This document shows, one piece after another, positions 1 to 64,000 of a DNA stretch of 64,000 nucleotides. Source of the DNA: a virus. Lineage: Duplodnaviria; Caudoviricetes. Under the pieces are notes generated by a model. It saw nothing but the letters and a program-made list of their open reading frames with translations. It was not told the DNA's origin and made no database searches. The stretch is taken from IMG/VR virus record IMGVR_UViG_3300031539_000005, positions 1 to 64,000 of that record. The stretch is one strand, 5' to 3'. The position numbers and the translations under genes were made by a program. Each line of letters starts with the position of its first letter. The stretch's first letter is position 1.

Positions 1-236
1 CATCTTCTAGAAGTTCTTCTAGTTCATCTTCAAAGAGTAGTTCATCTTCTTCATCATCTTCAAGAAGTAGTTCATCTTCTTCTAGCTCTTCAAGAAGTTC
101 TTCAAGTTCATCTTCTAGAAGTTCTTCTAGTTCATCTTCAAAGAGTAGTTCATCTTCTTCAAGTTCTTCGAAAAGTTCTTCAAGTAGTAGTTCTAGTTTA
201 TCTTCATCTAGTTCTTCTAGAAGTTCTAGTTCTAGT
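1..236 (+). repeat. Low-complexity poly-Ser coding tract (TCT/TCA/AGT codons, periodic R/K)
   Basis: Direct reading of the sequence. Confidence 0.95.
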
Positions 237-1448
237 TGGCCTGGATACATGTTCCAGGATATTTATTATTTTGACGCTTATGATATTGGTGGAGAAGAAT
301 GGGAATCTGATCCAGAAGAAATGGTTGATGGAGATGAGGAAACACTTGCTTCTACAGTCACTGATGGGGATGTAGAACTATGTACGTCTAATACTTCGGG
401 CGGAATTGACTTAGGCGAAATATCCAAAGTAGAAATAAGAGCTTATGGTAATTCAAGTTCTGGAAACGCTACATATTTAAGACCAGTGTTTACAGGTGAC
501 GATGGAGATAATCATAATTCAGGACTTGGTGATTCTGGCGAATGGTCAAATTGGTTTGATATTACTTCCGACACTAACGCACCAGTTCCTTGGACTTGGA
601 CAGATTTAGATAATTTAGACTTGGATGTAGAGTTTAGTAAGAGCACAATCGGTGGCTCTAGTATAGGCATAATACAAATCAGGGTTACTTATTACTCAGA
701 TAGTAGCAGTAGTTCTTCTTCATCAAAATCATCAAGTTCATCAAGTTCTTCTAAAAGTTCAAGTTCCTCTAGTTCTTCAAGAAGTAGTTCTAGTTCATCT
801 TCTTCTCTATCCTCTAGTAGTAGTTCTTCTAGGAGTTCTTCAAGTTCATCTTCTTCAAGTTCTTCTAGCAGTTCTTCTTCTAGAAGTAGTTCATCTTCTT
901 CATCTTCATCAAGTTCGTCAAGAAGTAGTTCATCTTCTTCAAGTAGTTCATCGAGCAGTCGTTCTTCCAGTAGTTCTTCTTCTAGAAGTAGTTCATTTTC
1001 TTCAAGTTCTTCTAGCAGTTCTTCTTCTAGAAGTAGTTCATCTTCTTCTTCAAGAAGCAGTTCATCTTCTTCTAGCTCTTCAAGAAGCAGTTCATCTTCT
1101 TCTAGCTCTTCAAGAAGCAGTTCTTCCAGTAGTTCTTCTTCCAGAAGTAGTTCATCTTCTTCAAGTTCATTAAGTTCATCGAGTAGTTTTTCTTCTAAAA
1201 GCAGTTCTAGTTCTTCTTCATCTTCTAAAAGTTCTTCAAGTTCATCTTCTTCAAGTTCTTCTAGCAGTTCTTCTAAGAGTAGTTCAAGCAGCAGTTCTTC
1301 TAAGAGTAGTTCAAGCAGCAGTTCTTCTAAGAGCAGTTCATCTTCATCAACAAGCTTAGGAGCTCCTCATTTGATTTTAAAGGTTTCTAAGGGCAATGTG
1401 GAGTTTAAAGTACGAAAACAAACTGTGACAATAAAAGCAGAAAAGTAG
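3..1448 (+). CDS. Serine-rich virion-like protein, 5'-truncated (poly-Ser tract, ~150-aa beta-rich acidic domain, second poly-Ser tract, short basic C-terminus)
   Basis: The frame of ORF 249..1448 is open back to position 3 (TCT TCT AGA AGT ... TGG CCT GGA TAC ATG), so ATG 249 is internal. The globular domain (DLGEISKVEIRAY...WTWTDLDNLDL) lies between Ser tracts. Confidence 0.8.
   Translation, partial: SSRSSSSSSSKSSSSSSSSSRSSSSSSSSSRSSSSSSSRSSSSSSSKSSSSSSSSSKSSSSSSSSLSSSSSSRSSSSSWPGYMFQDIYYFDAYDIGGEEWESDPEEMVDGDEETLASTVTDGDVELCTSNTSGGIDLGEISKVEIRAYGNSSSGNATYLRPVFTGDDGDNHNSGLGDSGEWSNWFDITSDTNAPVPWTWTDLDNLDLDVEFSKSTIGGSSIGIIQIRVTYYSDSSSSSSSSKSSSSSSSSKSSSSSSSSRSSSSSSSSLSSSSSSSRSSSSSSSSSSSSSSSSRSSSSSSSSSSSSRSSSSSSSSSSSSRSSSSSSSRSSSFSSSSSSSSSSRSSSSSSSRSSSSSSSSSRSSSSSSSSSRSSSSSSSSSRSSSSSSSSLSSSSSFSSKSSSSSSSSSKSSSSSSSSSSSSSSSKSSSSSSSSKSSSSSSSSKSSSSSSTSLGAPHLILKVSKGNVEFKVRKQTVTIKAEK
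702..1350 (+). repeat. Low-complexity poly-Ser coding tract (~215 aa)
   Basis: Ser runs punctuated by R/K; mixed synonymous Ser codons. Confidence 0.95.
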
Positions 1449-1531
1449 GGTCTAAAGATTGTTGATGTTAGAAAGTCTTATATAATCCTTGACAACATAA
1501 AATAAAATTAATCTCAGTAAAGGAGAGTTAA

Positions 1532-4500
1532 ATGTCAAGTTCGATAAAGAAATTCATGCTGGAAAGAGCAAAAGATTTAAGCAATGTAGAAGAAATTAGA
1601 GGGAAAGTTCCAGACGAATGTGTGATTAGTATTAAATATAAAGACGGAAGTTTTCATCATCTTCTCCCTTATTCTCTTGACCCTGCCGAATTCGTTGAAG
1701 ATTTAGTTCTAACTGAAGATATTCCCTTAGATCTTTTAGACAAAAAAGAAAAGACAGAAACTCTTCGAGAACAAAAGCCACTCATTCTGAAAAACAGACA
1801 AGCTTTTGGAGATATCTTAATGTTTACCTGTATGCATTATGCATCTCCAATTTTTCTTTCTAATGGAGATAAAAAGTTAATTGGGACAATAGTCAATGCT
1901 AAAGAAGAATTAAGTGTTAAATCTTTCAATTTTGAAACAAAGAAAATTGAAGACAAAAAAATAACGGGTTGGATTAAAAATAATCACAAGAGTAAAGAGT
2001 GGTATTATCTTTCTTTTGAAGGAGCAGCTCTTGTAAATAATGGCCCAGAAGTTCTTGCTGGAGTTTTTCTAACAGGAGATCATGAAGTATTTACCAAAAG
2101 AGGAAAAGTTAGAGTTGATTCATTAGATTTTGCAGAAAAAATTCTCGTGGATGAAAGAATTCCAAACAAAAGGCAAAAAGAGGTCTTTTTTGGTTCTCTA
2201 CTTGGCGATTCATCTCTGGGGAAAACCAATGGTAGCTTCACTCAGACAAGGGGAATATTTAGCTTTGGTCATTGTAAAGCCCAAGAAGAGTGGGCATTGT
2301 TAAAAGCAAAATGTTTTGAAGATTTTAGATTCGATTTTTCTGAAAGAGAATCTAATGGGAACAGACAAAATAGAGTTGGTGGATATACTCATTCTAATCC
2401 ATTCTTCGGAATTCAGAGAAGATTATGGTATAGAGAAATCAATGGAATAGAAAAAAAAATAGTTCCCGATTTTTTATCTAAGGAAAATTTTTCAACATTA
2501 GCTCTTGTCACTTGGTATCTTGATGATGGCACATTTCAGAAATCAAGGGAGTCAGGAGCCACATTTTGCAGCGAAAGCTTTACGGAAGAAGAAAATGAAA
2601 AACTTGCAAAAATTATAATGGAAAGATTTAATATCAAAGCCAGAGTTATTTCTGGCGATAAGAATGAAAAAACTTACTATAGAATCTATATTGGAAATGG
2701 ACACGATAAATCAGGAGATTCTGATGAATTCTTTAAACTTATAGCTCCTTATGTTCCATTATCTATGAGATTCAAGATACCAAATAAGTTTAAAGATATA
2801 CCTTTTAATGCAAGCCTTTGGGATCTTGGAGATTCATTGCCCTATTATGCCGAGTCAATAGTTGAGAAAAAAAGTCCATCTTCAAACTATCAACTTGATA
2901 AATCATATTGTATTAGTGTTGAGGATAATGAAAATTTCATAGTGAACAAAATGGTTGTTTCTAACTGCGCGGTTAGGGATATGAAAAGAGTTTTCCCAAA
3001 GTGGCCGATCAATGTTGCTTCTACGGCAATGCATATCTGGGATAATAATCCTTATTTGGATAGGAGTTTAACTCCTGAAAATGCAGAAGTCCTAGAAATT
3101 GGCCCTAGCTATTTGACTAATGCTAGTAATCGCGATGATAGACATTTTGCTAACGCTTTTAGAATAAGCATTGAACAAAAACTCGGGATTCAAATTCCAC
3201 AAGGGCTAATCAAACCAGATATTTGGATGACACAGGAAGAGATTGATACTCCTCCTATTGTCAATCCTCCTTATTGGATTATTCTTGCTGGCGAAAAAGG
3301 AGATTGGACAGCTAAAACTTATCCCTTCAACAGATGGCAGGAATTTGTTGAAAAGTTTGAGAATATGACTTTTGTCCAAATTGGAGGATCAGAGCATAAA
3401 CATCCTCTCCTGAAAGGCCCTAATATAATTAATTTCATCGGAAAAACTCAGGATAGAAATACTGGAATAAGAGATTTGTTTAAGCTTTTTTATCGCGCAG
3501 AGGGATCGATAGGGCTTGTGAGTTTCCAGATGCATCTTGCTGCTGCTTTTGGAATGCCTTGCATTGTTATTGCTGGAGCTAGGGAACCTGCAAGATTCAC
3601 CAGATATCCTGGTCATCAATATCTCTGTACGGATGGATGTCTTCCATGCGCAGAGGAGAAAGCTTGTTGGCACTGTAATTTAGAGAAAACATGTCCAAAT
3701 ATTGAAGAAGGAACGGATGGGCGAAAATATCCTAAGTGTGTGGAAATTATTCATACAGAAGATCTAGAACGCGCTTTTATCCAATTTTATGATGGAGGTA
3801 GATTAAGTTGGGAAAAAACAAGGAAGCTTACTTTACCTAATCCTCCTGTAATGGAAACTATCATCCATGCAATTGCTAAACCTGTTTCTTCTGAAAAAGA
3901 GGAAGGAGTAGCCGTTGACTTTTCTCCAGAAAAATATGGATTTGCCTGGGGAGGATCTTCAATTACTAAAGCTGATTGGATTTTTATAAAACCTATTCTT
4001 GAAAAATATGAAGTAGAAACCATTCTTGAATTTGGAGCTGGTTTATCTACTTTATTATTTGCAAGTCTTGGAATTAGAGTTATTTCTTTTGAATTGGATA
4101 AAGATGCAAAAGGTTCATGGTCAGATATGATATCAAGAAATAATCCGAATATTGATATTAGGATTTGGGATGGGAAAGATCTCCAAGGGCCACTTCCTCA
4201 TTTTGATCTTGTTTTTGTCGATGGTCCATCTGGAAGTCAGAACCGAGAAAGGTCTATTCAGCTTTCTTCTGAAATGGCTGATCTTATAATAGTTCACGAT
4301 GGAGGCAGAAAGCTTGAAAGTAAATGGCAAGCAGAATATATTGCTCCAAAATTTGCTTATACGGAAAATGGCGGAACAAGATCTGCTTTTTGGGCAAAGA
4401 CAAAGCCAGAAGAAGAAGCAGAACCACAAATTGTTTTTTCTCCTGAAAGATTGGTGAAAATGGTTTTTAATGGCAGAGGAGAAGGTGGAGCAGAAAGTTC

Positions 4501-5449
4501 TACAACATGGCTAATGAATAACTTTGTGGCATTAGGATATGATGTGGAATATATCCATACTCATGAAAAGCCATCTGGTACTTTTAGGAAGCAAGGTAAT
4601 CCCAAAATAGTTACAACGAACGATTTGGATGCTCTGACAGGGCCGTGCGAGCTCCTAATTTTATATACTAATGATTGGGTGTGGGATTTTAATAAAGAAC
4701 CTTTAGTGGATAAATTTCAACTAATTCACGCTAAACGTAAAGTTATGATTATCAATTATAGATTGGGAAAGATAGGTAAGATTCCATGGACTCAGGGATG
4801 GGATAAATACTTGTTTCTTAATTCTTCTCTCGAACAAGCTTTTATGGAATCAATTACAGAAGCTGTCGGAAGCAGTTGGAAAGGACTTACGAACTCTCTT
4901 AGTCCCCCTACTCTCTTGAATAGTTTTTTCGGTTCTCAAATTGATTATTCAGGAAGACTTAGACTCATTAGGCATGGCAGTCAGGGAGATTCAAAATATC
5001 CCAAAGATTTTAATCATATAGTAAAAACAATTCTGGAAGAGATTCCAGGTTGCGAAATTCATCTAATGCCTCCTCCTACTTTTCTTGCAGATTTTGGTGA
5101 AAGAGTTAAAAGCTATAAGAGAAATCAACCTCCTGTTTGGGAATTCTTGGAGAAGGGAAACTGTTTTTGGTATGCCTTGCCTCCAGGATATACAGACATG
5201 GGGCCAAAAGTTATCATGGAAGCTCAGGCTGCTGGCTTGCCAATAATTGCAGATAATCATAGTGGTCCAAAAGACAGAGTTGTGAGCAAAACTGGAATTC
5301 TGTGTGAAGATTTGGACGATTATATAGATGCTATGAAACTTTTCGATAATGAAAATATAAGAAAGGAAACAGGAATTAGGGCCAGAGATCATGCAATGAA
5401 AGAATATGATCCGGAAAGATGGATTAAAGAAATTATAGGAAATGAATAA
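1532..5449 (+). CDS. Multidomain glycosyltransferase: GT9 (heptosyltransferase-like, intein-split) + class I SAM methyltransferase + GT-B (GT4-like) domain
   Basis: GT9 motifs FGDILMFT/CAVRDMK and VSFQMHLAAAFGMPCIVI; MTase motifs ILEFGAGLST and DLVFVDGP; GT4-like motif DMGPKVIMEAQAAGLPIIA; SD AAGGAG upstream. Confidence 0.8.
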   Translation: MSSSIKKFMLERAKDLSNVEEIRGKVPDECVISIKYKDGSFHHLLPYSLDPAEFVEDLVLTEDIPLDLLDKKEKTETLREQKPLILKNRQAFGDILMFTCMHYASPIFLSNGDKKLIGTIVNAKEELSVKSFNFETKKIEDKKITGWIKNNHKSKEWYYLSFEGAALVNNGPEVLAGVFLTGDHEVFTKRGKVRVDSLDFAEKILVDERIPNKRQKEVFFGSLLGDSSLGKTNGSFTQTRGIFSFGHCKAQEEWALLKAKCFEDFRFDFSERESNGNRQNRVGGYTHSNPFFGIQRRLWYREINGIEKKIVPDFLSKENFSTLALVTWYLDDGTFQKSRESGATFCSESFTEEENEKLAKIIMERFNIKARVISGDKNEKTYYRIYIGNGHDKSGDSDEFFKLIAPYVPLSMRFKIPNKFKDIPFNASLWDLGDSLPYYAESIVEKKSPSSNYQLDKSYCISVEDNENFIVNKMVVSNCAVRDMKRVFPKWPINVASTAMHIWDNNPYLDRSLTPENAEVLEIGPSYLTNASNRDDRHFANAFRISIEQKLGIQIPQGLIKPDIWMTQEEIDTPPIVNPPYWIILAGEKGDWTAKTYPFNRWQEFVEKFENMTFVQIGGSEHKHPLLKGPNIINFIGKTQDRNTGIRDLFKLFYRAEGSIGLVSFQMHLAAAFGMPCIVIAGAREPARFTRYPGHQYLCTDGCLPCAEEKACWHCNLEKTCPNIEEGTDGRKYPKCVEIIHTEDLERAFIQFYDGGRLSWEKTRKLTLPNPPVMETIIHAIAKPVSSEKEEGVAVDFSPEKYGFAWGGSSITKADWIFIKPILEKYEVETILEFGAGLSTLLFASLGIRVISFELDKDAKGSWSDMISRNNPNIDIRIWDGKDLQGPLPHFDLVFVDGPSGSQNRERSIQLSSEMADLIIVHDGGRKLESKWQAEYIAPKFAYTENGGTRSAFWAKTKPEEEAEPQIVFSPERLVKMVFNGRGEGGAESSTTWLMNNFVALGYDVEYIHTHEKPSGTFRKQGNPKIVTTNDLDALTGPCELLILYTNDWVWDFNKEPLVDKFQLIHAKRKVMIINYRLGKIGKIPWTQGWDKYLFLNSSLEQAFMESITEAVGSSWKGLTNSLSPPTLLNSFFGSQIDYSGRLRLIRHGSQGDSKYPKDFNHIVKTILEEIPGCEIHLMPPPTFLADFGERVKSYKRNQPPVWEFLEKGNCFWYALPPGYTDMGPKVIMEAQAAGLPIIADNHSGPKDRVVSKTGILCEDLDDYIDAMKLFDNENIRKETGIRARDHAMKEYDPERWIKEIIGNE
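1829..2965 (+). mobile_element. Intein (379 aa) with LAGLIDADG homing endonuclease
   Basis: N-terminal Cys (CMHYASPIFLSNG), block B LTGDHEVFT, LAGLIDADG-like FGSLLGDSS and TWYLDDG, block F/G YCISVEDNENFIVNKMVVSN followed by Cys+1. Removal restores GT9 GDILMFT-CAVRDMKR. Confidence 0.9.
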
Positions 5450-6471
5450 TGACTGAAGAAAAAAAAGTGTTCGTTAGAAATTGGGATGGGAATGGCGAAT
5501 TTGATCCTTGTTCCCTCTATAACTGGCGGCTAGGCTGGTTGGAAACAAGAGTGGCTCAACACCATAAAAGTGGAACAATCTTTCCTGATGATCAGTATCA
5601 GCGATGGTGGGATGAAGAAGAAAAAGTATATCAGAGTAACAAATTGTCTATGCAAAAGGTTGAAAAAATGAATGGCAAGGTTGGAATAATTGTTCCAGCT
5701 TGCTCTAATCATTTAAAGTTTTTGAAAGCTTGTCTTGAATCTTGTTCCGCAACGGGATATTATATTCTAGTTGCCTATGATAATCCTTTTTTTGACAAGA
5801 ATCACAAAACAGAATTGAGAATGCCTTCTGCTGAAACTTTTATGCTGGCAGATACCTTTTTAATGAAACATAAAACATGGGGAGGCGGAGTAGGAATTCC
5901 TCATGCCTGGAATATGTTCTATGGACTTAAGCTTTTACATTCTCTTGGATTTGAATATCTCTTTAATCTTAATGGGGATTGTATTTTGGAGAAGCCTGAA
6001 AATTTCCCAAAATTAATAGAGATGCTTGGAGATGCCGATATAATTGCTTGTGAATATATTCCAGAAAAGAAATATTGTGGAACTATGGCTTGGCTATGCA
6101 AAATGGAAATGGCTCTATCGGTTTGGACTTTATACATAGAAAAATTATATCACTTCAATATAGGAAATGCTGAACGTAGGATGGGTGAGTGGCTTTTTGA
6201 AAATAAAGCTAAAGTTGTCCCCGTTGTGAATCCGACAGAGGCCCATTTTAAACCACCTGGCTCTCAAGATGCTACTTTCAGAACTCTTTTGGGATTAAGA
6301 CATTTACATGCCGAACATAAAGTTCGGAAAACACTTAAGATGGAGCCCATTGAGAGAAAATATTTTGACTTTGGTCCTAATAATATTTTTATGAGCGGAT
6401 ATGATCAACAAACTCTTATGAAATATTGGGAAACAGGAGATCGTAAATTTCTAGAACAATGGTGGGGATAA
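5449..6471 (+). CDS. GT-A fold glycosyltransferase-like protein
   Basis: VGIIVPAC..HLKFLKACLES start of GT-A core; LFNLNGDCIL DxD-like motif. Confidence 0.6.
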   Translation: MTEEKKVFVRNWDGNGEFDPCSLYNWRLGWLETRVAQHHKSGTIFPDDQYQRWWDEEEKVYQSNKLSMQKVEKMNGKVGIIVPACSNHLKFLKACLESCSATGYYILVAYDNPFFDKNHKTELRMPSAETFMLADTFLMKHKTWGGGVGIPHAWNMFYGLKLLHSLGFEYLFNLNGDCILEKPENFPKLIEMLGDADIIACEYIPEKKYCGTMAWLCKMEMALSVWTLYIEKLYHFNIGNAERRMGEWLFENKAKVVPVVNPTEAHFKPPGSQDATFRTLLGLRHLHAEHKVRKTLKMEPIERKYFDFGPNNIFMSGYDQQTLMKYWETGDRKFLEQWWG

Positions 6472-6474
6472 TCA

Positions 6475-7413
6475 ATGGAAAGAAAAGTAAACTATTACAT
6501 GGATGAAATTGATCAGATTGTATCTGGACAAATTGTTTATCCTATAACTTGTGAAATTGATCCAAGTAATGCTTGCAATCTTCATTGTTCTTTTTGTATG
6601 TATGCGGATTATTTGAAAAATCACCGCGAAAAGATGTCTCTTAGTACCTTTTCCTATTTAATAAGCGATCTCTATAAATTGAAAGTAAGAAGCATTACTT
6701 TCACAGGAGGAGGTGAACCTCTCTTTCATCCTTTAATTAATGAAATGATTGACTTGGCTCATAATTTAGGATTTAAATTAGGATTAGTTACAAATGGGAC
6801 TTTTCTTCACAGACTTATTCATCCAGAATATTTTACTTTCATTCGGATTAGCATTGATTCTTATGACGAATCTTCTTACAGAAAGGTTAAGGGAAAGAAT
6901 TTATTTACAAAAGTTATCAGTAATGTAGAATATCTTATTTCCCTGGGCGTAACAGATGTGGGATTAAGCTATGTAATTTGTGAAGATAATTGTGCTGGTC
7001 TTGAAATAGCACAGAATATCGCTAATAGTCTCGGAGTGTCCTACATTCAGTTTAAGCCAGCTTGGACTAAGAATGGAACCTTTAAAATTGCCGATATAAA
7101 AAATTCTGAAGATAGGGCTATTGTTACTTCTCGTTATCCGGCTACTGATAATTTGCCTTGTCTTATTGCAGGATTGATAGGAATAATTGGTGCAGATGGA
7201 AAAGTTTATTTTTGTTGTCAATTTAGGGGAAATTCTGATTTTGTCTTGGGGGACTTGGCAGAAAACTCTTTTAGTGAGATTTGGCCTAGACGATATAAAA
7301 AAGGATATGATATATCAAAATGTCCTAGATGTAGATATCAAAACTACGCAATAGGATATAGAGAATTTAGTAAGCCTAAATACATTTTTCTTAGACATAT
7401 TGATTTTCTATAG
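6475..7413 (+). CDS. Radical SAM protein with C-terminal SPASM/twitch domain
   Basis: CNLHCSFC motif, FTGGGEP, LVTNG, C-terminal C...GKVYFCC...CPRC. Confidence 0.9.
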   Translation: MERKVNYYMDEIDQIVSGQIVYPITCEIDPSNACNLHCSFCMYADYLKNHREKMSLSTFSYLISDLYKLKVRSITFTGGGEPLFHPLINEMIDLAHNLGFKLGLVTNGTFLHRLIHPEYFTFIRISIDSYDESSYRKVKGKNLFTKVISNVEYLISLGVTDVGLSYVICEDNCAGLEIAQNIANSLGVSYIQFKPAWTKNGTFKIADIKNSEDRAIVTSRYPATDNLPCLIAGLIGIIGADGKVYFCCQFRGNSDFVLGDLAENSFSEIWPRRYKKGYDISKCPRCRYQNYAIGYREFSKPKYIFLRHIDFL

Positions 7414-7426
7414 AGGAGGAAGACTC

Positions 7427-7753
7427 ATGGCAACTGTAACTCCATCTAGTTTTACAAAACAGCCTTATGAAGAATTTGTTATAGAATTTAGGTTTGACCG
7501 ACGCTTAGATTCTGATGAGTTAATTACTGCAAAAATAGTCACTGCTGCTCTTGGCAATGTAGATGCAACATCGGATGTACTTGCCGGTTCTGGTTTAGAT
7601 TCTAGCTGTCAAAGAGTGGGTGTCGGAGTTAAGGCAGGAGTGACTGGTAATGACTATAAAATTTCTTGTAGAGTCACTACGGATAAAGTACTCCCAGACG
7701 GTTCTTTTTCCAAATACGAAGGAGATGTAATAATGGCCGTTAGGGAAATATAG
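7427..7753 (+). CDS. Small virion protein, fiber/tail adaptor-like
   Basis: SD GAGGAGG before ATG 7427 (better than the track start 7400); FTKQPYEEFVIEFRF...GVTGNDYKISCRVTT pattern. Confidence 0.55.
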   Translation: MATVTPSSFTKQPYEEFVIEFRFDRRLDSDELITAKIVTAALGNVDATSDVLAGSGLDSSCQRVGVGVKAGVTGNDYKISCRVTTDKVLPDGSFSKYEGDVIMAVREI

Positions 7754-7953
7754 ACTTTGTCCCTTTTGGAAAAATTTTTTTAAAAGTTTTGTCCCTCCGC
7801 TATTTAAGGCTTTTTTCTTGACTTTAAATGCGAGAGGGATTTTTTTTCTTGGTGATTTTAAATACTTATATTATCCTTTATTGTGTATTCTTATAGCTTT
7901 CGATTTCTTCTTTTACCTTATATAATATAGCATCTCGAAAGGGGGTGATTTAA

Positions 7954-9711
7954 ATTCCCGAAATCCTTGAACGTTGTGTTAAACAGGTAATGAAACAGGG
8001 CAAGAGTAAAAGCTCAGCATTCGCAATTTGTACTGAGAGTTTGAAGAAGAAAGGAAAGCTAACCGACGAAGAACTGGATGTTCTTTTGAATGATATCGCC
8101 GATGTTAATGAAGGGACTGTTGAGTTTAAAGAATTGATGACCTATATTGAGTGCGATGCTTTAGAGCTTTGGACTGCTCCTTCCAAGCGAAAAGATCTCT
8201 CCGAATCGCGTTTTTTTGATCCTAAAAACAAGAAATATATCTATAAGAATGTTGATGGGTCAATTAACCACGGTGGAGTAATGGCGGCTTGGAAAATGGC
8301 TAATGGGGCCAGAAGTGGGGAAAAAGCCGATCCTGGCATTATCAGTAAAATTAAACCTGTCAGAGATAATTGTCTCAAACAAAAGAAACAATCCGAAGTT
8401 TCTCACAAATTCACTTTTCCTATCTCCGAATCAATTCTCTCCGATATTGAACTTGCTGCAAACAAACCCCTTGAAGTTCAGATCTTAAAACCTGGAAGAT
8501 TTAAACATCCATGGTGGGGAGTTTTGCGCTTTGATGATGCTTTCTTCAGAAATATTATTAAGAATTTTGACACCGATATTCCTCAAGAGAAGATTGCTTT
8601 TGACTTTAGTCATAGGCCAGAACTTGGAGCGGCAGCTTGGGTTGACAAGCTTTTCACTAAGCCAGAAGGTTTATTTTCTCTCGTGGAACTAACGGATGAA
8701 GGGAAGAAAGCCATCAAAGGTGGACAGTTTAAGTATTTCTCTGCTGAATATGCGGATGATTTTACTGTAACTGAATTTGAGGACGAGATCGATGAGGAAG
8801 GACATGTAAGAGAAAAAGAGATCAAGTTTAATTATGGTCCTACCCTCATAGGAGGTGGACTTACCAACCGACCGTTTCTTAAGGGGATGAAGCCAGTTTC
8901 TCTTAGTGAAGATGGAACGGCTATTGAGATGGAAGAGATCAGTGACGATGAACTATTTAACCAAATGTCAGAGGAGGTGAAAGAGAAGATGAAAAAGACT
9001 TTAGATGAGTTGAAACTGGAACAAGGTAAACTCACTAAGCAACTCGAAGAGCTGACCGCCACCAAGAAAGAAGACGCCGAGACCAAAACAAAAATCGGAG
9101 GTCTTGAGGTGCAGTTAGAGGAAATCAAAGTCGAGATGAAAAAGCTTTCTGATACCAAGACCACTGGCGATGCTGATAAGGCAAAAAAAGAGCTTGCCGA
9201 TAAGGAAAAGGCTCTGGGCGAGGCCAATCAGAAGTTAGTGGAAAGGGATGCTGAGCTCAAGAGATTGAGTGAAGATATAAAATCCCTTACGGGATCGGTC
9301 AAAGGGCTGATGGATTCCAACAAGGAACTTCAGGAAGCTAGATTCAAAGCTCTAACTGAAAAGCGTCTTCAGGAATTTAAGATGTTGGGAGTATTTCCTT
9401 CGACTCTTAAGATCGTCGAACCAATTCTCTTATCTCCAGAAGCAAAGACTTTTACAGTCAAGCTTTCGGAGGGAGAAGGAGAAGCGAAAAAGGAAACGCT
9501 CAAGACCCTGGCGGATGTTCTCTTTGATGTCTTTACTTCTATCCCGGCCGATCATCGGTTCAGTGTAGAAGAATTGAGTGAGTCTGTTGTTGGCCCTTCC
9601 GGAGGAACGAAAGAACTTTCGGTGGAAGATGTGGAAAAATTTGCCAAGGACAATACTCTTTCCTATGACGATGCCTTGATTGAACTTTCAAGGCAGGGAA
9701 AAATCACGTAG
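7954..9711 (+). CDS. Prohead protease / scaffold protein (Mu gpI-like phage protease with C-terminal coiled-coil scaffold); probable ATT start at 7954
   Basis: DFSH...AAAWV...ELTDEGKKAIKGGQFKYFSAE...GGGLTNRPF protease motifs; long K/E coiled coil; lies directly upstream of the cement and capsid genes. Confidence 0.85.
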   Translation: MPEILERCVKQVMKQGKSKSSAFAICTESLKKKGKLTDEELDVLLNDIADVNEGTVEFKELMTYIECDALELWTAPSKRKDLSESRFFDPKNKKYIYKNVDGSINHGGVMAAWKMANGARSGEKADPGIISKIKPVRDNCLKQKKQSEVSHKFTFPISESILSDIELAANKPLEVQILKPGRFKHPWWGVLRFDDAFFRNIIKNFDTDIPQEKIAFDFSHRPELGAAAWVDKLFTKPEGLFSLVELTDEGKKAIKGGQFKYFSAEYADDFTVTEFEDEIDEEGHVREKEIKFNYGPTLIGGGLTNRPFLKGMKPVSLSEDGTAIEMEEISDDELFNQMSEEVKEKMKKTLDELKLEQGKLTKQLEELTATKKEDAETKTKIGGLEVQLEEIKVEMKKLSDTKTTGDADKAKKELADKEKALGEANQKLVERDAELKRLSEDIKSLTGSVKGLMDSNKELQEARFKALTEKRLQEFKMLGVFPSTLKIVEPILLSPEAKTFTVKLSEGEGEAKKETLKTLADVLFDVFTSIPADHRFSVEELSESVVGPSGGTKELSVEDVEKFAKDNTLSYDDALIELSRQGKIT

Positions 9712-9785
9712 CCAAGTTGGAATTCTAACCTTTTAAATGTAATTAATTACTTATCAAATTTTTTTCTAAAGGAGGTGTAACTAAT

Positions 9786-10280
9786 ATGGCATTGCCCACT
9801 GAAACAACTGGTTTTACATTTGGTTGGAGTCCTAATGATTTCGTCCAAAATTTCGTTTGTTACGGCGGTGACGCTAGGGGAGGAGCAGATAAGGGAGCCA
9901 ACGAAGGGAAACTTTCCATTCTGGAAGGAGATGTTGTCTGTCTTTATACCTCTACCTTTCGTGCTGTTCAGCCATACGACGGAGACGCTGGTACTACGAC
10001 TCCGATGATTGGAGTTGCCTTGGCAGATGCGAAACTTGGCGAATTGGTTCCTGTCGCTTGCGGCCCCATTGTCAAGTGTCTGGTTGGAACCACTACTGTC
10101 ACGGTCGGAAATAAGGTTGGTATTTCGGAAGTCGCCGGCGAAGACGGAGCAATCATCCCTGTGACTCCTACTGGTGGCGGGACTCTTACTGCAATGCTGG
10201 GAATTGCCCTTGCTACAGGTCAAGTTGATGACATCATTCCTGTATTGATGAAGGGTCCGGGATTTTGTTATACAGGTTAA
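9786..10280 (+). CDS. Capsid cement/decoration protein (DUF2190-like)
   Basis: IGVALADA..GE.V.V...G and LGIALATG..DDIIPV motifs; position between protease and capsid; SD AAGGAGGTG. Confidence 0.7.
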   Translation: MALPTETTGFTFGWSPNDFVQNFVCYGGDARGGADKGANEGKLSILEGDVVCLYTSTFRAVQPYDGDAGTTTPMIGVALADAKLGELVPVACGPIVKCLVGTTTVTVGNKVGISEVAGEDGAIIPVTPTGGGTLTAMLGIALATGQVDDIIPVLMKGPGFCYTG

Positions 10281-10313
10281 TTCTAGCCAAAACGATGAGG
10301 AGGTGATACACGC

Positions 10314-11255
10314 ATGTATAACGTACAGAAAGGAAATGTTAGAGACGACAAGTTCCTTACCGGATTGGCGGTTCGTTATGCAAACAATGAATTTGTTGGA
10401 ACACAGTTCTTGCCAGAATATGGCGTCCAGAAGGAGTCTGACAAATACCGCATTTTCCGTAAGGACGGTTTCTACAAAGGCGCTCCGAAAAAAGCTGATG
10501 GAGCAATCACTGAAGAGGCGTCCCTGAGTTACGATGAGGGAACGTATAGCACTTACGAAAGAGCTATTAAAGACATCGTAACCGATAGAGCAGTACAGAA
10601 TGCTGATGCTCCTGTTCGCCCCAAAGTGGATACAACGAACTTTTTAACCGAAAAAATCCTGCTTTCTGAAGAGATTGATATTTGGGCCTTGATCCTTGGA
10701 ACTTCTGGCCTGGAAAATTCAGGATATTACAGCGATCTGACATCCACCACCGCTTGGATTGGTGGAACAAATCCTGATATCTTGAGTGACCTTTCGGATG
10801 CCATCGTGCTTATTTCTAAGGCGATTGGAAAGCGTCCGAACAAGATTGCTTTTACTACCGAAGTGTCAGAAGCAATCGTGCAGGATTCGGTCATTCGTGA
10901 AATTCTCAAGTACCATACAACCAACATGATCACTGGAAATGGACTCCCGGCCACTCTGCGAAACATGCAGGTGATTCTGGCTGACGGTCTGTGGAACAGC
11001 GCGGATGAGGGGCAGACTGCGGCTTACGAGTATATCGTTAAGTACCGAGTCGCCATTGCGTATGCCAGCCCTGGTGATAATTTGACTCTTGGCCGAACTT
11101 TTGTGAGTAGGGGTTTTAAGGTTGTTCGCTGGAGAGATGATGATCGTGAAGGCGAGTTCATCAAAGTGAACAAAGTCTATAGTCCCAAGATCACAAATGT
11201 GGATGCGGCTTATATGTATAAGAGAGTCCACACCGGAACGTCTGACGACGATTAA
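10314..11255 (+). CDS. Major capsid protein
   Basis: DKFLTGLAVRYAN.EFVG..FLP...VQKESDKY pattern of HK97-fold capsid proteins; IGKRPN; strong SD GAGGAGGTGA; followed by a terminator. Confidence 0.85.
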   Translation: MYNVQKGNVRDDKFLTGLAVRYANNEFVGTQFLPEYGVQKESDKYRIFRKDGFYKGAPKKADGAITEEASLSYDEGTYSTYERAIKDIVTDRAVQNADAPVRPKVDTTNFLTEKILLSEEIDIWALILGTSGLENSGYYSDLTSTTAWIGGTNPDILSDLSDAIVLISKAIGKRPNKIAFTTEVSEAIVQDSVIREILKYHTTNMITGNGLPATLRNMQVILADGLWNSADEGQTAAYEYIVKYRVAIAYASPGDNLTLGRTFVSRGFKVVRWRDDDREGEFIKVNKVYSPKITNVDAAYMYKRVHTGTSDDD

Positions 11256-11264
11256 TTCTAGACA

Positions 11265-11293
11265 GAGCCCCCGCCTGGGGTTTGGGCTTTTTA
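11265..11293 (+). terminator. Rho-independent terminator after the capsid gene
   Basis: AGCCC...GGGCT stem followed by TTTT. Confidence 0.7.
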
Positions 11294-11334
11294 TACTCCC
11301 AATTAAATCTGTATATAGAATGTAGGAGGATATC

Positions 11335-11646
11335 ATGGGCGACACGAGATACTTGTGGGGAAGATCCAAGATGAATAAGATTTATGTCTTGGATTACATT
11401 GATTTTAAGCCTCAAGCAAGTGCTCCTACCGCTAGTTCTGGACGTATGTATATGGATGACAAGTATGTCATTCAGGTATGTGCTGATGGAACAACTTGGG
11501 CTTCTCTCTGGCACATGGTTAATACAGCGAATCCTCCGTGGATTAGGAGAGGAGCGTTGTATTTACATGCTGCGGATTCTAATGGTCTTAGCAAGCTCAA
11601 GATCTGCGAAGATGGAAGCACTTACAGAACAGTGACCACCGGATAA
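11335..11646 (+). CDS. Hypothetical virion protein (two internal similar segments)
   Basis: SD AGGAGG; G.MY..D....VCADGTTW repeated as GALY......KICEDGSTY. Confidence 0.6.
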   Translation: MGDTRYLWGRSKMNKIYVLDYIDFKPQASAPTASSGRMYMDDKYVIQVCADGTTWASLWHMVNTANPPWIRRGALYLHAADSNGLSKLKICEDGSTYRTVTTG

Positions 11647-11670
11647 TTCATATCTCAGAAGGAGAGTATC

Positions 11671-11895
11671 ATGAAGGTCATAGTAATTAAACCTAACTTG
11701 AAATACAGAGTACCTGAATTGAATAAGGGAAGATCATTTATGCCAAAGGTTGGACAAATAATTGATCTTCCCATCCCAATAGTCAAAAAGGAACTCAAAT
11801 CAAGAAATGTCAGAAGACCTCTGGAAGAAGAAATTACAGAAATTAAGGCTAAAAAAGAAAAGAAATTGAAAAGGACGATTGTAGCCGATGAGTGA
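11671..11895 (+). CDS. Hypothetical small basic head-associated protein
   Basis: SD AAGGAG; overlaps the next start; typical position after the capsid gene. Confidence 0.6.
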   Translation: MKVIVIKPNLKYRVPELNKGRSFMPKVGQIIDLPIPIVKKELKSRNVRRPLEEEITEIKAKKEKKLKRTIVADE

Positions 11896-12646
11896 TAGGA
11901 TCTATTGTGATCTCGATGATGTAAAAAGGCTCTTACGCTCTGTTGGTGTCAGAGAGTCCAAAGTAAGATTTTCTTCTGCCTATAAAGAATTAAAAGCTGA
12001 TTCAGGAAACGCGGGGACCATTGTTCTTAGCGGTGTTACTTTTGAAAGTTGTTTTGCAGATCATGAGATGTACACTTTCACATTTACCGATTCTACTTCC
12101 TTTTCGGTTGTTGGAGATGTTGTTGGTTCTTTAGGGAGTGGAACAGTAAGAGCTAAGTTCACTTCTACTGATCGATTTTCTGTTCCTCTTGCCAACTGGT
12201 CCGGTTCGGCAAATGCTGGCGATAAATGGTATATAACAGCAAATTCTGACGTCAGCGACGATGATGGCGATGATTTCATAGACGATGTTTGTGGAAAAAT
12301 CAATTCTAGTCTTGAAGCGAGATATGGATCATTAGCAAGCGTTCCTTTTATTGCTGATCTTTCTGTAACTATTCCAGATGCAATAAAGTATGCCTGTATT
12401 CGTCTTTCTGCTTATGAGATTTTTAATTCAGTATTTGCCGGAATAGGAGAAGGAGATTCTCCAGTGGCACATTGGAGAGACGATGCAGAAAAAGCTCTCA
12501 ATGGATATCTAGATAGTCATGGCAAAGGGCCAATTTGGAGATCAAGAGAAATAATGATTACAAAAATTGGCATAACTGGAGTTGGAGAGGGAGTTGTGGA
12601 TATCGATGAACTAACAGGCGATGAAGCCAAGGATTATAGTCGATAA
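11888..12646 (+). CDS. Head-tail connector (Mu gp36/HK97 gp6-like) with inserted beta domain
   Basis: YCDLDDVKRLL N-terminus; INSSLEARY...P...IPDAIKYACIRLSAYEI connector core; synteny. Confidence 0.7.
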   Translation: MSDRIYCDLDDVKRLLRSVGVRESKVRFSSAYKELKADSGNAGTIVLSGVTFESCFADHEMYTFTFTDSTSFSVVGDVVGSLGSGTVRAKFTSTDRFSVPLANWSGSANAGDKWYITANSDVSDDDGDDFIDDVCGKINSSLEARYGSLASVPFIADLSVTIPDAIKYACIRLSAYEIFNSVFAGIGEGDSPVAHWRDDAEKALNGYLDSHGKGPIWRSREIMITKIGITGVGEGVVDIDELTGDEAKDYSR

Positions 12647-13209
12647 TGTTTACTTTTTCTGTCGAAATGGTTGGTCATAAGCAATTAATTCTAGCTTTGC
12701 GAGGGCTTTTAGAACCGAGGTTTCCGGAAAGCATGTGGGATATAACCCGAACAAGACTTGAAAAGTTTATGAGGGCTAGAGTAAGACATATTACTAACTA
12801 CAGAACAAGACCTTCTACGTATAAATGGAGACAAAGCATGTCCAAACATGGACATTCCGTGGAAGCTCATATTGGAACTCTTTCTCCAGTCCTCCGAAGT
12901 GATCGCGTAGGGAGAAGAACAGGAACTTTCTTAAATGATGTAAGAGAGAGTCAGCCTCCAGGAGTTAGTTTAAAAATAGGTCTAAGTCCCAAAGATGGAG
13001 TTACAAATGGAGTTCTTGTGTATGAAATTGTTCCTTCAGCTTTTGCAAGAGTGAGGGGACAAGGTTATCCGATCCGATTTAATAAATATCTCATAGAAAG
13101 AAGTATTGTTCCTGAAGAAGGTATTTTGGGAATGGATTCTTCGGAAGAAGAAGCATTATTGGATACTCTTGAAAATTCTGTCGCTGATGTTCTTATGAGT
13201 AGGTGGTAA
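12646..13209 (+). CDS. Putative neck / tail completion protein
   Basis: Synteny; Arg-rich; RRTG motif; ILGMDSSEEEALL C-terminus. Confidence 0.5.
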   Translation: MFTFSVEMVGHKQLILALRGLLEPRFPESMWDITRTRLEKFMRARVRHITNYRTRPSTYKWRQSMSKHGHSVEAHIGTLSPVLRSDRVGRRTGTFLNDVRESQPPGVSLKIGLSPKDGVTNGVLVYEIVPSAFARVRGQGYPIRFNKYLIERSIVPEEGILGMDSSEEEALLDTLENSVADVLMSRW

Positions 13210-13214
13210 AGTAA

Positions 13215-13694
13215 ATGGCAACTATTAATTTCAGGGGAGAAAATAATCATTTCACAAATGCAGTTCTTAATTGCATTGAAGTTCTGAAAAAGTTTCCTAC
13301 TGAATCCGGAAGACAGATTAGACAATATTATGAAGAGGATCCCGCTGTTCCCATAACTCCTTCGTTTGTTGTTTTAGTAGCATCGTCAAAAGATGAAATG
13401 AGATCATCTCAGAATCTAACACAAATTCGATATACAATTCATATCGGATTGGAAGTTTGGTACTATCATGCTGATCTCACGGAAGAAACGAAGAGAAATG
13501 AAATTACTTATGTTCTTTGGGAAGTGAGTGAGCTTCTCAAGAAAAATATAACTCTGAATGGCTTTGTCCCCAAACTTGGTATTCAGATTACCGGAACGAG
13601 ATTTGTTGCTCAAGCTAGAGGAAGTGCAGTTTTAGCTGGTGGGGTCATTAGTCTTCTGGCGAGAAAACTGCATACTACGACTGTAACTTCATGA
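13215..13694 (+). CDS. Putative tail terminator protein
   Basis: Size, position before the tail tube, LLKKNITLNG motif. Confidence 0.6.
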   Translation: MATINFRGENNHFTNAVLNCIEVLKKFPTESGRQIRQYYEEDPAVPITPSFVVLVASSKDEMRSSQNLTQIRYTIHIGLEVWYYHADLTEETKRNEITYVLWEVSELLKKNITLNGFVPKLGIQITGTRFVAQARGSAVLAGGVISLLARKLHTTTVTS

Positions 13695-13728
13695 ATTTTA
13701 TTTTTAGGGAAAAGGAGGTGGGAATCAG

Positions 13729-15705
13729 ATGACACTATATACTGGACCTGCTGTAGGAGCAAAAGCACAGATTGGCTTTGCCGAAGAAGGCGCTTGGGGA
13801 TGCCAGAATCAGACACCAACGACTTTTGTCGAAATGACAAATGAATCAATTGTATCTGATATTGGAAGTCTTGTTTCAGGCGCTTTACGTGCAGACAGGG
13901 CAGTCCACAAGAGAGTTGGAGGAGTAGAAGCTGCTGGTGGAGATGTGAATTTTGAAGTATCTCCTCGTGGATTTGAGACATGGTTCAAACATGCGCTTGG
14001 AGAAGTGGTAACTACGAGAGTAGATACAGCCTTTATTATTGAATGCACAAATCCAGATGAGACGAGTGCCGTTTTAACGATTACCCATACAGAGGGAGAA
14101 GCGACTGCATTAGTGGTTACAATGGCTGTTGGTGCAACGCTCACTTTGGATTTGACCAATGCAAGCTATGATACTCTGGGCGAAGTAATGGCCGCTATTA
14201 ATGCTCATGCAAATTTGGCTGCCTGGAGTCCCTATCAAGCTACCCAAGGAGTATGGCAAACAACTCTCCATGCCAGTGACTACAACGCTGCTTCTGCAAA
14301 TAGCAATGTGCTGGAAGCTACAGCTAACATTGAACTTTTAAGATCCCCCAATCGAAGATGGACTATCGGCTGTTCGTGGAATATTCATTCTCATCAAATT
14401 CAATGTGCAACTGATTTACCTAAAGGAATGAGTGTTGAGGTCGGAAGAGATGTGGCTGCATTCCTATATGCGGGAATGAAAGTCAATACTCTGGAACTCA
14501 ATGCGACTCCTGGTGAGTTTTTCACTGGAACATTTGGTCTTATGGGCAAGGGTGGTACGACTGCGGATACTCCGGCTGCTGCTTCGGCTAATACTGGAAA
14601 TGCAAAGAATGCTTTCAAGATCAGATATACTGGAACTGGAGCTACTGCCACTCTGCAAATTGATTCCAGCAATTATCTCATTGTGCTTGAAATCGACGGT
14701 ACATCAGAAGATATCGTTCACAATATAAACATGCCTTATGTCGATCCTGAGACGGGAGTAGTCACCTGTGTCAATAGGATAGGAGGATTGGTTGGATACC
14801 TTAATAGCCAAACTTTCCTCGATGTTCAACTTGGTGACTATGTTGATCCCTATGCATTGAGCATTAATCTGAATCACTATTTAGCAACGGATATAACCTC
14901 AACTGACTATACATGGTTCAACTTTGAATTCACTGATACAAAGGCTCTTCCAGTTCTTTGGGGAGATTATACAGGTACGGATTCAGGGGATTCAACTATC
15001 TTTTATGTCAAGGTAGTCACTGGAGGTGCTCCGGGAACCGCCACGATTCAATTCAAGATTCATGGCGGAGCTTATGGAAATACGGTAACGACATCTGCCT
15101 CGGTTCCGAGTGAAATTCGATACGGTAGCAATGTTGATTCAGGGTATACAGTGTTCTTCCCTGATAATACAGAGCTTGTGGCCGGTGACGTTTGGACTTT
15201 TGAAACCATTAGACCTGCATCTGATGCTACGTATTCAGATGTTGATCCCTATTCGGGTTATGAAGGTGCGCTTACCATTGATGATGAAGTTACGGCTATC
15301 ATGGGATGGACTTGTACCTTGAATAATAACCTGTTTGGAGATAAGTATCATTTGGGTGATAGAACAAGGGCCAAATTACCTGAGCAGAAAAGAAACGTTG
15401 AAGGAACAATTACTGCTGAATTTGACAATTTGGATCTGTATAGGAAGTTTCTTAACGGGACTCAGGGCGACTTGCAGATGATCTTCACCTCATCTACCTA
15501 CATTTCAACCACTGCATTAGGAAACTCTGCTTCTCAGTACAGTCTGACGATAAGACAGCCAGAAATTGAGTTTGATGGAGAAACTCCTACTGCTTCTGAC
15601 GAAGGGATCATAACGACTGATATGCCGTACATTGCATTGTGGGACGACACGAATGATATTCCGGAACTCCGGATAACCATCGTTTCCAATGTGGCATATA
15701 TTTAA
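13729..15705 (+). CDS. Major tail tube protein with large inserted domains
   Basis: GAKAQIGFAEE.AWG; SVEVGRD...YAGMKVNTLEL; LNNNL...RNVEGTITAEFD; SD AGGAGGTG. Confidence 0.8.
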   Translation: MTLYTGPAVGAKAQIGFAEEGAWGCQNQTPTTFVEMTNESIVSDIGSLVSGALRADRAVHKRVGGVEAAGGDVNFEVSPRGFETWFKHALGEVVTTRVDTAFIIECTNPDETSAVLTITHTEGEATALVVTMAVGATLTLDLTNASYDTLGEVMAAINAHANLAAWSPYQATQGVWQTTLHASDYNAASANSNVLEATANIELLRSPNRRWTIGCSWNIHSHQIQCATDLPKGMSVEVGRDVAAFLYAGMKVNTLELNATPGEFFTGTFGLMGKGGTTADTPAAASANTGNAKNAFKIRYTGTGATATLQIDSSNYLIVLEIDGTSEDIVHNINMPYVDPETGVVTCVNRIGGLVGYLNSQTFLDVQLGDYVDPYALSINLNHYLATDITSTDYTWFNFEFTDTKALPVLWGDYTGTDSGDSTIFYVKVVTGGAPGTATIQFKIHGGAYGNTVTTSASVPSEIRYGSNVDSGYTVFFPDNTELVAGDVWTFETIRPASDATYSDVDPYSGYEGALTIDDEVTAIMGWTCTLNNNLFGDKYHLGDRTRAKLPEQKRNVEGTITAEFDNLDLYRKFLNGTQGDLQMIFTSSTYISTTALGNSASQYSLTIRQPEIEFDGETPTASDEGIITTDMPYIALWDDTNDIPELRITIVSNVAYI

Positions 15706-15750
15706 GATTTCCCGTGCATGACCTTACCGATGCTGCGGTGCCTGCAACTT

Positions 15751-15790
15751 GAGAGGAAGGAATTTAAAAACCTTCCTCTCCCTTCCTTTA
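15751..15790 (+). terminator. Stem-loop (possible terminator) after the tail tube gene
   Basis: Perfect 10-bp stem GAGAGGAAGG / CCTTCCTCTC with a 10-nt loop; weak U-tract. Confidence 0.5.
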
Positions 15791-16017
15791 AATTCAATCA
15801 AGGTAAGACTGTGGTAAGAGAGCTTTTCTATGTGTTCTGGGCACCATATATCTACGTTATTCACTTTTTCGGTGTTTTGAGGAAGTTTTGTTTTTGGCTA
15901 TTTTTCATGAGAGGCTTTAACAGTGTCTTAATTTATAGGCTTTTAGTTTTTTTCCGGGCAAAACAGTATTCACTTCTTAAAGACTTAGTTACTTTTTATT
16001 TGAAGGAGGACGAAAGG

Positions 16018-16425
16018 ATGGCTAAAATATTTGGTTTAAGGTCAGATCAAGTCCATGATTATACTCCTAAGGGACAAGAAGATGTTCCTAAGGAAGAACA
16101 ACTTTCTTTTCAGGTAAGATTTCTCGATGTAAAACTCACCGCCGATATCACCGATCAAGTCTATACGGCAAAAGGATTCGGAAATAAACGGGAAGAACTT
16201 CTGAGAGCTGGAAGTCAAGAGCTGAAAATTCTCCGCAGAGGAATTGTTGGGTGGACAAATTTCACCTATGATGATGGAACGGCTATAGAATGGGAGGAAA
16301 TTCCTAGGTCAAGCACCCAAAAGCAAACGGAAGTAATGGACAGAAATCTTAACAAGATTCCTCCGGAGATCAGAGGGGAAATTGCAGATTATGTCAGGGG
16401 AGTGAGTACAGCAGACCAGGACTGA
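16018..16425 (+). CDS. Tail assembly chaperone (gpG-like)
   Basis: SD AAGGAGG before ATG 16018; ILRRGIVGWTNF motif; position between tube and tape measure. Confidence 0.75.
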   Translation: MAKIFGLRSDQVHDYTPKGQEDVPKEEQLSFQVRFLDVKLTADITDQVYTAKGFGNKREELLRAGSQELKILRRGIVGWTNFTYDDGTAIEWEEIPRSSTQKQTEVMDRNLNKIPPEIRGEIADYVRGVSTADQD

Positions 16426-16445
16426 TTGAAGAGTTACGTCTCGCT

Positions 16446-16922
16446 GTGAGATGGGGCGTAGCTACGAGGTATCTCAAAGATCCTGCTACTTGGGATTGTG
16501 ATTATTGTTCTGAGCATGAAGCCATTAGAGAAGCTCGGAATTGTGATTGGGAAAAACCTGGAGAATGTAAAGTCTGTGGCCTTATTCCTTTTAAGGATAT
16601 TTCTAGGGATTCAAAAAATGGCCGTTTCTTATGTCCTTCTTGTGATCAACGGATAACTTTTGGTAAATCTGAATTTCTCCTTGGAAGAACGTACAGAGCT
16701 CCAGGTTGCCCCAAGTCACATATAACGCCTAGAGCAATTCTTTTGCTTCAACTTGTAGAGTGGTCAGATACTACAGGAAAATTGCCAACGGCTCAAACCC
16801 TATTTGATGAAAGTGCGCTTTTTTTTGAAATAAGAAGTTTTATAGTGTCCGAAAAAAATGTTGCTGAACTAGAAATGGAACCTAAAGAAAAAACTTCTAT
16901 TAAAAGAAAAGGAAGTAAATAA
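16446..16922 (+). CDS. Second tail assembly chaperone ORF (gpT-like), Cys-rich; may be reached by a -1 frameshift
   Basis: The -1 frame is open from 16353; CxxC motifs; GKLPTAQTLFDESA resembles the G.LP..GG..DQ pattern. Confidence 0.65.
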   Translation: MRWGVATRYLKDPATWDCDYCSEHEAIREARNCDWEKPGECKVCGLIPFKDISRDSKNGRFLCPSCDQRITFGKSEFLLGRTYRAPGCPKSHITPRAILLLQLVEWSDTTGKLPTAQTLFDESALFFEIRSFIVSEKNVAELEMEPKEKTSIKRKGSK

Positions 16923-19900
16923 TGGCAGAAACTTCTAGGGAGCTTAAGCTTATTCTTCGATTGCTTCGGGATAAAAAAAGCAATACTGAAATTAAGAAGC
17001 TTGAAGAACAGATTACGGAGATACATAAAAAGTTAGCCAAAACTCCTTCTTTTGGATCTAAGTTAAGAGGAGATGTTGACAAAACCTCTACATCTATTAA
17101 TAAGCTCAGGGGAGTTATAGATAAAACTGCCATTAGTCTTGGGGGATTAGGTCAAGCTGCTGGCAAAATAGACCTTCGCGGACTTGCTGAAAGAGCTGCC
17201 ACTAGCCTTGGAAAGCTCATAGAACATACTCGTCGTGCTAAAGGCGAAATGGGAAGGTGGGCAAAGGAGGCTCCGGAGGAGATTTCAAAAATATCGGCCG
17301 CTCTAGATCCAGCCACCAATGCTATGCTTGAAATGGCGAATGTAGCAACCAGAGTAGAGCGTCATTCAACTTCTCTCGCCGGACATGTTAATAATCTCAG
17401 AACAGAATTTTACAGTTTAAGAGCTCCTGTTGCGGAAGCAAGCGGTCTTTTGGATATTTTTGGCAAGAATATCCTTGAGGCTGAATCTCCAATTCCTCTC
17501 TTTGTTAAAGAACTTACCAGATTAGAAATAAAGTTGCGAGATGTTCAAGCTCTAGGGCAACTTAAGAGAATCTTTTCTTTTGAACAAGATATTCAAACTA
17601 TTAAAATTTTTCAACAAGAAGTTGAAAATCTGCGATTACGTTTAGCTCAACTTTCTCAGCAAGGGTTTTCTCCTAAGACTGTAGGAGTAACCCAAGACAT
17701 GATTGTAGCCTTTAAAAAAGCTGAGTCTGAAGTTAGAAAACTCGCGACTGCCTTTGAAACTCTTCCTGATCAGATTCAGCAGTTAAAAAAGCTAGAATTA
17801 GGCATTAATCAAATTAAATCTTCAACAGAATTTGCTTCAGAGAAACTCAAGGCTCTAGCTGTTCGCTTTCAGGAAGCCGGAACAGTAGGAGTTCCAGAAC
17901 TTGATAAACTTATTAACAAATATTTGCAACTCAGAACGGAGGTAACTTCTAGTTTAAAGAATATCGGAGTAGCTTATGCTGACCTAATCTATTATCCTAG
18001 CACCTTTGCCCAAGCTCACCAAAAAGCAACAGAACAGATTCAAGGCCAAACTTCTAAAACAGAAGCTACGATAAATCAGTTAAGGACAACGTATGACACT
18101 TCTATGAAGCAAATGATTCAGAATACTCTTGCTTTATCCCAGACATCAGTAGATACTTTCCATAAACAACAACAAGATTTAACTGCTCAAGTTGAACTTA
18201 CTGGTAAACTTCGTGGAAGTCTAGAGAGTCTATTGGGACAATATAGACAACTCAGAGCAGGACTTCAGTTATTTGGCAAAGAATGGAAGACGACCGCTAT
18301 GGCGGGAGAGCTGCAAGAAAGTGTTCTTAAGAAGATTATGGCTCTCCAAGGCCAACTTCCTGCTCAATATCAACGTTTATCATCTAGTATTCAAGCTTGG
18401 ATTACTCAACAGTTCAGAGCAGTTTCTGATACTGAATTACTGGATAAAACTGTTAAGCAATTAGAAATTGATCTCTCAATGCTTGCACAGAGAGAACAAG
18501 TCTTAATTTCTGCAAATGAATATCTTGCAAATTCAGAAACCATTCTGTCTAAAAGAGTTGATCTTGCAAGAGAATCTACGAAGCGCTATGCAGACACCAT
18601 TATTCTGCTTACTGAAATGCTCCAAAGAATGAAATCTGTTTCTGGAGCAAGTGAAGCAGAAATGCAAAGAATAAGAAAATCCTTAGAACAATTATCTTAT
18701 CAGGCAACTGGAGCAGGGGCTAATCTCCAGAATCTAAGTAATAATTTAGATCAAGTTAGAAGAAGAGGAGCGGATACAGCTAGAGCTCTAGAGCGCGTGA
18801 CTGCTCGTGGTTTTGCCAATATGATTGTGAGTCAAGCTGCATGGATGGCTGGATTTCAAGTCATTTTTGGAACTCTAGATAAATTTAAAAAGGCATTAGG
18901 CGCAACTGTTGAAACACAAGAAGCTGTTGTTCGCGCCATGAGAACCGCCAGGAGTGAAACAAAGTCTTACATTGATGTATATAGACTTTATGCTCAAGCT
19001 ATAACGGAAGCTAGGGCTGAAACCGGAGCTGCAATAGCTGATCTTGGAGAAATCCTATATCAATTAGGTTCTGCTGGTCTTAGTGCAGAAGAATCTCTCG
19101 CCGCACTTACTTCAACTCTTGCTAATATCATAGGCACTGAAGCAGAAGTGAGAGATATTACAAAACTCGTTGCTGGTCTTTACAATAATTTTAAAGATCA
19201 AATTGTTAAAGTCGACGGAAGACTTAGAGCTCTTTCTGCCACAACAAGACTTTATGCAGACACACTTATAGAAACTGCTAGTCTACAAGATAAATTTAGA
19301 TATATTAATGATCTCTTGGTTGCAGGGTTTAGGGACAACCAAGTAGAAATGATGGAATTGAGGGATGGCCTCAAATTCATGGCTCAGTCTGCTCGGGCTG
19401 CCAATCTTGCTCTTGACGAACAAGTTGGAATTCTAGCGTACCTGAATAACCACTTAATCAAAGCAGGTATGGCTGGACGAGCAATGCGTGTAATTCTCAG
19501 TAAATTGTCTACAGATGCTACTGGTTTTGCAGAAGCATTTAATATCAATATTGATTTATCTAAACCTCTTAATTTCTTTGAAATAATGGGGAAATTGAAT
19601 GAACGCTATAAAGGTCAGACTCTTGCCATAGAAGAACTTGGTAAGGTTTTCAAGAAGTTAGGACTAAGAGGTGCTGAAGCTTTTAACCTCTTAATGAAGA
19701 ATATAGATGAAGTTGAATCTACTATAGGTCAACTTCGTGATTCCGCAGATGGGGCAGCGGAAGAAATGCAAAAAATTAGATTGTCAGATTTAGCTTCTCA
19801 GGCGGCTATTGCTGCTGCCGAAGTTGAAACCCTTCTTAAGACCGCTCTTAATCCTTTAGCGCAAACTCTCGGAATTGTTGTTGGATTAGTAAACACTTTG

Positions 19901-22900
19901 TATAAAGCGTTAGCCTTTATTGATAAAAGTCTTGGAGGAGTTATTGGTTCAATTATAACTATGATTGGTCGGCTAGTGGCAGTCGGTCTTTTATTTGCTG
20001 TCTTCACGAATTTTGGAAGAATACTTAATTGGATTGTTGCTGTGTTTATTAATATTGGAGCGGCAATGGGACAATTTGGAGCTCTAGCAACCACAGCGAC
20101 ATCTGCGACGGCGAGACTAACTAGTTCTCTTTGGACGCTAAAGGGAGCGACCATTATGTATTCCCGGAGTGTCACCAGTGCTGCTCAGGGAATGGCAGTA
20201 GCAGGGACAGCGGCAGCTCCTATGCTTATTCAACTTAAAGGAATTAGTAAATGGGTCAATGTGGCAAAAGTGGCTTTCATGGGATTAAGTATGATCTTAA
20301 GAGGAGGATTAGTTTTTTTAGGAATTGAAGTCCTTATAAAATCAATTCAATATTTTGCTACTGCAACTGAAAGAGCGAAGAAAGCTGCTGAAGAACAAAA
20401 GAAAATTTATCAAGAACAGAGTGCTTATGTCAACAAACTTGAAACTCTCGTAGCTTGCCTTGGTACTTATAACAAAATTACTGAAGAAAATAGAGCTATC
20501 CTTTATGAACTTGCTTTGCAAACTGGAATTACAATAAAAGCTGATGAGAGTCATATTGTAGTAATTGAGAAGGTGGTGAATGCTACAAAAATTCTCATAA
20601 AAGCAAGACAGGCATTAGCAGATGAAATGGCAAGAGTTATGTTTGAGAAGGAAGGAGCAGTTATAGATAAACTTACTGACCAAGTAGAAAAATACGGAAG
20701 AACAGGAGTCAGTGTATGGGGGAAACTAGCTTTTCAGATTAGAGAAACTTATTGGCCTCTTGCAAAATTGTATGATTGGATTTTTAAATTAAGCAATAGT
20801 AAGAAAAAAGTGGTTGAACTTGCGAGCAGTCTTGCCGATGTTGAAAAAGCCGTCAGAGGTCATAACATTCAAGAAGAAAGACAGAAAAAACTTGGCATGG
20901 AAGATGCTTGGAAAAAACGAAAGGAAGCACTTGATAAACAGAGAGAAAGTATTCTTTTAGCCAGTAAAGCTCATTTAGAATACATTAGGACGCATCGGGA
21001 TGGAAAACCAGTTCTTGGAGAAACTGCTGAAGCGATTAAAAGACTTGATAAAGATCTTCGTGTTGTAACTTCGTCTACAGTAGATACAATTAAAGAATTT
21101 AAGAAATTGAATCAGGAAATTCTTAATTTCAGAGAAGCAGTTAGAATGTATGAAGGATATGAAAAATCATTATCCTTTGTTATTGATTCCAGTGCTCTTG
21201 TTAATTTTGCCGAAACTTTAGAAGAATTTAGAAGAAAAGCTTCTTTGGAATCTATGATAGATCAAACAAAAATGTTGATTACTGAATTTCAGGCTTTGAA
21301 TGAGGAAGGATTAAATCTTGAGGCATTTCAAAAAGTAGTTGCGGATGCAAATAAGCAATTTGGAACTTTACAAAAAGAAATAGATGGTGTGGTTAAGAAG
21401 GTTATCTCTCTGCGAGATGAGAATATTAAACTTGGAGAGTCTGTATTTACAATTAGAACTGAAGCTTTGCAAAGACAATTTGATCTACTTGCATCCAAAA
21501 TTGAATCTAATGTAGACGAATTTGAAAAACTAATGTCTGCTACAGATAAATACGATACTTCAGTCAGAGGGGTAAGGGATACAATAAGCCAGACTAAAAT
21601 GAAAGTTTCTGAATTAAGTGTTGAAGTGAATCGAGTTTCAAGAGGTACCGAAGAATGGAAAAAAGCAAGTTCAGATTTACGTGCTGAAGAAGAAATTTTA
21701 TTGGTCTATACCGAAAGATTGAACAGAGCAGAAGCTCAGAGAACCGCACAGGTTGGAAGTGGAATAAGAAATCTTGAAACAATGAGAAGCAGAACAGAAG
21801 AATTAGTTAGAGAAATAGAAGAATTGACTATTACAAAAATAAGGGCAGATGCTGAATTAAATAGAACCAATCGTGGAACAGAGGAATGGAGATCAGCATT
21901 AGCAAATGTTCGTCAAATTCAAGAAAGTATTTACATAAAGCAGGAACAATTAACTGAACATCAGAAAGAAGAAGTTCAAAATCAAGAAAGAGTAGCAGCT
22001 TTTGTAAGAGAAATGACGACTCTCTATGGAAACCAAATAGATTCACTCAAGGGACGAGATAGATTACTTAATCAAGCTGTAGCGTGGAATGAAGGTCTAG
22101 TGAGAAGCTTACGCGCTTCTGCTGGATACAATGCAGAGTCTCAAGAATCAATAAGAAAAGAAAGTGAATTGATGGAGAAAACAAAGGCCAAGCTTACGGA
22201 AAAAATAGGCATATTAGATCAAATTAAAAAATCTCAGCAAAGCCTAATAGACTTGGAAGAAAAAACTGGAAAGATTACAGAGCTAGAAGCTTCTAGAAGA
22301 AGAGCATTGGCAGAAGTAGAATATGGCAGAGAAGCAGGAAAAATTAAGAACATCTTGGATGCAGTAGGGGAGAAACAAATTGAAATTGCTCAACAGATAC
22401 AAAGAGCCAATGAGGAAATGATCTCTAACCTTGTTCAAAGTTTAGATCAATTAAAGGCTTCTATGCAAAGCATTATTGATTTCTTTAGCAGAACTGAATT
22501 GAAAGTAACCCTCAGCACCACTCAAATGGAATATTTCAAAAATTGGTATGAACAATTTTTCGGAAGAGACAGGATTCATCTTTTTAGATTTAAATATGTA
22601 GCTGTGAATGCTCCTCCTAAAGAAGAAGCAATGTATCGAGGAGGTGCGCTTGGGAGAGCTTCAGGAGGATTAATTCCTGCAAGAGTAACTGCTGGAGAAG
22701 GTTATGTTCCTCCGAGTAAAGCTATGGGAAATCTGAACCTCTTAAATTCTCTTAATGGAGGTAGGTCTGTTCCAGGATTACCTTTTGGTGTTGCTAAATT
22801 CGCTGGACGGGGCGGAGTAGATGCGATCCATACCTTATTGCCAAAGGGTTCTTATATAATTTCTAAAAAAGGAATGCAAGCATTTGAACAATCAATGCCT

Positions 22901-23095
22901 TTTGCTGAAGGCGGAGAAGTTAACGAAGACTTTATTAAAGAAGAGTCTTCTGAAAGAGAAGAAAAGATTGGCAGTTTTACAATAATTGTTCAAAAAGATG
23001 GGGTCACTAAGGAATTTCCGGTGCAGGGCAGAATTTCTGTCCTTAGAAAATTACAAGATGAACTTGAAGAAGAACGAATGACAAAGTTGCATTAA
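16922..23095 (+). CDS. Tail tape measure protein (TP901-type core)
   Basis: 2057 aa, helical; YQLGSAGLSAEESL...IKAGMAGRAMR core; hydrophobic central segment; synteny. Confidence 0.9.
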   Translation: MAETSRELKLILRLLRDKKSNTEIKKLEEQITEIHKKLAKTPSFGSKLRGDVDKTSTSINKLRGVIDKTAISLGGLGQAAGKIDLRGLAERAATSLGKLIEHTRRAKGEMGRWAKEAPEEISKISAALDPATNAMLEMANVATRVERHSTSLAGHVNNLRTEFYSLRAPVAEASGLLDIFGKNILEAESPIPLFVKELTRLEIKLRDVQALGQLKRIFSFEQDIQTIKIFQQEVENLRLRLAQLSQQGFSPKTVGVTQDMIVAFKKAESEVRKLATAFETLPDQIQQLKKLELGINQIKSSTEFASEKLKALAVRFQEAGTVGVPELDKLINKYLQLRTEVTSSLKNIGVAYADLIYYPSTFAQAHQKATEQIQGQTSKTEATINQLRTTYDTSMKQMIQNTLALSQTSVDTFHKQQQDLTAQVELTGKLRGSLESLLGQYRQLRAGLQLFGKEWKTTAMAGELQESVLKKIMALQGQLPAQYQRLSSSIQAWITQQFRAVSDTELLDKTVKQLEIDLSMLAQREQVLISANEYLANSETILSKRVDLARESTKRYADTIILLTEMLQRMKSVSGASEAEMQRIRKSLEQLSYQATGAGANLQNLSNNLDQVRRRGADTARALERVTARGFANMIVSQAAWMAGFQVIFGTLDKFKKALGATVETQEAVVRAMRTARSETKSYIDVYRLYAQAITEARAETGAAIADLGEILYQLGSAGLSAEESLAALTSTLANIIGTEAEVRDITKLVAGLYNNFKDQIVKVDGRLRALSATTRLYADTLIETASLQDKFRYINDLLVAGFRDNQVEMMELRDGLKFMAQSARAANLALDEQVGILAYLNNHLIKAGMAGRAMRVILSKLSTDATGFAEAFNINIDLSKPLNFFEIMGKLNERYKGQTLAIEELGKVFKKLGLRGAEAFNLLMKNIDEVESTIGQLRDSADGAAEEMQKIRLSDLASQAAIAAAEVETLLKTALNPLAQTLGIVVGLVNTLYKALAFIDKSLGGVIGSIITMIGRLVAVGLLFAVFTNFGRILNWIVAVFINIGAAMGQFGALATTATSATARLTSSLWTLKGATIMYSRSVTSAAQGMAVAGTAAAPMLIQLKGISKWVNVAKVAFMGLSMILRGGLVFLGIEVLIKSIQYFATATERAKKAAEEQKKIYQEQSAYVNKLETLVACLGTYNKITEENRAILYELALQTGITIKADESHIVVIEKVVNATKILIKARQALADEMARVMFEKEGAVIDKLTDQVEKYGRTGVSVWGKLAFQIRETYWPLAKLYDWIFKLSNSKKKVVELASSLADVEKAVRGHNIQEERQKKLGMEDAWKKRKEALDKQRESILLASKAHLEYIRTHRDGKPVLGETAEAIKRLDKDLRVVTSSTVDTIKEFKKLNQEILNFREAVRMYEGYEKSLSFVIDSSALVNFAETLEEFRRKASLESMIDQTKMLITEFQALNEEGLNLEAFQKVVADANKQFGTLQKEIDGVVKKVISLRDENIKLGESVFTIRTEALQRQFDLLASKIESNVDEFEKLMSATDKYDTSVRGVRDTISQTKMKVSELSVEVNRVSRGTEEWKKASSDLRAEEEILLVYTERLNRAEAQRTAQVGSGIRNLETMRSRTEELVREIEELTITKIRADAELNRTNRGTEEWRSALANVRQIQESIYIKQEQLTEHQKEEVQNQERVAAFVREMTTLYGNQIDSLKGRDRLLNQAVAWNEGLVRSLRASAGYNAESQESIRKESELMEKTKAKLTEKIGILDQIKKSQQSLIDLEEKTGKITELEASRRRALAEVEYGREAGKIKNILDAVGEKQIEIAQQIQRANEEMISNLVQSLDQLKASMQSIIDFFSRTELKVTLSTTQMEYFKNWYEQFFGRDRIHLFRFKYVAVNAPPKEEAMYRGGALGRASGGLIPARVTAGEGYVPPSKAMGNLNLLNSLNGGRSVPGLPFGVAKFAGRGGVDAIHTLLPKGSYIISKKGMQAFEQSMPFAEGGEVNEDFIKEESSEREEKIGSFTIIVQKDGVTKEFPVQGRISVLRKLQDELEEERMTKLH

Positions 23096-23097
23096 TC

Positions 23098-24264
23098 ATG
23101 TACTTTACCTTTTCAGAAGAATCAGTCTATGGTTTAGATTCAACTTCTCAAGATTATGTAGCTGATCTTGTGTCGGATGAAGTAATAGATAATATTAATT
23201 ATGAGAAGAATAAAGAATTTACTTCCGGTACAAATGAATCCAGAACAAAACGAATTAAATCAATTGATGGAAGAGTTGGTTTGGAACTTACTTACGGAAA
23301 TCTTGGGTGGAACATTCTATTTAAGACCTTAATGGGCCAAAAAATAAATCTTCCTGATCTCTCTCTTGCTCAGAGTAGTGAAAAATGGAATATCATTACT
23401 GGAATGTTAGCTGCTGACCTTAGTGTGTCTGGTACTTCTTTCATTATTACTGAATATAAGTCAGGAGAATTTGACAATGTAGTAGGCGTGATTATTAATA
23501 GCGAATATATTGTGATAAATGCCATTGCCGGTGGGGTAGTAACAAGCTCCACAAGGGGTCAGATCGATACCACAGCCGTTCCTCACAACCAAAATGCCCT
23601 TGTGTATGGGGTAGTAAATTCTGGAGGCCAAAGCATAGATATAATTTCGAGATATCGTAACGGATTTTGTTACCAATTACCAACAAGTCTGACCTGCATG
23701 ATTTATAGAGCTGGAGATTATTTTACCTTTACGGGGGTACAGTTCTCTGACTTTGTGCTAAATCTCCGACCGACAGAAGGAATCACTGCTAGTTTTAATA
23801 TAAATGGAAGAGATTCTAAAGTTGTTAATGTTAATGATCCATCGACTGCGACAGATGAGAACGTACTCACGGATACAGACCATGTTAATTGCTACAGCAT
23901 GAATGTCGGAATAGATATTGCCAAGTTCTATTTTGAAATTAGCAATACTCTTCAGCCAGGAAAAGGTAAATTTTTGGACAGCACTTTAGGAAAAATGTTT
24001 TTGAAGAGTTTTTCTACCTATGGTCAATTTTCGGCGGTATCCTCTGACATTTCTTATTATCAAGATTATATTGATGATGTCGGTAAGAATCTTAGTATAA
24101 CGATATGTAATGACCGAAAATTTACAAAAGCCTATGTTTTATCTTTTAATGATCTTAAATGGGGAACAATGCAGCACATTCTTAGAACAACAAGATTGAT
24201 TCATGATTCAATTCCTTTCTATTGTTATGGAAGTAATAGCTTTAATATTTTGATTCAGAATTAG
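23098..24264 (+). CDS. Tail-tube paralog (minor tail protein)
   Basis: FSEESVYG...LPTSLTCMIYRAGDYFTFTGVQFSDFVLNLRPTEGITASFNINGRD aligns by eye with tube LPKGMSVEVGRDVAAFLYAGMKVNTLELNATPGEFFTGTFGLMGKG. Confidence 0.7.
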   Translation: MYFTFSEESVYGLDSTSQDYVADLVSDEVIDNINYEKNKEFTSGTNESRTKRIKSIDGRVGLELTYGNLGWNILFKTLMGQKINLPDLSLAQSSEKWNIITGMLAADLSVSGTSFIITEYKSGEFDNVVGVIINSEYIVINAIAGGVVTSSTRGQIDTTAVPHNQNALVYGVVNSGGQSIDIISRYRNGFCYQLPTSLTCMIYRAGDYFTFTGVQFSDFVLNLRPTEGITASFNINGRDSKVVNVNDPSTATDENVLTDTDHVNCYSMNVGIDIAKFYFEISNTLQPGKGKFLDSTLGKMFLKSFSTYGQFSAVSSDISYYQDYIDDVGKNLSITICNDRKFTKAYVLSFNDLKWGTMQHILRTTRLIHDSIPFYCYGSNSFNILIQN

Positions 24265-24275
24265 GAGGTTTTGAA

Positions 24276-24698
24276 TTGACTTATCAATACGCACAAAATA
24301 TTGAAATTGCAGGACTCACTCTTGCTGTTAACCCTGATCAATACGAGCAGAGATTTAAGAAGTATGGAGAATTCAGGAGAACAGTTGGTGGAGGGATTGT
24401 GGATGTAGATGTTAATGGAAGTAAGTTAATTATAGAACTAAAAGGACTGACTCAAACACAAGTTGAAGACATTAAAAAACGCTGTGCTCTCAAGAAAGAA
24501 GTTTCCTTTGTTGACTTTGTTCCTATAGCCGAAAAGGACAGACAATCAAGAACAGTGTATGAATCTCTTTCTTCGGAAACAATTGATTCGGAAACGATTT
24601 ACTTATATATTCCAACTTATACTATTGTCATTTTTGACTTCATCCCAACTTATGCCGACAATATTCTCAGCTACGCTATTGTAGGAGAAGAGGTATAG
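24276..24698 (+). CDS. Putative distal tail protein
   Basis: TTG start with SD AGGAGGT; VNPDQY...RRTVGG motif; position after the tape measure. Confidence 0.55.
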   Translation: MTYQYAQNIEIAGLTLAVNPDQYEQRFKKYGEFRRTVGGGIVDVDVNGSKLIIELKGLTQTQVEDIKKRCALKKEVSFVDFVPIAEKDRQSRTVYESLSSETIDSETIYLYIPTYTIVIFDFIPTYADNILSYAIVGEEV

Positions 24699-24699
24699 T

Positions 24700-24822
24700 G
24701 TGAATTGTCCAAAATGCAAGAGACCTATGGATAAAACACCTGCAATCTGAGGAGATAAGAGAATAGGGTACAGGATTGTATTCAGATGCAGAAAGTGTGG
24801 AAAAAGAATTAAGACGAAATAG
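24700..24822 (+). CDS. 40-aa zinc-ribbon protein with an in-frame TGA at codon 17 (candidate selenoprotein): MNCPKCKRPMDKTPAI(U)GDKRIGYRIVFRCRKCGKRIKTK
   Basis: GTG 24700 with SD GAGGT 5 nt upstream; CPKC and CRKC in the same frame on either side of TGA 24748-24750; SECIS-like hairpin downstream; fills the intergenic gap. Confidence 0.6.
24740..24791 (+). promoter_or_regulatory. Candidate bacterial SECIS element
   Basis: Lower stem CTGCA(A)TCTGA / TCAGATGCAG; upper stem GTACA-GGAT-TGTAT; first loop G at +23 from the TGA. Confidence 0.5.
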
Positions 24823-24834
24823 AAAAGGAATAAA

Positions 24835-25023
24835 ATGTTATTAACCTGTTCGACTTGTGAAAAGACAAATGAGAAGAAAAAGTTAAAGTTTTACAAGATA
24901 GGTTTAAGATTAGTATGTGAGAACTGTTATCCTAATGAGGGAAGGCTTGCTAAAGAATTAAGCATAGAGATTATACAATTTGATGATCCGGTATGGGCAC
25001 AAATATCTAGAAAAGGAGACTAA
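24835..25023 (+). CDS. Small zinc-finger protein
   Basis: CSTC...CENC; SD AAGGA. Confidence 0.65.
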   Translation: MLLTCSTCEKTNEKKKLKFYKIGLRLVCENCYPNEGRLAKELSIEIIQFDDPVWAQISRKGD

Positions 25024-25025
25024 AA

Positions 25026-26009
25026 ATGGAGAACACAGACATTGTCTTGATGAAGTCAGTTACAGTGAATGATAATGCTGCGAATGGAGGTAGGATGTCA
25101 AATAATCAAGTAACCTCCAATGTGCTAAATAATATGTTTCCAAACGTTACTCAGTCCGAAAGAACGAATGGCACAACGAGATATCGCAAATTCTTCTTCA
25201 GAAATAAGAATTCATCTTTAGAAACCGCCACGAATTCTAGAATTTGGGTATCGCAGCGATCAACTGGCGAAGACTATTTTCGAATCAAAGCCGGAACAAA
25301 TACCGATGTTCAGAGCGACGCTACAGGTTATTCAAGTTGGCTCGGGACAGGTTATCTGAAATCTGTTTTGGCCGCTGATGCTACCACCATTGAAGCTATC
25401 TTTGATGCCAACAATGGAGTTTATAATGGCAGTCTCTTGAGAGTTACAGATAGTAGTGGTGGAGAAGAATTTCTTACTGTTAAATCTTCTGGAGGGGTTA
25501 GTTGGATAGGAAATACAGCGACAATCATCGTTACTACTTCGGCCAGAGCAACTTATCCGGCAAGTCAGAATTGTCTTGTTTCGGCAGTTATTGATTTGGG
25601 AAATTTGGTTGCTTCTTCTGATAGTTGGGATGAGACTTCTGTTTCTGGTACGTATGATGAATCGACTTATCCTGTCGTGGTTAATAATGTAGGAACAGTA
25701 GAAGACAGTTGGACTATAACCTTTACTAGCGCATCAGCATTCCTTTGTTCTGGATCGAGTATCGGTTCGGTTGGCGTTGGGAGCATAAGCGCAGACTTCA
25801 ATCCAGTTAATCCGAATGTCGGAACTGGAGATTATTACTTTCAAGTTCGTCTTGCTGGATGGGGAGGAACCTGGGCCATTGGAGATACTGTAACTTTTGA
25901 TACTCATCATGGTGCTGCTGGAGCATGGGTGAAAGAAGTAGTTCCTGCCGGAATTGCTTCAAAGACTAATAATCAACTTAAGATTAAGCTTTATACTGAA
26001 GGAGCATAA
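25026..26009 (+). CDS. Tail/baseplate structural protein
   Basis: NGGRMS...NNMFPNVTQSERTNGTTRYRKFF N-terminus recalled from phage tail proteins; beta-rich. Confidence 0.65.
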   Translation: MENTDIVLMKSVTVNDNAANGGRMSNNQVTSNVLNNMFPNVTQSERTNGTTRYRKFFFRNKNSSLETATNSRIWVSQRSTGEDYFRIKAGTNTDVQSDATGYSSWLGTGYLKSVLAADATTIEAIFDANNGVYNGSLLRVTDSSGGEEFLTVKSSGGVSWIGNTATIIVTTSARATYPASQNCLVSAVIDLGNLVASSDSWDETSVSGTYDESTYPVVVNNVGTVEDSWTITFTSASAFLCSGSSIGSVGVGSISADFNPVNPNVGTGDYYFQVRLAGWGGTWAIGDTVTFDTHHGAAGAWVKEVVPAGIASKTNNQLKIKLYTEGA

Positions 26010-26023
26010 GAGGAGGGTAGACA

Positions 26024-26662
26024 ATGAGCGCTCCGAACATAACAATTCTCTGGAATTCGAGTAGTAATGACACTCCTAATACAGGAGGTGCTTCAGGAGA
26101 TGCTAACTGGAAAGTTCTTGATACTGTTAACGACAAAATTGCTTTTCTTGGATCAGCAACAGTAGATCAGGATGCTAACACTTCCAAGGATGTTTTTATT
26201 ATCCCCGAAACAGGTAATCAAGAAGTTCCAAAGCAATTTGTTAATGATTATTCTGAAGCTAAATGGGATAGAGTCTGGCTTGCTGGGTCAGATGCTGATC
26301 AGGGAGGAGGAGGAAATAATCGTTATGCGTATGGAGTCTATATAGATGGAACTACTGCATCAGCTCCTGTTCTTCAAGCATGGGATTCAACTACTCATTC
26401 CACTTATAATCTAGCGGTTTTGGGATCGGGTACTCCGTCTGACTCAATGCTGCGAGCAATAAAGACAACTCATGGAGCACCTGGAGCTAGTTGGTCCGGA
26501 ACACCCATAGCAGGAAGTGGAGGATCAAATAGTGTAGCTTTAGATTCTACTGCGATAATTGCTGCTAAAATGCTTTATTGGAATATGAGAATGCTTGTTC
26601 CTAGTTCTGCTAATCCTTTTACGGCTGAGCCTGTTCTCTCAATATATTTAACCTATGCATAG
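26024..26662 (+). CDS. Putative virion structural protein
   Basis: G/S/A/T-rich beta composition; SD GAGGAGG; tail cluster. Confidence 0.55.
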   Translation: MSAPNITILWNSSSNDTPNTGGASGDANWKVLDTVNDKIAFLGSATVDQDANTSKDVFIIPETGNQEVPKQFVNDYSEAKWDRVWLAGSDADQGGGGNNRYAYGVYIDGTTASAPVLQAWDSTTHSTYNLAVLGSGTPSDSMLRAIKTTHGAPGASWSGTPIAGSGGSNSVALDSTAIIAAKMLYWNMRMLVPSSANPFTAEPVLSIYLTYA

Positions 26663-26667
26663 TTCAA

Positions 26668-27081
26668 ATGGAGAAAGTTATGTATAATCAAATTTACAAA
26701 GTAATTTTTGAGGATGATACAGAATTCATCGGAGGAAGCTTAGATGCCCCCAAATGGAGTAAATGTCCTGATAATACCATCAAGGCATTAGAGATTAATC
26801 TTCCCTATGGAGATAAAATTGTCCTTTCGGAATACGAACAGTTTAACTTTTTCATAGGAGCAATTAAATCTCTTAATGCTGGAAGATTGGTAATTAGTCA
26901 TCTATTTGCTCTAGGGTGCAAGAATGACTTAGTCACTTCCTATCGAATCACACTTACTTCCAGAAATGCTTCTAATAAATATCAAGTTGGAGATATGACA
27001 GTAAGGCAATTTGCTTTTGGAAAAGAGGGTATAGGTAAGACATCCACGACTGGTTGGAGAAAAGGAACAAAGGTTGATTAA
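26668..27081 (+). CDS. Hypothetical protein
   Basis: Tightly packed ORF; YKVIFEDDTEFIGG. Confidence 0.6.
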   Translation: MEKVMYNQIYKVIFEDDTEFIGGSLDAPKWSKCPDNTIKALEINLPYGDKIVLSEYEQFNFFIGAIKSLNAGRLVISHLFALGCKNDLVTSYRITLTSRNASNKYQVGDMTVRQFAFGKEGIGKTSTTGWRKGTKVD

Positions 27082-28643
27082 TGGCAAAGTTTACTCCAGA
27101 TCATGGATTATATCTAGAGCCAGATACTAGTCCGTATACGAGTAAAGCACTGAGTGTCGATGACGATCTCATTGATGAAAATTTATATACAGCAGCTACT
27201 TCAAATTTCTGTGAAACAAGTTTTAGTTATGGTCTAGACTTAGGAAGCGCTCAGACCGTTGGGACTATTCGGGTTTGTTGGCAGACTTATGGGGATGTAA
27301 CTCCTGTGAGCTGGTCCAGTAGCGGGACAGATAGTGTCAAAGTTTTTAAGTCATCTGATAATACTACTTGGGTAGCGGTAGAACAATTTGATGGTCCCGC
27401 TTTTATTCATACAGGATATAAAGAACTTGCTTTTGATTGTGTTCTAACTACTCCTGCCTCTGCTAGATATTGGAAAGTAGTTGCTTTAGAAATATTGAGA
27501 ATTGAACCTGGGACAGGAGTTCTGTATGCTGGTGAAGTAGAAGCTTATCCTGAAGAAGCCAGTTCTTCTTCCTCAAGTTCATCTAGAAGTTCTTCTAGTT
27601 CGTCATCTAGAAGTTCTTCCAGTTCATCTTCGTCATCCAGGAGTTCTTCCAGTTCATCTAGAAGCTCATCTTCTTCTAGTTCATCTAGGAGCAGTTCCTC
27701 CTCTTCAAGTTCTTCAAGAAGTTCTTCATCTTCATCTTCTAGAAGTTCTTCGAGTTCATCTTCCAGAAGTAGCTCTTCTTCATCAAGTTCATCTAGAAGT
27801 TCTTCAAGTTCATCTTCTTCAAGTTCATCTAGAAGTAGTTCAAGTTCTTCATCTAGAAGTTCTTCAAGTTCATCTTCGTCAAGAAGTAGTTCCAGTTCTT
27901 CTAGCCATTCATCTAAAAGCAGTTCAAGCAGTTCAAGTTCATCTTCTTCAAGTTCTTCTAGAAGTAGTTCAAGTTCTTCTAGCCGTTCATCTAAAAGCAG
28001 TTCAAGCAGTTCAAGCAGTTCAAGCAGTTCTTCATCCAGAAGTAGTTCTAGCTCATCTAGTTCATCTTCATTATCTAAGAGTTCTTCTAGCTCATCTTCT
28101 AGTTCTAAAAGTTCAAGTAGCTCAAGTTCATCTTCTTCAAGTTCTTCTAGAAGCTCTTCTAGTTCTTCTTCTAGCAGTTCTTCTAGTTCATCATCATCTC
28201 AATCTAGTTCATCTTCATCCAGTAGTGCTCCTGCTCACAGGGCAGATTTCTATCTAGATACAAAAGTTTATAAAGTTCACAGAGCGGATATTCGTTTTGA
28301 TTCTGCAATAAAACTTGGAACGAGACATTTACTTAAACTTGATTGTGAAATAGCTGCTACGAGTAGAGTATGGGGATATGTAAGAGATTGGAGGGGGCAC
28401 ATTGTTAGAAAAGAATGTAAGATAATTATTTCTTCTTCTGATGGAGCAACTATTTATGGAGCTACGATATCATCTTGGACAACTGGATATTATAATGCTC
28501 AAGTTAATTTACCAAAGGGATCACAAGTTCTGGTAACTGTTTTCTATACTGGAACTTTTAGGAATCAAACAAACATGGCAGGATCTGATATTGTTACTAC
28601 AGCAAGTTCTTCATCAAGTAGTAGTTCACTTTCAGCGAGCTAA
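27081..28643 (+). CDS. Serine-rich tail/virion protein: discoidin (F5/8 type C)-like N-domain, ~220-aa poly-Ser stalk, C-terminal beta-sandwich
   Basis: LDLGSAQTVGTI...SSDNTTW...SARYWKV...EVEAY discoidin-like motifs; Ser tract. Confidence 0.75.
   Translation: MAKFTPDHGLYLEPDTSPYTSKALSVDDDLIDENLYTAATSNFCETSFSYGLDLGSAQTVGTIRVCWQTYGDVTPVSWSSSGTDSVKVFKSSDNTTWVAVEQFDGPAFIHTGYKELAFDCVLTTPASARYWKVVALEILRIEPGTGVLYAGEVEAYPEEASSSSSSSSRSSSSSSSRSSSSSSSSSRSSSSSSRSSSSSSSSRSSSSSSSSSRSSSSSSSRSSSSSSSRSSSSSSSSSRSSSSSSSSSSSRSSSSSSSRSSSSSSSSRSSSSSSSHSSKSSSSSSSSSSSSSSRSSSSSSSRSSKSSSSSSSSSSSSSSRSSSSSSSSSSLSKSSSSSSSSSKSSSSSSSSSSSSSRSSSSSSSSSSSSSSSSQSSSSSSSSAPAHRADFYLDTKVYKVHRADIRFDSAIKLGTRHLLKLDCEIAATSRVWGYVRDWRGHIVRKECKIIISSSDGATIYGATISSWTTGYYNAQVNLPKGSQVLVTVFYTGTFRNQTNMAGSDIVTTASSSSSSSSLSAS
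27561..28226 (+). repeat. Poly-Ser coding tract (~222 aa)
   Basis: Ser runs punctuated by R/K; mixed synonymous codons. Confidence 0.95.
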
Positions 28644-28645
28644 GT

Positions 28646-29197
28646 ATGGCTATCATTAAACAACAAAATAATTGGAACGATTATATAGATTATGGTAAAC
28701 AATCTGGGGAATATCTTTGCCAGTCTCTATTCTTTGATCGATCCTTTATTTTAGATTCAATTACTTTGAGATTTGATTCTACAAATGTAGATGTAGTGAA
28801 TGATATTAAGTTCAGGGCAGAAGTTAGACCATCTTCTGGTTCAGCAAATCAATTGGATCTAACAGATACTATAGCCGATTATTCAAGTTGGTATAATGAT
28901 GAAAATATTCCTCCTACGGAATTTACATTTCCTCTTAATGGATTGTCTTTTCCGGCCGGTTATTATTACTTTGCTTTGGTTAGCAATCTCAGAGTTCCCA
29001 AAATAATGCGTGTTGCTTTTCAAAAAGGTGGATCTTTTTTTGGTAAATTCATTCATATAAAGAATAGTACGGGAATTTATAGGTCCGATTATGGACTGAT
29101 GATTAAAATTAATGGAACTTGGAATGAAATTCCTCCTAAGCTACAGACTTTGGATATCAACACTTATGTCATTACGACAATTCAGGATGAATCTTAG
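28646..29197 (+). CDS. Hypothetical tail-region protein (beta-sandwich)
   Basis: LCQSL...LDSITL...AGYYYFAL pattern; tail cluster. Confidence 0.55.
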   Translation: MAIIKQQNNWNDYIDYGKQSGEYLCQSLFFDRSFILDSITLRFDSTNVDVVNDIKFRAEVRPSSGSANQLDLTDTIADYSSWYNDENIPPTEFTFPLNGLSFPAGYYYFALVSNLRVPKIMRVAFQKGGSFFGKFIHIKNSTGIYRSDYGLMIKINGTWNEIPPKLQTLDINTYVITTIQDES

Positions 29198-29199
29198 TC

Positions 29200-30132
29200 A
29201 TGGCAATTGCAGAAACAGTTATAGAAACTTGGAACTATTGGAATTATTATAAAAGGGTTCTAAGAAATATTTCAACTGGAGGAGAATATACCCTAGACAC
29301 AGGGCCTTACTCTCCATCTATTACTGGACTTTTAAGAGTAGGAGTTAGAATAGCAGAATCTAGTTCAACAGAAGAGGTGAGAGAATATTATGTTCTAGTT
29401 CTTCGGCCAGATAAAAAACGCCTTGCTAATCAAGATTTTCCTATAGATGTCAAATTAGAATTAGATATTTCCACTTGTGTTTTATCAGAAGGACAATCAA
29501 TTGTAACTCTAAGAGTAAAACCTTGGGCTAATCCTAATGGATTACGTTGGATAACATCCAGTTTGATTAGCTATGAACAAATTATTGAACATTATATTCC
29601 TTTTGATATTTCTGCTGTTGATTATGCTATTGCTACTTATGAAGAAACTAAAACTGTGAGTCCAACTACGGGTTCCGTCGAGTTCATTAGTCTTGAACAG
29701 AGCTTCTGGAAATTCATGAGAGATAAAACAATTGGATTCGCAATTTCTGGGACGGAAGGGTACTGTGAAATCTTTGGTCCAACTTATGTTGCTACTTCTG
29801 TGAGACCAAAATTTACAATCGATCAGAGTCAGGCTGCCAGAGTGCAAGGGTATGCAAAACTCACGACAGAAATTAAAGCTCAGTCGAGAGTGAAAGGGGT
29901 ATGTAAAGATAGAGAGGGAGATCTTATTACTGGAGTACAATGTAGAATTATTGTTTTTAATCCTGACGATTATAGAATAGTGGGAACAGGAGTATCAACT
30001 GCTGCTGATGGCTCTTTTTTAATTGATGTAGATTTCAGAGTGGGATCATCGGTAGTGGTAAGTTTTGTAGAAACTGGACAAAGTATTTACGGAAGCGAAA
30101 TAATGACTACAGTTTCTCGGAGTACAGTGTAA
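29200..30132 (+). CDS. Hypothetical tail-region protein; C-domain similar to the C-domain of 27081
   Basis: SRVKGVCKDREG..CRIIV vs SRVWGYVRDWRG..CKIII. Confidence 0.55.
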   Translation: MAIAETVIETWNYWNYYKRVLRNISTGGEYTLDTGPYSPSITGLLRVGVRIAESSSTEEVREYYVLVLRPDKKRLANQDFPIDVKLELDISTCVLSEGQSIVTLRVKPWANPNGLRWITSSLISYEQIIEHYIPFDISAVDYAIATYEETKTVSPTTGSVEFISLEQSFWKFMRDKTIGFAISGTEGYCEIFGPTYVATSVRPKFTIDQSQAARVQGYAKLTTEIKAQSRVKGVCKDREGDLITGVQCRIIVFNPDDYRIVGTGVSTAADGSFLIDVDFRVGSSVVVSFVETGQSIYGSEIMTTVSRSTV

Positions 30133-31745
30133 TGACTGACATTATTATTAAAGTTTCATATCCCTTTAGAGATGAAAGACTTTTCCCTACAGGATGGAGA
30201 AGTTTTAATCAAGATTTATGGAGTATTAATTCCATAGAAGCCGAAAATGAAATAATTGGATTAAATAAGATTAATGATGAAATAGATACAGAAATTATTG
30301 CCATAAATGATCTTACCACTATGGTTTTTGCTGATATTCTTGGCCTGAATGAATTAGAAATTACCTTAGAAATGATTAGTGTGAATCATATTCTGGATGC
30401 CATAACCCATGAATATATAGGATCAAATGTTCTCGCAGTTGCATATACTCCAGAAATAATAGCCATTAATGATATTTTAACTTATCATCTCAGAGAAAAT
30501 GAAATAATTGGCATCAATAGAATTGGACAAAGTACCTATACAACCTATTCTTATACTGTCACAATTCTTCTTGATAATGTGAATATTACGGATTACATTC
30601 TCAGTTGGGAAATTAATATTTCTGAGGATTCCTATGTGAATTCTGCAAGGCTTATGTTTACTGACAAAAGTTTCTTTACCCAATGTGATCCGACAATATT
30701 GATCGGAGAAAAAAGAATTAAGATTACAATAGATGGGATTAGCTATGAATTTTTGTTAGAGAAAAGAAATCTGAATCGCAGTCCAACAGAAGGAGATTTT
30801 GATATATGGGGGCGTTCTCATCTCTGTACTCTGGACATGCCTTACAGTACTCCATTGATAGATAAGGATATTGTTCAGGATCCGGATACGCTTGAATGGT
30901 CTTGTCCGGACGATGATACCTATATTCCTCATATCTGGCAAACAGGAGACCATACTGCCAGTGAAATAATTGAAAATATTATTGGAGCTGATCACACATT
31001 GTCAATGGAGATTGATGATTTTGTAATAAAGCAAGGAACTGTTTCAGTGACTGGAGAGGCCCCTATAGAATTTGTAAATAAAATTGCCAAAATCGTTGGC
31101 GCTCATGTAAGGACAGATTTAGATGATCAATTAATTGTTAGGTATTGGAAATTCAATGAGACAGGAACTACAGTTGCCACCTTTACCGATCTAGAATCTA
31201 TTTTTATGTTGAATGAAAGTCTAGAATTTCCGGAAGGATATAATAGAGTTTTGGTAAGAGGCTATGAAGATGTGCTTGAAGATTCTTCTGTTCAATTTTC
31301 AATTGTCCTCGATGCTGAATTGAATAATAGCCGAAATCAATTTTCTTTTGGAACAGATTGCTGGTTTAGAATTTATAAGTCTCCATTGAATGTAGACTAT
31401 ACAATTTCCTCTACTCTAGGAGATGTTGCTCTGAATAGCTCAAATGTTTCTGAAGATATTTCACAAGAAGTTTCTGGCTTTGGTGGGAAAACTCTACAGG
31501 CAGATAAACCTATTGTCACAATAACAAAGATAGAACTTTATGATTGTTCCATTGTGGGTTCAGATCAATATAGTTTTTCCCGAGGATATAAGACTGTAAC
31601 TGCTGAATCTGTAGTCATAGAAGATACTCCTGTGCTAATAAGTTATACTTCTCAATATGATCTATATAAACTTACAGTTTCGAAACCTTGTGATCCGTTA
31701 ATTACTGATGAAATAATTTCAAGAATCAATCTTATTGAAACATAG
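30132..31745 (+). CDS. Putative baseplate hub / tail tip protein with N-terminal ~14-aa repeats
   Basis: ILLDNVNITDYILSWEINISEDSYVN, WGRS...LD.PY and YNRVLVRG hub-like pattern; EIIGLN/EIIAIN repeats. Confidence 0.6.
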   Translation: MTDIIIKVSYPFRDERLFPTGWRSFNQDLWSINSIEAENEIIGLNKINDEIDTEIIAINDLTTMVFADILGLNELEITLEMISVNHILDAITHEYIGSNVLAVAYTPEIIAINDILTYHLRENEIIGINRIGQSTYTTYSYTVTILLDNVNITDYILSWEINISEDSYVNSARLMFTDKSFFTQCDPTILIGEKRIKITIDGISYEFLLEKRNLNRSPTEGDFDIWGRSHLCTLDMPYSTPLIDKDIVQDPDTLEWSCPDDDTYIPHIWQTGDHTASEIIENIIGADHTLSMEIDDFVIKQGTVSVTGEAPIEFVNKIAKIVGAHVRTDLDDQLIVRYWKFNETGTTVATFTDLESIFMLNESLEFPEGYNRVLVRGYEDVLEDSSVQFSIVLDAELNNSRNQFSFGTDCWFRIYKSPLNVDYTISSTLGDVALNSSNVSEDISQEVSGFGGKTLQADKPIVTITKIELYDCSIVGSDQYSFSRGYKTVTAESVVIEDTPVLISYTSQYDLYKLTVSKPCDPLITDEIISRINLIET

Positions 31746-31753
31746 GAAGCAGA

Positions 31754-32254
31754 ATGGCATTAATCGCTAAAGCCAGTTTGGATGTTGTTTTTGTTGTCTC
31801 GTATGTGGATACAAGTCTTATTGAGGCATCTCTTGTTCCAGATGATAATGGTGGAGCTAGTTGCTATTTACCTAATGAGAATTATTATATTCGTTTATAT
31901 AAGTCCAATAGCAACCTTGCCGTCTCTGCGAAAGCTAATTTCGGCAGTATAACGAAACATGCATCGGATGTTATCGAAAATGTTACAGAAGAGATTGTAT
32001 TTTCTGGAACAGACACTGTTTCTTTACTCAAGATTCTTAGAGGAAGTTTTACTCTTACTTATAATGGTCTTGTTTACACTTTGGATCATACTGAACATAC
32101 TCCATCAATTGCTTCTGAAATAGGTTCTAAAGCTTTAGCTTCTGATGTCTCTATCTTTGGAGCATTTAGTGTAAGCTATGTTTCCTTATATGATCTATAT
32201 TTATTTAGACCTAGTCGATTTGGAAAACTCCTATTATCTTTTGTGGGTACTTAA
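31754..32254 (+). CDS. Tail tip protein (domain shared with 30132 C-term and 33400)
   Basis: DDNGGASCYLPNENYYIRLYKS motif. Confidence 0.55.
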   Translation: MALIAKASLDVVFVVSYVDTSLIEASLVPDDNGGASCYLPNENYYIRLYKSNSNLAVSAKANFGSITKHASDVIENVTEEIVFSGTDTVSLLKILRGSFTLTYNGLVYTLDHTEHTPSIASEIGSKALASDVSIFGAFSVSYVSLYDLYLFRPSRFGKLLLSFVGT

Positions 32255-32256
32255 TT

Positions 32257-32583
32257 ATGATAGAGATCATTTGCAGACGAGGAGCTGGCGATAAAGAAAT
32301 GGATTCAGTAGATGATCCTTTAATAAACACGAACGCTATGGCGGTTAAAAGAGGAACCTATGAAATAGATCGCCAGTGGTTTTTAATTCATGATCAAACA
32401 ATAGAAGTTCCACATAAAAAAAGAGATGCTGGAACTGCTTTGATGGATAATGATATAGTTGAACTCGAAGATCTCCTCATTGGACTTACTGGAAAAAGAA
32501 AAATAAAATCTTTGGTTATCAGTGGATCTCCTTCGCGCGTTATAGCGACAATTACAGTGGCTAAATATAGAGAATTTGTATAA
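32257..32583 (+). CDS. Hypothetical tail tip protein
   Basis: RGAGDK...DPLI....AVKRG pattern; tail cluster. Confidence 0.55.
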   Translation: MIEIICRRGAGDKEMDSVDDPLINTNAMAVKRGTYEIDRQWFLIHDQTIEVPHKKRDAGTALMDNDIVELEDLLIGLTGKRKIKSLVISGSPSRVIATITVAKYREFV

Positions 32584-32607
32584 ACTAAAATTAGGGAGTT
32601 TATTGTT

Positions 32608-33126
32608 ATGTCATCTTGGCCGATTATTGATAATTTAGCAGGGATTATTCTAAAGAATGTTGAAGGATGCGTAGTAGAAATCGGAATGGGCTCTTCTACG
32701 TATGCTCTCGCCACTCCTGCAATAAAGTTTAAAAGGAAATTATATACTTGTGATATTAAATTGAGAGCAGCTTCTCTTTTTGAGGATCATATTCAATTTG
32801 AAGGAAAGTCTGAAGATTTCATAAAGTTTTTTGATGATACTCCAGCTATAGTTTTTCTAGATGGATGTCATGATTTTGATGTAGTTTTTATGGAATATCT
32901 TTTTTTTAGGGAAAAATTGCTTCCCGGAGGAGTTATCTTCTTTCATGATACTTTGCCTCCTACAGAAAAACACCTGAGCCGAGGAGCCTGTTCTAATTCC
33001 TATTTGGTCAGACAAGAACTAGAACAAATAGAACCAAATTGTTTCACCTGGCCCTATTCCGATGGAAAATGTGGATTAACAATGATTTTGAAAAGAGAAG
33101 ATTCTCCTCCTTATTACCGAGCATAA
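32608..33126 (+). CDS. Class I SAM-dependent methyltransferase (Methyltransf_24-like)
   Basis: VVEIGMGSST; VFLDGCHDF; GGVIFFHDT. Confidence 0.8.
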   Translation: MSSWPIIDNLAGIILKNVEGCVVEIGMGSSTYALATPAIKFKRKLYTCDIKLRAASLFEDHIQFEGKSEDFIKFFDDTPAIVFLDGCHDFDVVFMEYLFFREKLLPGGVIFFHDTLPPTEKHLSRGACSNSYLVRQELEQIEPNCFTWPYSDGKCGLTMILKREDSPPYYRA

Positions 33127-33127
33127 A

Positions 33128-33397
33128 ATGAAATCAAAAAGTATCCAAGTTGGATTTGTCCAAAATGTTCCTTCTTATGCTGATGCTAAAGTGACAAAAG
33201 TATATGAAGATTCTTATGATATCCGATTATCTAACGGAAAGATCTATAAACATATTCCAAATGCTTCTAGCACTACTTTTGTCACTGGAGATTATGTAGC
33301 GGTTATTTTTTCAGATATAGAGAGAAAAGATTGTAGGATAGTTGGAAGAGGTAAAAAGATTACTACTTTAAGTTCAGTCACAATTGTGGATGTATAA
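33128..33397 (+). CDS. Small OB-fold-like tail protein
   Basis: AKVTKV...YDIRL...IPN.....GDYVAV pattern. Confidence 0.45.
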   Translation: MKSKSIQVGFVQNVPSYADAKVTKVYEDSYDIRLSNGKIYKHIPNASSTTFVTGDYVAVIFSDIERKDCRIVGRGKKITTLSSVTIVDV

Positions 33398-33399
33398 AA

Positions 33400-34731
33400 A
33401 TGGCTATTTCATCCAGTATCATAACGATTTCTCAAGTTTGCGAAGCTGAAAGTTGTCTTCTGCAATGGTCGGTAGTACATGAAGACAATAATAGTCCAGA
33501 TTGTTTTCTTGCAGATACAGCTTATTATATAAGATTATATAGGACTCCTTTGACTTTACTTCCGGCTGACATAACGGTCTTTAATACAAGCGGGAGTGTA
33601 ACCTATGTATCTACTGAAGAAGAATCTGTAATTGAAGAATTTGTTACTTTTCAAGGAGATCAAGTAGCACGTCTTGATAAGCCATTCTATCAAACTTTTA
33701 CTTTTACTACTCTGGGAATTTACAATGCAAGCGGTCAGCCTTCCGAAGCTATCACTTTCGGTGTAACCGAAGGCAGTAATGAAATCAGAGCTTCTGCTCC
33801 TTGCTTTGGAACTATTCTTGTAAACTATATTACTCAATATCTTAGATATAGATTTGTTGGAACATTCTATGAATCTACTCCTATAGTTGTGGTAAGTCGT
33901 CAAATCGTGATTGGAGCTCTGGCAATTTGTAATAATGAAACTATCCGCGATGCTGCAATTGTAGAAATAATGAAACGCTGTGCGGCTGACGATTCAGGAT
34001 GCTTGGAATTAACTGATCCAGAAGTGGATACAAGTAGTGATGAAGGAGCGGCTTATGACAAACAAGGAAAAAAATTAATTAAAGTCTATGTTGAAGATCC
34101 TTCTTATATTGCGGCATATTGTACTAGAGGATCTATAACATGGCTTGGAACAGATGAAGATACAATAGAAGAAGAAATTGCTGGCATGGGTGGCAATTTT
34201 AGTGCTTCTTTTCATGTCTATAATTTGATATCTCAAGAGGTGAGTGGAGGAAATGTAAACACTCTTGAAGTTATAAATGGAAATCTTTCAATGATTAGAA
34301 CTCCGGAAGATGCTGTTATAAATGGAATTCCCATTGGATATGGAACAGTAAGAATAAAATATCTTACTCGCTATCAAAAATATCTAATTGCTGCCGCAGT
34401 TACAGGAATGGGAGTATTCATTGTTCATGACCTAGTCGGAATAAATTGTGACTATGCAAGCACAACTTATCAACTTGGAGTAGAGACTGTAACAAATAGA
34501 TATGATATTACTCTTGTCTTTAAAGATTTTGTAACTGGAGAACCTGTTCCATTGGCCGATGTATGGGTTGATGATGTTCCTGTTGGTCAGACAGATGGCA
34601 ATGGAGAAGTTTTTATCAGACAAGTCCTTGTTGATGTAGATCATACAGTGAGAGCGAAGAAAGAAGGCTATATTGATACTTATTCAGATAGTCTTGCAAA
34701 CGATGTTTTTAGAATTACAAGTCCTTCTTAA
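33400..34731 (+). CDS. Tail tip protein with C-terminal PEGA/carboxypeptidase-regulatory-like domain
   Basis: EDNNSPDCF....YYIRLY; DFVTGEPVPLADVWVD...GQTDGNG...HTVRAKKEGY. Confidence 0.6.
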   Translation: MAISSSIITISQVCEAESCLLQWSVVHEDNNSPDCFLADTAYYIRLYRTPLTLLPADITVFNTSGSVTYVSTEEESVIEEFVTFQGDQVARLDKPFYQTFTFTTLGIYNASGQPSEAITFGVTEGSNEIRASAPCFGTILVNYITQYLRYRFVGTFYESTPIVVVSRQIVIGALAICNNETIRDAAIVEIMKRCAADDSGCLELTDPEVDTSSDEGAAYDKQGKKLIKVYVEDPSYIAAYCTRGSITWLGTDEDTIEEEIAGMGGNFSASFHVYNLISQEVSGGNVNTLEVINGNLSMIRTPEDAVINGIPIGYGTVRIKYLTRYQKYLIAAAVTGMGVFIVHDLVGINCDYASTTYQLGVETVTNRYDITLVFKDFVTGEPVPLADVWVDDVPVGQTDGNGEVFIRQVLVDVDHTVRAKKEGYIDTYSDSLANDVFRITSPS

Positions 34732-34749
34732 CGCACATGAGATCAAAAG

Positions 34750-35958
34750 ATGCCAACATATATCAGAGAAGAACATTTGAGATTTTTCGAGAGTCAGTAC
34801 GCTTACCTGTACCATCCTTTCCATTCTAATCTTTACTATCAATATATGGGTCCGATAATTGATGACAAGGGCTTTCATGTCAGCACGAATGTAAGGCTAT
34901 ATGGAGTTCGAAATTCTGATCGGATAACCGCAAATCATATAATCACTGGAACATTTAGGATCTCTTATTTTGCCTTTAGGGTAGGAGAAGAATATACTGC
35001 TTTTGGGCAAAGTTTAACTATGAATATGCTTTCTAATGGATTTCATGGAGATGGATATGCTATTTTTCACATGCTAAAAAAAGGGGTCAGAGGAATTAAG
35101 CCGACGGATGTAAGTATGGCTTTTGAAGAACTCTTCTTAGGAAGTAGACTTTGGGCATTAATGGTGATTGTAAGAATAGAAGAAGATCCAAGACTTAAAG
35201 CTATATCCATATCTAATTCGCTTACGGGATTACAAATCACATACATAAAACATGCTCCGACCACTATGAGAAGTGGACCATATACATACGTTTACCGTCC
35301 CGGAGAAAGAAGACCTGCATTTGATGATGCTTGCGATGTAGTTGTCAAAGACGTTTTCCCTAAGAACGAATTTGGAACATCCGGTGGAGATATTGGCATG
35401 TTAAGAGGAGGATGGGAAGCTGATAATCTTGGTTCTTACTATAATAGTGATACTCAATCAGTTCCAGTATCACTGTTTAAGACTGGAACGGCAAGAGAGT
35501 ACAATCAATTTGGATTTGGATTACCTTCTTTTAATCCCTTATGCGATCAGGATATATACATAATCGATTTTAATCCAATGCCTTCTACTGTCTATAGTGT
35601 GAGAGGGTATTACAATGATGCTAGACTATTACCTCCCGAATATCAAGTAAGACTCAGAAATAATCCAAAGGATCGACCAGAAAATTATCCAATTTTGATT
35701 GCTTATCAACAATTTGAAGTCGCTTATATGAAAGGTGGAAAGATAATTTCTCAAGAATATGTAGGGAATCATTATTATCATTATGGAATTCTTACAGAAA
35801 ATGAAGAACAGATCACTGCAATAGGGCAATATTCTGTCTATCGCATTGGGCAATGGGTTATTATTAACAAAGCGGAAAACGGAAATTGGTATATTAGCCC
35901 AACGTCTTATTTGTATTACCAAAACCAACTCGGGGATGGAAAGCCCCAGATAGGATAA
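34750..35958 (+). CDS. Hypothetical tail-region protein
   Basis: 402-aa ORF in the tail cluster. Confidence 0.55.
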   Translation: MPTYIREEHLRFFESQYAYLYHPFHSNLYYQYMGPIIDDKGFHVSTNVRLYGVRNSDRITANHIITGTFRISYFAFRVGEEYTAFGQSLTMNMLSNGFHGDGYAIFHMLKKGVRGIKPTDVSMAFEELFLGSRLWALMVIVRIEEDPRLKAISISNSLTGLQITYIKHAPTTMRSGPYTYVYRPGERRPAFDDACDVVVKDVFPKNEFGTSGGDIGMLRGGWEADNLGSYYNSDTQSVPVSLFKTGTAREYNQFGFGLPSFNPLCDQDIYIIDFNPMPSTVYSVRGYYNDARLLPPEYQVRLRNNPKDRPENYPILIAYQQFEVAYMKGGKIISQEYVGNHYYHYGILTENEEQITAIGQYSVYRIGQWVIINKAENGNWYISPTSYLYYQNQLGDGKPQIG

Positions 35959-35963
35959 GAAGG

Positions 35964-37853
35964 ATGAGTCATTTTCAATATAGAGATATAGATCTAAATG
36001 CCGGAAATATAGTTCAAGGCAGAATTTCTAATATTGACTATGATCGTTTAACGGCTAGTGTCGATAGAATTGGACAAAATATTCCTATTCATTATCATTG
36101 TGCAGATTTTGAGCCAACAGGAATTATAGCTCCCTTCGATCAAATCTATCCGGATGAAAATGATATGCAGGGAGCTTACGCTTTTCGGGAAGGGGATATT
36201 GTCCTTGTTATGTATCGCAGGGCTGGAAATAGGATTCCTGTAATTATAGGTTTTCCTTCTGGAACAAGAGCTTGTGGAATTCAAGGAATATTCATTATCG
36301 ATCTTTACTTTCTTAGAGGGTATGCATACAGAATAGCCTGGGATGGAAGATCTGGTGATTATTTATGTGGAGTCGTTGATGAAGGTGGAAATGCAATTTC
36401 TTTTCCAGAAAAAGTAGAAATTGAAGATCTTGAAGCTCATTCTGTGACTGTGTTTCCTTCGGATGCTTGGATTTCAAAAAACTTAAAAGTTTCTGCTGAT
36501 AATAATTTGTGGAATCCAATAAGTGGTTCTAATTTTACTTGGAATCCTGAGCCAAACACTTACGATGAATCTGATAATGTAATAGCAGTTAATGGAATGA
36601 AATGGGCTCAGGATGTTGTGAGAGTCTCTAGTTCTGGCCTTCTTTCTCTCACAACAATGCCAAGTTGTGCTTATCCGCATACAACTGGTCATGACTATGG
36701 CGAAAGTGGTGCTATAGATGGAGTAATGAGACCGGTAGAACAAATTGATTATGATATTATTGTTATTGCAGGAGGGATGTCTGATATCTATCCTAATGTT
36801 CCGGGTTCTGGATCCATTACAATTTCATTTAATGCAAATGGAGATTCGGCAAGCGGAATAAGAGAATCAGAGGAATCTCTTGATGAATGTGAGGTTATGT
36901 TTATAAATGGTCTTGCAACTTGGGCTAGAGGAGCAGCGGCTACACTTTCAATTTCTTCTATTAATGCTAAGTTTTCATGGTGTTCTGGAGCTGATTATCC
37001 TCTGCATGGGGATTGTACTCCTTATATAAATTTTAAGGGATATGCTGTTACTAGATCTCTATATATCGAAGGAGGTTCCGAAAGTGAATATGATGGTTCA
37101 GGATGTGATCGTTTGGGAAATTCTTTATCTCAATCTTATAGATCTTTTGCAAAAGCGAAACTCTATGGTTCTGGAAACCCACCTCATAATGTTAGAGGCT
37201 ATTGGGCCATGTATGGAGAGGAGGGTCCATTTTTCTATCGTGATGATTGGGTTGGAGATTGGTATAATCAAGCATATACTTCAATTGAAGAAACTTCAGA
37301 AATGGTAGATGATTCCGAGGATGGCTATGATGCTTTTTATATGACAAGTCAGAGCTTGCAAGCTCAAAATGGAAGTTTGAGAAAGACATGTAATAGACTA
37401 AAGCGCTCAATTTCTCTAAGCCATTATGATAATGCAATGAATTATATTCATACAATGTTTACTGAACAAATGAGTCTTGGACTAATTAATCACGGAACTT
37501 GGGAGACAAGAGGAGCTAGAAGTAGTTATCAGCCTGGAGTTGCCAGTGTTATTACTTATACGAATTATTGGACAATGCCTTGTGCAAGGACGATTGGGGC
37601 CTTCAGTTCTATCTCTCTTATTCATATTGAAACTTGGACTCTTATGAGAAATCCGGGTTCTGCTCGTTCTTTCACTTATGGCTGTCATGTTCGGGTAGAG
37701 GAAACTGATTTATCAATAGATCCAAACAATGCTTCTAGAGAAACCGATATTGAGAATGCTATTAATTCTGTTTTTTCACTTGAAGCATCAGAAAGTCTTA
37801 ACGATGAAGATATGTTTCATATATCAGATGTTAAAATTTACGAAGCACTTTAA
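35964..37853 (+). CDS. Putative tail spike / receptor-binding protein
   Basis: N-terminal VQGRISNID..ASV...IPIHYHC...AFREGDIVLV..PVIIGF (OB-fold-like spike anchor); variable-looking C-terminal region. Confidence 0.55.
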   Translation: MSHFQYRDIDLNAGNIVQGRISNIDYDRLTASVDRIGQNIPIHYHCADFEPTGIIAPFDQIYPDENDMQGAYAFREGDIVLVMYRRAGNRIPVIIGFPSGTRACGIQGIFIIDLYFLRGYAYRIAWDGRSGDYLCGVVDEGGNAISFPEKVEIEDLEAHSVTVFPSDAWISKNLKVSADNNLWNPISGSNFTWNPEPNTYDESDNVIAVNGMKWAQDVVRVSSSGLLSLTTMPSCAYPHTTGHDYGESGAIDGVMRPVEQIDYDIIVIAGGMSDIYPNVPGSGSITISFNANGDSASGIRESEESLDECEVMFINGLATWARGAAATLSISSINAKFSWCSGADYPLHGDCTPYINFKGYAVTRSLYIEGGSESEYDGSGCDRLGNSLSQSYRSFAKAKLYGSGNPPHNVRGYWAMYGEEGPFFYRDDWVGDWYNQAYTSIEETSEMVDDSEDGYDAFYMTSQSLQAQNGSLRKTCNRLKRSISLSHYDNAMNYIHTMFTEQMSLGLINHGTWETRGARSSYQPGVASVITYTNYWTMPCARTIGAFSSISLIHIETWTLMRNPGSARSFTYGCHVRVEETDLSIDPNNASRETDIENAINSVFSLEASESLNDEDMFHISDVKIYEAL

Positions 37854-37868
37854 TTAAAGGAGAAGAGG

Positions 37869-38210
37869 ATGACAGAAAAGTCAGAAGAAATTGTCATAGC
37901 AGAATCAGAAGAAACAAAGCTACTGAATGCTGATATGGCCTCGGTTGTATTTAGTAACTTAAAGCTTTTCATTAATGATTATATGAAAAGGTTTGATCCT
38001 ATCTTTAAGATTGTAGAAGATACAAAGCTAAATTTAGCAACTCTTTCTACTTTACTTTCTGAAAAGAAAGTGTTTAATTTAGAAGAATTTAAAGAATGCT
38101 TTGATAAAATTTACCAGTCTTTTGGGGTAGTTCTAGATGACGGAAGTATGAATGGAACAGTTATCCTTACTAAATATAATTGGGAAAGTGAAAGGAGCAC
38201 AGATAAATGA
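37869..38210 (+). CDS. Hypothetical protein (paralog of 54668..55006), coupled to GT9
   Basis: GVVLDDGSMNGTVILTKYNW vs GIVDATGNMTGTPIFSLYNF; ATGA overlap with GT9. Confidence 0.7.
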   Translation: MTEKSEEIVIAESEETKLLNADMASVVFSNLKLFINDYMKRFDPIFKIVEDTKLNLATLSTLLSEKKVFNLEEFKECFDKIYQSFGVVLDDGSMNGTVILTKYNWESERSTDK

Positions 38211-39328
38211 GAGTAGTTCAGATGGCAAAGGGCTGTGAAATTAAATCTGGCGACAGAGTAGTCGGGAATTTTGAAGAAGAAAAATTCTATATAATGTCAG
38301 ATGCTTTTCATGAACAGCTTACTATGATAACAGAAAATCTTTTTGGTCTTGAAATTCCCTTTAGGGAAGTTTACAGAGGCTATAATGGAGAGGATCTCAA
38401 CAACAAAAAGGTGATCATGTTAAGACATGGCGGCGGAGGAGATATTCTTTTTATGACTACTGGCATTAAGGAATTAAAGAGAAGATATCCAGAAGCTCAT
38501 TTTTCCATAGCAGTCGGGCAGCAATATTTAGGATTAGTCAAAAATGAACCTGAGATAGAAGCCATCTATGATTTGCCTTTGCTTTTAGATGTGTGGAACA
38601 ATTTTCACTACCATTTAATATTCGAAGGCATTATTGAAAACAATCCCGAGGCATCAAGAGTTAATGCTTATGATCTTTTTATGGACAAAATGCATTTGGA
38701 TTTAACTGGAGTTCCTGCTGAACACAAAATTCCCACCATCCATATAGCTCTCGCTGATCGGACCAAGTTCTTTCCTTCTATGAAAGATTACAATCTAGAA
38801 AGAACTCAGGTTGGAATTCAAGTTGAAGCCAGTAGTCCTATTCGTAATTACCCTCCGGCGAATTATATTGAAATATCCAGAGGACTGATTGAAAGAGGAT
38901 GTGATATATTTTTATTTGGCAGCGGTCAACAAACTTTAATCATTGAATCTTTAGTCAAGAAACTAGGTTCGCCACATGTTTTCCCCAAAATTTGTGAAAG
39001 TATTACTGAAGCTATAGTCGTTGCGAGCTATATGGACTATTTCATTGCTCCAGACTCGCTTTTCATCCATATAGCAGGAGCCTTTCAGATTCCAGTAATT
39101 GGAATTTATGGGCCATTTCATTCTGAATTAAGAATGAAATATTTTAAAAATGCTATAGGAATCGATTTAGAAACTGGATGCTCGCCATGTTTTCAACATG
39201 GTCACAGCCCATGTCTAAGAGGAAGTCCAAGTCCATGTTTTTCTTTAGTTAAACCAGAGATCGTTTTAATGGCATTTGATAAACTCAGAATAGAAGTAAA
39301 AGGAGAGAGGAATGAACAGAAAAGTTAG
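38207..39328 (+). CDS. Glycosyltransferase family 9
   Basis: RHGGGGDILFMT; IAPDSLFIHIAGAFQIPVIGIYGP; CSPCF. Confidence 0.85.
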   Translation: MRVVQMAKGCEIKSGDRVVGNFEEEKFYIMSDAFHEQLTMITENLFGLEIPFREVYRGYNGEDLNNKKVIMLRHGGGGDILFMTTGIKELKRRYPEAHFSIAVGQQYLGLVKNEPEIEAIYDLPLLLDVWNNFHYHLIFEGIIENNPEASRVNAYDLFMDKMHLDLTGVPAEHKIPTIHIALADRTKFFPSMKDYNLERTQVGIQVEASSPIRNYPPANYIEISRGLIERGCDIFLFGSGQQTLIIESLVKKLGSPHVFPKICESITEAIVVASYMDYFIAPDSLFIHIAGAFQIPVIGIYGPFHSELRMKYFKNAIGIDLETGCSPCFQHGHSPCLRGSPSPCFSLVKPEIVLMAFDKLRIEVKGERNEQKS

Positions 39329-40046
39329 CTTTATTATCGTTGCCTATGATAATCCTGATCATCTTGGGCGCACAGTAGAAACTATTCAATCCCATACGGA
39401 TTATCTGAACAAAGAGATTATTGTATCTCATAACAAATCCGACACCATTGCGGATGAGAAGATTAAAGAGTTGTTGACCGTCTGGAATTCTAATTGGGAC
39501 AATTTCAAGTTTGTGGTAAATGATGAAAATCTTTATCATGGTAAAGGATGTATGAATGGCTATGCCTTAATTGATCCTGAAACAGAATTTGTTGTTTTTT
39601 GCAATGATGATATCTTCATTCCTGCTAGTCAATCTGATTGGCTTGATAAGATGCTTGGGTTTATGGAAGAGCATCCCGAAGTGGCGACCCTTACTCCTTC
39701 TCTTTATTCTGCAAAAGAAACTCTTTACTGGTGTGGTAAGCAAGATCCATCTGCTCCATATCATGATTTTTTACATTTTCCCAAAGGCGATATCCGAATC
39801 CCGACGAGAGTTTTGGAAACTTGTTACAATAATTTTGCTGTTTTGTTGACTCGTAGGTTTTTGGTAGATGAAATTCCTATAGGTCAAAGCTGTCCCCACT
39901 ATGGTTCCGATAGCGAATTCTGTAACAGAATAAAAGAGAAATATCCTGTAATGATTCACATGGTCATTCCAGAGATAAAGTTGTATCATTACAATATATT
40001 CAATCTGCGAACCAATTACGGAAAGGATAATGTGGTGAAAGGATAG
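39312..40046 (+). CDS. Glycosyltransferase family 2
   Basis: VSFIIVAYD; VVFCNDDI; YGSDSEFC. Confidence 0.8.
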   Translation: MNRKVSFIIVAYDNPDHLGRTVETIQSHTDYLNKEIIVSHNKSDTIADEKIKELLTVWNSNWDNFKFVVNDENLYHGKGCMNGYALIDPETEFVVFCNDDIFIPASQSDWLDKMLGFMEEHPEVATLTPSLYSAKETLYWCGKQDPSAPYHDFLHFPKGDIRIPTRVLETCYNNFAVLLTRRFLVDEIPIGQSCPHYGSDSEFCNRIKEKYPVMIHMVIPEIKLYHYNIFNLRTNYGKDNVVKG

Positions 40047-40050
40047 ACGC

Positions 40051-40632
40051 ATGACTCCTTCTCAGATTCGGAGATTGCAATATCTGACAGACAATATTAT
40101 CTATTGTAGAAAATGTGACAGACTAAGACTTAATGGAATAGCTATTCCGTATTGGAATCCTAAAAGTAAATATGTCATATTAGCTGAAGGTCCAGGAAGA
40201 AATGAAGTAGAGGATATGACTCCATTAGTTGGAGATGCTGGCAAATTGACTTTCAGAGAGATCCGGAAAATTATAGGATTAAAGCGTGAAGACTTTTTTC
40301 TAATTAATAGCGTTCAATGCAGACCTCTAACTCCAGAAGGAAGGAATGGAAAGCCTACTTTTGGCGAGATAGAAAATTGTAGTTTTTGGATAAATAAATA
40401 TCTAGAAACAATTAAGCCAAAGTATCTATTAGCTTTTGGAAATTATGCTATGGACTTTCTCTTTCGTGAAAATACTGGCATCGTAAGTAAATGCGGAACT
40501 CATAGATTATATGATCTATGTGGAAATAAAATTAATGTCTTTCCTTGTATTCATCCCGCTAATGTAATTTACAATCCAGAAAATATTGAACTCTTCAGAA
40601 AATCTCTAAGGAGATTTAGAAAGGAAATTTAG
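40051..40632 (+). CDS. Uracil-DNA glycosylase family 4
   Basis: CRKC, AEGPGRNE, LVGDAG, INSVQCRP, HPA motifs. Confidence 0.88.
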   Translation: MTPSQIRRLQYLTDNIIYCRKCDRLRLNGIAIPYWNPKSKYVILAEGPGRNEVEDMTPLVGDAGKLTFREIRKIIGLKREDFFLINSVQCRPLTPEGRNGKPTFGEIENCSFWINKYLETIKPKYLLAFGNYAMDFLFRENTGIVSKCGTHRLYDLCGNKINVFPCIHPANVIYNPENIELFRKSLRRFRKEI

Positions 40633-40634
40633 AA

Positions 40635-41645
40635 ATGACTACTATGAAATTCTATGATGTTGTGTTGTTTGCGAAGTATAATTTTCATTTATCTTGTTTA
40701 TCTCCAATCAGTGTGGAGCTTACCAAACTTGATATAGACCATCTACTCACCACAAAGCGCTATCAAATATATGATATGTGTACAGAGCATAACCGTAAGA
40801 TAAAGATCTTTGTTATGTCAGATGAATGGATTGACTTATTCAGGACTGCTGCTGAAATTATTATTACCACCGGACATTCTCTAGCAAGCAAGAATACAAC
40901 TTTCAATCAGCGTAATGTAAATGCTGATTATATCTGTGCTACAAGCGAATGGCAAAAAGAAGAATTCTCTATAAGAAGTATAAGGCCCCGAAAAGAAATT
41001 TGGACTACTGGTTATCCGGCAGCAGATAGGATTCTTCTAAAAAAATTGAATCCAAAGTCCAACTGGTCGAATTTATTTTATGATAATGGTAAAAAGAATA
41101 TTCTATTTGCTCCTACCTATAATAGAGATCTTAATTTCATGGATAACTTGGTTCAAAACCCTTTGATCTTTGAAAAATTACAAAAGTATAATGTAGCTTT
41201 CAAGTTACATCCGGTATTGATTAAGAAATATCCCGAATATGAATCATTTCTTCTAGATATAGTTCATAAATGGTCTAATGTTTTTTGGGATCAAAATAGT
41301 CATGGTGATATAAGTGATGCTATTCTCTGGGCAGATACTATTGTAGGCGATTGTAGTGGAGCACTCTTCTTGAGCCTTGCAAAAAATATTCCTATTGTAG
41401 CATTCAATAATCCGAGAAAGGCAGAAAGTCCCTATTTTGATCCTATCGGCCCCGAGTGGATTTTCAGAGATGAGTATGCCTATACCATTGACGATATGGA
41501 AAATCTGTTCGGTACTCTGGAAGAAATCTTCAATATAGACTGGAAGAACAAAAGGAGAGAAGGAGTAAGGAATACAGTTTTTGGAAATTCAATAGATGGT
41601 CTCTCAGCTATGAGAATTGCAAGAAATATTAGAGCTCTTCTATAA
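40635..41645 (+). CDS. CDP-glycerol glycerophosphotransferase (TagB/TagF)-like GT-B protein
   Basis: TGYPAAD; ILFAPTY; KLHP; ADTIVGDCSG. Confidence 0.75.
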   Translation: MTTMKFYDVVLFAKYNFHLSCLSPISVELTKLDIDHLLTTKRYQIYDMCTEHNRKIKIFVMSDEWIDLFRTAAEIIITTGHSLASKNTTFNQRNVNADYICATSEWQKEEFSIRSIRPRKEIWTTGYPAADRILLKKLNPKSNWSNLFYDNGKKNILFAPTYNRDLNFMDNLVQNPLIFEKLQKYNVAFKLHPVLIKKYPEYESFLLDIVHKWSNVFWDQNSHGDISDAILWADTIVGDCSGALFLSLAKNIPIVAFNNPRKAESPYFDPIGPEWIFRDEYAYTIDDMENLFGTLEEIFNIDWKNKRREGVRNTVFGNSIDGLSAMRIARNIRALL

Positions 41646-41656
41646 GGAGGAATGAT

Positions 41657-41791
41657 ATGTTTAGTAGCCAGAAAGGAAATACCAGAGGACCTACTCGAAA
41701 GGGGGGGAAGTCCATGAAGCCAATCGGACCACCTAAGAACGCCCCTGGGAATAAGCCTTCTAAGGGGAAAGAAAAAGAGGAAAAGAAGTAG
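41657..41791 (+). CDS. 44-aa basic G/K/P-rich peptide (MFSSQKGNTRGPTRKGGKSMKPIGPPKNAPGNKPSKGKEKEEKK)
   Basis: Strong SD TAAGGAGG upstream of the ATG; below the ORF-track length cutoff. Confidence 0.6.
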   Translation: MFSSQKGNTRGPTRKGGKSMKPIGPPKNAPGNKPSKGKEKEEKK

Positions 41792-41955
41792 ACTTCTTGT
41801 TGTCTCTTCTTATTTCTTATGTATTTTCTTTTAGTTTCTGATATATATAGTCGAAATTTCTTTAATTCAGAATTAGAGAGAAGCTTGATTGAATCTGAAT
41901 TACGGTTATAGCTAAAAAAACAGTAACTCTAAAAGTTATCTAATTTATATAACAT

Positions 41956-41999
41956 ATATATAAAAATTCTCTCTTATCTCTTATCGAATTTTTATATAT
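41956..41999. repeat. Perfect 14-bp inverted repeat with 16-nt spacer
   Basis: ATATATAAAAATTC (41956-41969) / GAATTTTTATATAT (41986-41999). Confidence 0.85.
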
Positions 42000-42114
42000 T
42001 AGTTTAACAAACTAGCTTACCTCTTTAAGAGTTTCTATGTCGTTCTCTTTAAAGTTTTCTTTATCTATAACCAGAAAAATTCTGAATCCCGACGTCTGAC
42101 GAGGATTAGAAATA

Positions 42115-42263
42115 AATATTAAGGACAGTTCACGAACGTAAATTTGGCAATCTGAACCCCCTAAAAAAGCCCATGTATCCGGTTAAAGTTTCGATTATGC
42201 CCCTTTTTTTAGTATGAGTCCTGACATGCAGATAAGAATAAATGTGAATATTAAGGACAGTTC
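42115..42263 (+). repeat. 17-bp direct repeat AATATTAAGGACAGTTC (two copies)
   Basis: Copies at 42115-42131 and 42247-42263. Confidence 0.85.
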
Positions 42264-42323
42264 CTTGAATTTAATTCTAAAAACTAAACTTTTAAAAACT
42301 GAAATTTTGAGGAGGTAAAGGAA

Positions 42324-42896
42324 ATGAAATCTTTTATATCAGGTGATGTTCTTGGTCTTTCCGATCAGAAACAATGTGTTTTTGTAATCATAAATGAGGA
42401 ACTCGTGGGATATATCCCTTCATCAATCTTTTATCTTAAGGTAAGAGATGATGAACTTCTTCCTCCTACTTCTAAAAATCAGGAAGAATTTATTAAATAT
42501 AAGAATTTTGGAGGAGTCATTCCTGAAGGATTAGTTATATCAGGAAATGTTAGGTCAACGATAGATCTAAAAAAGATGATGAGGGATACTCTACAAGAAG
42601 AAAAGAAAGAAGAAGAAGTTATTCAGGTTGTTGTTCCAGAAAAAGTTATTGTAGATACTCCAAAAGAAGTTGAGATAGAACCTATACAAGAAGTTGACTT
42701 AGTCATTCCGGAAAGAGATTCCAAAATTAAGCCTGAAGCTCCTATTGAAATCATTCCTGAAGCCCCTATTGAAATTGTTCCGCATCATACTATTTCAACA
42801 CACGAAAAAAAAACAAAAGAATCAAAAAAGATTAAAAAAGCTAGACTGAAGTCCCAAAAAATATCTGAAGAAAGAGAAACTAAGTTTAGAAAATAG
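42324..42896 (+). CDS. Hypothetical protein with low-complexity E/P/I then K-rich C-terminus
   Basis: SD GAGGAGGT; tandem PEAPIEI repeat. Confidence 0.7.
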   Translation: MKSFISGDVLGLSDQKQCVFVIINEELVGYIPSSIFYLKVRDDELLPPTSKNQEEFIKYKNFGGVIPEGLVISGNVRSTIDLKKMMRDTLQEEKKEEEVIQVVVPEKVIVDTPKEVEIEPIQEVDLVIPERDSKIKPEAPIEIIPEAPIEIVPHHTISTHEKKTKESKKIKKARLKSQKISEERETKFRK

Positions 42897-42947
42897 AAAT
42901 TAGTATTATTGGGTAGTGGCAAACTAAAAAATAACTTATCTATCAAA

Positions 42948-43279
42948 ATGTCAAAAGCTACCAAAAAAAAATGTAAATGTGGCGAAACCACTTATACTCA
43001 AAGTGGTATTTGCAAAAAATGTCAACCTCCTAAAAGTAAAAAAAAATACTTGAACTTGAGCCTGAAGCAGAAATAAATAATTTTGAACAAATACTCCTAG
43101 AAGTAAATCTTACAAATAAACCAAATGTCTTAAAGGCTTTAGAACAAATTGCTAATCGGGATATAAGAACAGTGGAAGAACAAGCTTTGTATTATATTAT
43201 CTCTTGTTTAAAAGATGAAGTAGATGTGCGCTTGCTCTTAAATAATAAAGATAAATCTCTAAAAGGAGAAAAGTCATGA
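42948..43279 (+). CDS. Gene split by a -1 frameshift at an A9 run (N-terminal CxC...CxxC zinc finger + helical, possibly RHH-like C-terminus)
   Basis: MSKATKKKCKCGETTYTQSGICKKCQPPKSKK to A9 at 43038-43046; the -1 frame continues KILELEPEAE...LEQIANRDIRTVEEQALYYI...KS* and ends in an ATGA overlap with 43276. Confidence 0.55.
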
Positions 43280-44214
43280 ATGACAGTTTATTTATTTCTA
43301 TTGTTATGCCTACCCATGAACATGGTTGGGAAGTTGAACAAGCAATGAAGAGTCTAGAGAGGCAGACCGGAATATATCCATCCGAATATGAAATTGTTAT
43401 TGTAGATTCTGCTCCAGATGAAGGCTATACAAGGAGGATTGCTGCTGAAAACTATAGAAAATATGGAAATGTCAGGTATATAGAAGTCTATGACATCAAG
43501 GAAAGAGGAATTACCAACGCAGGATACTGTGGAAACATTGGAGCAAGAATGTTTGCTGAATTCCCTATCCTGATTCTCATAGTAGATTCTGCAAGACTTG
43601 TAACTCCTGGAGCAATCAGGAAAACCAGAGATGCCTTTGCACGTTGGGGAAATGATATCACTACTACAATTCCTCCTTATCACATTGGTAAGCATTATGA
43701 TGATTCCAGTTGGACTGTTAAGCAATGTAGAGAATTGATGTCAACGCTTCGTTGGGAAATTGACGCATACCATTTATTTGATGCTGCTGCACATACCAAA
43801 ATTAGCAGTACTGGAAATATCGGTGAATCTACCTTCCAAGGAATTACCAAGGAAAACTTTATCAAAATTGGTGGATGGAATGAGGTCTACAAATCATGGG
43901 GCGTTCATAATCTTGATTTGTGGAGACGTAGTACTCGTCCTCTTCCAGAAGGTGGTCTTGACAATCAGTTAAAGAATGTCATAGGACGATGGGGGAAAGT
44001 TGGTTTGGGATTAAAGGTGATTAACATAGAAGATGAAGGGACTTTTCACATTCATCATAAAATATCTATTCCACGAAATCATGGAAATTTTGCTACAGAT
44101 AATGAATCGGCATGGTCTGAATATGATTCTCTAAATGAATGTATTGTCGCCAATATTAATCGTCCAAATTGGGGACAGGGTAATTGTCAAGAAATCAACC
44201 TTTCAAAAATATAG
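43276..44214 (+). CDS. Glycosyltransferase family 2
   Basis: ISIVMPT; YEIVIVD; IGGWNE....WG..NLDL.RR. Confidence 0.85.
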   Translation: MNDSLFISIVMPTHEHGWEVEQAMKSLERQTGIYPSEYEIVIVDSAPDEGYTRRIAAENYRKYGNVRYIEVYDIKERGITNAGYCGNIGARMFAEFPILILIVDSARLVTPGAIRKTRDAFARWGNDITTTIPPYHIGKHYDDSSWTVKQCRELMSTLRWEIDAYHLFDAAAHTKISSTGNIGESTFQGITKENFIKIGGWNEVYKSWGVHNLDLWRRSTRPLPEGGLDNQLKNVIGRWGKVGLGLKVINIEDEGTFHIHHKISIPRNHGNFATDNESAWSEYDSLNECIVANINRPNWGQGNCQEINLSKI

Positions 44215-44223
44215 GGGACAATT

Positions 44224-44658
44224 ATGAAAGTAGTCGCAGTAAGCGGGGGATTTGATCCTATTCATCCAGGACATATAGACTTGTTTAGACAAGCTAAAGA
44301 ATATGGAAATCATCTTTTGGTAATTTTGAATAATGATAACTGGCTCATGAAGAAAAAAGGGTATGTCTTTATGCCTCAGAATTACAGAAGAAAGATATTA
44401 GAATCTATTCGTTATGTAGATCTTGTTGTTTATTCTTATCACAGTGAAGATGATACTGATCTTTCTGTACGGAGAGAATTAATCATCCTTCATCCACAGA
44501 TATTTTGTAATGGGAAAAGCTATGATGTCAATAATTGTCCAGAAACAGAGGTATGTAGAGAATTAGGAATCGAAATGATTTTTGGACTTACGAGTTCTAC
44601 AACGATAGGAATTTCAAGTACAGATCTTTTAAAGCAAGTCTCAGGCTTCATTATTTGA
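44224..44658 (+). CDS. Cytidylyltransferase/adenylyltransferase (TagD / RfaE domain II-like)
   Basis: SGGFDPIHPGH HxGH motif; LESIRYVD; ISSTDL. Confidence 0.85.
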   Translation: MKVVAVSGGFDPIHPGHIDLFRQAKEYGNHLLVILNNDNWLMKKKGYVFMPQNYRRKILESIRYVDLVVYSYHSEDDTDLSVRRELIILHPQIFCNGKSYDVNNCPETEVCRELGIEMIFGLTSSTTIGISSTDLLKQVSGFII

Positions 44659-44670
44659 AAAGGATTTCTG

Positions 44671-45402
44671 ATGTTGCTTTCAATAATAATAAGAACTTGG
44701 AATAGACTGGAATATACAATCAGGACAATTGTAAGTATTTCTGAACACTGCGGTCTTCCTAAAGACCGATACGAAATAATTTGTGTTGACCAGAATTCCA
44801 ATGATGGAACTAAAGAATGGCTACGTGATGCTTCTTGTTGTGGCTATTACCCCATAAAACCTATAATTCTTTCAGAGAATGTTGGAGATGGTTGCGGAAT
44901 GAATGTTGGATTTAGTGCAGCTAAAGGAGAGTTTTTTGCTCAGCATGATAATGATATTGAGCTTATTACTCCTTACTACTATGCTAAACTAATTTCTCTC
45001 TATAAGGGGCTTGAATTTAACAGAATTAAATTATGTGCTCTCTCTGGAAGCCATAAGCAAGGAATTAATTTAGAATCTACTCCTATGAGATTTGCAAGAG
45101 AAAGGCATGGTCATACTTTTTTTAGGCATGGAATCCATGATGTTCATTATTCATCTTGGGTAACAGCCAGTTTTATTTTTAGGAAAGAATTTTCTTCTCT
45201 TGAATTTACGAAAGGAATGTGTAATAGCTGGTGTGGAGAATGGTTTGATCGTGGGTATGAAAATATTCTTTGTGATGATTTAAAGTTCTGGCATATTGAT
45301 TCAGATTCAGAAGGAGGAGAATACGTACAAGAACAATATAAGAAATTTCCCACCTATACTTACATCAAGCGTCATTATAGACCATTTCTAAAAGTGAAAT
45401 AA
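44671..45402 (+). CDS. Glycosyltransferase family 2
   Basis: LSIIIRTWNR; VDQNSNDGT; QHDNDI. Confidence 0.85.
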   Translation: MLLSIIIRTWNRLEYTIRTIVSISEHCGLPKDRYEIICVDQNSNDGTKEWLRDASCCGYYPIKPIILSENVGDGCGMNVGFSAAKGEFFAQHDNDIELITPYYYAKLISLYKGLEFNRIKLCALSGSHKQGINLESTPMRFARERHGHTFFRHGIHDVHYSSWVTASFIFRKEFSSLEFTKGMCNSWCGEWFDRGYENILCDDLKFWHIDSDSEGGEYVQEQYKKFPTYTYIKRHYRPFLKVK

Positions 45403-45411
45403 GAGGATAGT

Positions 45412-46188
45412 ATGTTTGAAAGCAGACTAACAACTTTCATTTGTGGAATTTCGTCCAAAAAATTGGAACCCTTAATTCAAATAGGGGTTCTTTTACCCAC
45501 CAGAGGAAGATATGAACCTCTTTTTCATACTCTTCTTTCGCTTGTTGGAAGCAATTATTCTCATTTGCTTGAAGTAATTGTAGTTTGCGATGCGGATATG
45601 GCTTCTTATGAAGTTGCAAATAATTTTCATTCAGCGGAATACTTTGCCTCCTATACAGTTTATCTTTCTAGAGAAAGACTTTATCCTGTAAGCGCTTTTA
45701 ATGTTGCTTACAATCTCTGTTCTTCTGAAATCTTTACCTGGATGAATGATGAAAATACTTATAATCGGGATTGGTTGAAGAATGCTCTAGTTAGATTTAT
45801 GGATGAATTTCCTGATGGAGTAGGAGTTCTTTCTTTATATAAAAAGAAAAAAGCTGGTCTAGGAATGTCAACAAAAAGATTTGTTGAATATAACAATCAT
45901 GAATTCTTTCATGATGGCTATACTGTTTATTTTCCTGATGATGAGCTAACTTGTAGAGCTATTTTGCTAGGACGTTACGCCTGGATAGAACAGAGTGGAA
46001 TCATGCATGATTTAACAATTACTGAATCTATTCCTGTGATTCCTCCAGATGAAAAAATTGCATGGAAAAAGACTGATCGTGGAATCTACTATGCCCGATC
46101 GGAAACTAACTATGGTCTTAATCCTGAAAAACTTTATCCTTGGCCCGGATTTAAAGAAGTTAATCTTCCATTGAGAGAAAACAAATGA
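45412..46188 (+). CDS. Glycosyltransferase family 2 (paralog of the 46185 N-domain)
   Basis: VLLPTRGR; WMNDE; FPDGVGVLSL; FFHDGY...DDELT.RA..LGRY. Confidence 0.8.
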   Translation: MFESRLTTFICGISSKKLEPLIQIGVLLPTRGRYEPLFHTLLSLVGSNYSHLLEVIVVCDADMASYEVANNFHSAEYFASYTVYLSRERLYPVSAFNVAYNLCSSEIFTWMNDENTYNRDWLKNALVRFMDEFPDGVGVLSLYKKKKAGLGMSTKRFVEYNNHEFFHDGYTVYFPDDELTCRAILLGRYAWIEQSGIMHDLTITESIPVIPPDEKIAWKKTDRGIYYARSETNYGLNPEKLYPWPGFKEVNLPLRENK

Positions 46189-47489
46189 TAAGTATTCTTA
46201 TTCCTACCTGTAAAAGACTAAGTTCTCTACTTAATTGTATTGACAGTTTAATGCGAATAGATGATCCTAGTGGTTTAGAAGTCATTGTTGCTGTTGATGC
46301 AGATCCTTCTACGAAAGAACTTGTTGAGATATATTTATCTCGGCATACTAGCTTTGGTGCTTTTAAAGTAGTCCTTTCAGAAAAAAGACAATATTCTATT
46401 GGAATTTATAATCTTGCCTTTAAAGCATCTACTCAGGAAGTATTCATTTGGTTAGCCGATGATGTAATAATCAGAAAAACTGATTTCATTACTAGGTTCA
46501 CTAAATGGTTCTATGAAGATTTTCCTGATGGAATTGGAGTTATGAGTCTCTCAGCTCAGGGGGGGGCTGGTTTCGGGATATCTACTAAGAGCTTTGTTAT
46601 ATATAATGATGATGAATTTTTCCATAGTGGATATAGAGATCACTATGCTGATACAGAGTTAACCAAAAGAGCAATTCTGATGGGACGTTATTCTTGGGCG
46701 CATAATTCTAATATGATTGAACATGATGGAAATTTGTCAGAAGTAGATGAAAAAATAAGATATGATATAAAGAGGACAGATGGAGTTCTATTTGGTAAAC
46801 GTCAAGAACTGCGATTTATGTTAGATCCTAGCAAAATACTCTATCCAGATTATAATTGTAAAGAATGGGAAAAAGTGATAATGGTATTGCCTGAAAAACT
46901 TGGAACAAAAGTTCTCCCAATAAGCGTGGGGAGAAGAACTGAGAAGCTGCTTATAGATGATCCTGGTGGTAAAATTAGATTCTATCAAAGTCCTGGTTGT
47001 TCTTTTCATGGTTTGTTAATCTTATGGTGGATTCATTTTGGTCTAGAAGGCCATGGAGCAATGATAGGAGATACTCCTCTCGTGGGAGAGGAACTTTTAA
47101 AGCAATTTCCTAAAATCACGAAATTGGATTTCATTAATTTAGAGAAAGTAGCTCATACTCTTGTTTGGGATATTACAAAGCCAATTAGTGAATTTATGGA
47201 TCCTCCATACCCCGAATATGATTGGATTATATGTCAGGCAGTATTGGAGCATGTCATTGATCCCTATGGAGCTGTAAAGAATCTTGTATCTGTTCTTAAG
47301 CCAGGAAAATTATTGTTTCTTCATACAGTTGGCCCCGAATTTCCTTATCATAGATATCCAATAGATTGTTATAGATTCTTTAGAGATATATTTATAAAAT
47401 ATGCTGAAGAATTTGATTTAGAAATAGAAGATATTTATTCTAATTTGATACATACTTTTGTTGCATATAGAAAAAAAAATGGCAATTGA
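46185..47489 (+). CDS. GT2 + SAM methyltransferase fusion
   Basis: ISILIPT..R; WLADD; FPDGIGVMSL; C-terminal YDWIICQAVLEHVIDP...LKPG...YHRYPIDCYRF. Confidence 0.8.
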   Translation: MISILIPTCKRLSSLLNCIDSLMRIDDPSGLEVIVAVDADPSTKELVEIYLSRHTSFGAFKVVLSEKRQYSIGIYNLAFKASTQEVFIWLADDVIIRKTDFITRFTKWFYEDFPDGIGVMSLSAQGGAGFGISTKSFVIYNDDEFFHSGYRDHYADTELTKRAILMGRYSWAHNSNMIEHDGNLSEVDEKIRYDIKRTDGVLFGKRQELRFMLDPSKILYPDYNCKEWEKVIMVLPEKLGTKVLPISVGRRTEKLLIDDPGGKIRFYQSPGCSFHGLLILWWIHFGLEGHGAMIGDTPLVGEELLKQFPKITKLDFINLEKVAHTLVWDITKPISEFMDPPYPEYDWIICQAVLEHVIDPYGAVKNLVSVLKPGKLLFLHTVGPEFPYHRYPIDCYRFFRDIFIKYAEEFDLEIEDIYSNLIHTFVAYRKKNGN

Positions 47490-48009
47490 AGATTGGACTA
47501 TAATTAGAAAATTGGCAGGATCTATTTTAAGCAATACGGCAGGAAATTGTATTGTGGAAATAGGGAGAGGACATTCAACTTCTCTTTTCCGTTCTTATTC
47601 TATGATATTTGGAATTCCTTTGTTTAGTTGCGATATTAATTATAAAAAAGAAGTCAACGAGCCACTTTTCAAAACAATTGCTAAATCTTCTGTTGATTTT
47701 ATGAAATCTTTCAATGGGATCCCTTCTCTTGTATTGTTAGATGGGTGTCATGATTATGATGTTGTAATAGAAGAAGCAAATTTCTTTATTAAGAAGCTTG
47801 TTGTTCATGGAGTTTTATTTATTCATGATACCTATCCTTGTCTTCCTGGTTATTTGGTGCATGAAAGTTGTAGCGATTGCTATAGAGTTCGCATAGAATT
47901 AGAAAAGCGAACGGATATATATTGTTTCACTTGGCCTTATACGGCAAATAATCAAGGACTAACGATGATTTTAAAAAAAGATTTTAATAGACCATTTTAT
48001 AGGGAGTAA
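47479..48009 (+). CDS. Class I SAM methyltransferase (paralog of 32608)
   Basis: CIVEIGRGHST; LLDGCHDY; FIHDT; CFTWPY....GLTMILK. Confidence 0.8.
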   Translation: MAIEDWTIIRKLAGSILSNTAGNCIVEIGRGHSTSLFRSYSMIFGIPLFSCDINYKKEVNEPLFKTIAKSSVDFMKSFNGIPSLVLLDGCHDYDVVIEEANFFIKKLVVHGVLFIHDTYPCLPGYLVHESCSDCYRVRIELEKRTDIYCFTWPYTANNQGLTMILKKDFNRPFYRE

Positions 48010-48011
48010 AG

Positions 48012-48230
48012 ATGAGTTTTCCTTCGAAAAGTATACAAGAAGCAGTGGAAAGAGCTAAAGAAAATATAACTAAACTTAATTCATGTTCTAAACCTCATGA
48101 TTTTTCTATTCCCACAAGCGAGAGTCCTTTTTTTGCGAAGCATGAATGTTCAAAGTGTGGAGGTAAAGTGGATTCAGCAAGCAAAATCTGGTATGAAAGA
48201 GGACTTGAGGATGCGAAAGAAAGTAGTTAA
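48012..48230 (+). CDS. Small Cys/His-containing hypothetical protein
   Basis: C..PHDF...CSKCGG....WYERGL; SD GGGAG. Confidence 0.6.
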   Translation: MSFPSKSIQEAVERAKENITKLNSCSKPHDFSIPTSESPFFAKHECSKCGGKVDSASKIWYERGLEDAKESS

Positions 48231-49263
48231 ACTAATAGATTATGTTTTTCAACATCACTTTCAGCTCACAGAAGCTTACGATGATTCTAATTCGATGAGA
48301 TATTTGAGTGATGAATTTGATATAGAAATCATTGGTCGTTTTATCCAGAACAAAATAACTGAACATAGGGTTAAAGGCCCTTCTACGGATTATAAGGTCA
48401 CTTTTTTACCAAAATCTTTTAGCATTCAAGCTGTAGTGGATTATATTTTAAAGCTTAATCCTAATGTGATCCACATGCATGGTAATCACGGGTGGCCCCA
48501 ATATCCAATTTATGCTTCTGCTTTTGTTAATAAAGGAATTAAGCTTATCTTTAGTCCAGCAGGAGCTAGTTGTGGAACTCATGAATTTTTAGAGTGCTTT
48601 GATACTGTGATTGTAAATCATGTAGAACAAATTAAACGAATGCGTTGTCCTCCGGCAAAGGTTCTCGTTAGACATAGGGGAGCAGATCCTAGCGTATTTT
48701 ATCCTGTTCCTGGAGGGAAGAAGAAATATAATTTTGTATATGTGGCTGGTTTTGTTCCGCAAAAGAGACTAGATTTCATGATTGAATGTGTAAAGAATAC
48801 TCCTTATAACATGGTTATCTTAGGAGACTTTACTAGATTAACAGAACATTATATTTTAATTCGTGATATAATTAAACTACAGCGCCTTGAAAATAAAATA
48901 TTCTTACATGACTTTATTCCTCAGACACAAATGTCTCAATTTTTAGGACAATGTAAGGTGTGGGTATGGCCTAATATTAAGCCAGAGAACCCTGAGACGA
49001 CCACCAATCGCTCCATTATCGAAGCTTTAGGTTGTGGTATGCCTTTATTGGTTGGAGAACGAGCCTTTAAGAATTCTCATTTTTTGATTACGGGCATTAA
49101 CGGATATAGTTATTCTACAAAGGAAGAGTTCCAAGAAAAAGCTAATTTAATAATGGAAGATTATCTTTCTTTTGGAAAAAATAGTGTAATTCTTGGCAGA
49201 GTTAAATTCTCATTTCAGGAAAATTTTATTGATTTCTATAAAAATTGCTATAATTCTTCATGA
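48211..49263 (+). CDS. GT-B glycosyltransferase (GT4-like)
   Basis: GADPSVF; YVAGFVPQKR; RSIIEALGCGMP; start at ATG 48211 after GAGG. Confidence 0.85.
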   Translation: MRKKVVKLIDYVFQHHFQLTEAYDDSNSMRYLSDEFDIEIIGRFIQNKITEHRVKGPSTDYKVTFLPKSFSIQAVVDYILKLNPNVIHMHGNHGWPQYPIYASAFVNKGIKLIFSPAGASCGTHEFLECFDTVIVNHVEQIKRMRCPPAKVLVRHRGADPSVFYPVPGGKKKYNFVYVAGFVPQKRLDFMIECVKNTPYNMVILGDFTRLTEHYILIRDIIKLQRLENKIFLHDFIPQTQMSQFLGQCKVWVWPNIKPENPETTTNRSIIEALGCGMPLLVGERAFKNSHFLITGINGYSYSTKEEFQEKANLIMEDYLSFGKNSVILGRVKFSFQENFIDFYKNCYNSS

Positions 49264-49475
49264 CCAGAGCGAATCCTATAAAGCTTAATCGCCCTATTAA
49301 CATGGTTGAATTAGATGTACATAGGCATCCGGACTGTTCTGATTATGAAAAATGTTTAGATAAAGCGGTCTATAAGAGATGGAGAGGATTTAGTTGTTTA
49401 AAATGTACTTTTTTCCGAAAATATAAGAAGATAAGAAAGAGGTTAGATCAGCTTTATGGAAAGGGAGGAATATAA
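49260..49475 (+). CDS. Small Cys-rich hypothetical protein
   Basis: DC..YEKCLD.A....W.GFSC..C; overlaps both neighbours. Confidence 0.6.
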   Translation: MTRANPIKLNRPINMVELDVHRHPDCSDYEKCLDKAVYKRWRGFSCLKCTFFRKYKKIRKRLDQLYGKGGI

Positions 49476-50256
49476 AGAGTATTGGGAAAAGAGATCAAAC
49501 ACTTATAAGTCTTTAGATGATGTGAGTAGTAAGCGGACGGCTTATAAGATTGTGAATTTAGCTAAATCTCTTGGATTGCCTTTTGCTCCTTCCATACTGG
49601 ATGTCGGTTGTGGCCCAGGAATAATTACTCGAGTCTTGCGAGAGAACTTTAGACATTCTACAGTTTGGGGGATTGATTTTTCAGAAAAAATGATTCAAAA
49701 AGCTCAGCAAAATTGTCTTCCTGATTTAAAATTTACTTGCGAAGACTTCTTGAGTTCTTCTTTTATTCCAGATCAAAAATTTGATTTTATTTTAATGAGC
49801 CTTGTTTTGCATCATTTACTTGATGGGAAAGATTTTGTTGCTCTTCTTAAGGCAAATTCTTTATTGGCAAAGAATGGATCCATTATTGTTGCAGAGGCAG
49901 TTCCTCCGGAAGATGAAATTTTTGAGGAATATAGGAATGTTTTTTTACTCAAAGAAAGAAGGAACTGCTATCTTGTTAATCATCTTGTGGCAATGCTTCG
50001 GTCTGCTGAATTTGTGAGAGTGAGATCTACTACTTATAGATTCTGGATAAGGATGTTCAAATGGCTGAATGACGATACATTGTCTAAAGAGAAGAAACGA
50101 CTAATTTGGAGTTTACATCTCAATGGCTCTGCTAGATGGAAATTGGCCTACCAAATGACATCAGTAAAGAGTAATGTGCGGGGTTTTGAATTTGACGACT
50201 ATGAGCTTAAGTGCAAAATGGCACTTATTACAGGCAGGAAGATAGTGGAAAAATAG
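49456..50256 (+). CDS. Class I SAM-dependent methyltransferase
   Basis: ILDVGCGPG; GIDFSEKMI; FDFILMSLVLHHL. Confidence 0.88.
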   Translation: MEREEYKEYWEKRSNTYKSLDDVSSKRTAYKIVNLAKSLGLPFAPSILDVGCGPGIITRVLRENFRHSTVWGIDFSEKMIQKAQQNCLPDLKFTCEDFLSSSFIPDQKFDFILMSLVLHHLLDGKDFVALLKANSLLAKNGSIIVAEAVPPEDEIFEEYRNVFLLKERRNCYLVNHLVAMLRSAEFVRVRSTTYRFWIRMFKWLNDDTLSKEKKRLIWSLHLNGSARWKLAYQMTSVKSNVRGFEFDDYELKCKMALITGRKIVEK

Positions 50257-50348
50257 AAAGTGGTATATTACTTTGCAGTGTGTGTGTGGCCTTGTCATGG
50301 GCCACATGATTCTTCCTTATTTTTTCACTCGTTACTTTCCTTCTCGTT

Positions 50349-50390
50349 GACCCCCAAGCATTTATCGTCTTTGCTTGGGGGTTGTTTTTT
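50349..50390 (+). terminator. Rho-independent terminator
   Basis: ACCCCCAAGCA / TGCTTGGGGGT 11-bp stem followed by TGTTTTTT. Confidence 0.75.
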
Positions 50391-50401
50391 GAAGAGGTTT
50401 C

Positions 50402-51886
50402 ATGCTAGAAATTGTTGTATCTTCTATAAAAAGCAAAATTTTGAATTGTTCTGATGATATTGCAAAAAAGCTATGGAAATATTTGTCTTATCAATCTTAT
50501 AACTATGAATATTCTACAGCATATCTATTTGGGGGATGGGATGGAAAAGTTCATAAATTTGCCCAAAAAGGTCGAACTTTTCCCACAGGGCTTTTATATA
50601 GGGTCGGCAAGTGGCTCAAACGGAATAAGGTTGCGTTCAAAGTAACTGATTATAGGCAAGCCTTAATTTTCGACGAAAAGACTGTTGTGCGTAATATAGA
50701 CAATCTTAAACATGCCCTTCGGCCTTATCAGATTGATGGTTTAATCAAGGGTCTCTATAACCCATATATCATGTATTGGTGGGCGACTTCTTCTGGAAAG
50801 ACAGTATTATTTTCTTCTATAATTCAGGCTCTTAAGAAAAAAGATTATATGATGACTCTTATTCTTGTTGCTACAAAAGATTTAGCTGCGCAACATCGTG
50901 AAGAATTACAGAGTATGATGGGAATAGATGTAGGCTATATAGAGGAAGGAAAATTTGATCCTAAGAGAATTTCTGTAGCTGTAATCAATACTTTATGGGC
51001 TAAGGCAAAGAGACGTAGGGACAGCAAGGTTCTTAATTATCTGAATAGTGTTCAGCATCTTATAATTGATGAGGCCCATAGATCAATTGATAGCAAAATG
51101 TTTAGAAACACTATAGGTCTTTGTAAGAATACTGTCATTAGGCATGGATTTTCTGCTTCTCCATATAGTCTAACTACTGACGATATAGAGTTAGAGAGCG
51201 TTACAGGTCCTCCTCTTTCCAGAGTTACAATGTCGCAACTCATACGAGAAGGATGGGTCTCTAGGCCATATATATTTTTTATTGATTATGAAGAATCTTG
51301 GAAGATGAGCGGTACATTTGCTAGAGTCTATGAAGAAAAGATAGTAAAAGGAGCTAGAAGAAACGAGATTATTATAGATTTGATTAAAAAGGAATTTGAA
51401 AACGAAAAATCTATACTTGTATTGATAAGGATAATTAAGCATGGCAGAATCTTGTCTGATATGTTAATTAATGAAGGTTTTTTACCTGATGAATTTGCCT
51501 TTGTTCATGGACAGACCAATAAGCATATAAGAAATCAAGTGAAAGACGCATTCAGAAGAAGAGACTTGAAGTTAGTAATTGCAAGTCAAATTTGGAACGA
51601 AGGAATTGATATACCGTCCATAGATGTTTTGATTAAAGCTGATGCGGGAGGAGGTCTTGAAATAAAACAAAACAAGGGCATTAGATCTGTAGTACAGCAG
51701 ACCGGAAGAGTTATTCGCAAACCTATTCTGCCAGGGGAAAAAGATGTACGCATTGATATAGAACATACTGTTACTATTTATGATTTTAATGATAAAGTTC
51801 ATAAAGATTTGGCTCATCATTCTAAAAATAGATTTAGCACGTTTGCTATGGAACCTGAATTTGTCATAAGGAGAATAAAATTATGA
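50402..51886 (+). CDS. Superfamily 2 DEAH helicase (UvsW/XPB-like)
   Basis: LRPYQ; ATSSGKT; IIDEAH; GFSASP; NEGIDIP; QQTGRVIR. Confidence 0.9.
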   Translation: MLEIVVSSIKSKILNCSDDIAKKLWKYLSYQSYNYEYSTAYLFGGWDGKVHKFAQKGRTFPTGLLYRVGKWLKRNKVAFKVTDYRQALIFDEKTVVRNIDNLKHALRPYQIDGLIKGLYNPYIMYWWATSSGKTVLFSSIIQALKKKDYMMTLILVATKDLAAQHREELQSMMGIDVGYIEEGKFDPKRISVAVINTLWAKAKRRRDSKVLNYLNSVQHLIIDEAHRSIDSKMFRNTIGLCKNTVIRHGFSASPYSLTTDDIELESVTGPPLSRVTMSQLIREGWVSRPYIFFIDYEESWKMSGTFARVYEEKIVKGARRNEIIIDLIKKEFENEKSILVLIRIIKHGRILSDMLINEGFLPDEFAFVHGQTNKHIRNQVKDAFRRRDLKLVIASQIWNEGIDIPSIDVLIKADAGGGLEIKQNKGIRSVVQQTGRVIRKPILPGEKDVRIDIEHTVTIYDFNDKVHKDLAHHSKNRFSTFAMEPEFVIRRIKL

Positions 51887-52587
51887 CCCCTCTTGATGCG
51901 AGGCAGCGTGTGATTGAATTCATTGATGATCTTTCGGGGGGATCGAGTGAGGCTATTATTTCTAAACATAGAGTTCAGCTTAAAGAGTTAGCTGATAAAT
52001 TACCTGTCAAGTTTAAGACCAGAAAACAAATAGATGAATATTTAGGTTATGTAATTGATGAAATGGTAAATCTTAATGCATATTTTAAATCGCGGAAGCA
52101 GGGGAGTATTCCTTTTTCTAAAATTTTGTCTTTTGCAAACAGTGATGAAAGACTGGCAGCTTTTCTGCTTAGAAAAGGGGCAGAAAGAAGAAAAAAAGAA
52201 ATGGGTTTGGGGAATTTAACCATAGCTGGATATCATGGAGTAGAAAGTTCAGAAAGATTAGAAAACTTTATTCTTACTCATAAGAAAAATGAATATGGAT
52301 TTGTTCATTCTGAAGGAGGAGCCCTTTTTTTCTTTTCTTTGGAGGCTAATGAGATTCTTGTTGAATTGCCAGGTGGAAAAATTTTGGCTTACACAGATTA
52401 TAAGGAACAATGGAAGATTAAGGGAAAAATGCCAGTGAGAATGCTTTTTATTTATAGGGGTATTAGGGCTAGGGAAGATCAGACAGAAGTAATGAAAGCT
52501 TGTTGCATTTTCATCAGGCAAGCTTTGACAGTGCTTAGGAATAAAAGCTATGAGAGAGAGCGTAAGAATAGAGCTAGTAAGGAATGA
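51883..52587 (+). CDS. Hypothetical protein (replication module)
   Basis: ATGA-coupled ORF between the helicase and the DnaC-like gene. Confidence 0.6.
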   Translation: MTPLDARQRVIEFIDDLSGGSSEAIISKHRVQLKELADKLPVKFKTRKQIDEYLGYVIDEMVNLNAYFKSRKQGSIPFSKILSFANSDERLAAFLLRKGAERRKKEMGLGNLTIAGYHGVESSERLENFILTHKKNEYGFVHSEGGALFFFSLEANEILVELPGGKILAYTDYKEQWKIKGKMPVRMLFIYRGIRAREDQTEVMKACCIFIRQALTVLRNKSYERERKNRASKE

Positions 52588-53389
52588 AATAGAACAGGCT
52601 CGGATAGAAATTGTTTCTAGGCACAGAGTTTGCAAGGGGAAAGGCGTTATAGAAGTTTTGAAAAAAGATGATCATTCGTCGGTTATAAGTTCTAAAGTTC
52701 GTATATGTTCTTGTCTAACAAAATTTGAATTAGTTTCTCGCTTTATTCTTTCAAACATTCCTTATAAGAATGTAATAAATCAACAAATCTATAAAAAAAT
52801 GGTCTTTGATGAAATAACTAAGGAAACTTTAAATCTTCGAAGAGATATTATTCATCCCTATATTAGACATATTCGACCTGCGATGAAACATCCTTATGGA
52901 ATGTTGTTTCTAGGGAAAAATGGGACTGGGAAAACATTTGTAGGGTGGAAAGTTTTATACTATGCTATTATCAACGGCTTTACTGCTCATTATATTTCGC
53001 TTTCAGATTTACTTAAGATTATTATCAAAAATTATGATCATGATCTTGACGATTTGGTTGCTGAAATTTCAAATGTAGATATTCTAATGATAGATGAAGT
53101 TGGGAATGAAAGTAGAAGAAGTGATTTCACTGTAAGTGAATTTAAGATGGTCTATAAGAAGAGGATTGAAATTGGTAAGCCAACGATTATGGTGAGTAAT
53201 TTTTCCTATGAAGAATTTAAAGAAGCTTACGGTAAATCTGTAGATGACGTGATATCTTCTTATGCAAAAATATTAAATTTCAAAGACACAGTGAATGTGA
53301 GACAACTTAAAGGCTCTACTGAAATGAATGGATTCTTTAAGCAAATAAAGAGGAAAAGTGTGAAGAAGAAGGAAAAAAATGGCGCTTGA
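52550..53389 (+). CDS. DnaC/IstB-like AAA+ helicase loader
   Basis: GKNGTGKT; ILMIDEVGNE; KPTIMVSN. Confidence 0.85.
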   Translation: MRESVRIELVRNEIEQARIEIVSRHRVCKGKGVIEVLKKDDHSSVISSKVRICSCLTKFELVSRFILSNIPYKNVINQQIYKKMVFDEITKETLNLRRDIIHPYIRHIRPAMKHPYGMLFLGKNGTGKTFVGWKVLYYAIINGFTAHYISLSDLLKIIIKNYDHDLDDLVAEISNVDILMIDEVGNESRRSDFTVSEFKMVYKKRIEIGKPTIMVSNFSYEEFKEAYGKSVDDVISSYAKILNFKDTVNVRQLKGSTEMNGFFKQIKRKSVKKKEKNGA

Positions 53390-54668
53390 ACATTTTGAAG
53401 CTGACCTTTTGGCTCTTTTTCTCAAAGATAAGAATAAATATATTAAGTTTTCAAAGAATCTTGAGCCAAAACATTTTAGAAATAAAATTTTCAAATGGGC
53501 TTTTGAAGTTCTTATTGAATTTTTTAATAAATACAAAGACTTACCTACTTTAGAAGTTTTTAAATCTGAGTTGATGAAAACATCACTGGAAACAGGTGAC
53601 AAGAAATTATATTATGCTGGAATTAAGAAATTATTAAAACGTACTTCTAAGATTAATCCCAAATATCTGGAAGAAAATGTTAGAGAAAAAATAGATGAAG
53701 AAGAATTTTTAAAGGCAGTGGATCAGGCCCTTAGAGATACTGAATCGGAGGGAATAAGTAAAGCGAAGCGAGATCTACTTAAGAAACTTATTTTGGGAGA
53801 AAAAACTGAATCCTTTGAACTTGTCTATATTCTTAAAGATTGGAAATTACGCCAGATTCTCAGAGAAAAGCTTTCAAAACTTGCTATTAAGAAGCGTTTT
53901 GTTTCTACTCCCTATAGTGCAATCAATAAAGCTACAAGTGGAATTCAAATATCGGAAGCTGCTACTATTGCAGGATTGACTTCCATGGGTAAATCTATTA
54001 TTGCAGGTGAATTTGGAGTTAATAGTCTCTTAGATGGCCTTAATGTTTTACATTTTTCTCTAGAAAATACAGCCGAACAGACTGCTCAGAGATATGATAC
54101 TCGGCTTACAGAAATTGAATATGATACTTTAAAATTTTACAAATTTGATCCTAGCCAATTAGCTCATTTTAAAAAAGTATTTGAAGCCTTGGGTAAAGGA
54201 TTATCAAATGATATAGTGGTAAAAGAAACGGTAAGGAATGAGGCAGATTTTGCATTTATTGATAAGACTATTGAAACACTCAAGCTAGATGGATTCGAAA
54301 CTAATCTTCTCGTAATAGATTCTTGTGATATAATGCGGTCTATGCATTCCTATAGGGATTATAGGTTAGAAAGAGCTTCTGTCTATTGGGATCTAAAAGA
54401 CTATTGTAAGATCAAGCGCATTCCAGGTCTCACTACTACTCAACTTAAGGTTACTTCTAAATGGAAACTTTCAACATCTGAAGATCTTGCAGAAGCATAC
54501 GATAAAGCTAGAATTTTAGATATTGTTTATATTATGAGTCAAACAGAAGAAGATTATAAACGAAATATTATTCGTTTTTCTATTGATAAAAATAGAGATG
54601 GAGAAGGAGGAGCAGTAATTAAACTTTTTAAAGATGCTGCGAAAATGAGATTTCTGGAGGTAGTCTAA
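53379..54668 (+). CDS. DnaB-like replicative helicase
   Basis: AGLTSMGKS; HFSLE; LVID; TTTQ; DLAEAYDK; DKNRDG. Confidence 0.88.
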   Translation: MALEHFEADLLALFLKDKNKYIKFSKNLEPKHFRNKIFKWAFEVLIEFFNKYKDLPTLEVFKSELMKTSLETGDKKLYYAGIKKLLKRTSKINPKYLEENVREKIDEEEFLKAVDQALRDTESEGISKAKRDLLKKLILGEKTESFELVYILKDWKLRQILREKLSKLAIKKRFVSTPYSAINKATSGIQISEAATIAGLTSMGKSIIAGEFGVNSLLDGLNVLHFSLENTAEQTAQRYDTRLTEIEYDTLKFYKFDPSQLAHFKKVFEALGKGLSNDIVVKETVRNEADFAFIDKTIETLKLDGFETNLLVIDSCDIMRSMHSYRDYRLERASVYWDLKDYCKIKRIPGLTTTQLKVTSKWKLSTSEDLAEAYDKARILDIVYIMSQTEEDYKRNIIRFSIDKNRDGEGGAVIKLFKDAAKMRFLEVV

Positions 54669-55006
54669 TGTCTAAAAAGAATAAAAGAGAAAAGAGTAAA
54701 CATTCTGTTCCAAAAAAAACAAAAAGTTTTCTTATAGATCCTCGTTTGGATAACTATATTCGGAACTTGATGAATTTAGTAGCGTGGCCTTTGGAACAAA
54801 GGATAAATATTTTGTTGTCCGAGATTGATACTGTTAGGTCTAATGTGATGATCGCCAACACAATGCTGGAAAGAAAGGGCATAATTGATAGAGCTGAGTT
54901 TTTTGCAGAATTTCAGGAATATGAACTTAAAGAACGAGGTATTGTGGATGCTACTGGAAACATGACAGGAACTCCCATTTTTAGTCTTTATAATTTTGGA
55001 GAATAG
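54668..55006 (+). CDS. Hypothetical protein (paralog of 37869..38210)
   Basis: Shared C-terminal motif with 37869; precedes GT9. Confidence 0.7.
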   Translation: MSKKNKREKSKHSVPKKTKSFLIDPRLDNYIRNLMNLVAWPLEQRINILLSEIDTVRSNVMIANTMLERKGIIDRAEFFAEFQEYELKERGIVDATGNMTGTPIFSLYNFGE

Positions 55007-55009
55007 AAA

Positions 55010-56221
55010 ATGAGAATAGTTAAAACTCTTATAGAAATGAAGATTTATGACGATTTAATTCTGAGAAGAGACGAAGAATATGTTATGGCGGGAGCAGTTC
55101 TGAAGCAGTTGTCAAAGATTTATCCAGGAGGAATTATAGAAACTGGGAACTTTGATGACCACTATAGACCTATAAATGTCAAAACTCTTGAAAAGAATAA
55201 ACGCTTATTTATTTTTAGGAGCGGAGGAATTGGAGATGTTATGTTCATGTTGCCTCTTATTCGTTTTTTAAAAAAGCAATTTGGAACACGAATTAAGGCG
55301 GGAACTTCTCCTCAGTATAGAGATGTTTTGCAAAACAATCCCTATATTGATGAAATTATCAGTGTTCCTTTTCTGTTAAGGGAAATGGATACTGATTATC
55401 ATTTAATGTTTGAAGGAATTATTGAAGATCCTAGTGAAAAACCTAAGAAATATCATGCAGTGGATTTATTTTTAGAAGAAGCTGGAGTTAATCCAGAGGA
55501 TATTCCTTGGGATGAAAAAATTCCACCTCTTTTTTTGAGTCAAGAAGAAAAAACGTGGAGTAAAAATAGGCTTTCTAAACTTGATATTCCTTTGGGAGCT
55601 AAAATTGGGATTCAAGTACAAGCAAGTTCACCAGTTCGAACTTTCCCTTTGGATAAAACAGTTGGAATTATTAAATTGTTGATTAATCAGGGAAACAATA
55701 TTTTTCTTTTTGGCGGACCAAGGCAAGCTGAATTTACAAATTATTTAACAAGTCTCCTGGGAGAAGCTAGGAGACTCATTAATTTAGTTCATAAGGATAT
55801 TACTCTCCGTCAATCAATAATTTGGGCGAGCATGATGGATTTGATTATTGCTCCAGATTCAGCTTTTATTCATATAGCTGGAAGTTTGGGCGTTCCACTA
55901 ATTGGACTCTATGGGTGTTTTCCTTCTCTATTGCGTATGAAATATTATAGGAATGCAATTGGCATTGATTGTAATGTAGCTTGTGCTCCTTCTTTTATTC
56001 ATGGACATCTGCCTTGCTATAAAGGAGATCCATCTCCTTGCTTTTCTGTAGTGAAAGTCCAGAATGTTCTTGATGCTGTTGAACATATTCTTGGGATTAA
56101 GAAAATTCCCAATGAGTATCCTGCTTATAATGAATTTAGAGATAGCGTTTTATCTCATTCTCCTTTTATTCAAATTTCTGAAGCGCTTAAGGAAACAGCG
56201 GGTCTTAAGGATGGGAATTAA
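55010..56221 (+). CDS. Glycosyltransferase family 9 (paralog of 38207)
   Basis: RSGGIGDVMF; YHLMFEGIIE; IAPDSAFIHIAGSLGVPLIGLYG; PSPCFS. Confidence 0.85.
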   Translation: MRIVKTLIEMKIYDDLILRRDEEYVMAGAVLKQLSKIYPGGIIETGNFDDHYRPINVKTLEKNKRLFIFRSGGIGDVMFMLPLIRFLKKQFGTRIKAGTSPQYRDVLQNNPYIDEIISVPFLLREMDTDYHLMFEGIIEDPSEKPKKYHAVDLFLEEAGVNPEDIPWDEKIPPLFLSQEEKTWSKNRLSKLDIPLGAKIGIQVQASSPVRTFPLDKTVGIIKLLINQGNNIFLFGGPRQAEFTNYLTSLLGEARRLINLVHKDITLRQSIIWASMMDLIIAPDSAFIHIAGSLGVPLIGLYGCFPSLLRMKYYRNAIGIDCNVACAPSFIHGHLPCYKGDPSPCFSVVKVQNVLDAVEHILGIKKIPNEYPAYNEFRDSVLSHSPFIQISEALKETAGLKDGN

Positions 56222-56600
56222 TCCAAAAGCATCAGTACCGATAGCGCGAGTAACAATTGATAAAGATGTCATTATGGAAATCTTTGAACGCTTTTGCACT
56301 TATGATTTCCACCAGAAAATTCTAATAAATAATTTACGATGGGTAAAGGAAGAGGGATGTTTTGTAGCAGAAATATATGGAAAAGGAGAACGTAGCGGTG
56401 GAGAGAAGACTCTTGTTCCTACTTTTCATTACGGGGGGAGAGATAATCTTCCCACCATTGAACTTCAAAACCGAGATCTTCTGCCTCCTTCGGATGCTTT
56501 TAAACGTAGTAGAAAACTCATAAAAGAAGTTGAAAAAATTCATAAAAGAGTAAAGAGAACAGCAAAGGAATTTTGGTCTCCTAAAAAGAGAGAAATTTAA
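56211..56600 (+). CDS. Hypothetical protein
   Basis: ATG 56211 after AAGG; abuts the primase start. Confidence 0.55.
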   Translation: MGINPKASVPIARVTIDKDVIMEIFERFCTYDFHQKILINNLRWVKEEGCFVAEIYGKGERSGGEKTLVPTFHYGGRDNLPTIELQNRDLLPPSDAFKRSRKLIKEVEKIHKRVKRTAKEFWSPKKREI

Positions 56601-57598
56601 TGTTCAGCATTACTTCTTTACTAGATAAAAAGAAAATAGAATATAAAAGAATAGGAGAAGAACTCTTTTTTGATTGTCCTATTTGTGGCCGAGAAAAACA
56701 TTTCTATTATAATGTGAAAAAGGATTTATGCCTTTGTCAGCGTTGTAAGTGGGAAGGGAATCGTGTTGGTTTTCTAATTAGTGGACTTGGCTATTCTAGA
56801 AAAGAGGCTATGGCCCTTATTAAATCTGAAGAAAGTTTGAATTTCGCAGATTTACATTCTCGAATTACCTCGATGTTAACCTCGAAAACGAAAGTGGATT
56901 TCTTTATTGAACCAATTTATTTCAAAATTCCTTTGCCTGATCGTATATTATCGGTTACGAAAAAAAATTTTCCAAAAGCAGTGGCTGAACGTGGAATCAA
57001 TTGGAAGCTTGCGAACGCTTTACATTTATATACTTCTGTTGCGAGTCATGGGAGATTTTTTAATAGAATAATTGTTCCTGTTGAGACTCTCAAAAGTAAA
57101 TGTTTTGTAGGGATAACCGCATTCACTAGAGAAAAAGCTAAAAAAGTAAAGGAAGCTCAAAGAAAAAGAGGCCTTGAATTTAGGAAGTCTTTGTTTCCAA
57201 AAGGCTCAATTATGTCTGAAATGCTTTACCTTTATAATAGGGTGGCCCACCGTAAAAATAGATTGTTTGTCGTAGAAGGAGTCTGGGATGTCTGTAGCTT
57301 ACTTCGCTTGAGAGAATTTGCAACTTGCACTTTTGGAGATAAGGTCAGTAAGTCACAGGCTTTATTACTTGCGAATACTGAGGCAGAGAGCATTTATTTA
57401 ATGCTTGATGGGGATGTGCCTTTAAAGAGACTAAGAAAGTATTATGAATTATTAAGGCTTATTTGTTTTGATAAAAAAGTATACATGTGTAGACTTCCAG
57501 AAGAAAAAGATCCAGATGATTTGGCAGAGGATGAGTTAAGAGAAGTAATTAACGCAGCAGAGAAAAGAGGTTATTCATTATGGACGGTAGGGAAATAA
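56600..57598 (+). CDS. DNA primase (zinc finger + TOPRIM)
   Basis: CPIC...CQRC; RIIVP; VVEGVWD; MLDGD; KDPDD. Confidence 0.88.
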   Translation: MFSITSLLDKKKIEYKRIGEELFFDCPICGREKHFYYNVKKDLCLCQRCKWEGNRVGFLISGLGYSRKEAMALIKSEESLNFADLHSRITSMLTSKTKVDFFIEPIYFKIPLPDRILSVTKKNFPKAVAERGINWKLANALHLYTSVASHGRFFNRIIVPVETLKSKCFVGITAFTREKAKKVKEAQRKRGLEFRKSLFPKGSIMSEMLYLYNRVAHRKNRLFVVEGVWDVCSLLRLREFATCTFGDKVSKSQALLLANTEAESIYLMLDGDVPLKRLRKYYELLRLICFDKKVYMCRLPEEKDPDDLAEDELREVINAAEKRGYSLWTVGK

Positions 57599-58488
57599 AG
57601 AAGCAATTTAGTAGAATATTACGCTATCCTAAACTGGAAACGGATAGGCATGAAGAAGTTAAGGTTACTGGGAATAATCTTTTATATTCTCTGACAAAAC
57701 ATGATGAAAATATAAATGAATCTGGAATAGAGAATCTTGGAACGGATTGGATGCTGTTAAATATGGGTCAAGGGAATTTTAAGTTTTCAAGAAGATGGGC
57801 ATGGATTTTTAGGCATTACATTTGGGCTTCTAGAGTTCCTTCTTTCGAACAGAGAAGGGCAAGGCTTGTTGATATCGGGTGTGATGTCGGCGAAATACGA
57901 AAGCTAATAAGTAAATCCTTTTATACGAAAAATCCTCTCTATGTAGGTATTGATCTTGATCATAGGAGATTGGAACAAGGTGCTGAAAGAATACAAATGA
58001 AGATTCCCGCAGTTTATATTCAGGAAGATGTTACTCTTGGACTTCATTTCATTCAATCACATTCTATTGATCTTATTTTTTGCGGAGAGATAATAGAACA
58101 TTTTTCAAAGAAGTTTGGGATTCGGATGCTTAAGGAAATGTATAGGATATTGAAGCCAGGAGCATCTTTTTTGTTATCTACTCCTAATAGAGATAATACA
58201 AAGGGATTCAAATTTCATGTTTATGAATATTCAATTCCCGAACTAAAACAATTGATTTCAAAATGTGGATTTGAAATAACAAATGTTTGGGGGTGGACTA
58301 CTACAGAAAGACGTATTTTACAAGGTACATCTAGGGCAGTTTCTAAAATATACAGTCTATTAAAAGAAAGTGTGCATAAGGATATAGTGGTCCCGCTCAT
58401 GGCATTTATTGATCCATCTATTTCGGAAGCATTTTGTATTGAAGCTAAGAAGCCGGAGTTGCCAAATAAAAAAAGTGTGGATGGATGA
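57580..58488 (+). CDS. Class I SAM-dependent methyltransferase
   Basis: LVDIGCDVG; GIDLD; EIIEHF; RILKPG..LLSTPN; FHVYEY. Confidence 0.85.
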   Translation: MDGREIKKQFSRILRYPKLETDRHEEVKVTGNNLLYSLTKHDENINESGIENLGTDWMLLNMGQGNFKFSRRWAWIFRHYIWASRVPSFEQRRARLVDIGCDVGEIRKLISKSFYTKNPLYVGIDLDHRRLEQGAERIQMKIPAVYIQEDVTLGLHFIQSHSIDLIFCGEIIEHFSKKFGIRMLKEMYRILKPGASFLLSTPNRDNTKGFKFHVYEYSIPELKQLISKCGFEITNVWGWTTTERRILQGTSRAVSKIYSLLKESVHKDIVVPLMAFIDPSISEAFCIEAKKPELPNKKSVDG

Positions 58489-58638
58489 ACTTCTTTTTAA
58501 AGAAGGTCGTATATACAATTAATGGTCAATGGTGAATAAAAAAATTAAAGAAGAGGAGGGCAATGTGCAGTATAGGTGAGGGATAGTGAAGTTTAAGGGA
58601 TTTTAATTCTAAATTTGAATTCAATCAGGAGGAAAGGT

Positions 58639-59592
58639 ATGGTTAAGAAGAAAGATGAAGAAGAAGATTTTGAACTTGATGAAGATCTTGAGTTAGAAGA
58701 AGGTCTTGACGAGTTGGAAGATTCAGAGGATTTTGAAGAAAGCGTCGAAGAAGGAGAAGAGGGCGCGGAAGAGGAAGGTACAGAAGAAGAAACTACGGAA
58801 GAAGAAGGTACGGAAGAAGAAGGTACCGAGGAAGAAGGTACCGAGGAAGAAGGTGAAGAAGAGGAAGGCGAAGAAGAAGCCGGAGAAGAGGAAGGCGCAG
58901 AGGAAGAAGGTGTAGAAGAAGGGGAAGAAGAACTTCCCGGAGAAGAAGCTCGTTTTCCTGGAGAAAAGATAGCTCCGCAGAAATCAAAGAGGGCAGGAGG
59001 AGGAGCAAAGGTTAGCCGTTTGATAATCGGGGAAAAGCAAACCGTTGTTCCTTTGGCTTTCAAGCCTCTCGTTAGAGGTCTTGAAAAGTTTGGAAAAGTT
59101 GTCCATAAGTCTTCAATCACCGCTGTTCTTCTGGAGTCGAAAGATGGTGCCAATTTCGTCAGTATTGTTCCTCAATTATCAACTGCCGAAACAACAAACC
59201 TCTGGCTTAATCAGTCCGTAAAGGGAGATGCCGTCTTCGCACCTTCCAAAAAGTCTTTACAGAAAATGTGTACTTTTTGGGAGAAGCCCAGACGAGCGGT
59301 AAGGGTCATTGTTACCAAGGACACTATAGAAGAAGCTCTGGCTATCGTAGCCGAATATGCGACATGGTTTAAAGCCAACGCAATGAGTACTGCTAAGAAA
59401 AAAGAAGAGACGAAACCTGAAACAGGAAAAAAGGGACCGGTGGTAAGTAAACCTGCACCGGCTGGAGCTGGCGGCAAAGTGATTACCAAGAAAAAAGCTC
59501 CACCTCCGCCTCCAGTGGCAGCAAAGAAGACGGTTGCATCCAAACCTGGAACCGCTGGTAAGGTGTTAGTCAAGAAGAAACTTACCAAGTAG
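58639..59592 (+). CDS. Hypothetical protein: ~95-aa Glu-rich N-terminus with EEEGT repeats, globular core, K/A/P-rich basic tail
   Basis: SD AGGAGG...AGGT before ATG 58639; 15-bp tandem repeats at ~58770-58860; followed by a terminator. Confidence 0.8.
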   Translation: MVKKKDEEEDFELDEDLELEEGLDELEDSEDFEESVEEGEEGAEEEGTEEETTEEEGTEEEGTEEEGTEEEGEEEEGEEEAGEEEGAEEEGVEEGEEELPGEEARFPGEKIAPQKSKRAGGGAKVSRLIIGEKQTVVPLAFKPLVRGLEKFGKVVHKSSITAVLLESKDGANFVSIVPQLSTAETTNLWLNQSVKGDAVFAPSKKSLQKMCTFWEKPRRAVRVIVTKDTIEEALAIVAEYATWFKANAMSTAKKKEETKPETGKKGPVVSKPAPAGAGGKVITKKKAPPPPPVAAKKTVASKPGTAGKVLVKKKLTK

Positions 59593-59616
59593 GTTAGGAA
59601 TTGCATTTTTGGTCGG

Positions 59617-59644
59617 AAAGGGGCAGCTTGTCTGCCCCTTTTTA
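59617..59644 (+). terminator. Rho-independent terminator
   Basis: AAAGGGGCAG / CTGCCCCTTT stem followed by TTT. Confidence 0.8.
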
Positions 59645-59658
59645 TTGGAGAGAGGCCC

Positions 59659-61002
59659 ATGAGAGAAGTTTTTCTAGATAAGGATAGCGCCAGAGATTTT
59701 CTTACGAGAAAGAAAGTTCAAGATTATAAGTTTATGGATAGATATAATCTTGAATTATTGGTTAATTCAAAACTTTCATCAGGTAAAATACACGCTAATG
59801 TTTTACCAGATCTTCTTAATCATTGTTTGGGAACCAGAGTAGCTTATGGATTCAACTATTGTCTTTCACATCCTATCACCAATAGAAATGTTACTGAAAA
59901 CCTTTTAGAAATTCCTGTTCTGAAAGAGTTTCTAGCTAGAGGATGTAAGATTTCTTTTATTGGGAAATCTAGTAAGAAGTTTGAAGGTTTTCATCCTGAT
60001 ATGAAAGACTATAGTGGAGAATGGAAAAAACTTCCTACTCCATATAAGCCTATTGCTGATTGGATAGAAGACTGTTTGGAAAACTATGAGACTCGCTATG
60101 GAATGGAATTTCCTAAAGCAGACGTGGTAGTAACGAATGCTTTTCCTTCCTTTTTCTTTTCAAACATGATGTTTTATTTGATCAATTTGCATTATGCAAA
60201 AACTCATACCCCTGTTTTCTTGTGGGATTATGAATTGAGGACTCTTAGAACAAGTGAAAAAGATAATCTTCCCAAGAAATATTTCAGATATTCTGGAGCA
60301 GATAAAATCTTTTCAGTTGATCAATTCAAAACTATTGCTGATAATGCTTATTGGCTATTACAAATTCCTGGTGAAGCTCTAGATAGAATCAAGAGTCTTA
60401 ATCCTAGAATAAGAATTTTGCCATTTTTCCCACCTTATAGCTTTCAATTTGGTCAGTATAATATATGCCCAAAGACTATATATCGTCTTGCATACATCGG
60501 TAACGATTCAGAAAGAAGACAAACTTTTAGAAAGTTCTTTACTCCATTGGAGAAGAAGAATAGATTAGATCTTTTTGGAGGAGGGATGTCTAGAAGGGCA
60601 GAAGGCTACGAAAATTTTGAAAAGTATATAGGTAATACAGAGATGCATGGCCCTATTCCGCAAGGGGATGTATGGAAGACATATAATCAAGCAAGAACTT
60701 GTTTATCTATTGCAAGGCCCAGATATTATGAAATGGGATGGATTGTTCATCGCTGGTTTGAAGTGATTCTCAGTGGTTGCATTTTGTTAGTCCCAGGAGA
60801 GATGCATGGAATCAGGCGGTATATGAGTAAATATTTTATTGTCAATGATGCGAAAGAGCTAGATGAAAAAATTCAGTTCTTTAATGATAAACTCACACAT
60901 TCAAAGCTATTGCAATTCCATCAATGGCAAAAGAGATTTATCTATCGACTCTTCAATTCAGAACGCTGTGTTGATGTTATCCTGAGGGTAATAGGAAAAT
61001 GA
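59659..61002 (+). CDS. GT-B glycosyltransferase resembling T4 DNA beta-glucosyltransferase / CgeB-type
   Basis: LAYIGN...R; LDLFG; GPIP..DV...YNQA..CLSI....Y......HRWFEVILSGCILLV....F.VNDAKELDEKI resembles the recalled BGT C-domain. Confidence 0.6.
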   Translation: MREVFLDKDSARDFLTRKKVQDYKFMDRYNLELLVNSKLSSGKIHANVLPDLLNHCLGTRVAYGFNYCLSHPITNRNVTENLLEIPVLKEFLARGCKISFIGKSSKKFEGFHPDMKDYSGEWKKLPTPYKPIADWIEDCLENYETRYGMEFPKADVVVTNAFPSFFFSNMMFYLINLHYAKTHTPVFLWDYELRTLRTSEKDNLPKKYFRYSGADKIFSVDQFKTIADNAYWLLQIPGEALDRIKSLNPRIRILPFFPPYSFQFGQYNICPKTIYRLAYIGNDSERRQTFRKFFTPLEKKNRLDLFGGGMSRRAEGYENFEKYIGNTEMHGPIPQGDVWKTYNQARTCLSIARPRYYEMGWIVHRWFEVILSGCILLVPGEMHGIRRYMSKYFIVNDAKELDEKIQFFNDKLTHSKLLQFHQWQKRFIYRLFNSERCVDVILRVIGK

Positions 61003-61625
61003 AAAAATTAGCTTATACAGAAACTAAAAACTTTCCTCCTTTTTTGGATCAAATTGTGCTTATGGATCCTAAGGATTTGGTGATTGATGCTTATGCCAGA
61101 ATTCTGTGTACTAATTGCGGATTATATAATCGCGGAATTCTTTGCCCTCCTTTGCTTCCTCTCACTTATCCACAATTTAAAACCATAGATTCTTCAAGGG
61201 AATATTTTGATTCTTTTGATGAAGCCTACCTTTATGTGTTTAAAAATGATGGAAGAAGGAGATGGTGGTATCAAAAAGAGTGGGGAGACTTTGCTCACAT
61301 TAAACTTCAGGTTAGATTAGGAAGGCAGTTGAAGGGAGTAGAGGCGAGTAGTGCTCGGAAGCTAACGCATTTAATGAAGAAAGCTGAATTAGTGAATAAA
61401 AAGAGAGGCTTTACTGTTGCCACTTTTATTCAAGGCCACTGTGACAAGTGTGGCAAATGTCCTAATAGAAGCAATCCTCCTTGCAAAAAAGGAGGCCTTC
61501 CTAGTCTTGAAGCTACAGGCATCAATGTATATTCTCTTCTTAAAAAGTTAGGTATTCCTTATGAGTATCCGGTTCGTAATTATCTTACGCAAGTAGCATT
61601 AATGGTGAAAAAAAATGATTCTTGA
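60999..61625 (+). CDS. DUF2284-like Cys-rich metal-binding protein
   Basis: R..CTNCGLYNRGILCPP; GHCDKCGKC; PSLEATGINVY. Confidence 0.75.
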   Translation: MKKLAYTETKNFPPFLDQIVLMDPKDLVIDAYARILCTNCGLYNRGILCPPLLPLTYPQFKTIDSSREYFDSFDEAYLYVFKNDGRRRWWYQKEWGDFAHIKLQVRLGRQLKGVEASSARKLTHLMKKAELVNKKRGFTVATFIQGHCDKCGKCPNRSNPPCKKGGLPSLEATGINVYSLLKKLGIPYEYPVRNYLTQVALMVKKNDS

Positions 61626-62187
61626 TTTAGTAGACCATATAGAAATTAAAGAATGGATTCCTGAATTAAAAAAGCCTCATCCATGCTATCTGTATGATTT
61701 TAAGGCAATGGGGATTACTCCGTATCAACTCGGAGAGATCTTGTGGGGAAAGGAAGCGCTTCTTTTTGAGCGTCCCTTTAGAGAAAAAATAGGAGGGGTG
61801 AAATGTCCCTGGTGTGACTACGATTCTCGAAAAATGATAAGAGGAATAAGAAGAGAATACTGGCGTGGATATAGACTCCAAGATCACATCCAACAGCATA
61901 AGAAAAACATTCTTCATTATCAGATTTTGAAATTTCAGGGAGATTTATATTCCTTAAGATTAGGATTAGTGAGGCAAGGATGGCATGAATGTATGATGTT
62001 CATGGTGCAGTATACTTGCCAACTTTGTCTTAACCCCAGAACAGAAGGTAGAATAGGAATGTGTGCTATTCCTTCTTCGACCAGGAATCGTCCTCGGTGT
62101 CTAAAAGTTCTTGGCTATCCCATTGAACATATAAAGAAAATGAGAAAACATGACTGGTCTGTCCTTGGAATAATTGTGTTGATGTAA
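61615..62187 (+). CDS. Cys-rich protein, possibly a divergent DUF2284 paralog
   Basis: KCPWC; TCQLC...C.IP...RPRCLKVLGYPI. Confidence 0.5.
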   Translation: MILDLVDHIEIKEWIPELKKPHPCYLYDFKAMGITPYQLGEILWGKEALLFERPFREKIGGVKCPWCDYDSRKMIRGIRREYWRGYRLQDHIQQHKKNILHYQILKFQGDLYSLRLGLVRQGWHECMMFMVQYTCQLCLNPRTEGRIGMCAIPSSTRNRPRCLKVLGYPIEHIKKMRKHDWSVLGIIVLM

Positions 62188-62265
62188 ACCTTGCCTACAG
62201 AATTTCGTATATGGGTTAGTAAAATGGTTTATTGTTTTTTTTTATCTCTAAAAGAGGATGACACA

Positions 62266-62508
62266 ATGAAGGATGAAAAGCTCACAGACTCTGAAATTCA
62301 TGTAAGCGACAATTACAAAGATATTCTGAAATCGGTAGGGTGTGCTTTTATCTCTGGTTCACTTCTTACCAGAGGCTACGATTATTTTTTACATCCTGGT
62401 ACAACGGTTCCGATAATGCTTTACTTTGGATCATCTTTGTTTATCTTTTTCTTAGCTATTATTTTTGGAGCAAAGCACTTATTTCCCAGTGAGGCGAATC
62501 ATGAGTAA
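62266..62508 (+). CDS. Small membrane protein (two hydrophobic segments)
   Basis: ATG 62266 after GAGG; VGCAFISGSLL and IMLYFGSSLFIFFLAIIFG. Confidence 0.55.
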   Translation: MKDEKLTDSEIHVSDNYKDILKSVGCAFISGSLLTRGYDYFLHPGTTVPIMLYFGSSLFIFFLAIIFGAKHLFPSEANHE

Positions 62509-62734
62509 CGCAAAGGATCCTATTAATAATGATCCAATGGCCTCTATTTCAGAAATAATTAGTCTGGATTATATATCAATTCGCATTAGAATTTCAGATT
62601 TTTCTCGTTTTGCCAATATGGTCATGGGATTGAAAGACGGAGGGACTTTCTTTCTTGAAAGACGGAAAGAATATCGTGTAGTTAAGGTCATCTTTGAACA
62701 CAATCTGGATGAAAGTAAAATAATCATTGCATAA
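62501..62734 (+). CDS. Hypothetical protein
   Basis: ATG 62501 after GAGG; overlaps the previous stop. Confidence 0.5.
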   Translation: MSNAKDPINNDPMASISEIISLDYISIRIRISDFSRFANMVMGLKDGGTFFLERRKEYRVVKVIFEHNLDESKIIIA

Positions 62735-62757
62735 TGCATGAATAATGGAGGTAGGTA

Positions 62758-63984
62758 ATGGATGCTGATCTTACCAACTACGGGATAATAGAAGCTGATG
62801 GCGTGAATGATTGTTATTTACAAACAGTCAAGAGTCTTGTTCAATTTGGAGACATAGTTGTTTCAAGAGGAATGGAAACGAAAGAAGTCAGACCTGTAGT
62901 TCTTATTCTTTCAGATCCTAGAAAAAGATTTTTAACTTGTCCTGGCCGATGGATTAATCCTTATTTTCAGGTAATGGAAGCTATTTGGATTCTTTCAGGT
63001 GGGTCGTCGGTAGAGTGGATTTCTTATTATCTGAAAGATATAGAAAAGTATTCAGATGGAGAAAAAGAATTTCATGCTCCGTATGGAAAGCGAATTCGTG
63101 ATTTTGGGGCTTACCGGGATGCGGTTTATACTCTTCGATCCGTAGTTGGTTATCCCCCCGATCAGTTAAAGAATTGTTTTGACTATCTTGATATTGATCC
63201 TGATACTCGCCATGCGCTTGTTACACTTTGGAACCCTGCTTTTGACAATATTGGGATGGCTACTATTGATAGACCATGTAATTTTGCTCTTCATTTTTTG
63301 ATTCGCGAATCTGCTCTTCAGCTTACTGTCTATAACAGATCAAACGATATCCACTTGGGATTGTTTAATGCGAATGTAGTACAATTCAGTGTTATACTTG
63401 AAGCGCTCACTATGTGTCTCGGAAGACCTTTAGGTAAGCAGATTCATTTAATTAATTCTCTCCATTTTTATACAGATAGCCCAATAACATCGCGAATTTT
63501 AGCCGAGGATCTTGAAAAAAGGCCCTTCAGTGTATATGATTACGTTGCTCCTAAGCCTTTTTGGCTAAATTTCAGAAGATATAAAGATCTTGGTATGAAT
63601 TATTCAAATTATCAAATTTTAGACATAGAGCTTAAGAAATTTATGGCTCTTGAACAGGCGATAAGAAATGGTGACTCAGAAGAGATTGTGGAAAACTACA
63701 CAAGGGAGACTCTGTTCTTTAATTTTCTAATTGATGCAATTTTCTTGGCTCTATCCTATAGAGCTCTTAAGAAAGGGGATTTATCCTTGGCGTTCATGTG
63801 TTTAGATAAGGTTGTGGCAGCCGATATTTTTATTTCTTGTCTTGAATATTTGGTCAGGAAAGGAACGAAGGAGAATTTAATTTCTCCTGAAGTAATTATT
63901 GCAAAAGCTATGATTCATGATCATTTTTCTTTTCTTGGTCCTGAAAAAATAGCTAAAATAGATGAATATATTTTCCATCATTAA
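62758..63984 (+). CDS. Thymidylate synthase homolog, dUMP hydroxymethylase type
   Basis: SRG.ETKE; NPYFQVMEAIWILSG; HAPYGKRI; DPDTRHA; RPCN catalytic Cys; NRSNDIHLGLFNANVVQFS; SLHFY; SD GGAGGT. Confidence 0.8.
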   Translation: MDADLTNYGIIEADGVNDCYLQTVKSLVQFGDIVVSRGMETKEVRPVVLILSDPRKRFLTCPGRWINPYFQVMEAIWILSGGSSVEWISYYLKDIEKYSDGEKEFHAPYGKRIRDFGAYRDAVYTLRSVVGYPPDQLKNCFDYLDIDPDTRHALVTLWNPAFDNIGMATIDRPCNFALHFLIRESALQLTVYNRSNDIHLGLFNANVVQFSVILEALTMCLGRPLGKQIHLINSLHFYTDSPITSRILAEDLEKRPFSVYDYVAPKPFWLNFRRYKDLGMNYSNYQILDIELKKFMALEQAIRNGDSEEIVENYTRETLFFNFLIDAIFLALSYRALKKGDLSLAFMCLDKVVAADIFISCLEYLVRKGTKENLISPEVIIAKAMIHDHFSFLGPEKIAKIDEYIFHH

Positions 63985-64000
63985 AAAGATATGTCTACCA

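Follow-up and report, generated by a model that had tools for sequence, protein, structure and literature searches.

The A1 protein of the RNA phage Q-beta is made when part of the ribosomes read through a UGA codon, inserting tryptophan. In genes of the fdhF type, which are served by SelB and a SECIS element, an in-frame UGA is followed by a small hairpin inside the open reading frame (ORF) with a G in the first loop positions, and the same arrangement is seen at the phage locus described here. The published model of such bacterial elements (bSECIS) allows a loop of 3–9 nt on an upper stem of 4–16 bp (PMC13188914, Fig. 2 legend); it further specifies that the first or second loop position is a G, with G or U as the usual next base, that 16–37 nt separate the UGA from the apical loop, and that the minimum free energy does not exceed -7.5 kcal/mol (PMC13188914). 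The small selenoprotein family NF041197, or OS_HP3 of the Olavius symbionts, was accepted as new from two TGA-bearing sequences and zero Cys homologues (PMC1976440 Table 2; PMC13188914 Table 1). As for viruses, the only virus-encoded selenoproteins named in the accessible part of one account are the poxvirus glutathione peroxidases of molluscum contagiosum and fowlpox, the latter with its SECIS within the coding region (PMC8310308). In the accessible parts of the literature searched, selenocysteine (Sec) is described for cells and these two poxviruses, and for no phage.

The window analysed here, a stretch of 64,000 nt, belongs to the 122 kb genome of an uncultured soil phage whose tail-gene region holds a tiny zinc-ribbon ORF with a TGA in mid-gene. 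The locus is best explained if this ORF is a genuine accessory late gene encoding a zinc-ribbon protein of about 40 residues, with the UGA at codon 17 decoded; taken jointly with selenocysteine as the mechanism, this explanation could equally turn out right or wrong.

A zinc-ribbon mini-gene in the tail module

The ORF and its neighbours are arranged as follows.

24276..24698, + strand: upstream 140-aa tail-module gene, stop TAG at 24696-24698; one base separates this stop from the mini-gene start
24690..24694, + strand: GAGGT, Shine-Dalgarno-like, 5 nt upstream of GTG 24700
24700..24822, + strand: mini zinc-ribbon ORF, from GTG 24700 to TAG 24820-24822 (40 codons plus TAG), with in-frame TGA as codon 17
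24748..24750, + strand: candidate recoded TGA, codon 17; same codon in the related loci L010 (2159-2161) and L023 (1063-1065)
24835..25023, + strand: second mini zinc-ribbon gene, 62 aa; with the first it makes up a 327-nt insert between two tail genes
25026..26009, + strand: downstream 327-aa tail-module gene, used as synteny anchor; PHROG families of unknown function

The initial annotation had proposed exactly such a reading frame, opened by GTG 24700 behind a GAGGT and closed by a TAG, with one CxxC half on each side of the TGA, and the ORF was found to be laid out in this way. Its knuckles are CPKC at codons 3–6 and CRKC at codons 30–33 (C3, C6, C30 and C33), giving two CxxC knuckles about 20–25 residues apart, and downstream of the TGA the other frames are not open. 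Motifs of the form CxxC-x(8-30)-CxxC are few across the six frames of the 122 kb genome (six uninterrupted and four with one stop), and on this count the ORF is no chance pattern. The GAGGT lies within conserved C-terminal codons of the upstream 140-aa gene, which has homologues in 24 related loci and for which Pfam gives a weak, sub-threshold Phage_TAC_5 match. For the downstream 327-aa gene a protein search listed 196 homologues, and its distant matches (25–33% identity), all in phages of Proteobacteria, carry tail-fibre or tail-protein annotations. The 62-aa mini-gene shows weak similarity to the first (E 0.073) and no relatives in a scan of viral contigs. Other mobile inserts, GIY-YIG-like ORFs, are found in the tail modules of two relatives (L005 and L020). 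In one metatranscriptome run, contigs fell on 24000–24116 and 25078–25520 and none on the mini-gene, which is uninformative either way.

Structure prediction with AF2 gave a zinc-ribbon-like fold, with a pLDDT of 86.6 for the best model and 61–70 for the other four. In Foldseek the best match had an E of 0.31 (Rpb9/C11-type ribbons and ZifS, 8yoz), with none at E 0.001 or below. The Pfam zinc ribbons (DZR, Zn_ribbon_6 and related) reached at best 16–17 bits against cut-offs of 25–27, and no family in Pfam, PHROG or NCBIfam reached threshold for the mini-gene. The predicted product thus resembles a zinc ribbon but falls outside the named families. Searches for homologues by sequence were equally empty: a word-indexed protein search with the peptide and with a three-sequence alignment found none; phmmer against 1.84 billion protein representatives returned no match at E 0.001 or below; and tblastn of three peptides against GenBank phages gave chance CPKC matches only. 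Scans of viral contigs with three degenerate patterns and the alignment yielded no usable homologue (the 23 matches to one pattern were translated, and none continues as a zinc ribbon), and the three matches of the alignment in genome contigs are generic ‘MNCPKCG’ N-termini of larger proteins. An HMM run over six-frame translations of all collected loci recovered only the three copies described below.

The TGA itself is not a read error, as independent contigs from three DNA runs in Logan (depth 8.9, 75.6 and 6.8) carry identical letters, with zero differences over 24000–26000; sequencing error, named at the outset as an alternative, is all but refuted by this agreement. It had also been claimed that TGA serves as an ordinary stop elsewhere, and this holds: on the + strand of this genome TGA terminates 32 of 128 long open frames and ends 30 ORFs of at least 100 aa, and in L010 the upstream gene stops at a TGA in an ATGA overlap with the mini-gene start, only 48 nt before the in-frame TGA. 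ARAGORN found neither a suppressor tRNA nor any other tRNA in the 122 kb, and among 33 + strand gaps the mini-gene is the only TGA-interrupted ORF seen. The phage therefore does not show genome-wide stop-codon recoding of the kind known from codes 4 and 25 and from suppressor-tRNA phages; to judge from these sequences, UGA recoding at the mini-gene is local.

Conservation on both sides of the TGA

The window was compared with 24 loci from related phages in which both flanking tail genes are present. The gap at the junction is 7–86 nt in 22 of them, 137 nt in L023 and 392 nt in L010, and in these last two a homologous mini-ORF occupies the same junction (L010, 2111-2269; L023, 1015-1137). The mini-gene is hence present in 3 of 25 genomes, the window included, and the tail as such can do without it, because 22 of the 24 related loci have none. 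A part as selenium sensor for the downstream tail genes had been suggested; most relatives are without the mini-gene. A synteny search of viral contigs returned the same four relatives twice, and one of genome contigs returned no relatives.

The initial annotation had proposed looking for homologues with TGA or Cys at codon 17. TGA is codon 17 in all three members, the same codon in different homologues, and the start of the mini-gene abuts or overlaps the stop of the upstream gene in each phage. The Cys counterpart did not appear: the searches turned up no Cys-17 homologue, and outside synteny the 40-residue query finds no homologue at all. The proposal of a recoded UGA as a candidate for selenocysteine has thus gained a syntenic TGA-17 and a hairpin with a G-rich loop in L010 and L023, but no Cys-17 homologue. 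In the tree L010 groups with L023 (support 100/99) to the exclusion of the window. Identity at four-fold sites of the flanking genes is 0.29–0.48, near saturation, and the mini-gene is still alignable among the three phages at 47–59% DNA identity, which argues for selection on the mini-gene; by this comparison, the conservation of TGA-17 would be a matter of selection and not of recent shared ancestry.

Conserved residues are retained in both halves of the ORF. The first part is 16 codons long in all three phages and the in-frame continuation beyond the TGA has 23–35 open codons, in which R21, Y24 and C30 are invariant, K38 is nearly so (one gapless codon line-up offsets K38 in L023) and the Arg preceding C30 is common to the window and L023. 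Substitutions in the mini-gene are conservative (D/E, R/K, I/V, F/Y). Because the conserved residues after the TGA are encoded by differing synonymous codons at near-saturated divergence, this part appears to be translated in the same frame. Other routes past the UGA were considered and rejected: re-initiation, as the three phages have no in-frame ATG, GTG or TTG in common beyond the TGA; a +1 or -1 frameshift at the UGA, as both other frames close within 3–7 codons; and bypass of the T4 gene-60 type, as the stretch from the UGA to the second knuckle shows conservation at the protein level.

Residue 17 (UGA), Cys-6 and Cys-30 are invariant, and the remaining knuckle cysteines vary. In L010 a CxC replaces the first CxxC; in L023 a C-x-H stands in place of the second knuckle and the last knuckle Cys is lost (CGT, against TGT in the others), which may reflect decay of that copy. 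The UGA lies outside any CxxC or UxxC motif, and the residues before it are A-I, L-R and P-R in the three members. The base after the UGA is A in L010 and L023 and G in the window.

The hairpin downstream of the TGA

Positions are numbered with the U of UGA as +1, which puts the loop of fdhF at +22 to +25. Two RNA features of the window are concerned.

24766..24783, + strand: candidate SECIS hairpin, starting 15 nt after the TGA; 7-bp stem 24766-24772/24777-24783, loop GGAU at 24773-24776 (+26 to +29)
24740..24791, + strand: lower stem enclosing the TGA (24740-24750 with 24782-24791); window-specific, not conserved

The initial annotation had drawn an upper hairpin on a lower stem around the TGA. 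The upper hairpin is borne out and extends to 7 bp with the loop GGAU. The lower stem does belong to the minimum-energy fold of the window (-12.5 kcal/mol, z -3.4, with none of 200 shuffles folding as well), but it has no counterpart in the folds of L010 and L023. The first loop G, which had been placed at +23, is at +26; the earlier count began at the A, and the ‘+23’ match to fdhF rests on this different counting.

The hairpin is found in the minimum-energy fold of all three sequences, with stems of 7, 6 and 6 bp and loops GGAU (+26 to +29) in the window and GGUC (+23 to +26) and AGGUUA (+23 to +28) in the other two, and this hairpin is also what RNAalifold predicts for the three together. 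All three loops carry G-G-(U/A) within +23 to +29; that of the window reads GGAU, not GGU. As an aligned control, 498 codon positions of the flanking genes were taken in the same three phages, and a comparable hairpin was present in all three at eight positions with a stem of at least 5 bp and at none with at least 6 bp. Pairing of the hairpin owes part to conserved Tyr and Ile/Val codons.

The published bSECIS constraints, rather than the bSECISearch program, were applied to the three sequences. Loops of 4, 4 and 6 nt on stems of 7, 6 and 6 bp fall within the permitted sizes, the loop G is in place in all three, and the spacings of 22, 19 and 19 nt (loops starting at +26, +23 and +23) lie within the permitted range. 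The energies do not reach the limit, being -5.4 kcal/mol for the window and -6.4 and -5.5 kcal/mol for the other two (UGA plus 40 nt) against -7.5; this value is reached only in windows of 50–60 nt by way of unrelated extra helices (L023, -7.5 and -8.2; L010, -7.9). The z-scores of folds starting at the TGA are -1.8, +0.4 and -2.1, and of 2556 TGA trinucleotides on the + strand, 126 are followed by a comparable hairpin of at least 7 bp and 305 by one of at least 6 bp. Each hairpin taken alone is unremarkable. Covariation, put forward initially as a check on the hairpin, is not significant in three sequences: two base pairs differ in both partners, and 103 of 500 shuffles reach at least this score. 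No SECIS or other Rfam family matches at the site, and an intrinsic terminator was ruled out, there being no U-run after the hairpin.

Decoding of codon 17 and comparison with known systems

Bacterial-type selenocysteine insertion is the likeliest mechanism for decoding the UGA at codon 17, a proposal whose chances we regard as balanced. The start of the mini-gene abuts or overlaps the stop before it, and ribosomes would be coupled in from the upstream tail gene and arrive at UGA-17. The small hairpin that begins 13–15 nt downstream, with G-G-(U/A) in its loop, would serve as a SECIS within the ORF and would recruit host SelB with Sec-tRNA(Sec); where SelB or selenium is lacking, translation would be terminated by release factor 2 (RF2) once 16 residues had been made. 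The machinery would have to come from the host, the phage genome containing none of selA, selB, selD and tRNA-Sec. Matches of the tail protein, of a GT9 gene that clusters with viral proteins, and of a protein encoded at 7990-9711 with one weak cyanophage match are insufficient to name this host. The last of these matches a head maturation protease in PHROGs. More speculatively, Sec-17 may belong to a metal or redox site, because, like Cys-6 and Cys-30 and unlike the rest of the knuckle cysteines, it does not vary among the three phages. The full proposal is advanced tentatively, at a little under even: a phage selenoprotein family of 40-residue zinc ribbons, in which a late tail-module gene would acquire Sec-17 through host SelB and a minimal fdhF-like SECIS, with a yield tied to host selenium and with Cys-6, Sec-17 and Cys-30 as metal or redox site.

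Programmed leaky readthrough would account for much of the same evidence. A near-cognate tRNA (Trp) would read UGA-17 rarely, giving mostly a 16-residue peptide and few full zinc ribbons, with the UGA as throttle and the hairpin as a by-product of conserved codons. A real and conserved TGA, a translated downstream part and local recoding fit this equally well, and hairpins weaker than the bSECIS energy limit and covariation that is not significant speak in its favour. No dedicated machinery is required of the host, as suits three phages that come from different samples. An A following UGA is a leaky context, and such an A is present in L010 and L023, but the window has a G. Leaky readthrough predicts neither a hairpin at a matching position in each of the three phages (found at 8 of the 498 control positions with stems of at least 5 bp and at none with at least 6 bp) nor the fdhF-like loop and bulge of L010. 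We know of no hairpin-stimulated readthrough in bacteria, and a weak ribosome-binding site would be a simpler way to low expression; on balance this explanation is unlikely, though of some weight.

It is improbable, to a greater degree, that the UGA is a true stop, so that the locus makes a 16-residue CxxC peptide or nothing and the gene is the decaying remnant of a mobile insert, with the sequence beyond the UGA retained in some other role, for instance as an RNA element or as a spacer before the next gene. The sporadic occurrence of the gene (3 of 25 genomes), the other mobile inserts in the module, the missing fourth Cys of L023 and the CxC of L010, and the want of homologues or of any Pfam, PHROG or NCBIfam family at threshold would all suit such decay. 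Neutral sites are near saturation, yet the start, the 16-codon first part, the TGA, 23–35 open codons and the conserved residues are kept, and a dead remnant is unlikely to remain alignable. Nothing was found in support of an error in sequencing or assembly, or of TGA being read as sense throughout by phage or host, and this explanation is close to refuted by three identical assemblies (one at depth 75.6), by the same TGA in L010 and L023, by TGA ending 32 of 128 long frames as well as the gene just upstream in L010, and by the want of any tRNA (ARAGORN), and so of a suppressor, in 122 kb.

If a phage gene does depend on host SelB and selenium, this would be a new kind of phage–host dependence, and the mini-gene would represent a new small selenoprotein family. 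It would also show a systematic failure of gene callers on genes of this type in viral metagenomes, since none of the three copies (window, L010 and L023) was called. Even with Trp as the inserted residue, the retention of a mid-gene UGA in a 40-codon gene over saturated divergence would make this a rare example of programmed readthrough in a DNA phage.

Set beside the SelB-dependent genes, the selenocysteine reading finds its closest likeness in L010, whose hairpin starts at +14 and consists of GGU, a bulged U, a 5-bp stem, the loop GGUC and ACC; that of E. coli fdhF (NC_000913.3) starts at +15 and consists of GGU, a bulged U, a 3-bp stem, the loop GGUC and ACC. In fdhF an extended lower helix is present (-14.9 kcal/mol), whereas the phage hairpins are without such a helix. 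Unlike the known SelB/SECIS genes, the mini-gene is phage-encoded, lies in a late tail module, has weaker AU-rich hairpins (-5.4 to -6.4 kcal/mol) and has no known Cys homologue. The poxvirus selenoproteins differ further, being captured host enzymes of eukaryotic viruses with a eukaryotic SECIS, and neither phage genes nor zinc ribbons. As with the A1 protein of Q-beta, the longer product of the mini-gene would be made only by ribosomes that decode a UGA as an amino acid; Q-beta, however, is an RNA phage with no SECIS-like hairpin and its short form is a functional coat protein, whereas here the short form would be half a zinc ribbon. Members of the FmdB family (TIGR02605, UxxU) are likewise small zinc-ribbon proteins and are listed among predicted prokaryotic selenoproteins, but there Sec replaces knuckle cysteines whilst here it would lie between the knuckles, and the mini-gene scores 11.1 bits against a cut-off of 31.3. 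The NCBIfam family NF041197 (CxxC_Se_CxxC, ‘dual CXXC motif small (seleno)protein’) was compared by profile and description, with no members over cut-off in 300 Clostridia genomes. It is a bacterial family whose motif before U, RxU, is not matched by the residues of the mini-gene, and of the three members only the window peptide matches its profile (15.8 bits against a cut-off of 40, over the second knuckle only), L010 and L023 giving no match at E 1 or below. Its proteins are nevertheless, like the predicted product of the mini-gene, very small, with two CxxC and one Sec under a non-CxxC motif, and NF041197 thus provides a precedent in architecture as well as in the standard of evidence accepted.

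The mini-gene and its setting in the tail module

The uncultured-virus record from which the window is taken (its first 64 kb) has a length of 122,493 bp, an estimated completeness of 89% and a G+C content of 37%; no tRNA genes were found in it, and almost all genes are carried on the + strand. A 40-codon zinc-ribbon ORF with an in-frame TGA (the mini-gene) lies between two genes of the tail module and, as judged from comparison with related phage loci, is one of three known copies of a small gene family in which a mid-gene UGA appears to be kept under selection together with a co-located SECIS-like hairpin.

Features of the tail module and mini-gene
16922-23095: putative tape-measure protein, 2057-aa ORF, named from size and position
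between the 2057-aa ORF and the 140-aa gene: minor-tail or tube-like protein, 388 aa
24276-24698: 140-aa gene
between the 140-aa and 327-aa genes: uncalled stretch of 327 nt holding two mini-ORFs
24690-24694: GAGGT, upstream of the mini-gene start
24700-24822, + strand: mini-gene, starting with GTG
codons 3-6: first knuckle, CPKC
24748-24750: in-frame TGA, codon 17
codons 30-34: second knuckle, CRKC, then Gly
24820-24822: stop, TAG
24835-25023: second mini zinc-ribbon ORF (62 aa, CxxC...CxxC), intact, directly 3' of the first
25026-26009: 327-aa gene

One base separates the GTG from the TAG of the upstream gene. The 122 kb, read in its six frames, contain CxxC-x(8-30)-CxxC six times uninterrupted and four times with one stop; with so few such motifs, two knuckles in one frame that also has a start and a ribosome-binding site, and that lies in a gap with nothing else in it, are not noise. 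Only one of the 33 + strand gaps inspected is explained by a TGA-interrupted ORF, and that ORF is the mini-gene.

No relative of the 62-aa ORF turned up in viral contigs, and the related loci all lack it. In the related locus L010 the mini-gene is followed by a distinct Cys-rich ORF of 57 aa (~2273-2446), and the junction of the 140-aa and 327-aa genes seems to collect small Cys-rich genes. Small intact CxxC-type ORFs also lie in + strand gaps beyond the window (record positions 112539-112745 and 80751-80894); the phage has many mini zinc-binding genes, of which only that at 24700-24822 contains an in-frame TGA in the gap listing, where two frames are also entered for 42948-43279. Other loci vary in the same module: in L002 a single 497-aa ORF (1870-3363) is a fusion of the 388-aa and 140-aa tail genes, and L005 (1562-2479) and L020 (~200-940) contain GIY-YIG-like homing-endonuclease ORFs. 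The endonuclease ORF of L020 is preceded by a copy of the 327-aa gene's first ~35 codons and followed by the gene in full, an arrangement that resembles the footprint of homing or of an intron. At 27081-28643 the window encodes a 520-aa protein, with no match in PHROGs, whose globular N-terminal and C-terminal parts are separated by a very long Ser run with Arg/Lys interruptions (roughly residues 150-420). In one metatranscriptome run from soil, contigs are identical to the flanking tail genes at 24000-24116 and 25078-25520, the mini-gene being outside this coverage, so phage RNA, or carried-over DNA, is present in that library.

Homologues and selection on the frame

The mini-gene peptide makes too short a query: a word-indexed search, phmmer (1.84 billion proteins) and tblastn against phages all returned nothing, and the flanking genes were therefore taken as anchors. 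Relatives of the 327-aa protein were collected from 4 viral and 26 metagenome contigs, with 36-75% identity over the segment that aligns best; at least one contig is counted twice, being present in two collections. Both flanking genes were present in 24 loci. In 22 of the 24 these genes stand 7-86 nt apart; L023 and L010 have longer gaps, of 137 and 392 nt, each of which contains a mini zinc-ribbon ORF homologous to that of the window.

In-frame TGA of the homologues
L010, 2159-2161: codon 17
L023, 1063-1065: codon 17

The mini-gene with a mid-gene UGA, reported in the initial annotation, is thus confirmed and strengthened, since both homologues reached through flanking-gene synteny have TGA at the codon where that annotation proposed selenocysteine. 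No homologue bearing Cys at codon 17 was found, for a protein so short that sequence finds no homologue at all. In all three phages the mini-gene start is at, or overlaps, the stop of the upstream gene.

The tree of the 327-aa protein joins L010 to L023 in a clade (support 100/99) and leaves the window outside it at a loosely fixed position, its nearest neighbour being L006, a locus that lacks the mini-gene, and a single origin of the mini-gene in all three phages is conceivable. Four-fold degenerate sites of the flanking genes are 0.29-0.48 identical among the three phages, which is close to saturation, and the mini-genes have 47-59% DNA identity and 31-38% protein identity. All three nevertheless share the start, have exactly 16 codons before the TGA, keep the TGA itself and stay open beyond it for another 23, 23 and 35 codons. 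M1, C6, codon 17, R21, Y24, C30 and K38 are invariant in the alignment (K38 nearly so, as it is offset in L023 under gapless codon line-up), and the window and L023 share an Arg preceding C30. The remaining knuckle cysteines vary: L010 has C-R-C for the first CxxC, and L023 has CGT at the last TGT of the others. Conserved residues after the TGA use varied synonymous codons (AGA/AGG, TAC/TAT, AGA/CGA, TGC/TGT, AAG/AAA) and many replacements there are conservative, as is typical of a frame that is translated. The three have no in-frame ATG, GTG or TTG in common 3' of the TGA, and the other two frames soon close. The mini-gene would therefore seem to be kept by selection rather than inherited as a dead gene, and the simplest reading of these comparisons is that UGA-17 is decoded.

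A hairpin downstream of the UGA

Minimum-energy folding 3' of the UGA places a hairpin at the matching position in all three phages (U of UGA is +1).

Hairpins predicted 3' of UGA-17
Window: stem 7 bp; loop GGAU, +26 to +29
L010: stem 5 bp, bulged U, 3 more bp (or 6 bp continuous); loop GGUC, +23 to +26
L023: stem 6 bp; loop AGGUUA, +23 to +28

The 3-nt shift of the window loop agrees with one extra codon there, and RNAalifold, given the three aligned sequences, arrives at the same hairpin. The SECIS-like hairpin of the initial annotation has a counterpart at the matching place in both other phages, but the lower stem that it drew around the TGA, although strong in the window, is absent in L010 and L023. 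In the part of the text covered, a bacterial SECIS model is defined by loop and stem sizes, a G as first or second loop nucleotide, a spacing of 16-37 nt and an energy of at most -7.5 kcal/mol (PMC13188914). All three hairpins have the required sizes, G and spacing, and miss the energy limit (-5.4, -6.4 and -5.5 kcal/mol for UGA plus 40 nt); they also fit the description, as far as the source was covered, of a 6-8 bp stem with a conserved G ~20 nucleotides downstream (PMC4605307).

A single hairpin of this kind is common, whereas its joint presence in three phages is unusual. With G-led loops of at most 9 nt at +18 to +30 on the + strand, stems of at least 5, 6 and 7 bp follow 638, 305 and 126 of 2556 TGA trinucleotides, and 6, 3 and 1 of 30 true TGA stops. 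Among 498 aligned codon positions in three flanking genes of the same phages (loops of at most 8 nt; adjacent positions depend on one another), single sequences pass at 83, 102 and 104 positions, and all three together at 8 with at least 5 bp and at none with at least 6 bp. Formal covariation is weak: 85.7% of alignment cells are paired and two pairs change on both sides, and 103 of 500 shuffles do equally well. Stem pairing is partly due to codons for conserved Tyr and Ile/Val, but two variable codons keep their third base despite amino-acid change (G before Tyr, T before Ile/Val).

Proposed decoding of UGA-17 and comparison with known selenoproteins

Insertion of selenocysteine at UGA-17 by host SelB has about an even chance of being the correct reading. 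SelB-independent leaky readthrough, which would be compatible with the translated-frame pattern and the modest folding energies and would leave the shared hairpin to be accounted for, is possible at a rather low probability. That UGA-17 is a true stop, the ORF being a remnant or having another role, is doubtful in view of the conserved frame beyond codon 17. TGA terminates 32 of 128 long + strand frames in the record, which bears out the earlier view of it as an ordinary stop elsewhere. In L010 the TGA of an ATGA overlap closes the upstream gene 48 nt 5' of the in-frame TGA, so that TGA is obeyed at one site and apparently not at the other. An artefact or altered code is highly improbable: the stretch is present in six DNA runs that carry the label soil metagenome (the source sample may be among them), and independently built contigs from the three compared (depth 8.9, 75.6 and 6.8) have zero letter differences over 24000-26000, so the TGA, which the initial annotation had flagged as a possible sequencing error, is not a read or assembly error, rare variants being invisible in contigs.

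With selenocysteine at UGA-17 the phage would depend on its host, since its genome contains no selA, selB, selD or tRNA-Sec. Distant tail-protein relatives are all in phages of Proteobacteria (25-33% identity), and the other phage genes compared gave no host signal. The suggestion that the mini-gene acts as a selenium sensor for tail genes found no support.

AF2, given the three-row alignment with Cys substituted at codon 17, predicted a small zinc-ribbon-like fold (pLDDT 86.6 for the best model, 61-70 for the other four). The top Foldseek matches were Rpb9/C11/TFIIS-type ribbons and the small zinc-finger protein ZifS, none significant (best E-value 0.31), and Pfam, PHROGs and NCBIfam gave generic zinc-ribbon matches only, all sub-threshold. 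The best NCBIfam match, NF041197 ('dual CXXC motif small (seleno)protein'), reached 15.8 bits against a cut-off of 40 in one of three members, so the family does not belong to it.

Full-text literature searches brought up no paper on a phage-encoded selenoprotein. In the parts covered, a 2021 recoding review names only two viral selenoproteins, both of poxviruses (PMC8310308), and a term search of a 2026 prokaryotic selenoproteome review finds 'phage', 'virus' and 'viral' absent (PMC13188914). The latter describes, in the part covered, OS_HP3, a small dual-CxxC selenoprotein with Sec outside CxxC in a motif 'RxU'; it was accepted on two TGA sequences and no Cys homologues (PMC1976440).

For the hairpin, E. 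coli fdhF was taken from NC_000913.3 and folded for comparison. It presents GGU, a bulged U, a 3-bp stem, the loop GGUC at +22 to +25 and then ACC. SelB contacts the G and U of the SECIS loop plus the bulged U. Like fdhF, L010 has GGU, a bulged U and the loop GGUC followed by ACC, but with a 5-bp stem and the loop at +23 to +26.

What the first reader, a model, noticed from the sequence alone, without database searches (positions are those of the whole stretch)
59659..63984. Candidate glycosyl-5-hydroxymethyluracil (base-J-like) DNA hypermodification cluster
Seen: a contiguous gene run of a GT-B glycosyltransferase, two Cys-rich DUF2284-like proteins and a thymidylate-synthase homolog. Known (recalled): the motif NRSND..(W/L)G...AN..QFS with Asn at the specificity position is typical of SPO1-type dUMP hydroxymethylases, whereas T4 dCMP hydroxymethylase has Asp there. 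The GT's C-domain resembles T4 beta-glucosyltransferase (Y.G...R; FG; G.IP...V; RvwE.mas vs RWFEVILS; VNNRAEL vs VNDAKEL). Glucosyl-hmU is base J of kinetoplastids, while described phage hmU hypermodification usually goes through a 5-hmU DNA kinase, which is not seen in this window. Inference: the phage replaces T with hmU and sugars it directly, with possible further tailoring by DUF2284 proteins and the 57580 methyltransferase, an anti-restriction chemistry not well described in phages.
Basis: partly seen in the sequence, partly recalled or inferred. Interest (0 to 1): 0.8.

Follow-up and report, generated by a model that had tools for sequence, protein, structure and literature searches.

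The report
Phage hydroxymethyluracil plus DNA-sugar gene cassette
An uncultured soil phage carries, inside its DNA-replication genes, an enzyme that very probably makes hydroxymethyl-uracil nucleotides next to a sugar-transferring enzyme and two cysteine-rich proteins of unknown role, which suggests a sugar-coated replacement for thymine in its DNA that nobody has yet measured.

Summary
The gene run exists and is conserved. ORF 62758-63984 is a thymidylate-synthase-fold enzyme. It has the residue signature of a dUMP hydroxymethylase (Cys146, Leu143->Asp, Asp169 and Asn177 kept; E. coli ThyA numbering). Its best full-length matches in cultured phages are SPO1 gp29-type enzymes. ORF 59659-61002 is a GT-B glycosyltransferase. 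Its best solved-structure match is T4 beta-glucosyltransferase, but only narrowly ahead of other GT-B enzymes, and it fails the T4 beta-GT Pfam model. ORF 60999-61625 is a true DUF2284 protein. ORF 61615-62187 is cysteine-rich but is not DUF2284. The core DUF2284 / Cys-rich protein / hydroxymethylase / DnaE polymerase recurs in the same order in all 11 viral contigs examined. The slot upstream of DUF2284 varies: a GT-B homologue in 6 contigs, and a TET-associated glycosyltransferase (a known DNA-sugar transferase family) plus a radical-SAM enzyme in 2. No 5-hmU DNA kinase, amino-acid:DNA transferase or TET/JBP dioxygenase was found in the 122-kb record. The best reading is hmU made before replication, then glycosylated on the DNA. 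The hydroxymethylase step is well supported. The sugar-on-DNA step is inferred. The roles of the two Cys-rich proteins are unknown. This is a new variant of a known kind.

The parts
57580..58488 (+). Class I SAM-dependent methyltransferase (302 aa) of the small-molecule type. It is a frequent member of the cassette and a candidate tailoring enzyme.
   Evidence: Pfam Methyltransf_23/11/25, E about 1e-10. NCBIfam gives only generic UbiG/UbiE/BioC-like hits, all below cut-off. A blastp homologue lies in the cassette of 7 of 11 contigs: G000, L004, L021, L025, L027, L029, L031. It sits directly next to the GT in L004 and L007.
59659..61002 (+). GT-B fold glycosyltransferase (447 aa), the candidate DNA (hmU) glycosyltransferase.
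   Evidence: Pfam Glyco_trans_1_2, 37.3 bits, residues 287-410. AF2 model has pLDDT 81.2 and pTM 0.84. Foldseek PDB rank 1 is T4 beta-GT 1c3j, E 9e-10, TM 0.51/0.66. hhalign against T4 beta-GT covers 81 columns, E 0.0049. Only 16 relatives were found among 5.8 billion proteins. There is no tblastn match in 50,697 GenBank phage records.
60999..61625 (+). DUF2284 protein (208 aa), a probable Fe-S or metal-binding protein of unknown role. Its start overlaps the GT stop by 4 bases.
   Evidence: Pfam PF10050, 65.5 bits. Conserved C37-x2-C40-x8-C49-P-P and H147-C148-x2-C151-x2-C154...C162. 98 phage-type relatives. Model pLDDT 71.7. No significant PDB fold match; the best is 8dor_A at E 0.07, and most of the listed weak hits are nitroreductase-type.
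61615..62187 (+). Cys-rich 190-aa protein, not DUF2284. It has two CxxC motifs, function unknown. It overlaps the DUF2284 gene by 11 bases.
   Evidence: No Pfam, PHROG or NCBIfam family. hhalign against DUF2284 gives E 0.2. Invariant C24, C64PWC67, C135xxC138 and C150 in 11 of 11 sequences. The Atlas search gives zinc-finger-like leads only, all below 0.9 for named families.
62191..62734 (+). Two small overlapping ORFs (105 aa, with a hydrophobic stretch; and 89 aa). It is uncertain whether they are genes.
   Evidence: No family found. Only the 89-aa ORF has a weak match in L021, E 2e-5 over 38 residues.
62758..63984 (+). Thymidylate-synthase-fold enzyme with the dUMP 5-hydroxymethylase signature (408 aa), including a C-terminal helical extension like that of SPO1 gp29.
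   Evidence: Pfam PF00303, 70.7 bits. phrog_5131 E 2.7e-71 over residues 10-371. tblastn to SPO1 gp29: 33% identity over 85% of the query, E 3e-52. Diagnostic residues C146, D143, D169 and N177. It is the only TS-fold gene in the record.
55010..56221 (+). GT9 (heptosyltransferase-like) glycosyltransferase (403 aa), lying between the replicative helicase and the primase. It is a possible second sugar transferase of the same pathway.
   Evidence: Pfam Glyco_transf_9 E 7.5e-14. NCBIfam heptosyltransferase II 3.9e-13, below cut-off. Conserved at the same place in L004, L021 and L015 at 49-61% identity. Not seen in the 8 distant loci.

Best explanation
This is a thymidine-replacement and hypermodification cassette built into the replication module of an uncultured soil phage. 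Step 1 is well supported by sequence. The 408-aa thymidylate-synthase homologue turns dUMP into 5-hydroxymethyl-dUMP with methylene-tetrahydrofolate, as SPO1 gp29 does. Step 2 is inferred. Host kinases make hm-dUTP, since no phage kinase was found, and the phage's own DnaE polymerase (starting at 63991) puts hmU into DNA in place of T. A YfbR-like HD 5'-deoxynucleotidase at genome 69199-69795 may help by draining dTMP. Step 3 is inferred from fold, position and gene swaps in relatives. The GT-B enzyme at 59659 transfers a sugar from a nucleotide-sugar onto the hydroxymethyl group of hmU in the DNA polymer. This is the T4 logic (gene 42 next to beta-gt) applied to uracil, and it would give a base-J-like O-glycosyl-hmU. 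The sugar is unknown. The neighbouring class I methyltransferase, the GT9 enzyme and other sugar genes of the genome may extend or methylate it. Step 4 is unknown. The DUF2284 Fe-S-type protein and the 190-aa Cys-rich protein always accompany the hydroxymethylase. They probably serve the hydroxymethylase or hmU step (as redox or metal cofactor partner, or as regulator) rather than the sugar step.
For: Hydroxymethylase: of 1184 phage records with a tblastn match, 31 cover at least 80% of the query. All 30 rows listed (27 of them at 85-90% coverage) are SPO1-type Bacillus or Exiguobacterium phages, including genes annotated dUMP hydroxymethylase in SPO1, SP-10 and Goe9. The best PDB sequence match is the hydroxymethylase MilA (4e-19), against 2.9e-11 for the best true thymidylate synthase. 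The alignment with E. coli ThyA, T4 gp42, RB69 gp48 and SPO1 gp29 shows C146 kept, L143->D, D169 kept and N177 kept. It also shows PC-N, a one-residue loop insertion and a long C-terminal extension shared only with gp29. All 11 cassette homologues share D143/D169/N177. These positions are the ones PMC13326640 (sections 24 and 28 read) links to substrate and product. There is one TS-fold gene and no ThyX in the record. An HD 5'-deoxynucleotidase lies nearby; phage M6, which makes hmU, also has an HD hydrolase next to its TS homologue. Glycosyltransferase: GT-B fold with T4 beta-GT as top PDB match. In the viral model library, rank 4 is annotated 'DNA beta-glucosyltransferase' and rank 12 is the SP-15 glycosyl transferase. 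It sits between primase/methyltransferase and hydroxymethylase/polymerase, and its stop overlaps the DUF2284 start. Homologues hold the same slot in 6 of 11 contigs. In L025 and L028 the slot holds TAGT, PF20691 (67.9 and 58.8 bits, cut-off 27.5). That is the family of the T2/T6 DNA glucosyltransferase, which in T-even phages sits where T4 has beta-gt (passages of PMC13216743 and PMC13390438). In T4 itself beta-gt is the immediate neighbour of gene 42. Contigs from RNA libraries of two studies cover parts of the hydroxymethylase gene. This is a weak hint of expression, since DNA carry-over is not excluded.
Against: No chemistry was measured: the phage is uncultured and the data are short-read contigs. 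The GT's lead over unrelated GT-B enzymes in Foldseek is small (9e-10 against 2-4e-9). The Pfam T4 beta-GT model finds nothing even at E 1, phmmer with T4 beta-GT finds nothing, and hhalign probability is 7%. The genome holds many other sugar genes that suit a protein or envelope glycan: four GT2, one GT1/4, a cytidylyltransferase-like gene and three methyltransferases at 43276-50256, a GT1-like domain in the 1305-aa ORF, and a PfkB kinase and an epimerase. So a GT in this phage need not act on DNA. Two of 11 contigs (L026, L029) showed no recognised GT in the slot, although not all their ORFs were scanned. No dNMP kinase, dUTPase or dCMP deaminase was found, so complete replacement of T is less assured than in SPO1. 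The record is estimated 89% complete. The ML tree does not join the cassette enzymes to the SPO1 clade with support, because the deep forks are open.
Confidence: 0.45

Rival explanations
1. The DNA carries hmU only, as in SPO1. The hydroxymethylase replaces T with plain hmU. The GT-B enzyme, the GT9 enzyme and the methyltransferase belong to the phage's large glycan toolkit and decorate virion proteins or a host envelope polymer, not DNA.
For: The genome has at least eight further GT genes or domains, plus nucleotide-sugar genes, none tied to DNA. One GT-bearing ORF and a radical-SAM gene lie beside a tail-adaptor-like gene. The GT fails the T4 beta-GT Pfam model. The GT slot is variable, and in 2 of 11 contigs no GT was recognised there.
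Against: The GT is translationally coupled to DUF2284 inside the replication module. The alternative occupant of the slot in L025 and L028 is TAGT, a family known for DNA-linked sugars. The top structural match is a DNA glucosyltransferase.
Confidence: 0.25
2. hmU is the precursor of a different, non-sugar or mixed hypermodification. Its core chemistry is done by the always-present DUF2284 Fe-S protein and the Cys-rich protein, helped in some lineages by radical-SAM/SPASM enzymes and the methyltransferase. Glycosylation is an optional lineage-specific addition.
For: DUF2284, the Cys-rich protein and the hydroxymethylase co-occur in the same order in 11 of 11 contigs, while the GT varies. Radical-SAM/SPASM genes sit directly upstream of DUF2284 in L025, L028 and L029. 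A homologue of the window's radical-SAM gene 6475-7413 sits upstream of the GT-B in L032. Radical-SAM enzymes are known in thymidine hypermodification (PMC8989533, passages). NCBIfam lists a methyltransferase/DUF2284 fusion family, NF041536.
Against: No known function or solved relative for DUF2284. No fused forms were found. The contigs were found through DUF2284, so its presence is by construction, and all 11 belong to one broad phage lineage, so co-inheritance alone could explain the linkage.
Confidence: 0.18
3. The TS-fold enzyme does not make hm-dUMP. It could be a divergent true thymidylate synthase, a hydroxylase, or it could act on a ribonucleotide as MilA does. In that case the cassette has nothing to do with hmU.
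For: The best PDB sequence match is MilA, a CMP hydroxymethylase. The tree leaves deep relationships open. Residue signatures are correlations from a limited set of tested enzymes (PMC13326640).
Against: Asn at position 177 argues for uracil, not cytosine. Asp at 143 argues against a methyl product. Asp169 argues against the 5-hydroxylase type. The full-length likeness, including the C-terminal extension, is to SPO1 gp29.
Confidence: 0.08

Closest known systems
SPO1 / SP8 / SP-10 dUMP hydroxymethylase (gp29) pathway: hmU replaces T
   Same: Same enzyme type by signature residues, by C-terminal extension and by best matches. The gene lies just upstream of the DNA polymerase gene in both.
   Different: SPO1-type DNA is left as hmU, or in SP-10 is modified through a 5-hmU DNA kinase. 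Here a GT-B enzyme, DUF2284 and a Cys-rich protein are attached, the polymerase is DnaE-type, and identity to gp29 is only 33%.
T4 gene 42 (dCMP hydroxymethylase) plus beta-glucosyltransferase
   Same: Same logic: a hydroxymethyl pyrimidine made before replication, then a GT-B enzyme acting on DNA. In T4 the two genes are direct neighbours. T4 beta-GT is the top structural match of the window's GT. A BGT-like GT and TAGT alternate at one slot, as in T4 against T6 (PMC13390438, passage).
   Different: The base would be uracil (Asn177), not cytosine (Asp177). The GT fails the T4 beta-GT Pfam model. No dCTPase-type exclusion genes were found.
Base J of kinetoplastids (JBP1/2 thymine dioxygenase plus JGT)
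   Same: The end product would be of the same class (O-glycosyl-5-hydroxymethyluracil in DNA) if the sugar is a hexose.
   Different: In kinetoplastids hmU is made on DNA by a TET/JBP dioxygenase, and none was found here. JGT is related to GT-A enzymes (bioRxiv 10.1101/2023.12.21.572611, passages), whereas this GT is GT-B. The sugar here is unknown.
Kinase-dependent thymidine hypermodification (5-HMUDK plus amino-acid:DNA transferase; ViI, M6, PhiW-14, SP10, PaMx11)
   Same: It starts from hmU made by a TS homologue, and radical-SAM enzymes can take part (PMC8989533, abstract and passages).
   Different: No match to M6 gp54 (kinase) or M6 gp51 (transferase) in six frames of the record. The only AAA_33 hit is a 15-bit P-loop match inside an AAA ATPase.
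Metagenomic GT-B plus thymidylate-synthase pathways noted in 'Virus-encoded glycosyltransferases hypermodify DNA with diverse glycans'
   Same: That preprint (passages read) reports that GT-B-containing viral pathways are more often near a ThyS gene (about 28%) than near a dioxygenase. It reads them as pre-replicative, and it shows heptose, Kdo and hexose additions to 5hmC by phage GT-B enzymes.
   Different: The products shown there are on cytosine. In the passages I read there is no product on hmU, and no mention of DUF2284 or of this cassette. Its supplements were not available to me.
RB69 / DLP3 5-hydroxy-dCMP synthase plus arabinosyltransferases
   Same: A TS-fold enzyme supplies the acceptor hydroxyl for DNA glycosylation (PMC13326640).
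   Different: Those enzymes carry D169N and N177D. The window's enzyme keeps D169 and N177.

Membership tests
dUMP 5-hydroxymethylase (SPO1 gp29 type, thymidylate synthase fold) | Thymidylate synthase fold with the catalytic cysteine (E. coli C146) | tested here: met
   PF00303, 70.7 bits against a cut-off of 24.3. C146 is invariant in alignment A2.
dUMP 5-hydroxymethylase (SPO1 gp29 type, thymidylate synthase fold) | Asn at the position of E. coli N177 (uracil rather than cytosine substrate) | tested here: met
   Asn in the window protein and in all 10 cassette homologues. Asp in T4 gp42 and RB69 gp48. The rule comes from PMC13326640, section 24.
dUMP 5-hydroxymethylase (SPO1 gp29 type, thymidylate synthase fold) | Acidic residue in place of L143 (product other than methyl) and Asp169 kept (not a 5-hydroxylase) | tested here: met
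   D143 and D169 in 11 of 11 cassette proteins and in SPO1 gp29. RB69 gp48 has N169.
dUMP 5-hydroxymethylase (SPO1 gp29 type, thymidylate synthase fold) | Grouping with characterised dUMP hydroxymethylases in a tree | tested here: inconclusive
   ML tree of 18 rows. The nearest outside rows by path are SP-10, EalM-132 and SPO1, but the joining forks are open.
dUMP 5-hydroxymethylase (SPO1 gp29 type, thymidylate synthase fold) | Makes hm-dUMP from dUMP and methylene-THF | not testable with these tools
   Needs an enzyme assay or LC-MS.
T4 beta-glucosyltransferase family (Pfam PF09198) | Match to the family profile | tested here: not met
   No PF09198 hit at E 0.1 in hmmscan or at E 1 in the six-frame search of the record. 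phmmer with T4 beta-GT found nothing at E 10.
T4 beta-glucosyltransferase family (Pfam PF09198) | GT-B fold closest to T4 beta-GT | tested here: inconclusive
   T4 beta-GT entries rank 1, 2, 5, 6 and 10 (E 9e-10 to 5e-9), but a pterin glucosyltransferase, glycogen synthase and BshA lie within the same range.
T4 beta-glucosyltransferase family (Pfam PF09198) | Transfers sugar to a hydroxymethyl pyrimidine in duplex DNA | not testable with these tools
   Needs an in vitro assay on hmU-DNA.
DUF2284 (Pfam PF10050) | Profile match over the whole domain with the conserved Cys motifs | tested here: met
   ORF 60999-61625: 65.5 bits, profile positions 3-158 of 161. Cys and His motifs conserved in 26 sequences.
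DUF2284 (Pfam PF10050) | The same test applied to the second Cys-rich ORF, 61615-62187 | tested here: not met
   No PF10050 hit. hhalign between the two family profiles gives E 0.2.
Kinase-dependent thymidine hypermodification (5-HMUDK + AADT) | P-loop 5-hmU DNA kinase and aGPT-Pplase-type transferase genes | tested here: not met
   phmmer with M6 gp54 and gp51 against all six-frame ORFs of the record found no hit at E 10. AAA_33 gives only 15.1 bits inside an AAA ATPase. Single-sequence sensitivity is limited and the record is 89% complete.
Base J pathway (JBP dioxygenase + JGT) | TET/JBP dioxygenase that oxidises T in DNA | tested here: not met
   PF12851 found no match at E 0.1 in the record.

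The most novel reading that the evidence does not exclude
DUF2284 and the CPWC/CxxC protein are obligatory, so far undescribed partners of a phage dUMP hydroxymethylase in a widespread lineage of soil and sediment phages. Together they would make a thymine replacement not yet known. For example, an hmU derivative whose formation needs Fe-S redox chemistry, which different lineages then cap with different sugars (GT-B or TAGT), radical-SAM tailoring and O-methylation. This would give DUF2284 its first function and would put O-glycosyl-hmU (base-J-like) DNA into bacteriophages by a pre-replicative route.
Probability: 0.2. Interest if true: 0.85.

Novelty: new variant of a known kind. Interest (0 to 1): 0.62.

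Why it matters
Glycosylated hydroxymethyl-cytosine is the textbook phage defence against restriction. The uracil counterpart (base J) is known as a DNA base only from kinetoplastids. In my searches I found predictions of sugar-modified hmU in phages, but no paper reporting such a base in phage virion DNA. This cassette gives a compact, conserved gene set of hydroxymethylase plus GT, with swappable GTs, that can be tested directly in E. coli. It also ties two orphan Cys-rich proteins, one of them from the uncharacterised DUF2284 family found in bacteria, archaea and viruses, to pyrimidine modification. New DNA glycosyltransferases and modified bases are useful for restriction and CRISPR evasion studies and as tools for mapping hmU.

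Tried and rejected
- Complex prediction of the hydroxymethylase (alignment A7) with DUF2284 (A6) gave 'no answer', with scores 0.00 and 0.00. It counts neither for nor against binding.
- The promoter and terminator scan of 54500-64000 found no more sites than the shuffles (29 against 26.3; 7 against 5.5), so no operon boundaries could be read from it.
- tblastn of the GT and of DUF2284 against GenBank phages found no match, so no cultured relative can lend chemistry.
- A profile search of the PDB with the GT alignment gave only a chance ribosomal hit.
- Foldseek of the DUF2284 model gave nothing at E 0.001 or better. Most of the listed weak hits (E from 0.07 up to about 2) are nitroreductase-type. 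This is a lead only.
- The search for longer, fused forms of DUF2284 found none, which is weak evidence.
- The Atlas search for the 190-aa protein gave zinc-finger-like clusters below the level where named families count. I first read C64xxC67...H91xxxH95 as a C2H2 finger. H91 is not conserved in the 11-sequence alignment, so I dropped that reading.
- The RNA-library contigs do not cover the GT, DUF2284 or the Cys-rich gene. Because these are contigs, this says nothing about their expression.
- The ML tree left the deep forks open. In the MAFFT alignment the T4 gp42 loop is shifted by one column (Asp appears under 176). The alignment places it under N177.
- The extra ORFs inside the cassette of L004 (255 and 217 aa) have only weak helix-turn-helix hits. 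I treat them as insertions, not as pathway members.
- The ~345-aa ORF between the Cys-rich gene and the hydroxymethylase in 6 distant contigs has no family and no homologue in this genome.
Supplementary files of the papers were not consulted; tables of GT-B/ThyS contigs in bioRxiv 10.1101/2023.12.21.572611 might already list relatives of this cassette.

Full report
WHAT IS THERE. The window is the first 64 kb of a single 122,493-base virus record, classed as linear with estimated completeness 89%. Nearly all genes are on the + strand and G+C is about 36%. The finding lies in the replication module. The order is:
- UvsW-like helicase (50402)
- DnaB-like helicase (53379)
- GT9-type glycosyltransferase (55010)
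- primase (56600)
- class I SAM methyltransferase (57580)
- a protein with an acidic and a basic low-complexity stretch (58615)
- GT-B glycosyltransferase (59659)
- DUF2284 (60999)
- a 190-aa Cys-rich protein (61615)
- two small ORFs
- a thymidylate-synthase-fold protein (62758)
- DnaE-type polymerase (63991-67305)
- two HIRAN-domain proteins
- a YfbR-like HD 5'-deoxynucleotidase (genome 69199-69795)

The GT stop overlaps the DUF2284 start by 4 bases, and DUF2284 overlaps the next gene by 11 bases.

THE THYMIDYLATE-SYNTHASE HOMOLOGUE. Pfam and PHROGs place it in the family: PF00303 at 70.7 bits, and phrog_5131 at E 2.7e-71 over residues 10-371. Of 1184 GenBank phage records with a tblastn match, 31 cover at least 80% of the protein. 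All 30 rows listed are SPO1-type Bacillus or Exiguobacterium phages, 27 of them at 85-90% coverage. They include SPO1 gp29 (33% identity, E 3e-52), which its record annotates as dUMP hydroxymethylase, and the SP-10 gene annotated the same way. The best solved relative by sequence is MilA, a CMP hydroxymethylase (4e-19). True thymidylate synthases start at 2.9e-11.

A 2026 paper (PMC13326640; I read sections 24 and 28) sets out which active-site positions go with which chemistry:
- N177 (E. coli numbering) is Asn for uracil and Asp for cytosine.
- L143 is replaced by Asp or Glu when the product is not a methyl group.
- D169 is replaced by Asn in the flavin-dependent 5-hydroxy-dCMP synthases.

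In my alignment with E. coli ThyA, T4 gp42, RB69 gp48 and SPO1 gp29, the window protein has C146, D143, D169 and N177. That is exactly the pattern of SPO1 gp29. It also shares with gp29 alone a PC-N motif, a one-residue loop insertion and a C-terminal extension of about 130 residues. The ten homologues from related cassettes have the same four residues. A maximum-likelihood tree of 18 sequences did not resolve the deep forks. The SPO1-type enzymes are the nearest outside rows by path length, but no supported branch joins them. The record has no second TS-fold gene and no ThyX. I take 'dUMP hydroxymethylase' as well supported (about 0.85) but not shown.

THE GLYCOSYLTRANSFERASE. Only its C-terminal half matches a Pfam GT model. 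It has just 16 relatives among 5.8 billion proteins, all from metagenomes at 53-60% identity, and none in GenBank phages. An AlphaFold2 model built on 15 sequences is confident (pLDDT 81.2, pTM 0.84) and is a GT-B fold. Against the PDB, the first hit is T4 beta-glucosyltransferase (1c3j, E 9e-10, TM 0.51/0.66), and further T4 beta-GT entries rank 2, 5, 6 and 10. A pterin glucosyltransferase, glycogen synthase, an alpha-1,2-glucosyltransferase and BshA follow at 2-4e-9, and T4 alpha-GT is at rank 48. Against viral models, rank 4 is annotated 'DNA beta-glucosyltransferase' and rank 12 is the phage SP-15 glycosyl transferase.

By sequence the link to T4 beta-GT is faint. The Pfam T4 beta-GT model finds nothing. 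So the enzyme works like a GT-B nucleotide-sugar transferase and may be a distant cousin of beta-GT, but it is not a member of that family by the profile test.

CONSERVATION AND THE VARIABLE SLOT. Searches with the GT alignment found one 84-kb viral contig (L004, the same contig as L013) and ten short metagenome contigs. In L004 the whole stretch from helicase to polymerase is syntenic at 30-58% identity, with two small helix-turn-helix ORFs inserted. Of the ten short contigs, eight extend beyond the GT stop. In seven of those a DUF2284 gene follows, and L012, with 362 bases beyond the stop, gave no match.

Searches with DUF2284 profiles found an 88-kb contig (L021) and eight more distant viral contigs, L025-L032. 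DUF2284 has 98 phage-type relatives in the protein collection, far more than the GT. In all 11 distinct viral contigs (this record, L004, L021, L025-L032) the order DUF2284, ~190-aa Cys-rich protein, ~400-aa TS-like protein, DnaE is kept. This holds even where the TS-like proteins are only 25-29% identical and DnaE 30-41% identical to the window's. The presence of DUF2284 itself is by construction of the search.

Upstream of DUF2284 the content varies:
- A homologue of the window's GT-B is present in 6 of 11 contigs: this record, L004, L027, L030, L031 and L032.
- L021 has an unrelated 472-aa ORF with only sub-threshold GT hits.
- L025 and L028 have a TAGT-family glycosyltransferase (PF20691, 67.9 and 58.8 bits against a cut-off of 27.5) followed by a radical-SAM/SPASM enzyme.
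- L029 has a radical-SAM/SPASM enzyme.
- L026 has a homing endonuclease and a PfkB-type kinase.

TAGT is the family of the T2/T6 enzyme that adds the second glucose to glucosyl-hmC DNA. In T-even phages it sits at the position where T4 has beta-gt (passages of PMC13216743 and PMC13390438). The same alternation of a BGT-like GT-B and TAGT at one slot next to a hydroxymethylase is my main indirect argument that this slot encodes a DNA glycosyltransferase. In T4, beta-gt and gene 42 are direct neighbours. The methyltransferase has a homologue in the cassette of 7 of 11 contigs.

THE TWO CYS-RICH PROTEINS. ORF 60999-61625 is a clear DUF2284. Its conserved residues are C37-x2-C40-x8-C49-PP and H147-C148-x2-C151-x2-C154...C162. 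I note from general knowledge that the second motif is spaced like a ferredoxin-type [4Fe-4S] site. This is inference. Its model (pLDDT 71.7) has no significant solved relative. Most of the listed weak hits are nitroreductase-type, with the best at E 0.07. The literature search for 'DUF2284' returned two papers, neither about DNA. One lists a methyltransferase/DUF2284 fusion selenoprotein family. The Atlas holds viral DUF2284 clusters.

ORF 61615-62187 is not related to DUF2284 and has no family. It has invariant C24, CPWC (64-67), CxxC (135-138) and C150. Their roles are unknown. Because they track the hydroxymethylase and not the GT, I think they serve the base-making step. A complex prediction gave no verdict (see Tried and rejected).

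WHAT IS MISSING, AND WHAT ELSE THE GENOME HAS. I found no thymidylate kinase, dUTPase or dCMP deaminase. There was no AAA_33-type kinase beyond a P-loop hit in an AAA ATPase, no match to the phage M6 5-hmU DNA kinase, amino-acid:DNA transferase or radical-SAM isomerase, no TAGT and no TET/JBP dioxygenase. So the known kinase route and the dioxygenase route are both unsupported.

On the other hand the genome is rich in sugar genes:
- Window 43276-50256 holds four GT2 genes (one of them fused to a methyltransferase domain), a cytidylyltransferase-like gene, a GT1/4 gene and two further methyltransferase genes.
- The 1305-aa ORF at 1532-5449 has an intein and a C-terminal GT1-like domain.
- Genome 87260-89275 holds a PfkB kinase and an NAD-dependent epimerase/dehydratase.
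- There are two radical-SAM genes.

This cuts both ways. It could supply unusual nucleotide-sugars and extend a DNA-linked glycan, as the heptose and Kdo additions to hmC shown in bioRxiv 10.1101/2023.12.21.572611 (passages read). Or it could show that this phage glycosylates something other than DNA.

PUBLIC READS. Six soil DNA runs hold the stretch as contigs. Five of them may be the source and so are not independent. Contigs from two metatranscriptome runs of two studies cover 57416-57878, 58531-59436 and 63015-63822 without differences. This is a weak hint that the hydroxymethylase and the acidic protein gene are transcribed, since DNA carry-over cannot be excluded. Contigs cannot show base modification.

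COMPARISON WITH WHAT IS KNOWN, AND NOVELTY. The pieces are known kinds: an SPO1-type hydroxymethylase and a phage GT-B next to it, as in T4. The 2023 preprint already notes that metagenomic GT-B pathways often lie near a thymidylate-synthase gene. A 2026 paper (PMC13229309, passages) notes phage T-dioxygenases associated with glycosyltransferases. So glycosylated hmU in phages is a published expectation. In my searches I found no report of such a base measured in phage virion DNA, and none linking DUF2284 to DNA modification. About 1.7 million PMC papers and all supplements were outside these searches.

The new points are these:
- the conserved four-gene core with two orphan Cys-rich proteins
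- the swappable GT slot (GT-B or TAGT) beside a uracil-type hydroxymethylase
- the lack of any kinase or dioxygenase

I rate it a new variant of a known kind, with interest 0.62.

VERDICT. The hydroxymethylase assignment is strong, DNA glycosylation of hmU is plausible but unproven (overall confidence 0.45 for the full pathway), and the sugar and the roles of DUF2284 and the Cys-rich protein are open.

Noticed in passing
window 43276-50256: A dense sugar island just upstream of the replication genes: GT2 (312 aa), cytidylyltransferase-like (144 aa), GT2 (243 aa), GT2 (258 aa), a GT2 plus methyltransferase fusion (434 aa), Methyltransf_24 (183 aa), GT1/4 (388 aa) and a class I methyltransferase (266 aa). 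The target is unknown: DNA glycan extension, virion proteins or envelope.
   Followed up: partly
window 1532-5449 and 6475-7413: A 1305-aa ORF carries an intein with a LAGLIDADG endonuclease and a C-terminal GT1-like domain. Two genes on lies a radical-SAM/SPASM enzyme (312 aa), next to a tail-adaptor-like gene. A homologue of this radical-SAM gene sits directly upstream of the GT-B in the cassette of L032.
   Followed up: partly
window 58615-59592: A 325-aa protein with a strongly acidic Glu-rich N-terminal part and a Lys/Pro-rich C-terminal tail. Its middle part (about residues 107-267) is conserved in 7 related contigs. It has no family. It is the part of the stretch best covered by RNA-library contigs.
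   Followed up: no
genome 63991-69795 (L001 991-6795): After the hydroxymethylase come a DnaE-type Pol III alpha (1104 aa), two HIRAN-domain proteins, a zinc-ribbon protein, an HTH protein and a YfbR-like HD 5'-deoxynucleotidase. The HD enzyme is a candidate dTMP-draining enzyme. Phage M6 also has an HD hydrolase next to its TS homologue.
   Followed up: partly
genome 91686-94874, minus strand (L002 8686-11874): A CobT-like VWA protein (694 aa) and a MoxR/CbbQ-type AAA ATPase (346 aa) lie side by side, resembling the cobaltochelatase CobS/CobT pair. Any link to the Fe-S or metal proteins of the cassette is pure speculation.
   Followed up: no
genome 87260-89275 (L002 4260-6275): A PfkB-family sugar kinase (337 aa) and an NAD-dependent epimerase/dehydratase (330 aa) are adjacent. 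Together with the cytidylyltransferase-like gene and the GT9 gene they look like an ADP-heptose-type supply line. A PfkB homologue also lies in the cassette of L026.
   Followed up: no
L025, L028, L029, L030, L031, L032 (for example L025 9976-11001): A conserved ORF of about 340-350 aa sits between the Cys-rich gene and the hydroxymethylase in 6 of the 8 distant contigs. It has no Pfam family (only the L025 copy was scanned; its one hit, DUF6046, is below cut-off) and no homologue in this genome.
   Followed up: partly
L026 10921-16570 and L029 13104-16585: In these relatives the DnaE polymerase matches in two separate ORFs (910 + 295 aa; 903 + 190 aa). This suggests a split gene or an intervening element.
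   Followed up: no
genome about 122290-122493 (contig end): The record ends in tandem copies of a 22-base unit. This was seen in the last 100 bases printed and in the self-matches about 22 and 44 bases upstream for the last 50 and 100 bases. It may be a terminal repeat or an assembly edge.
   Followed up: no
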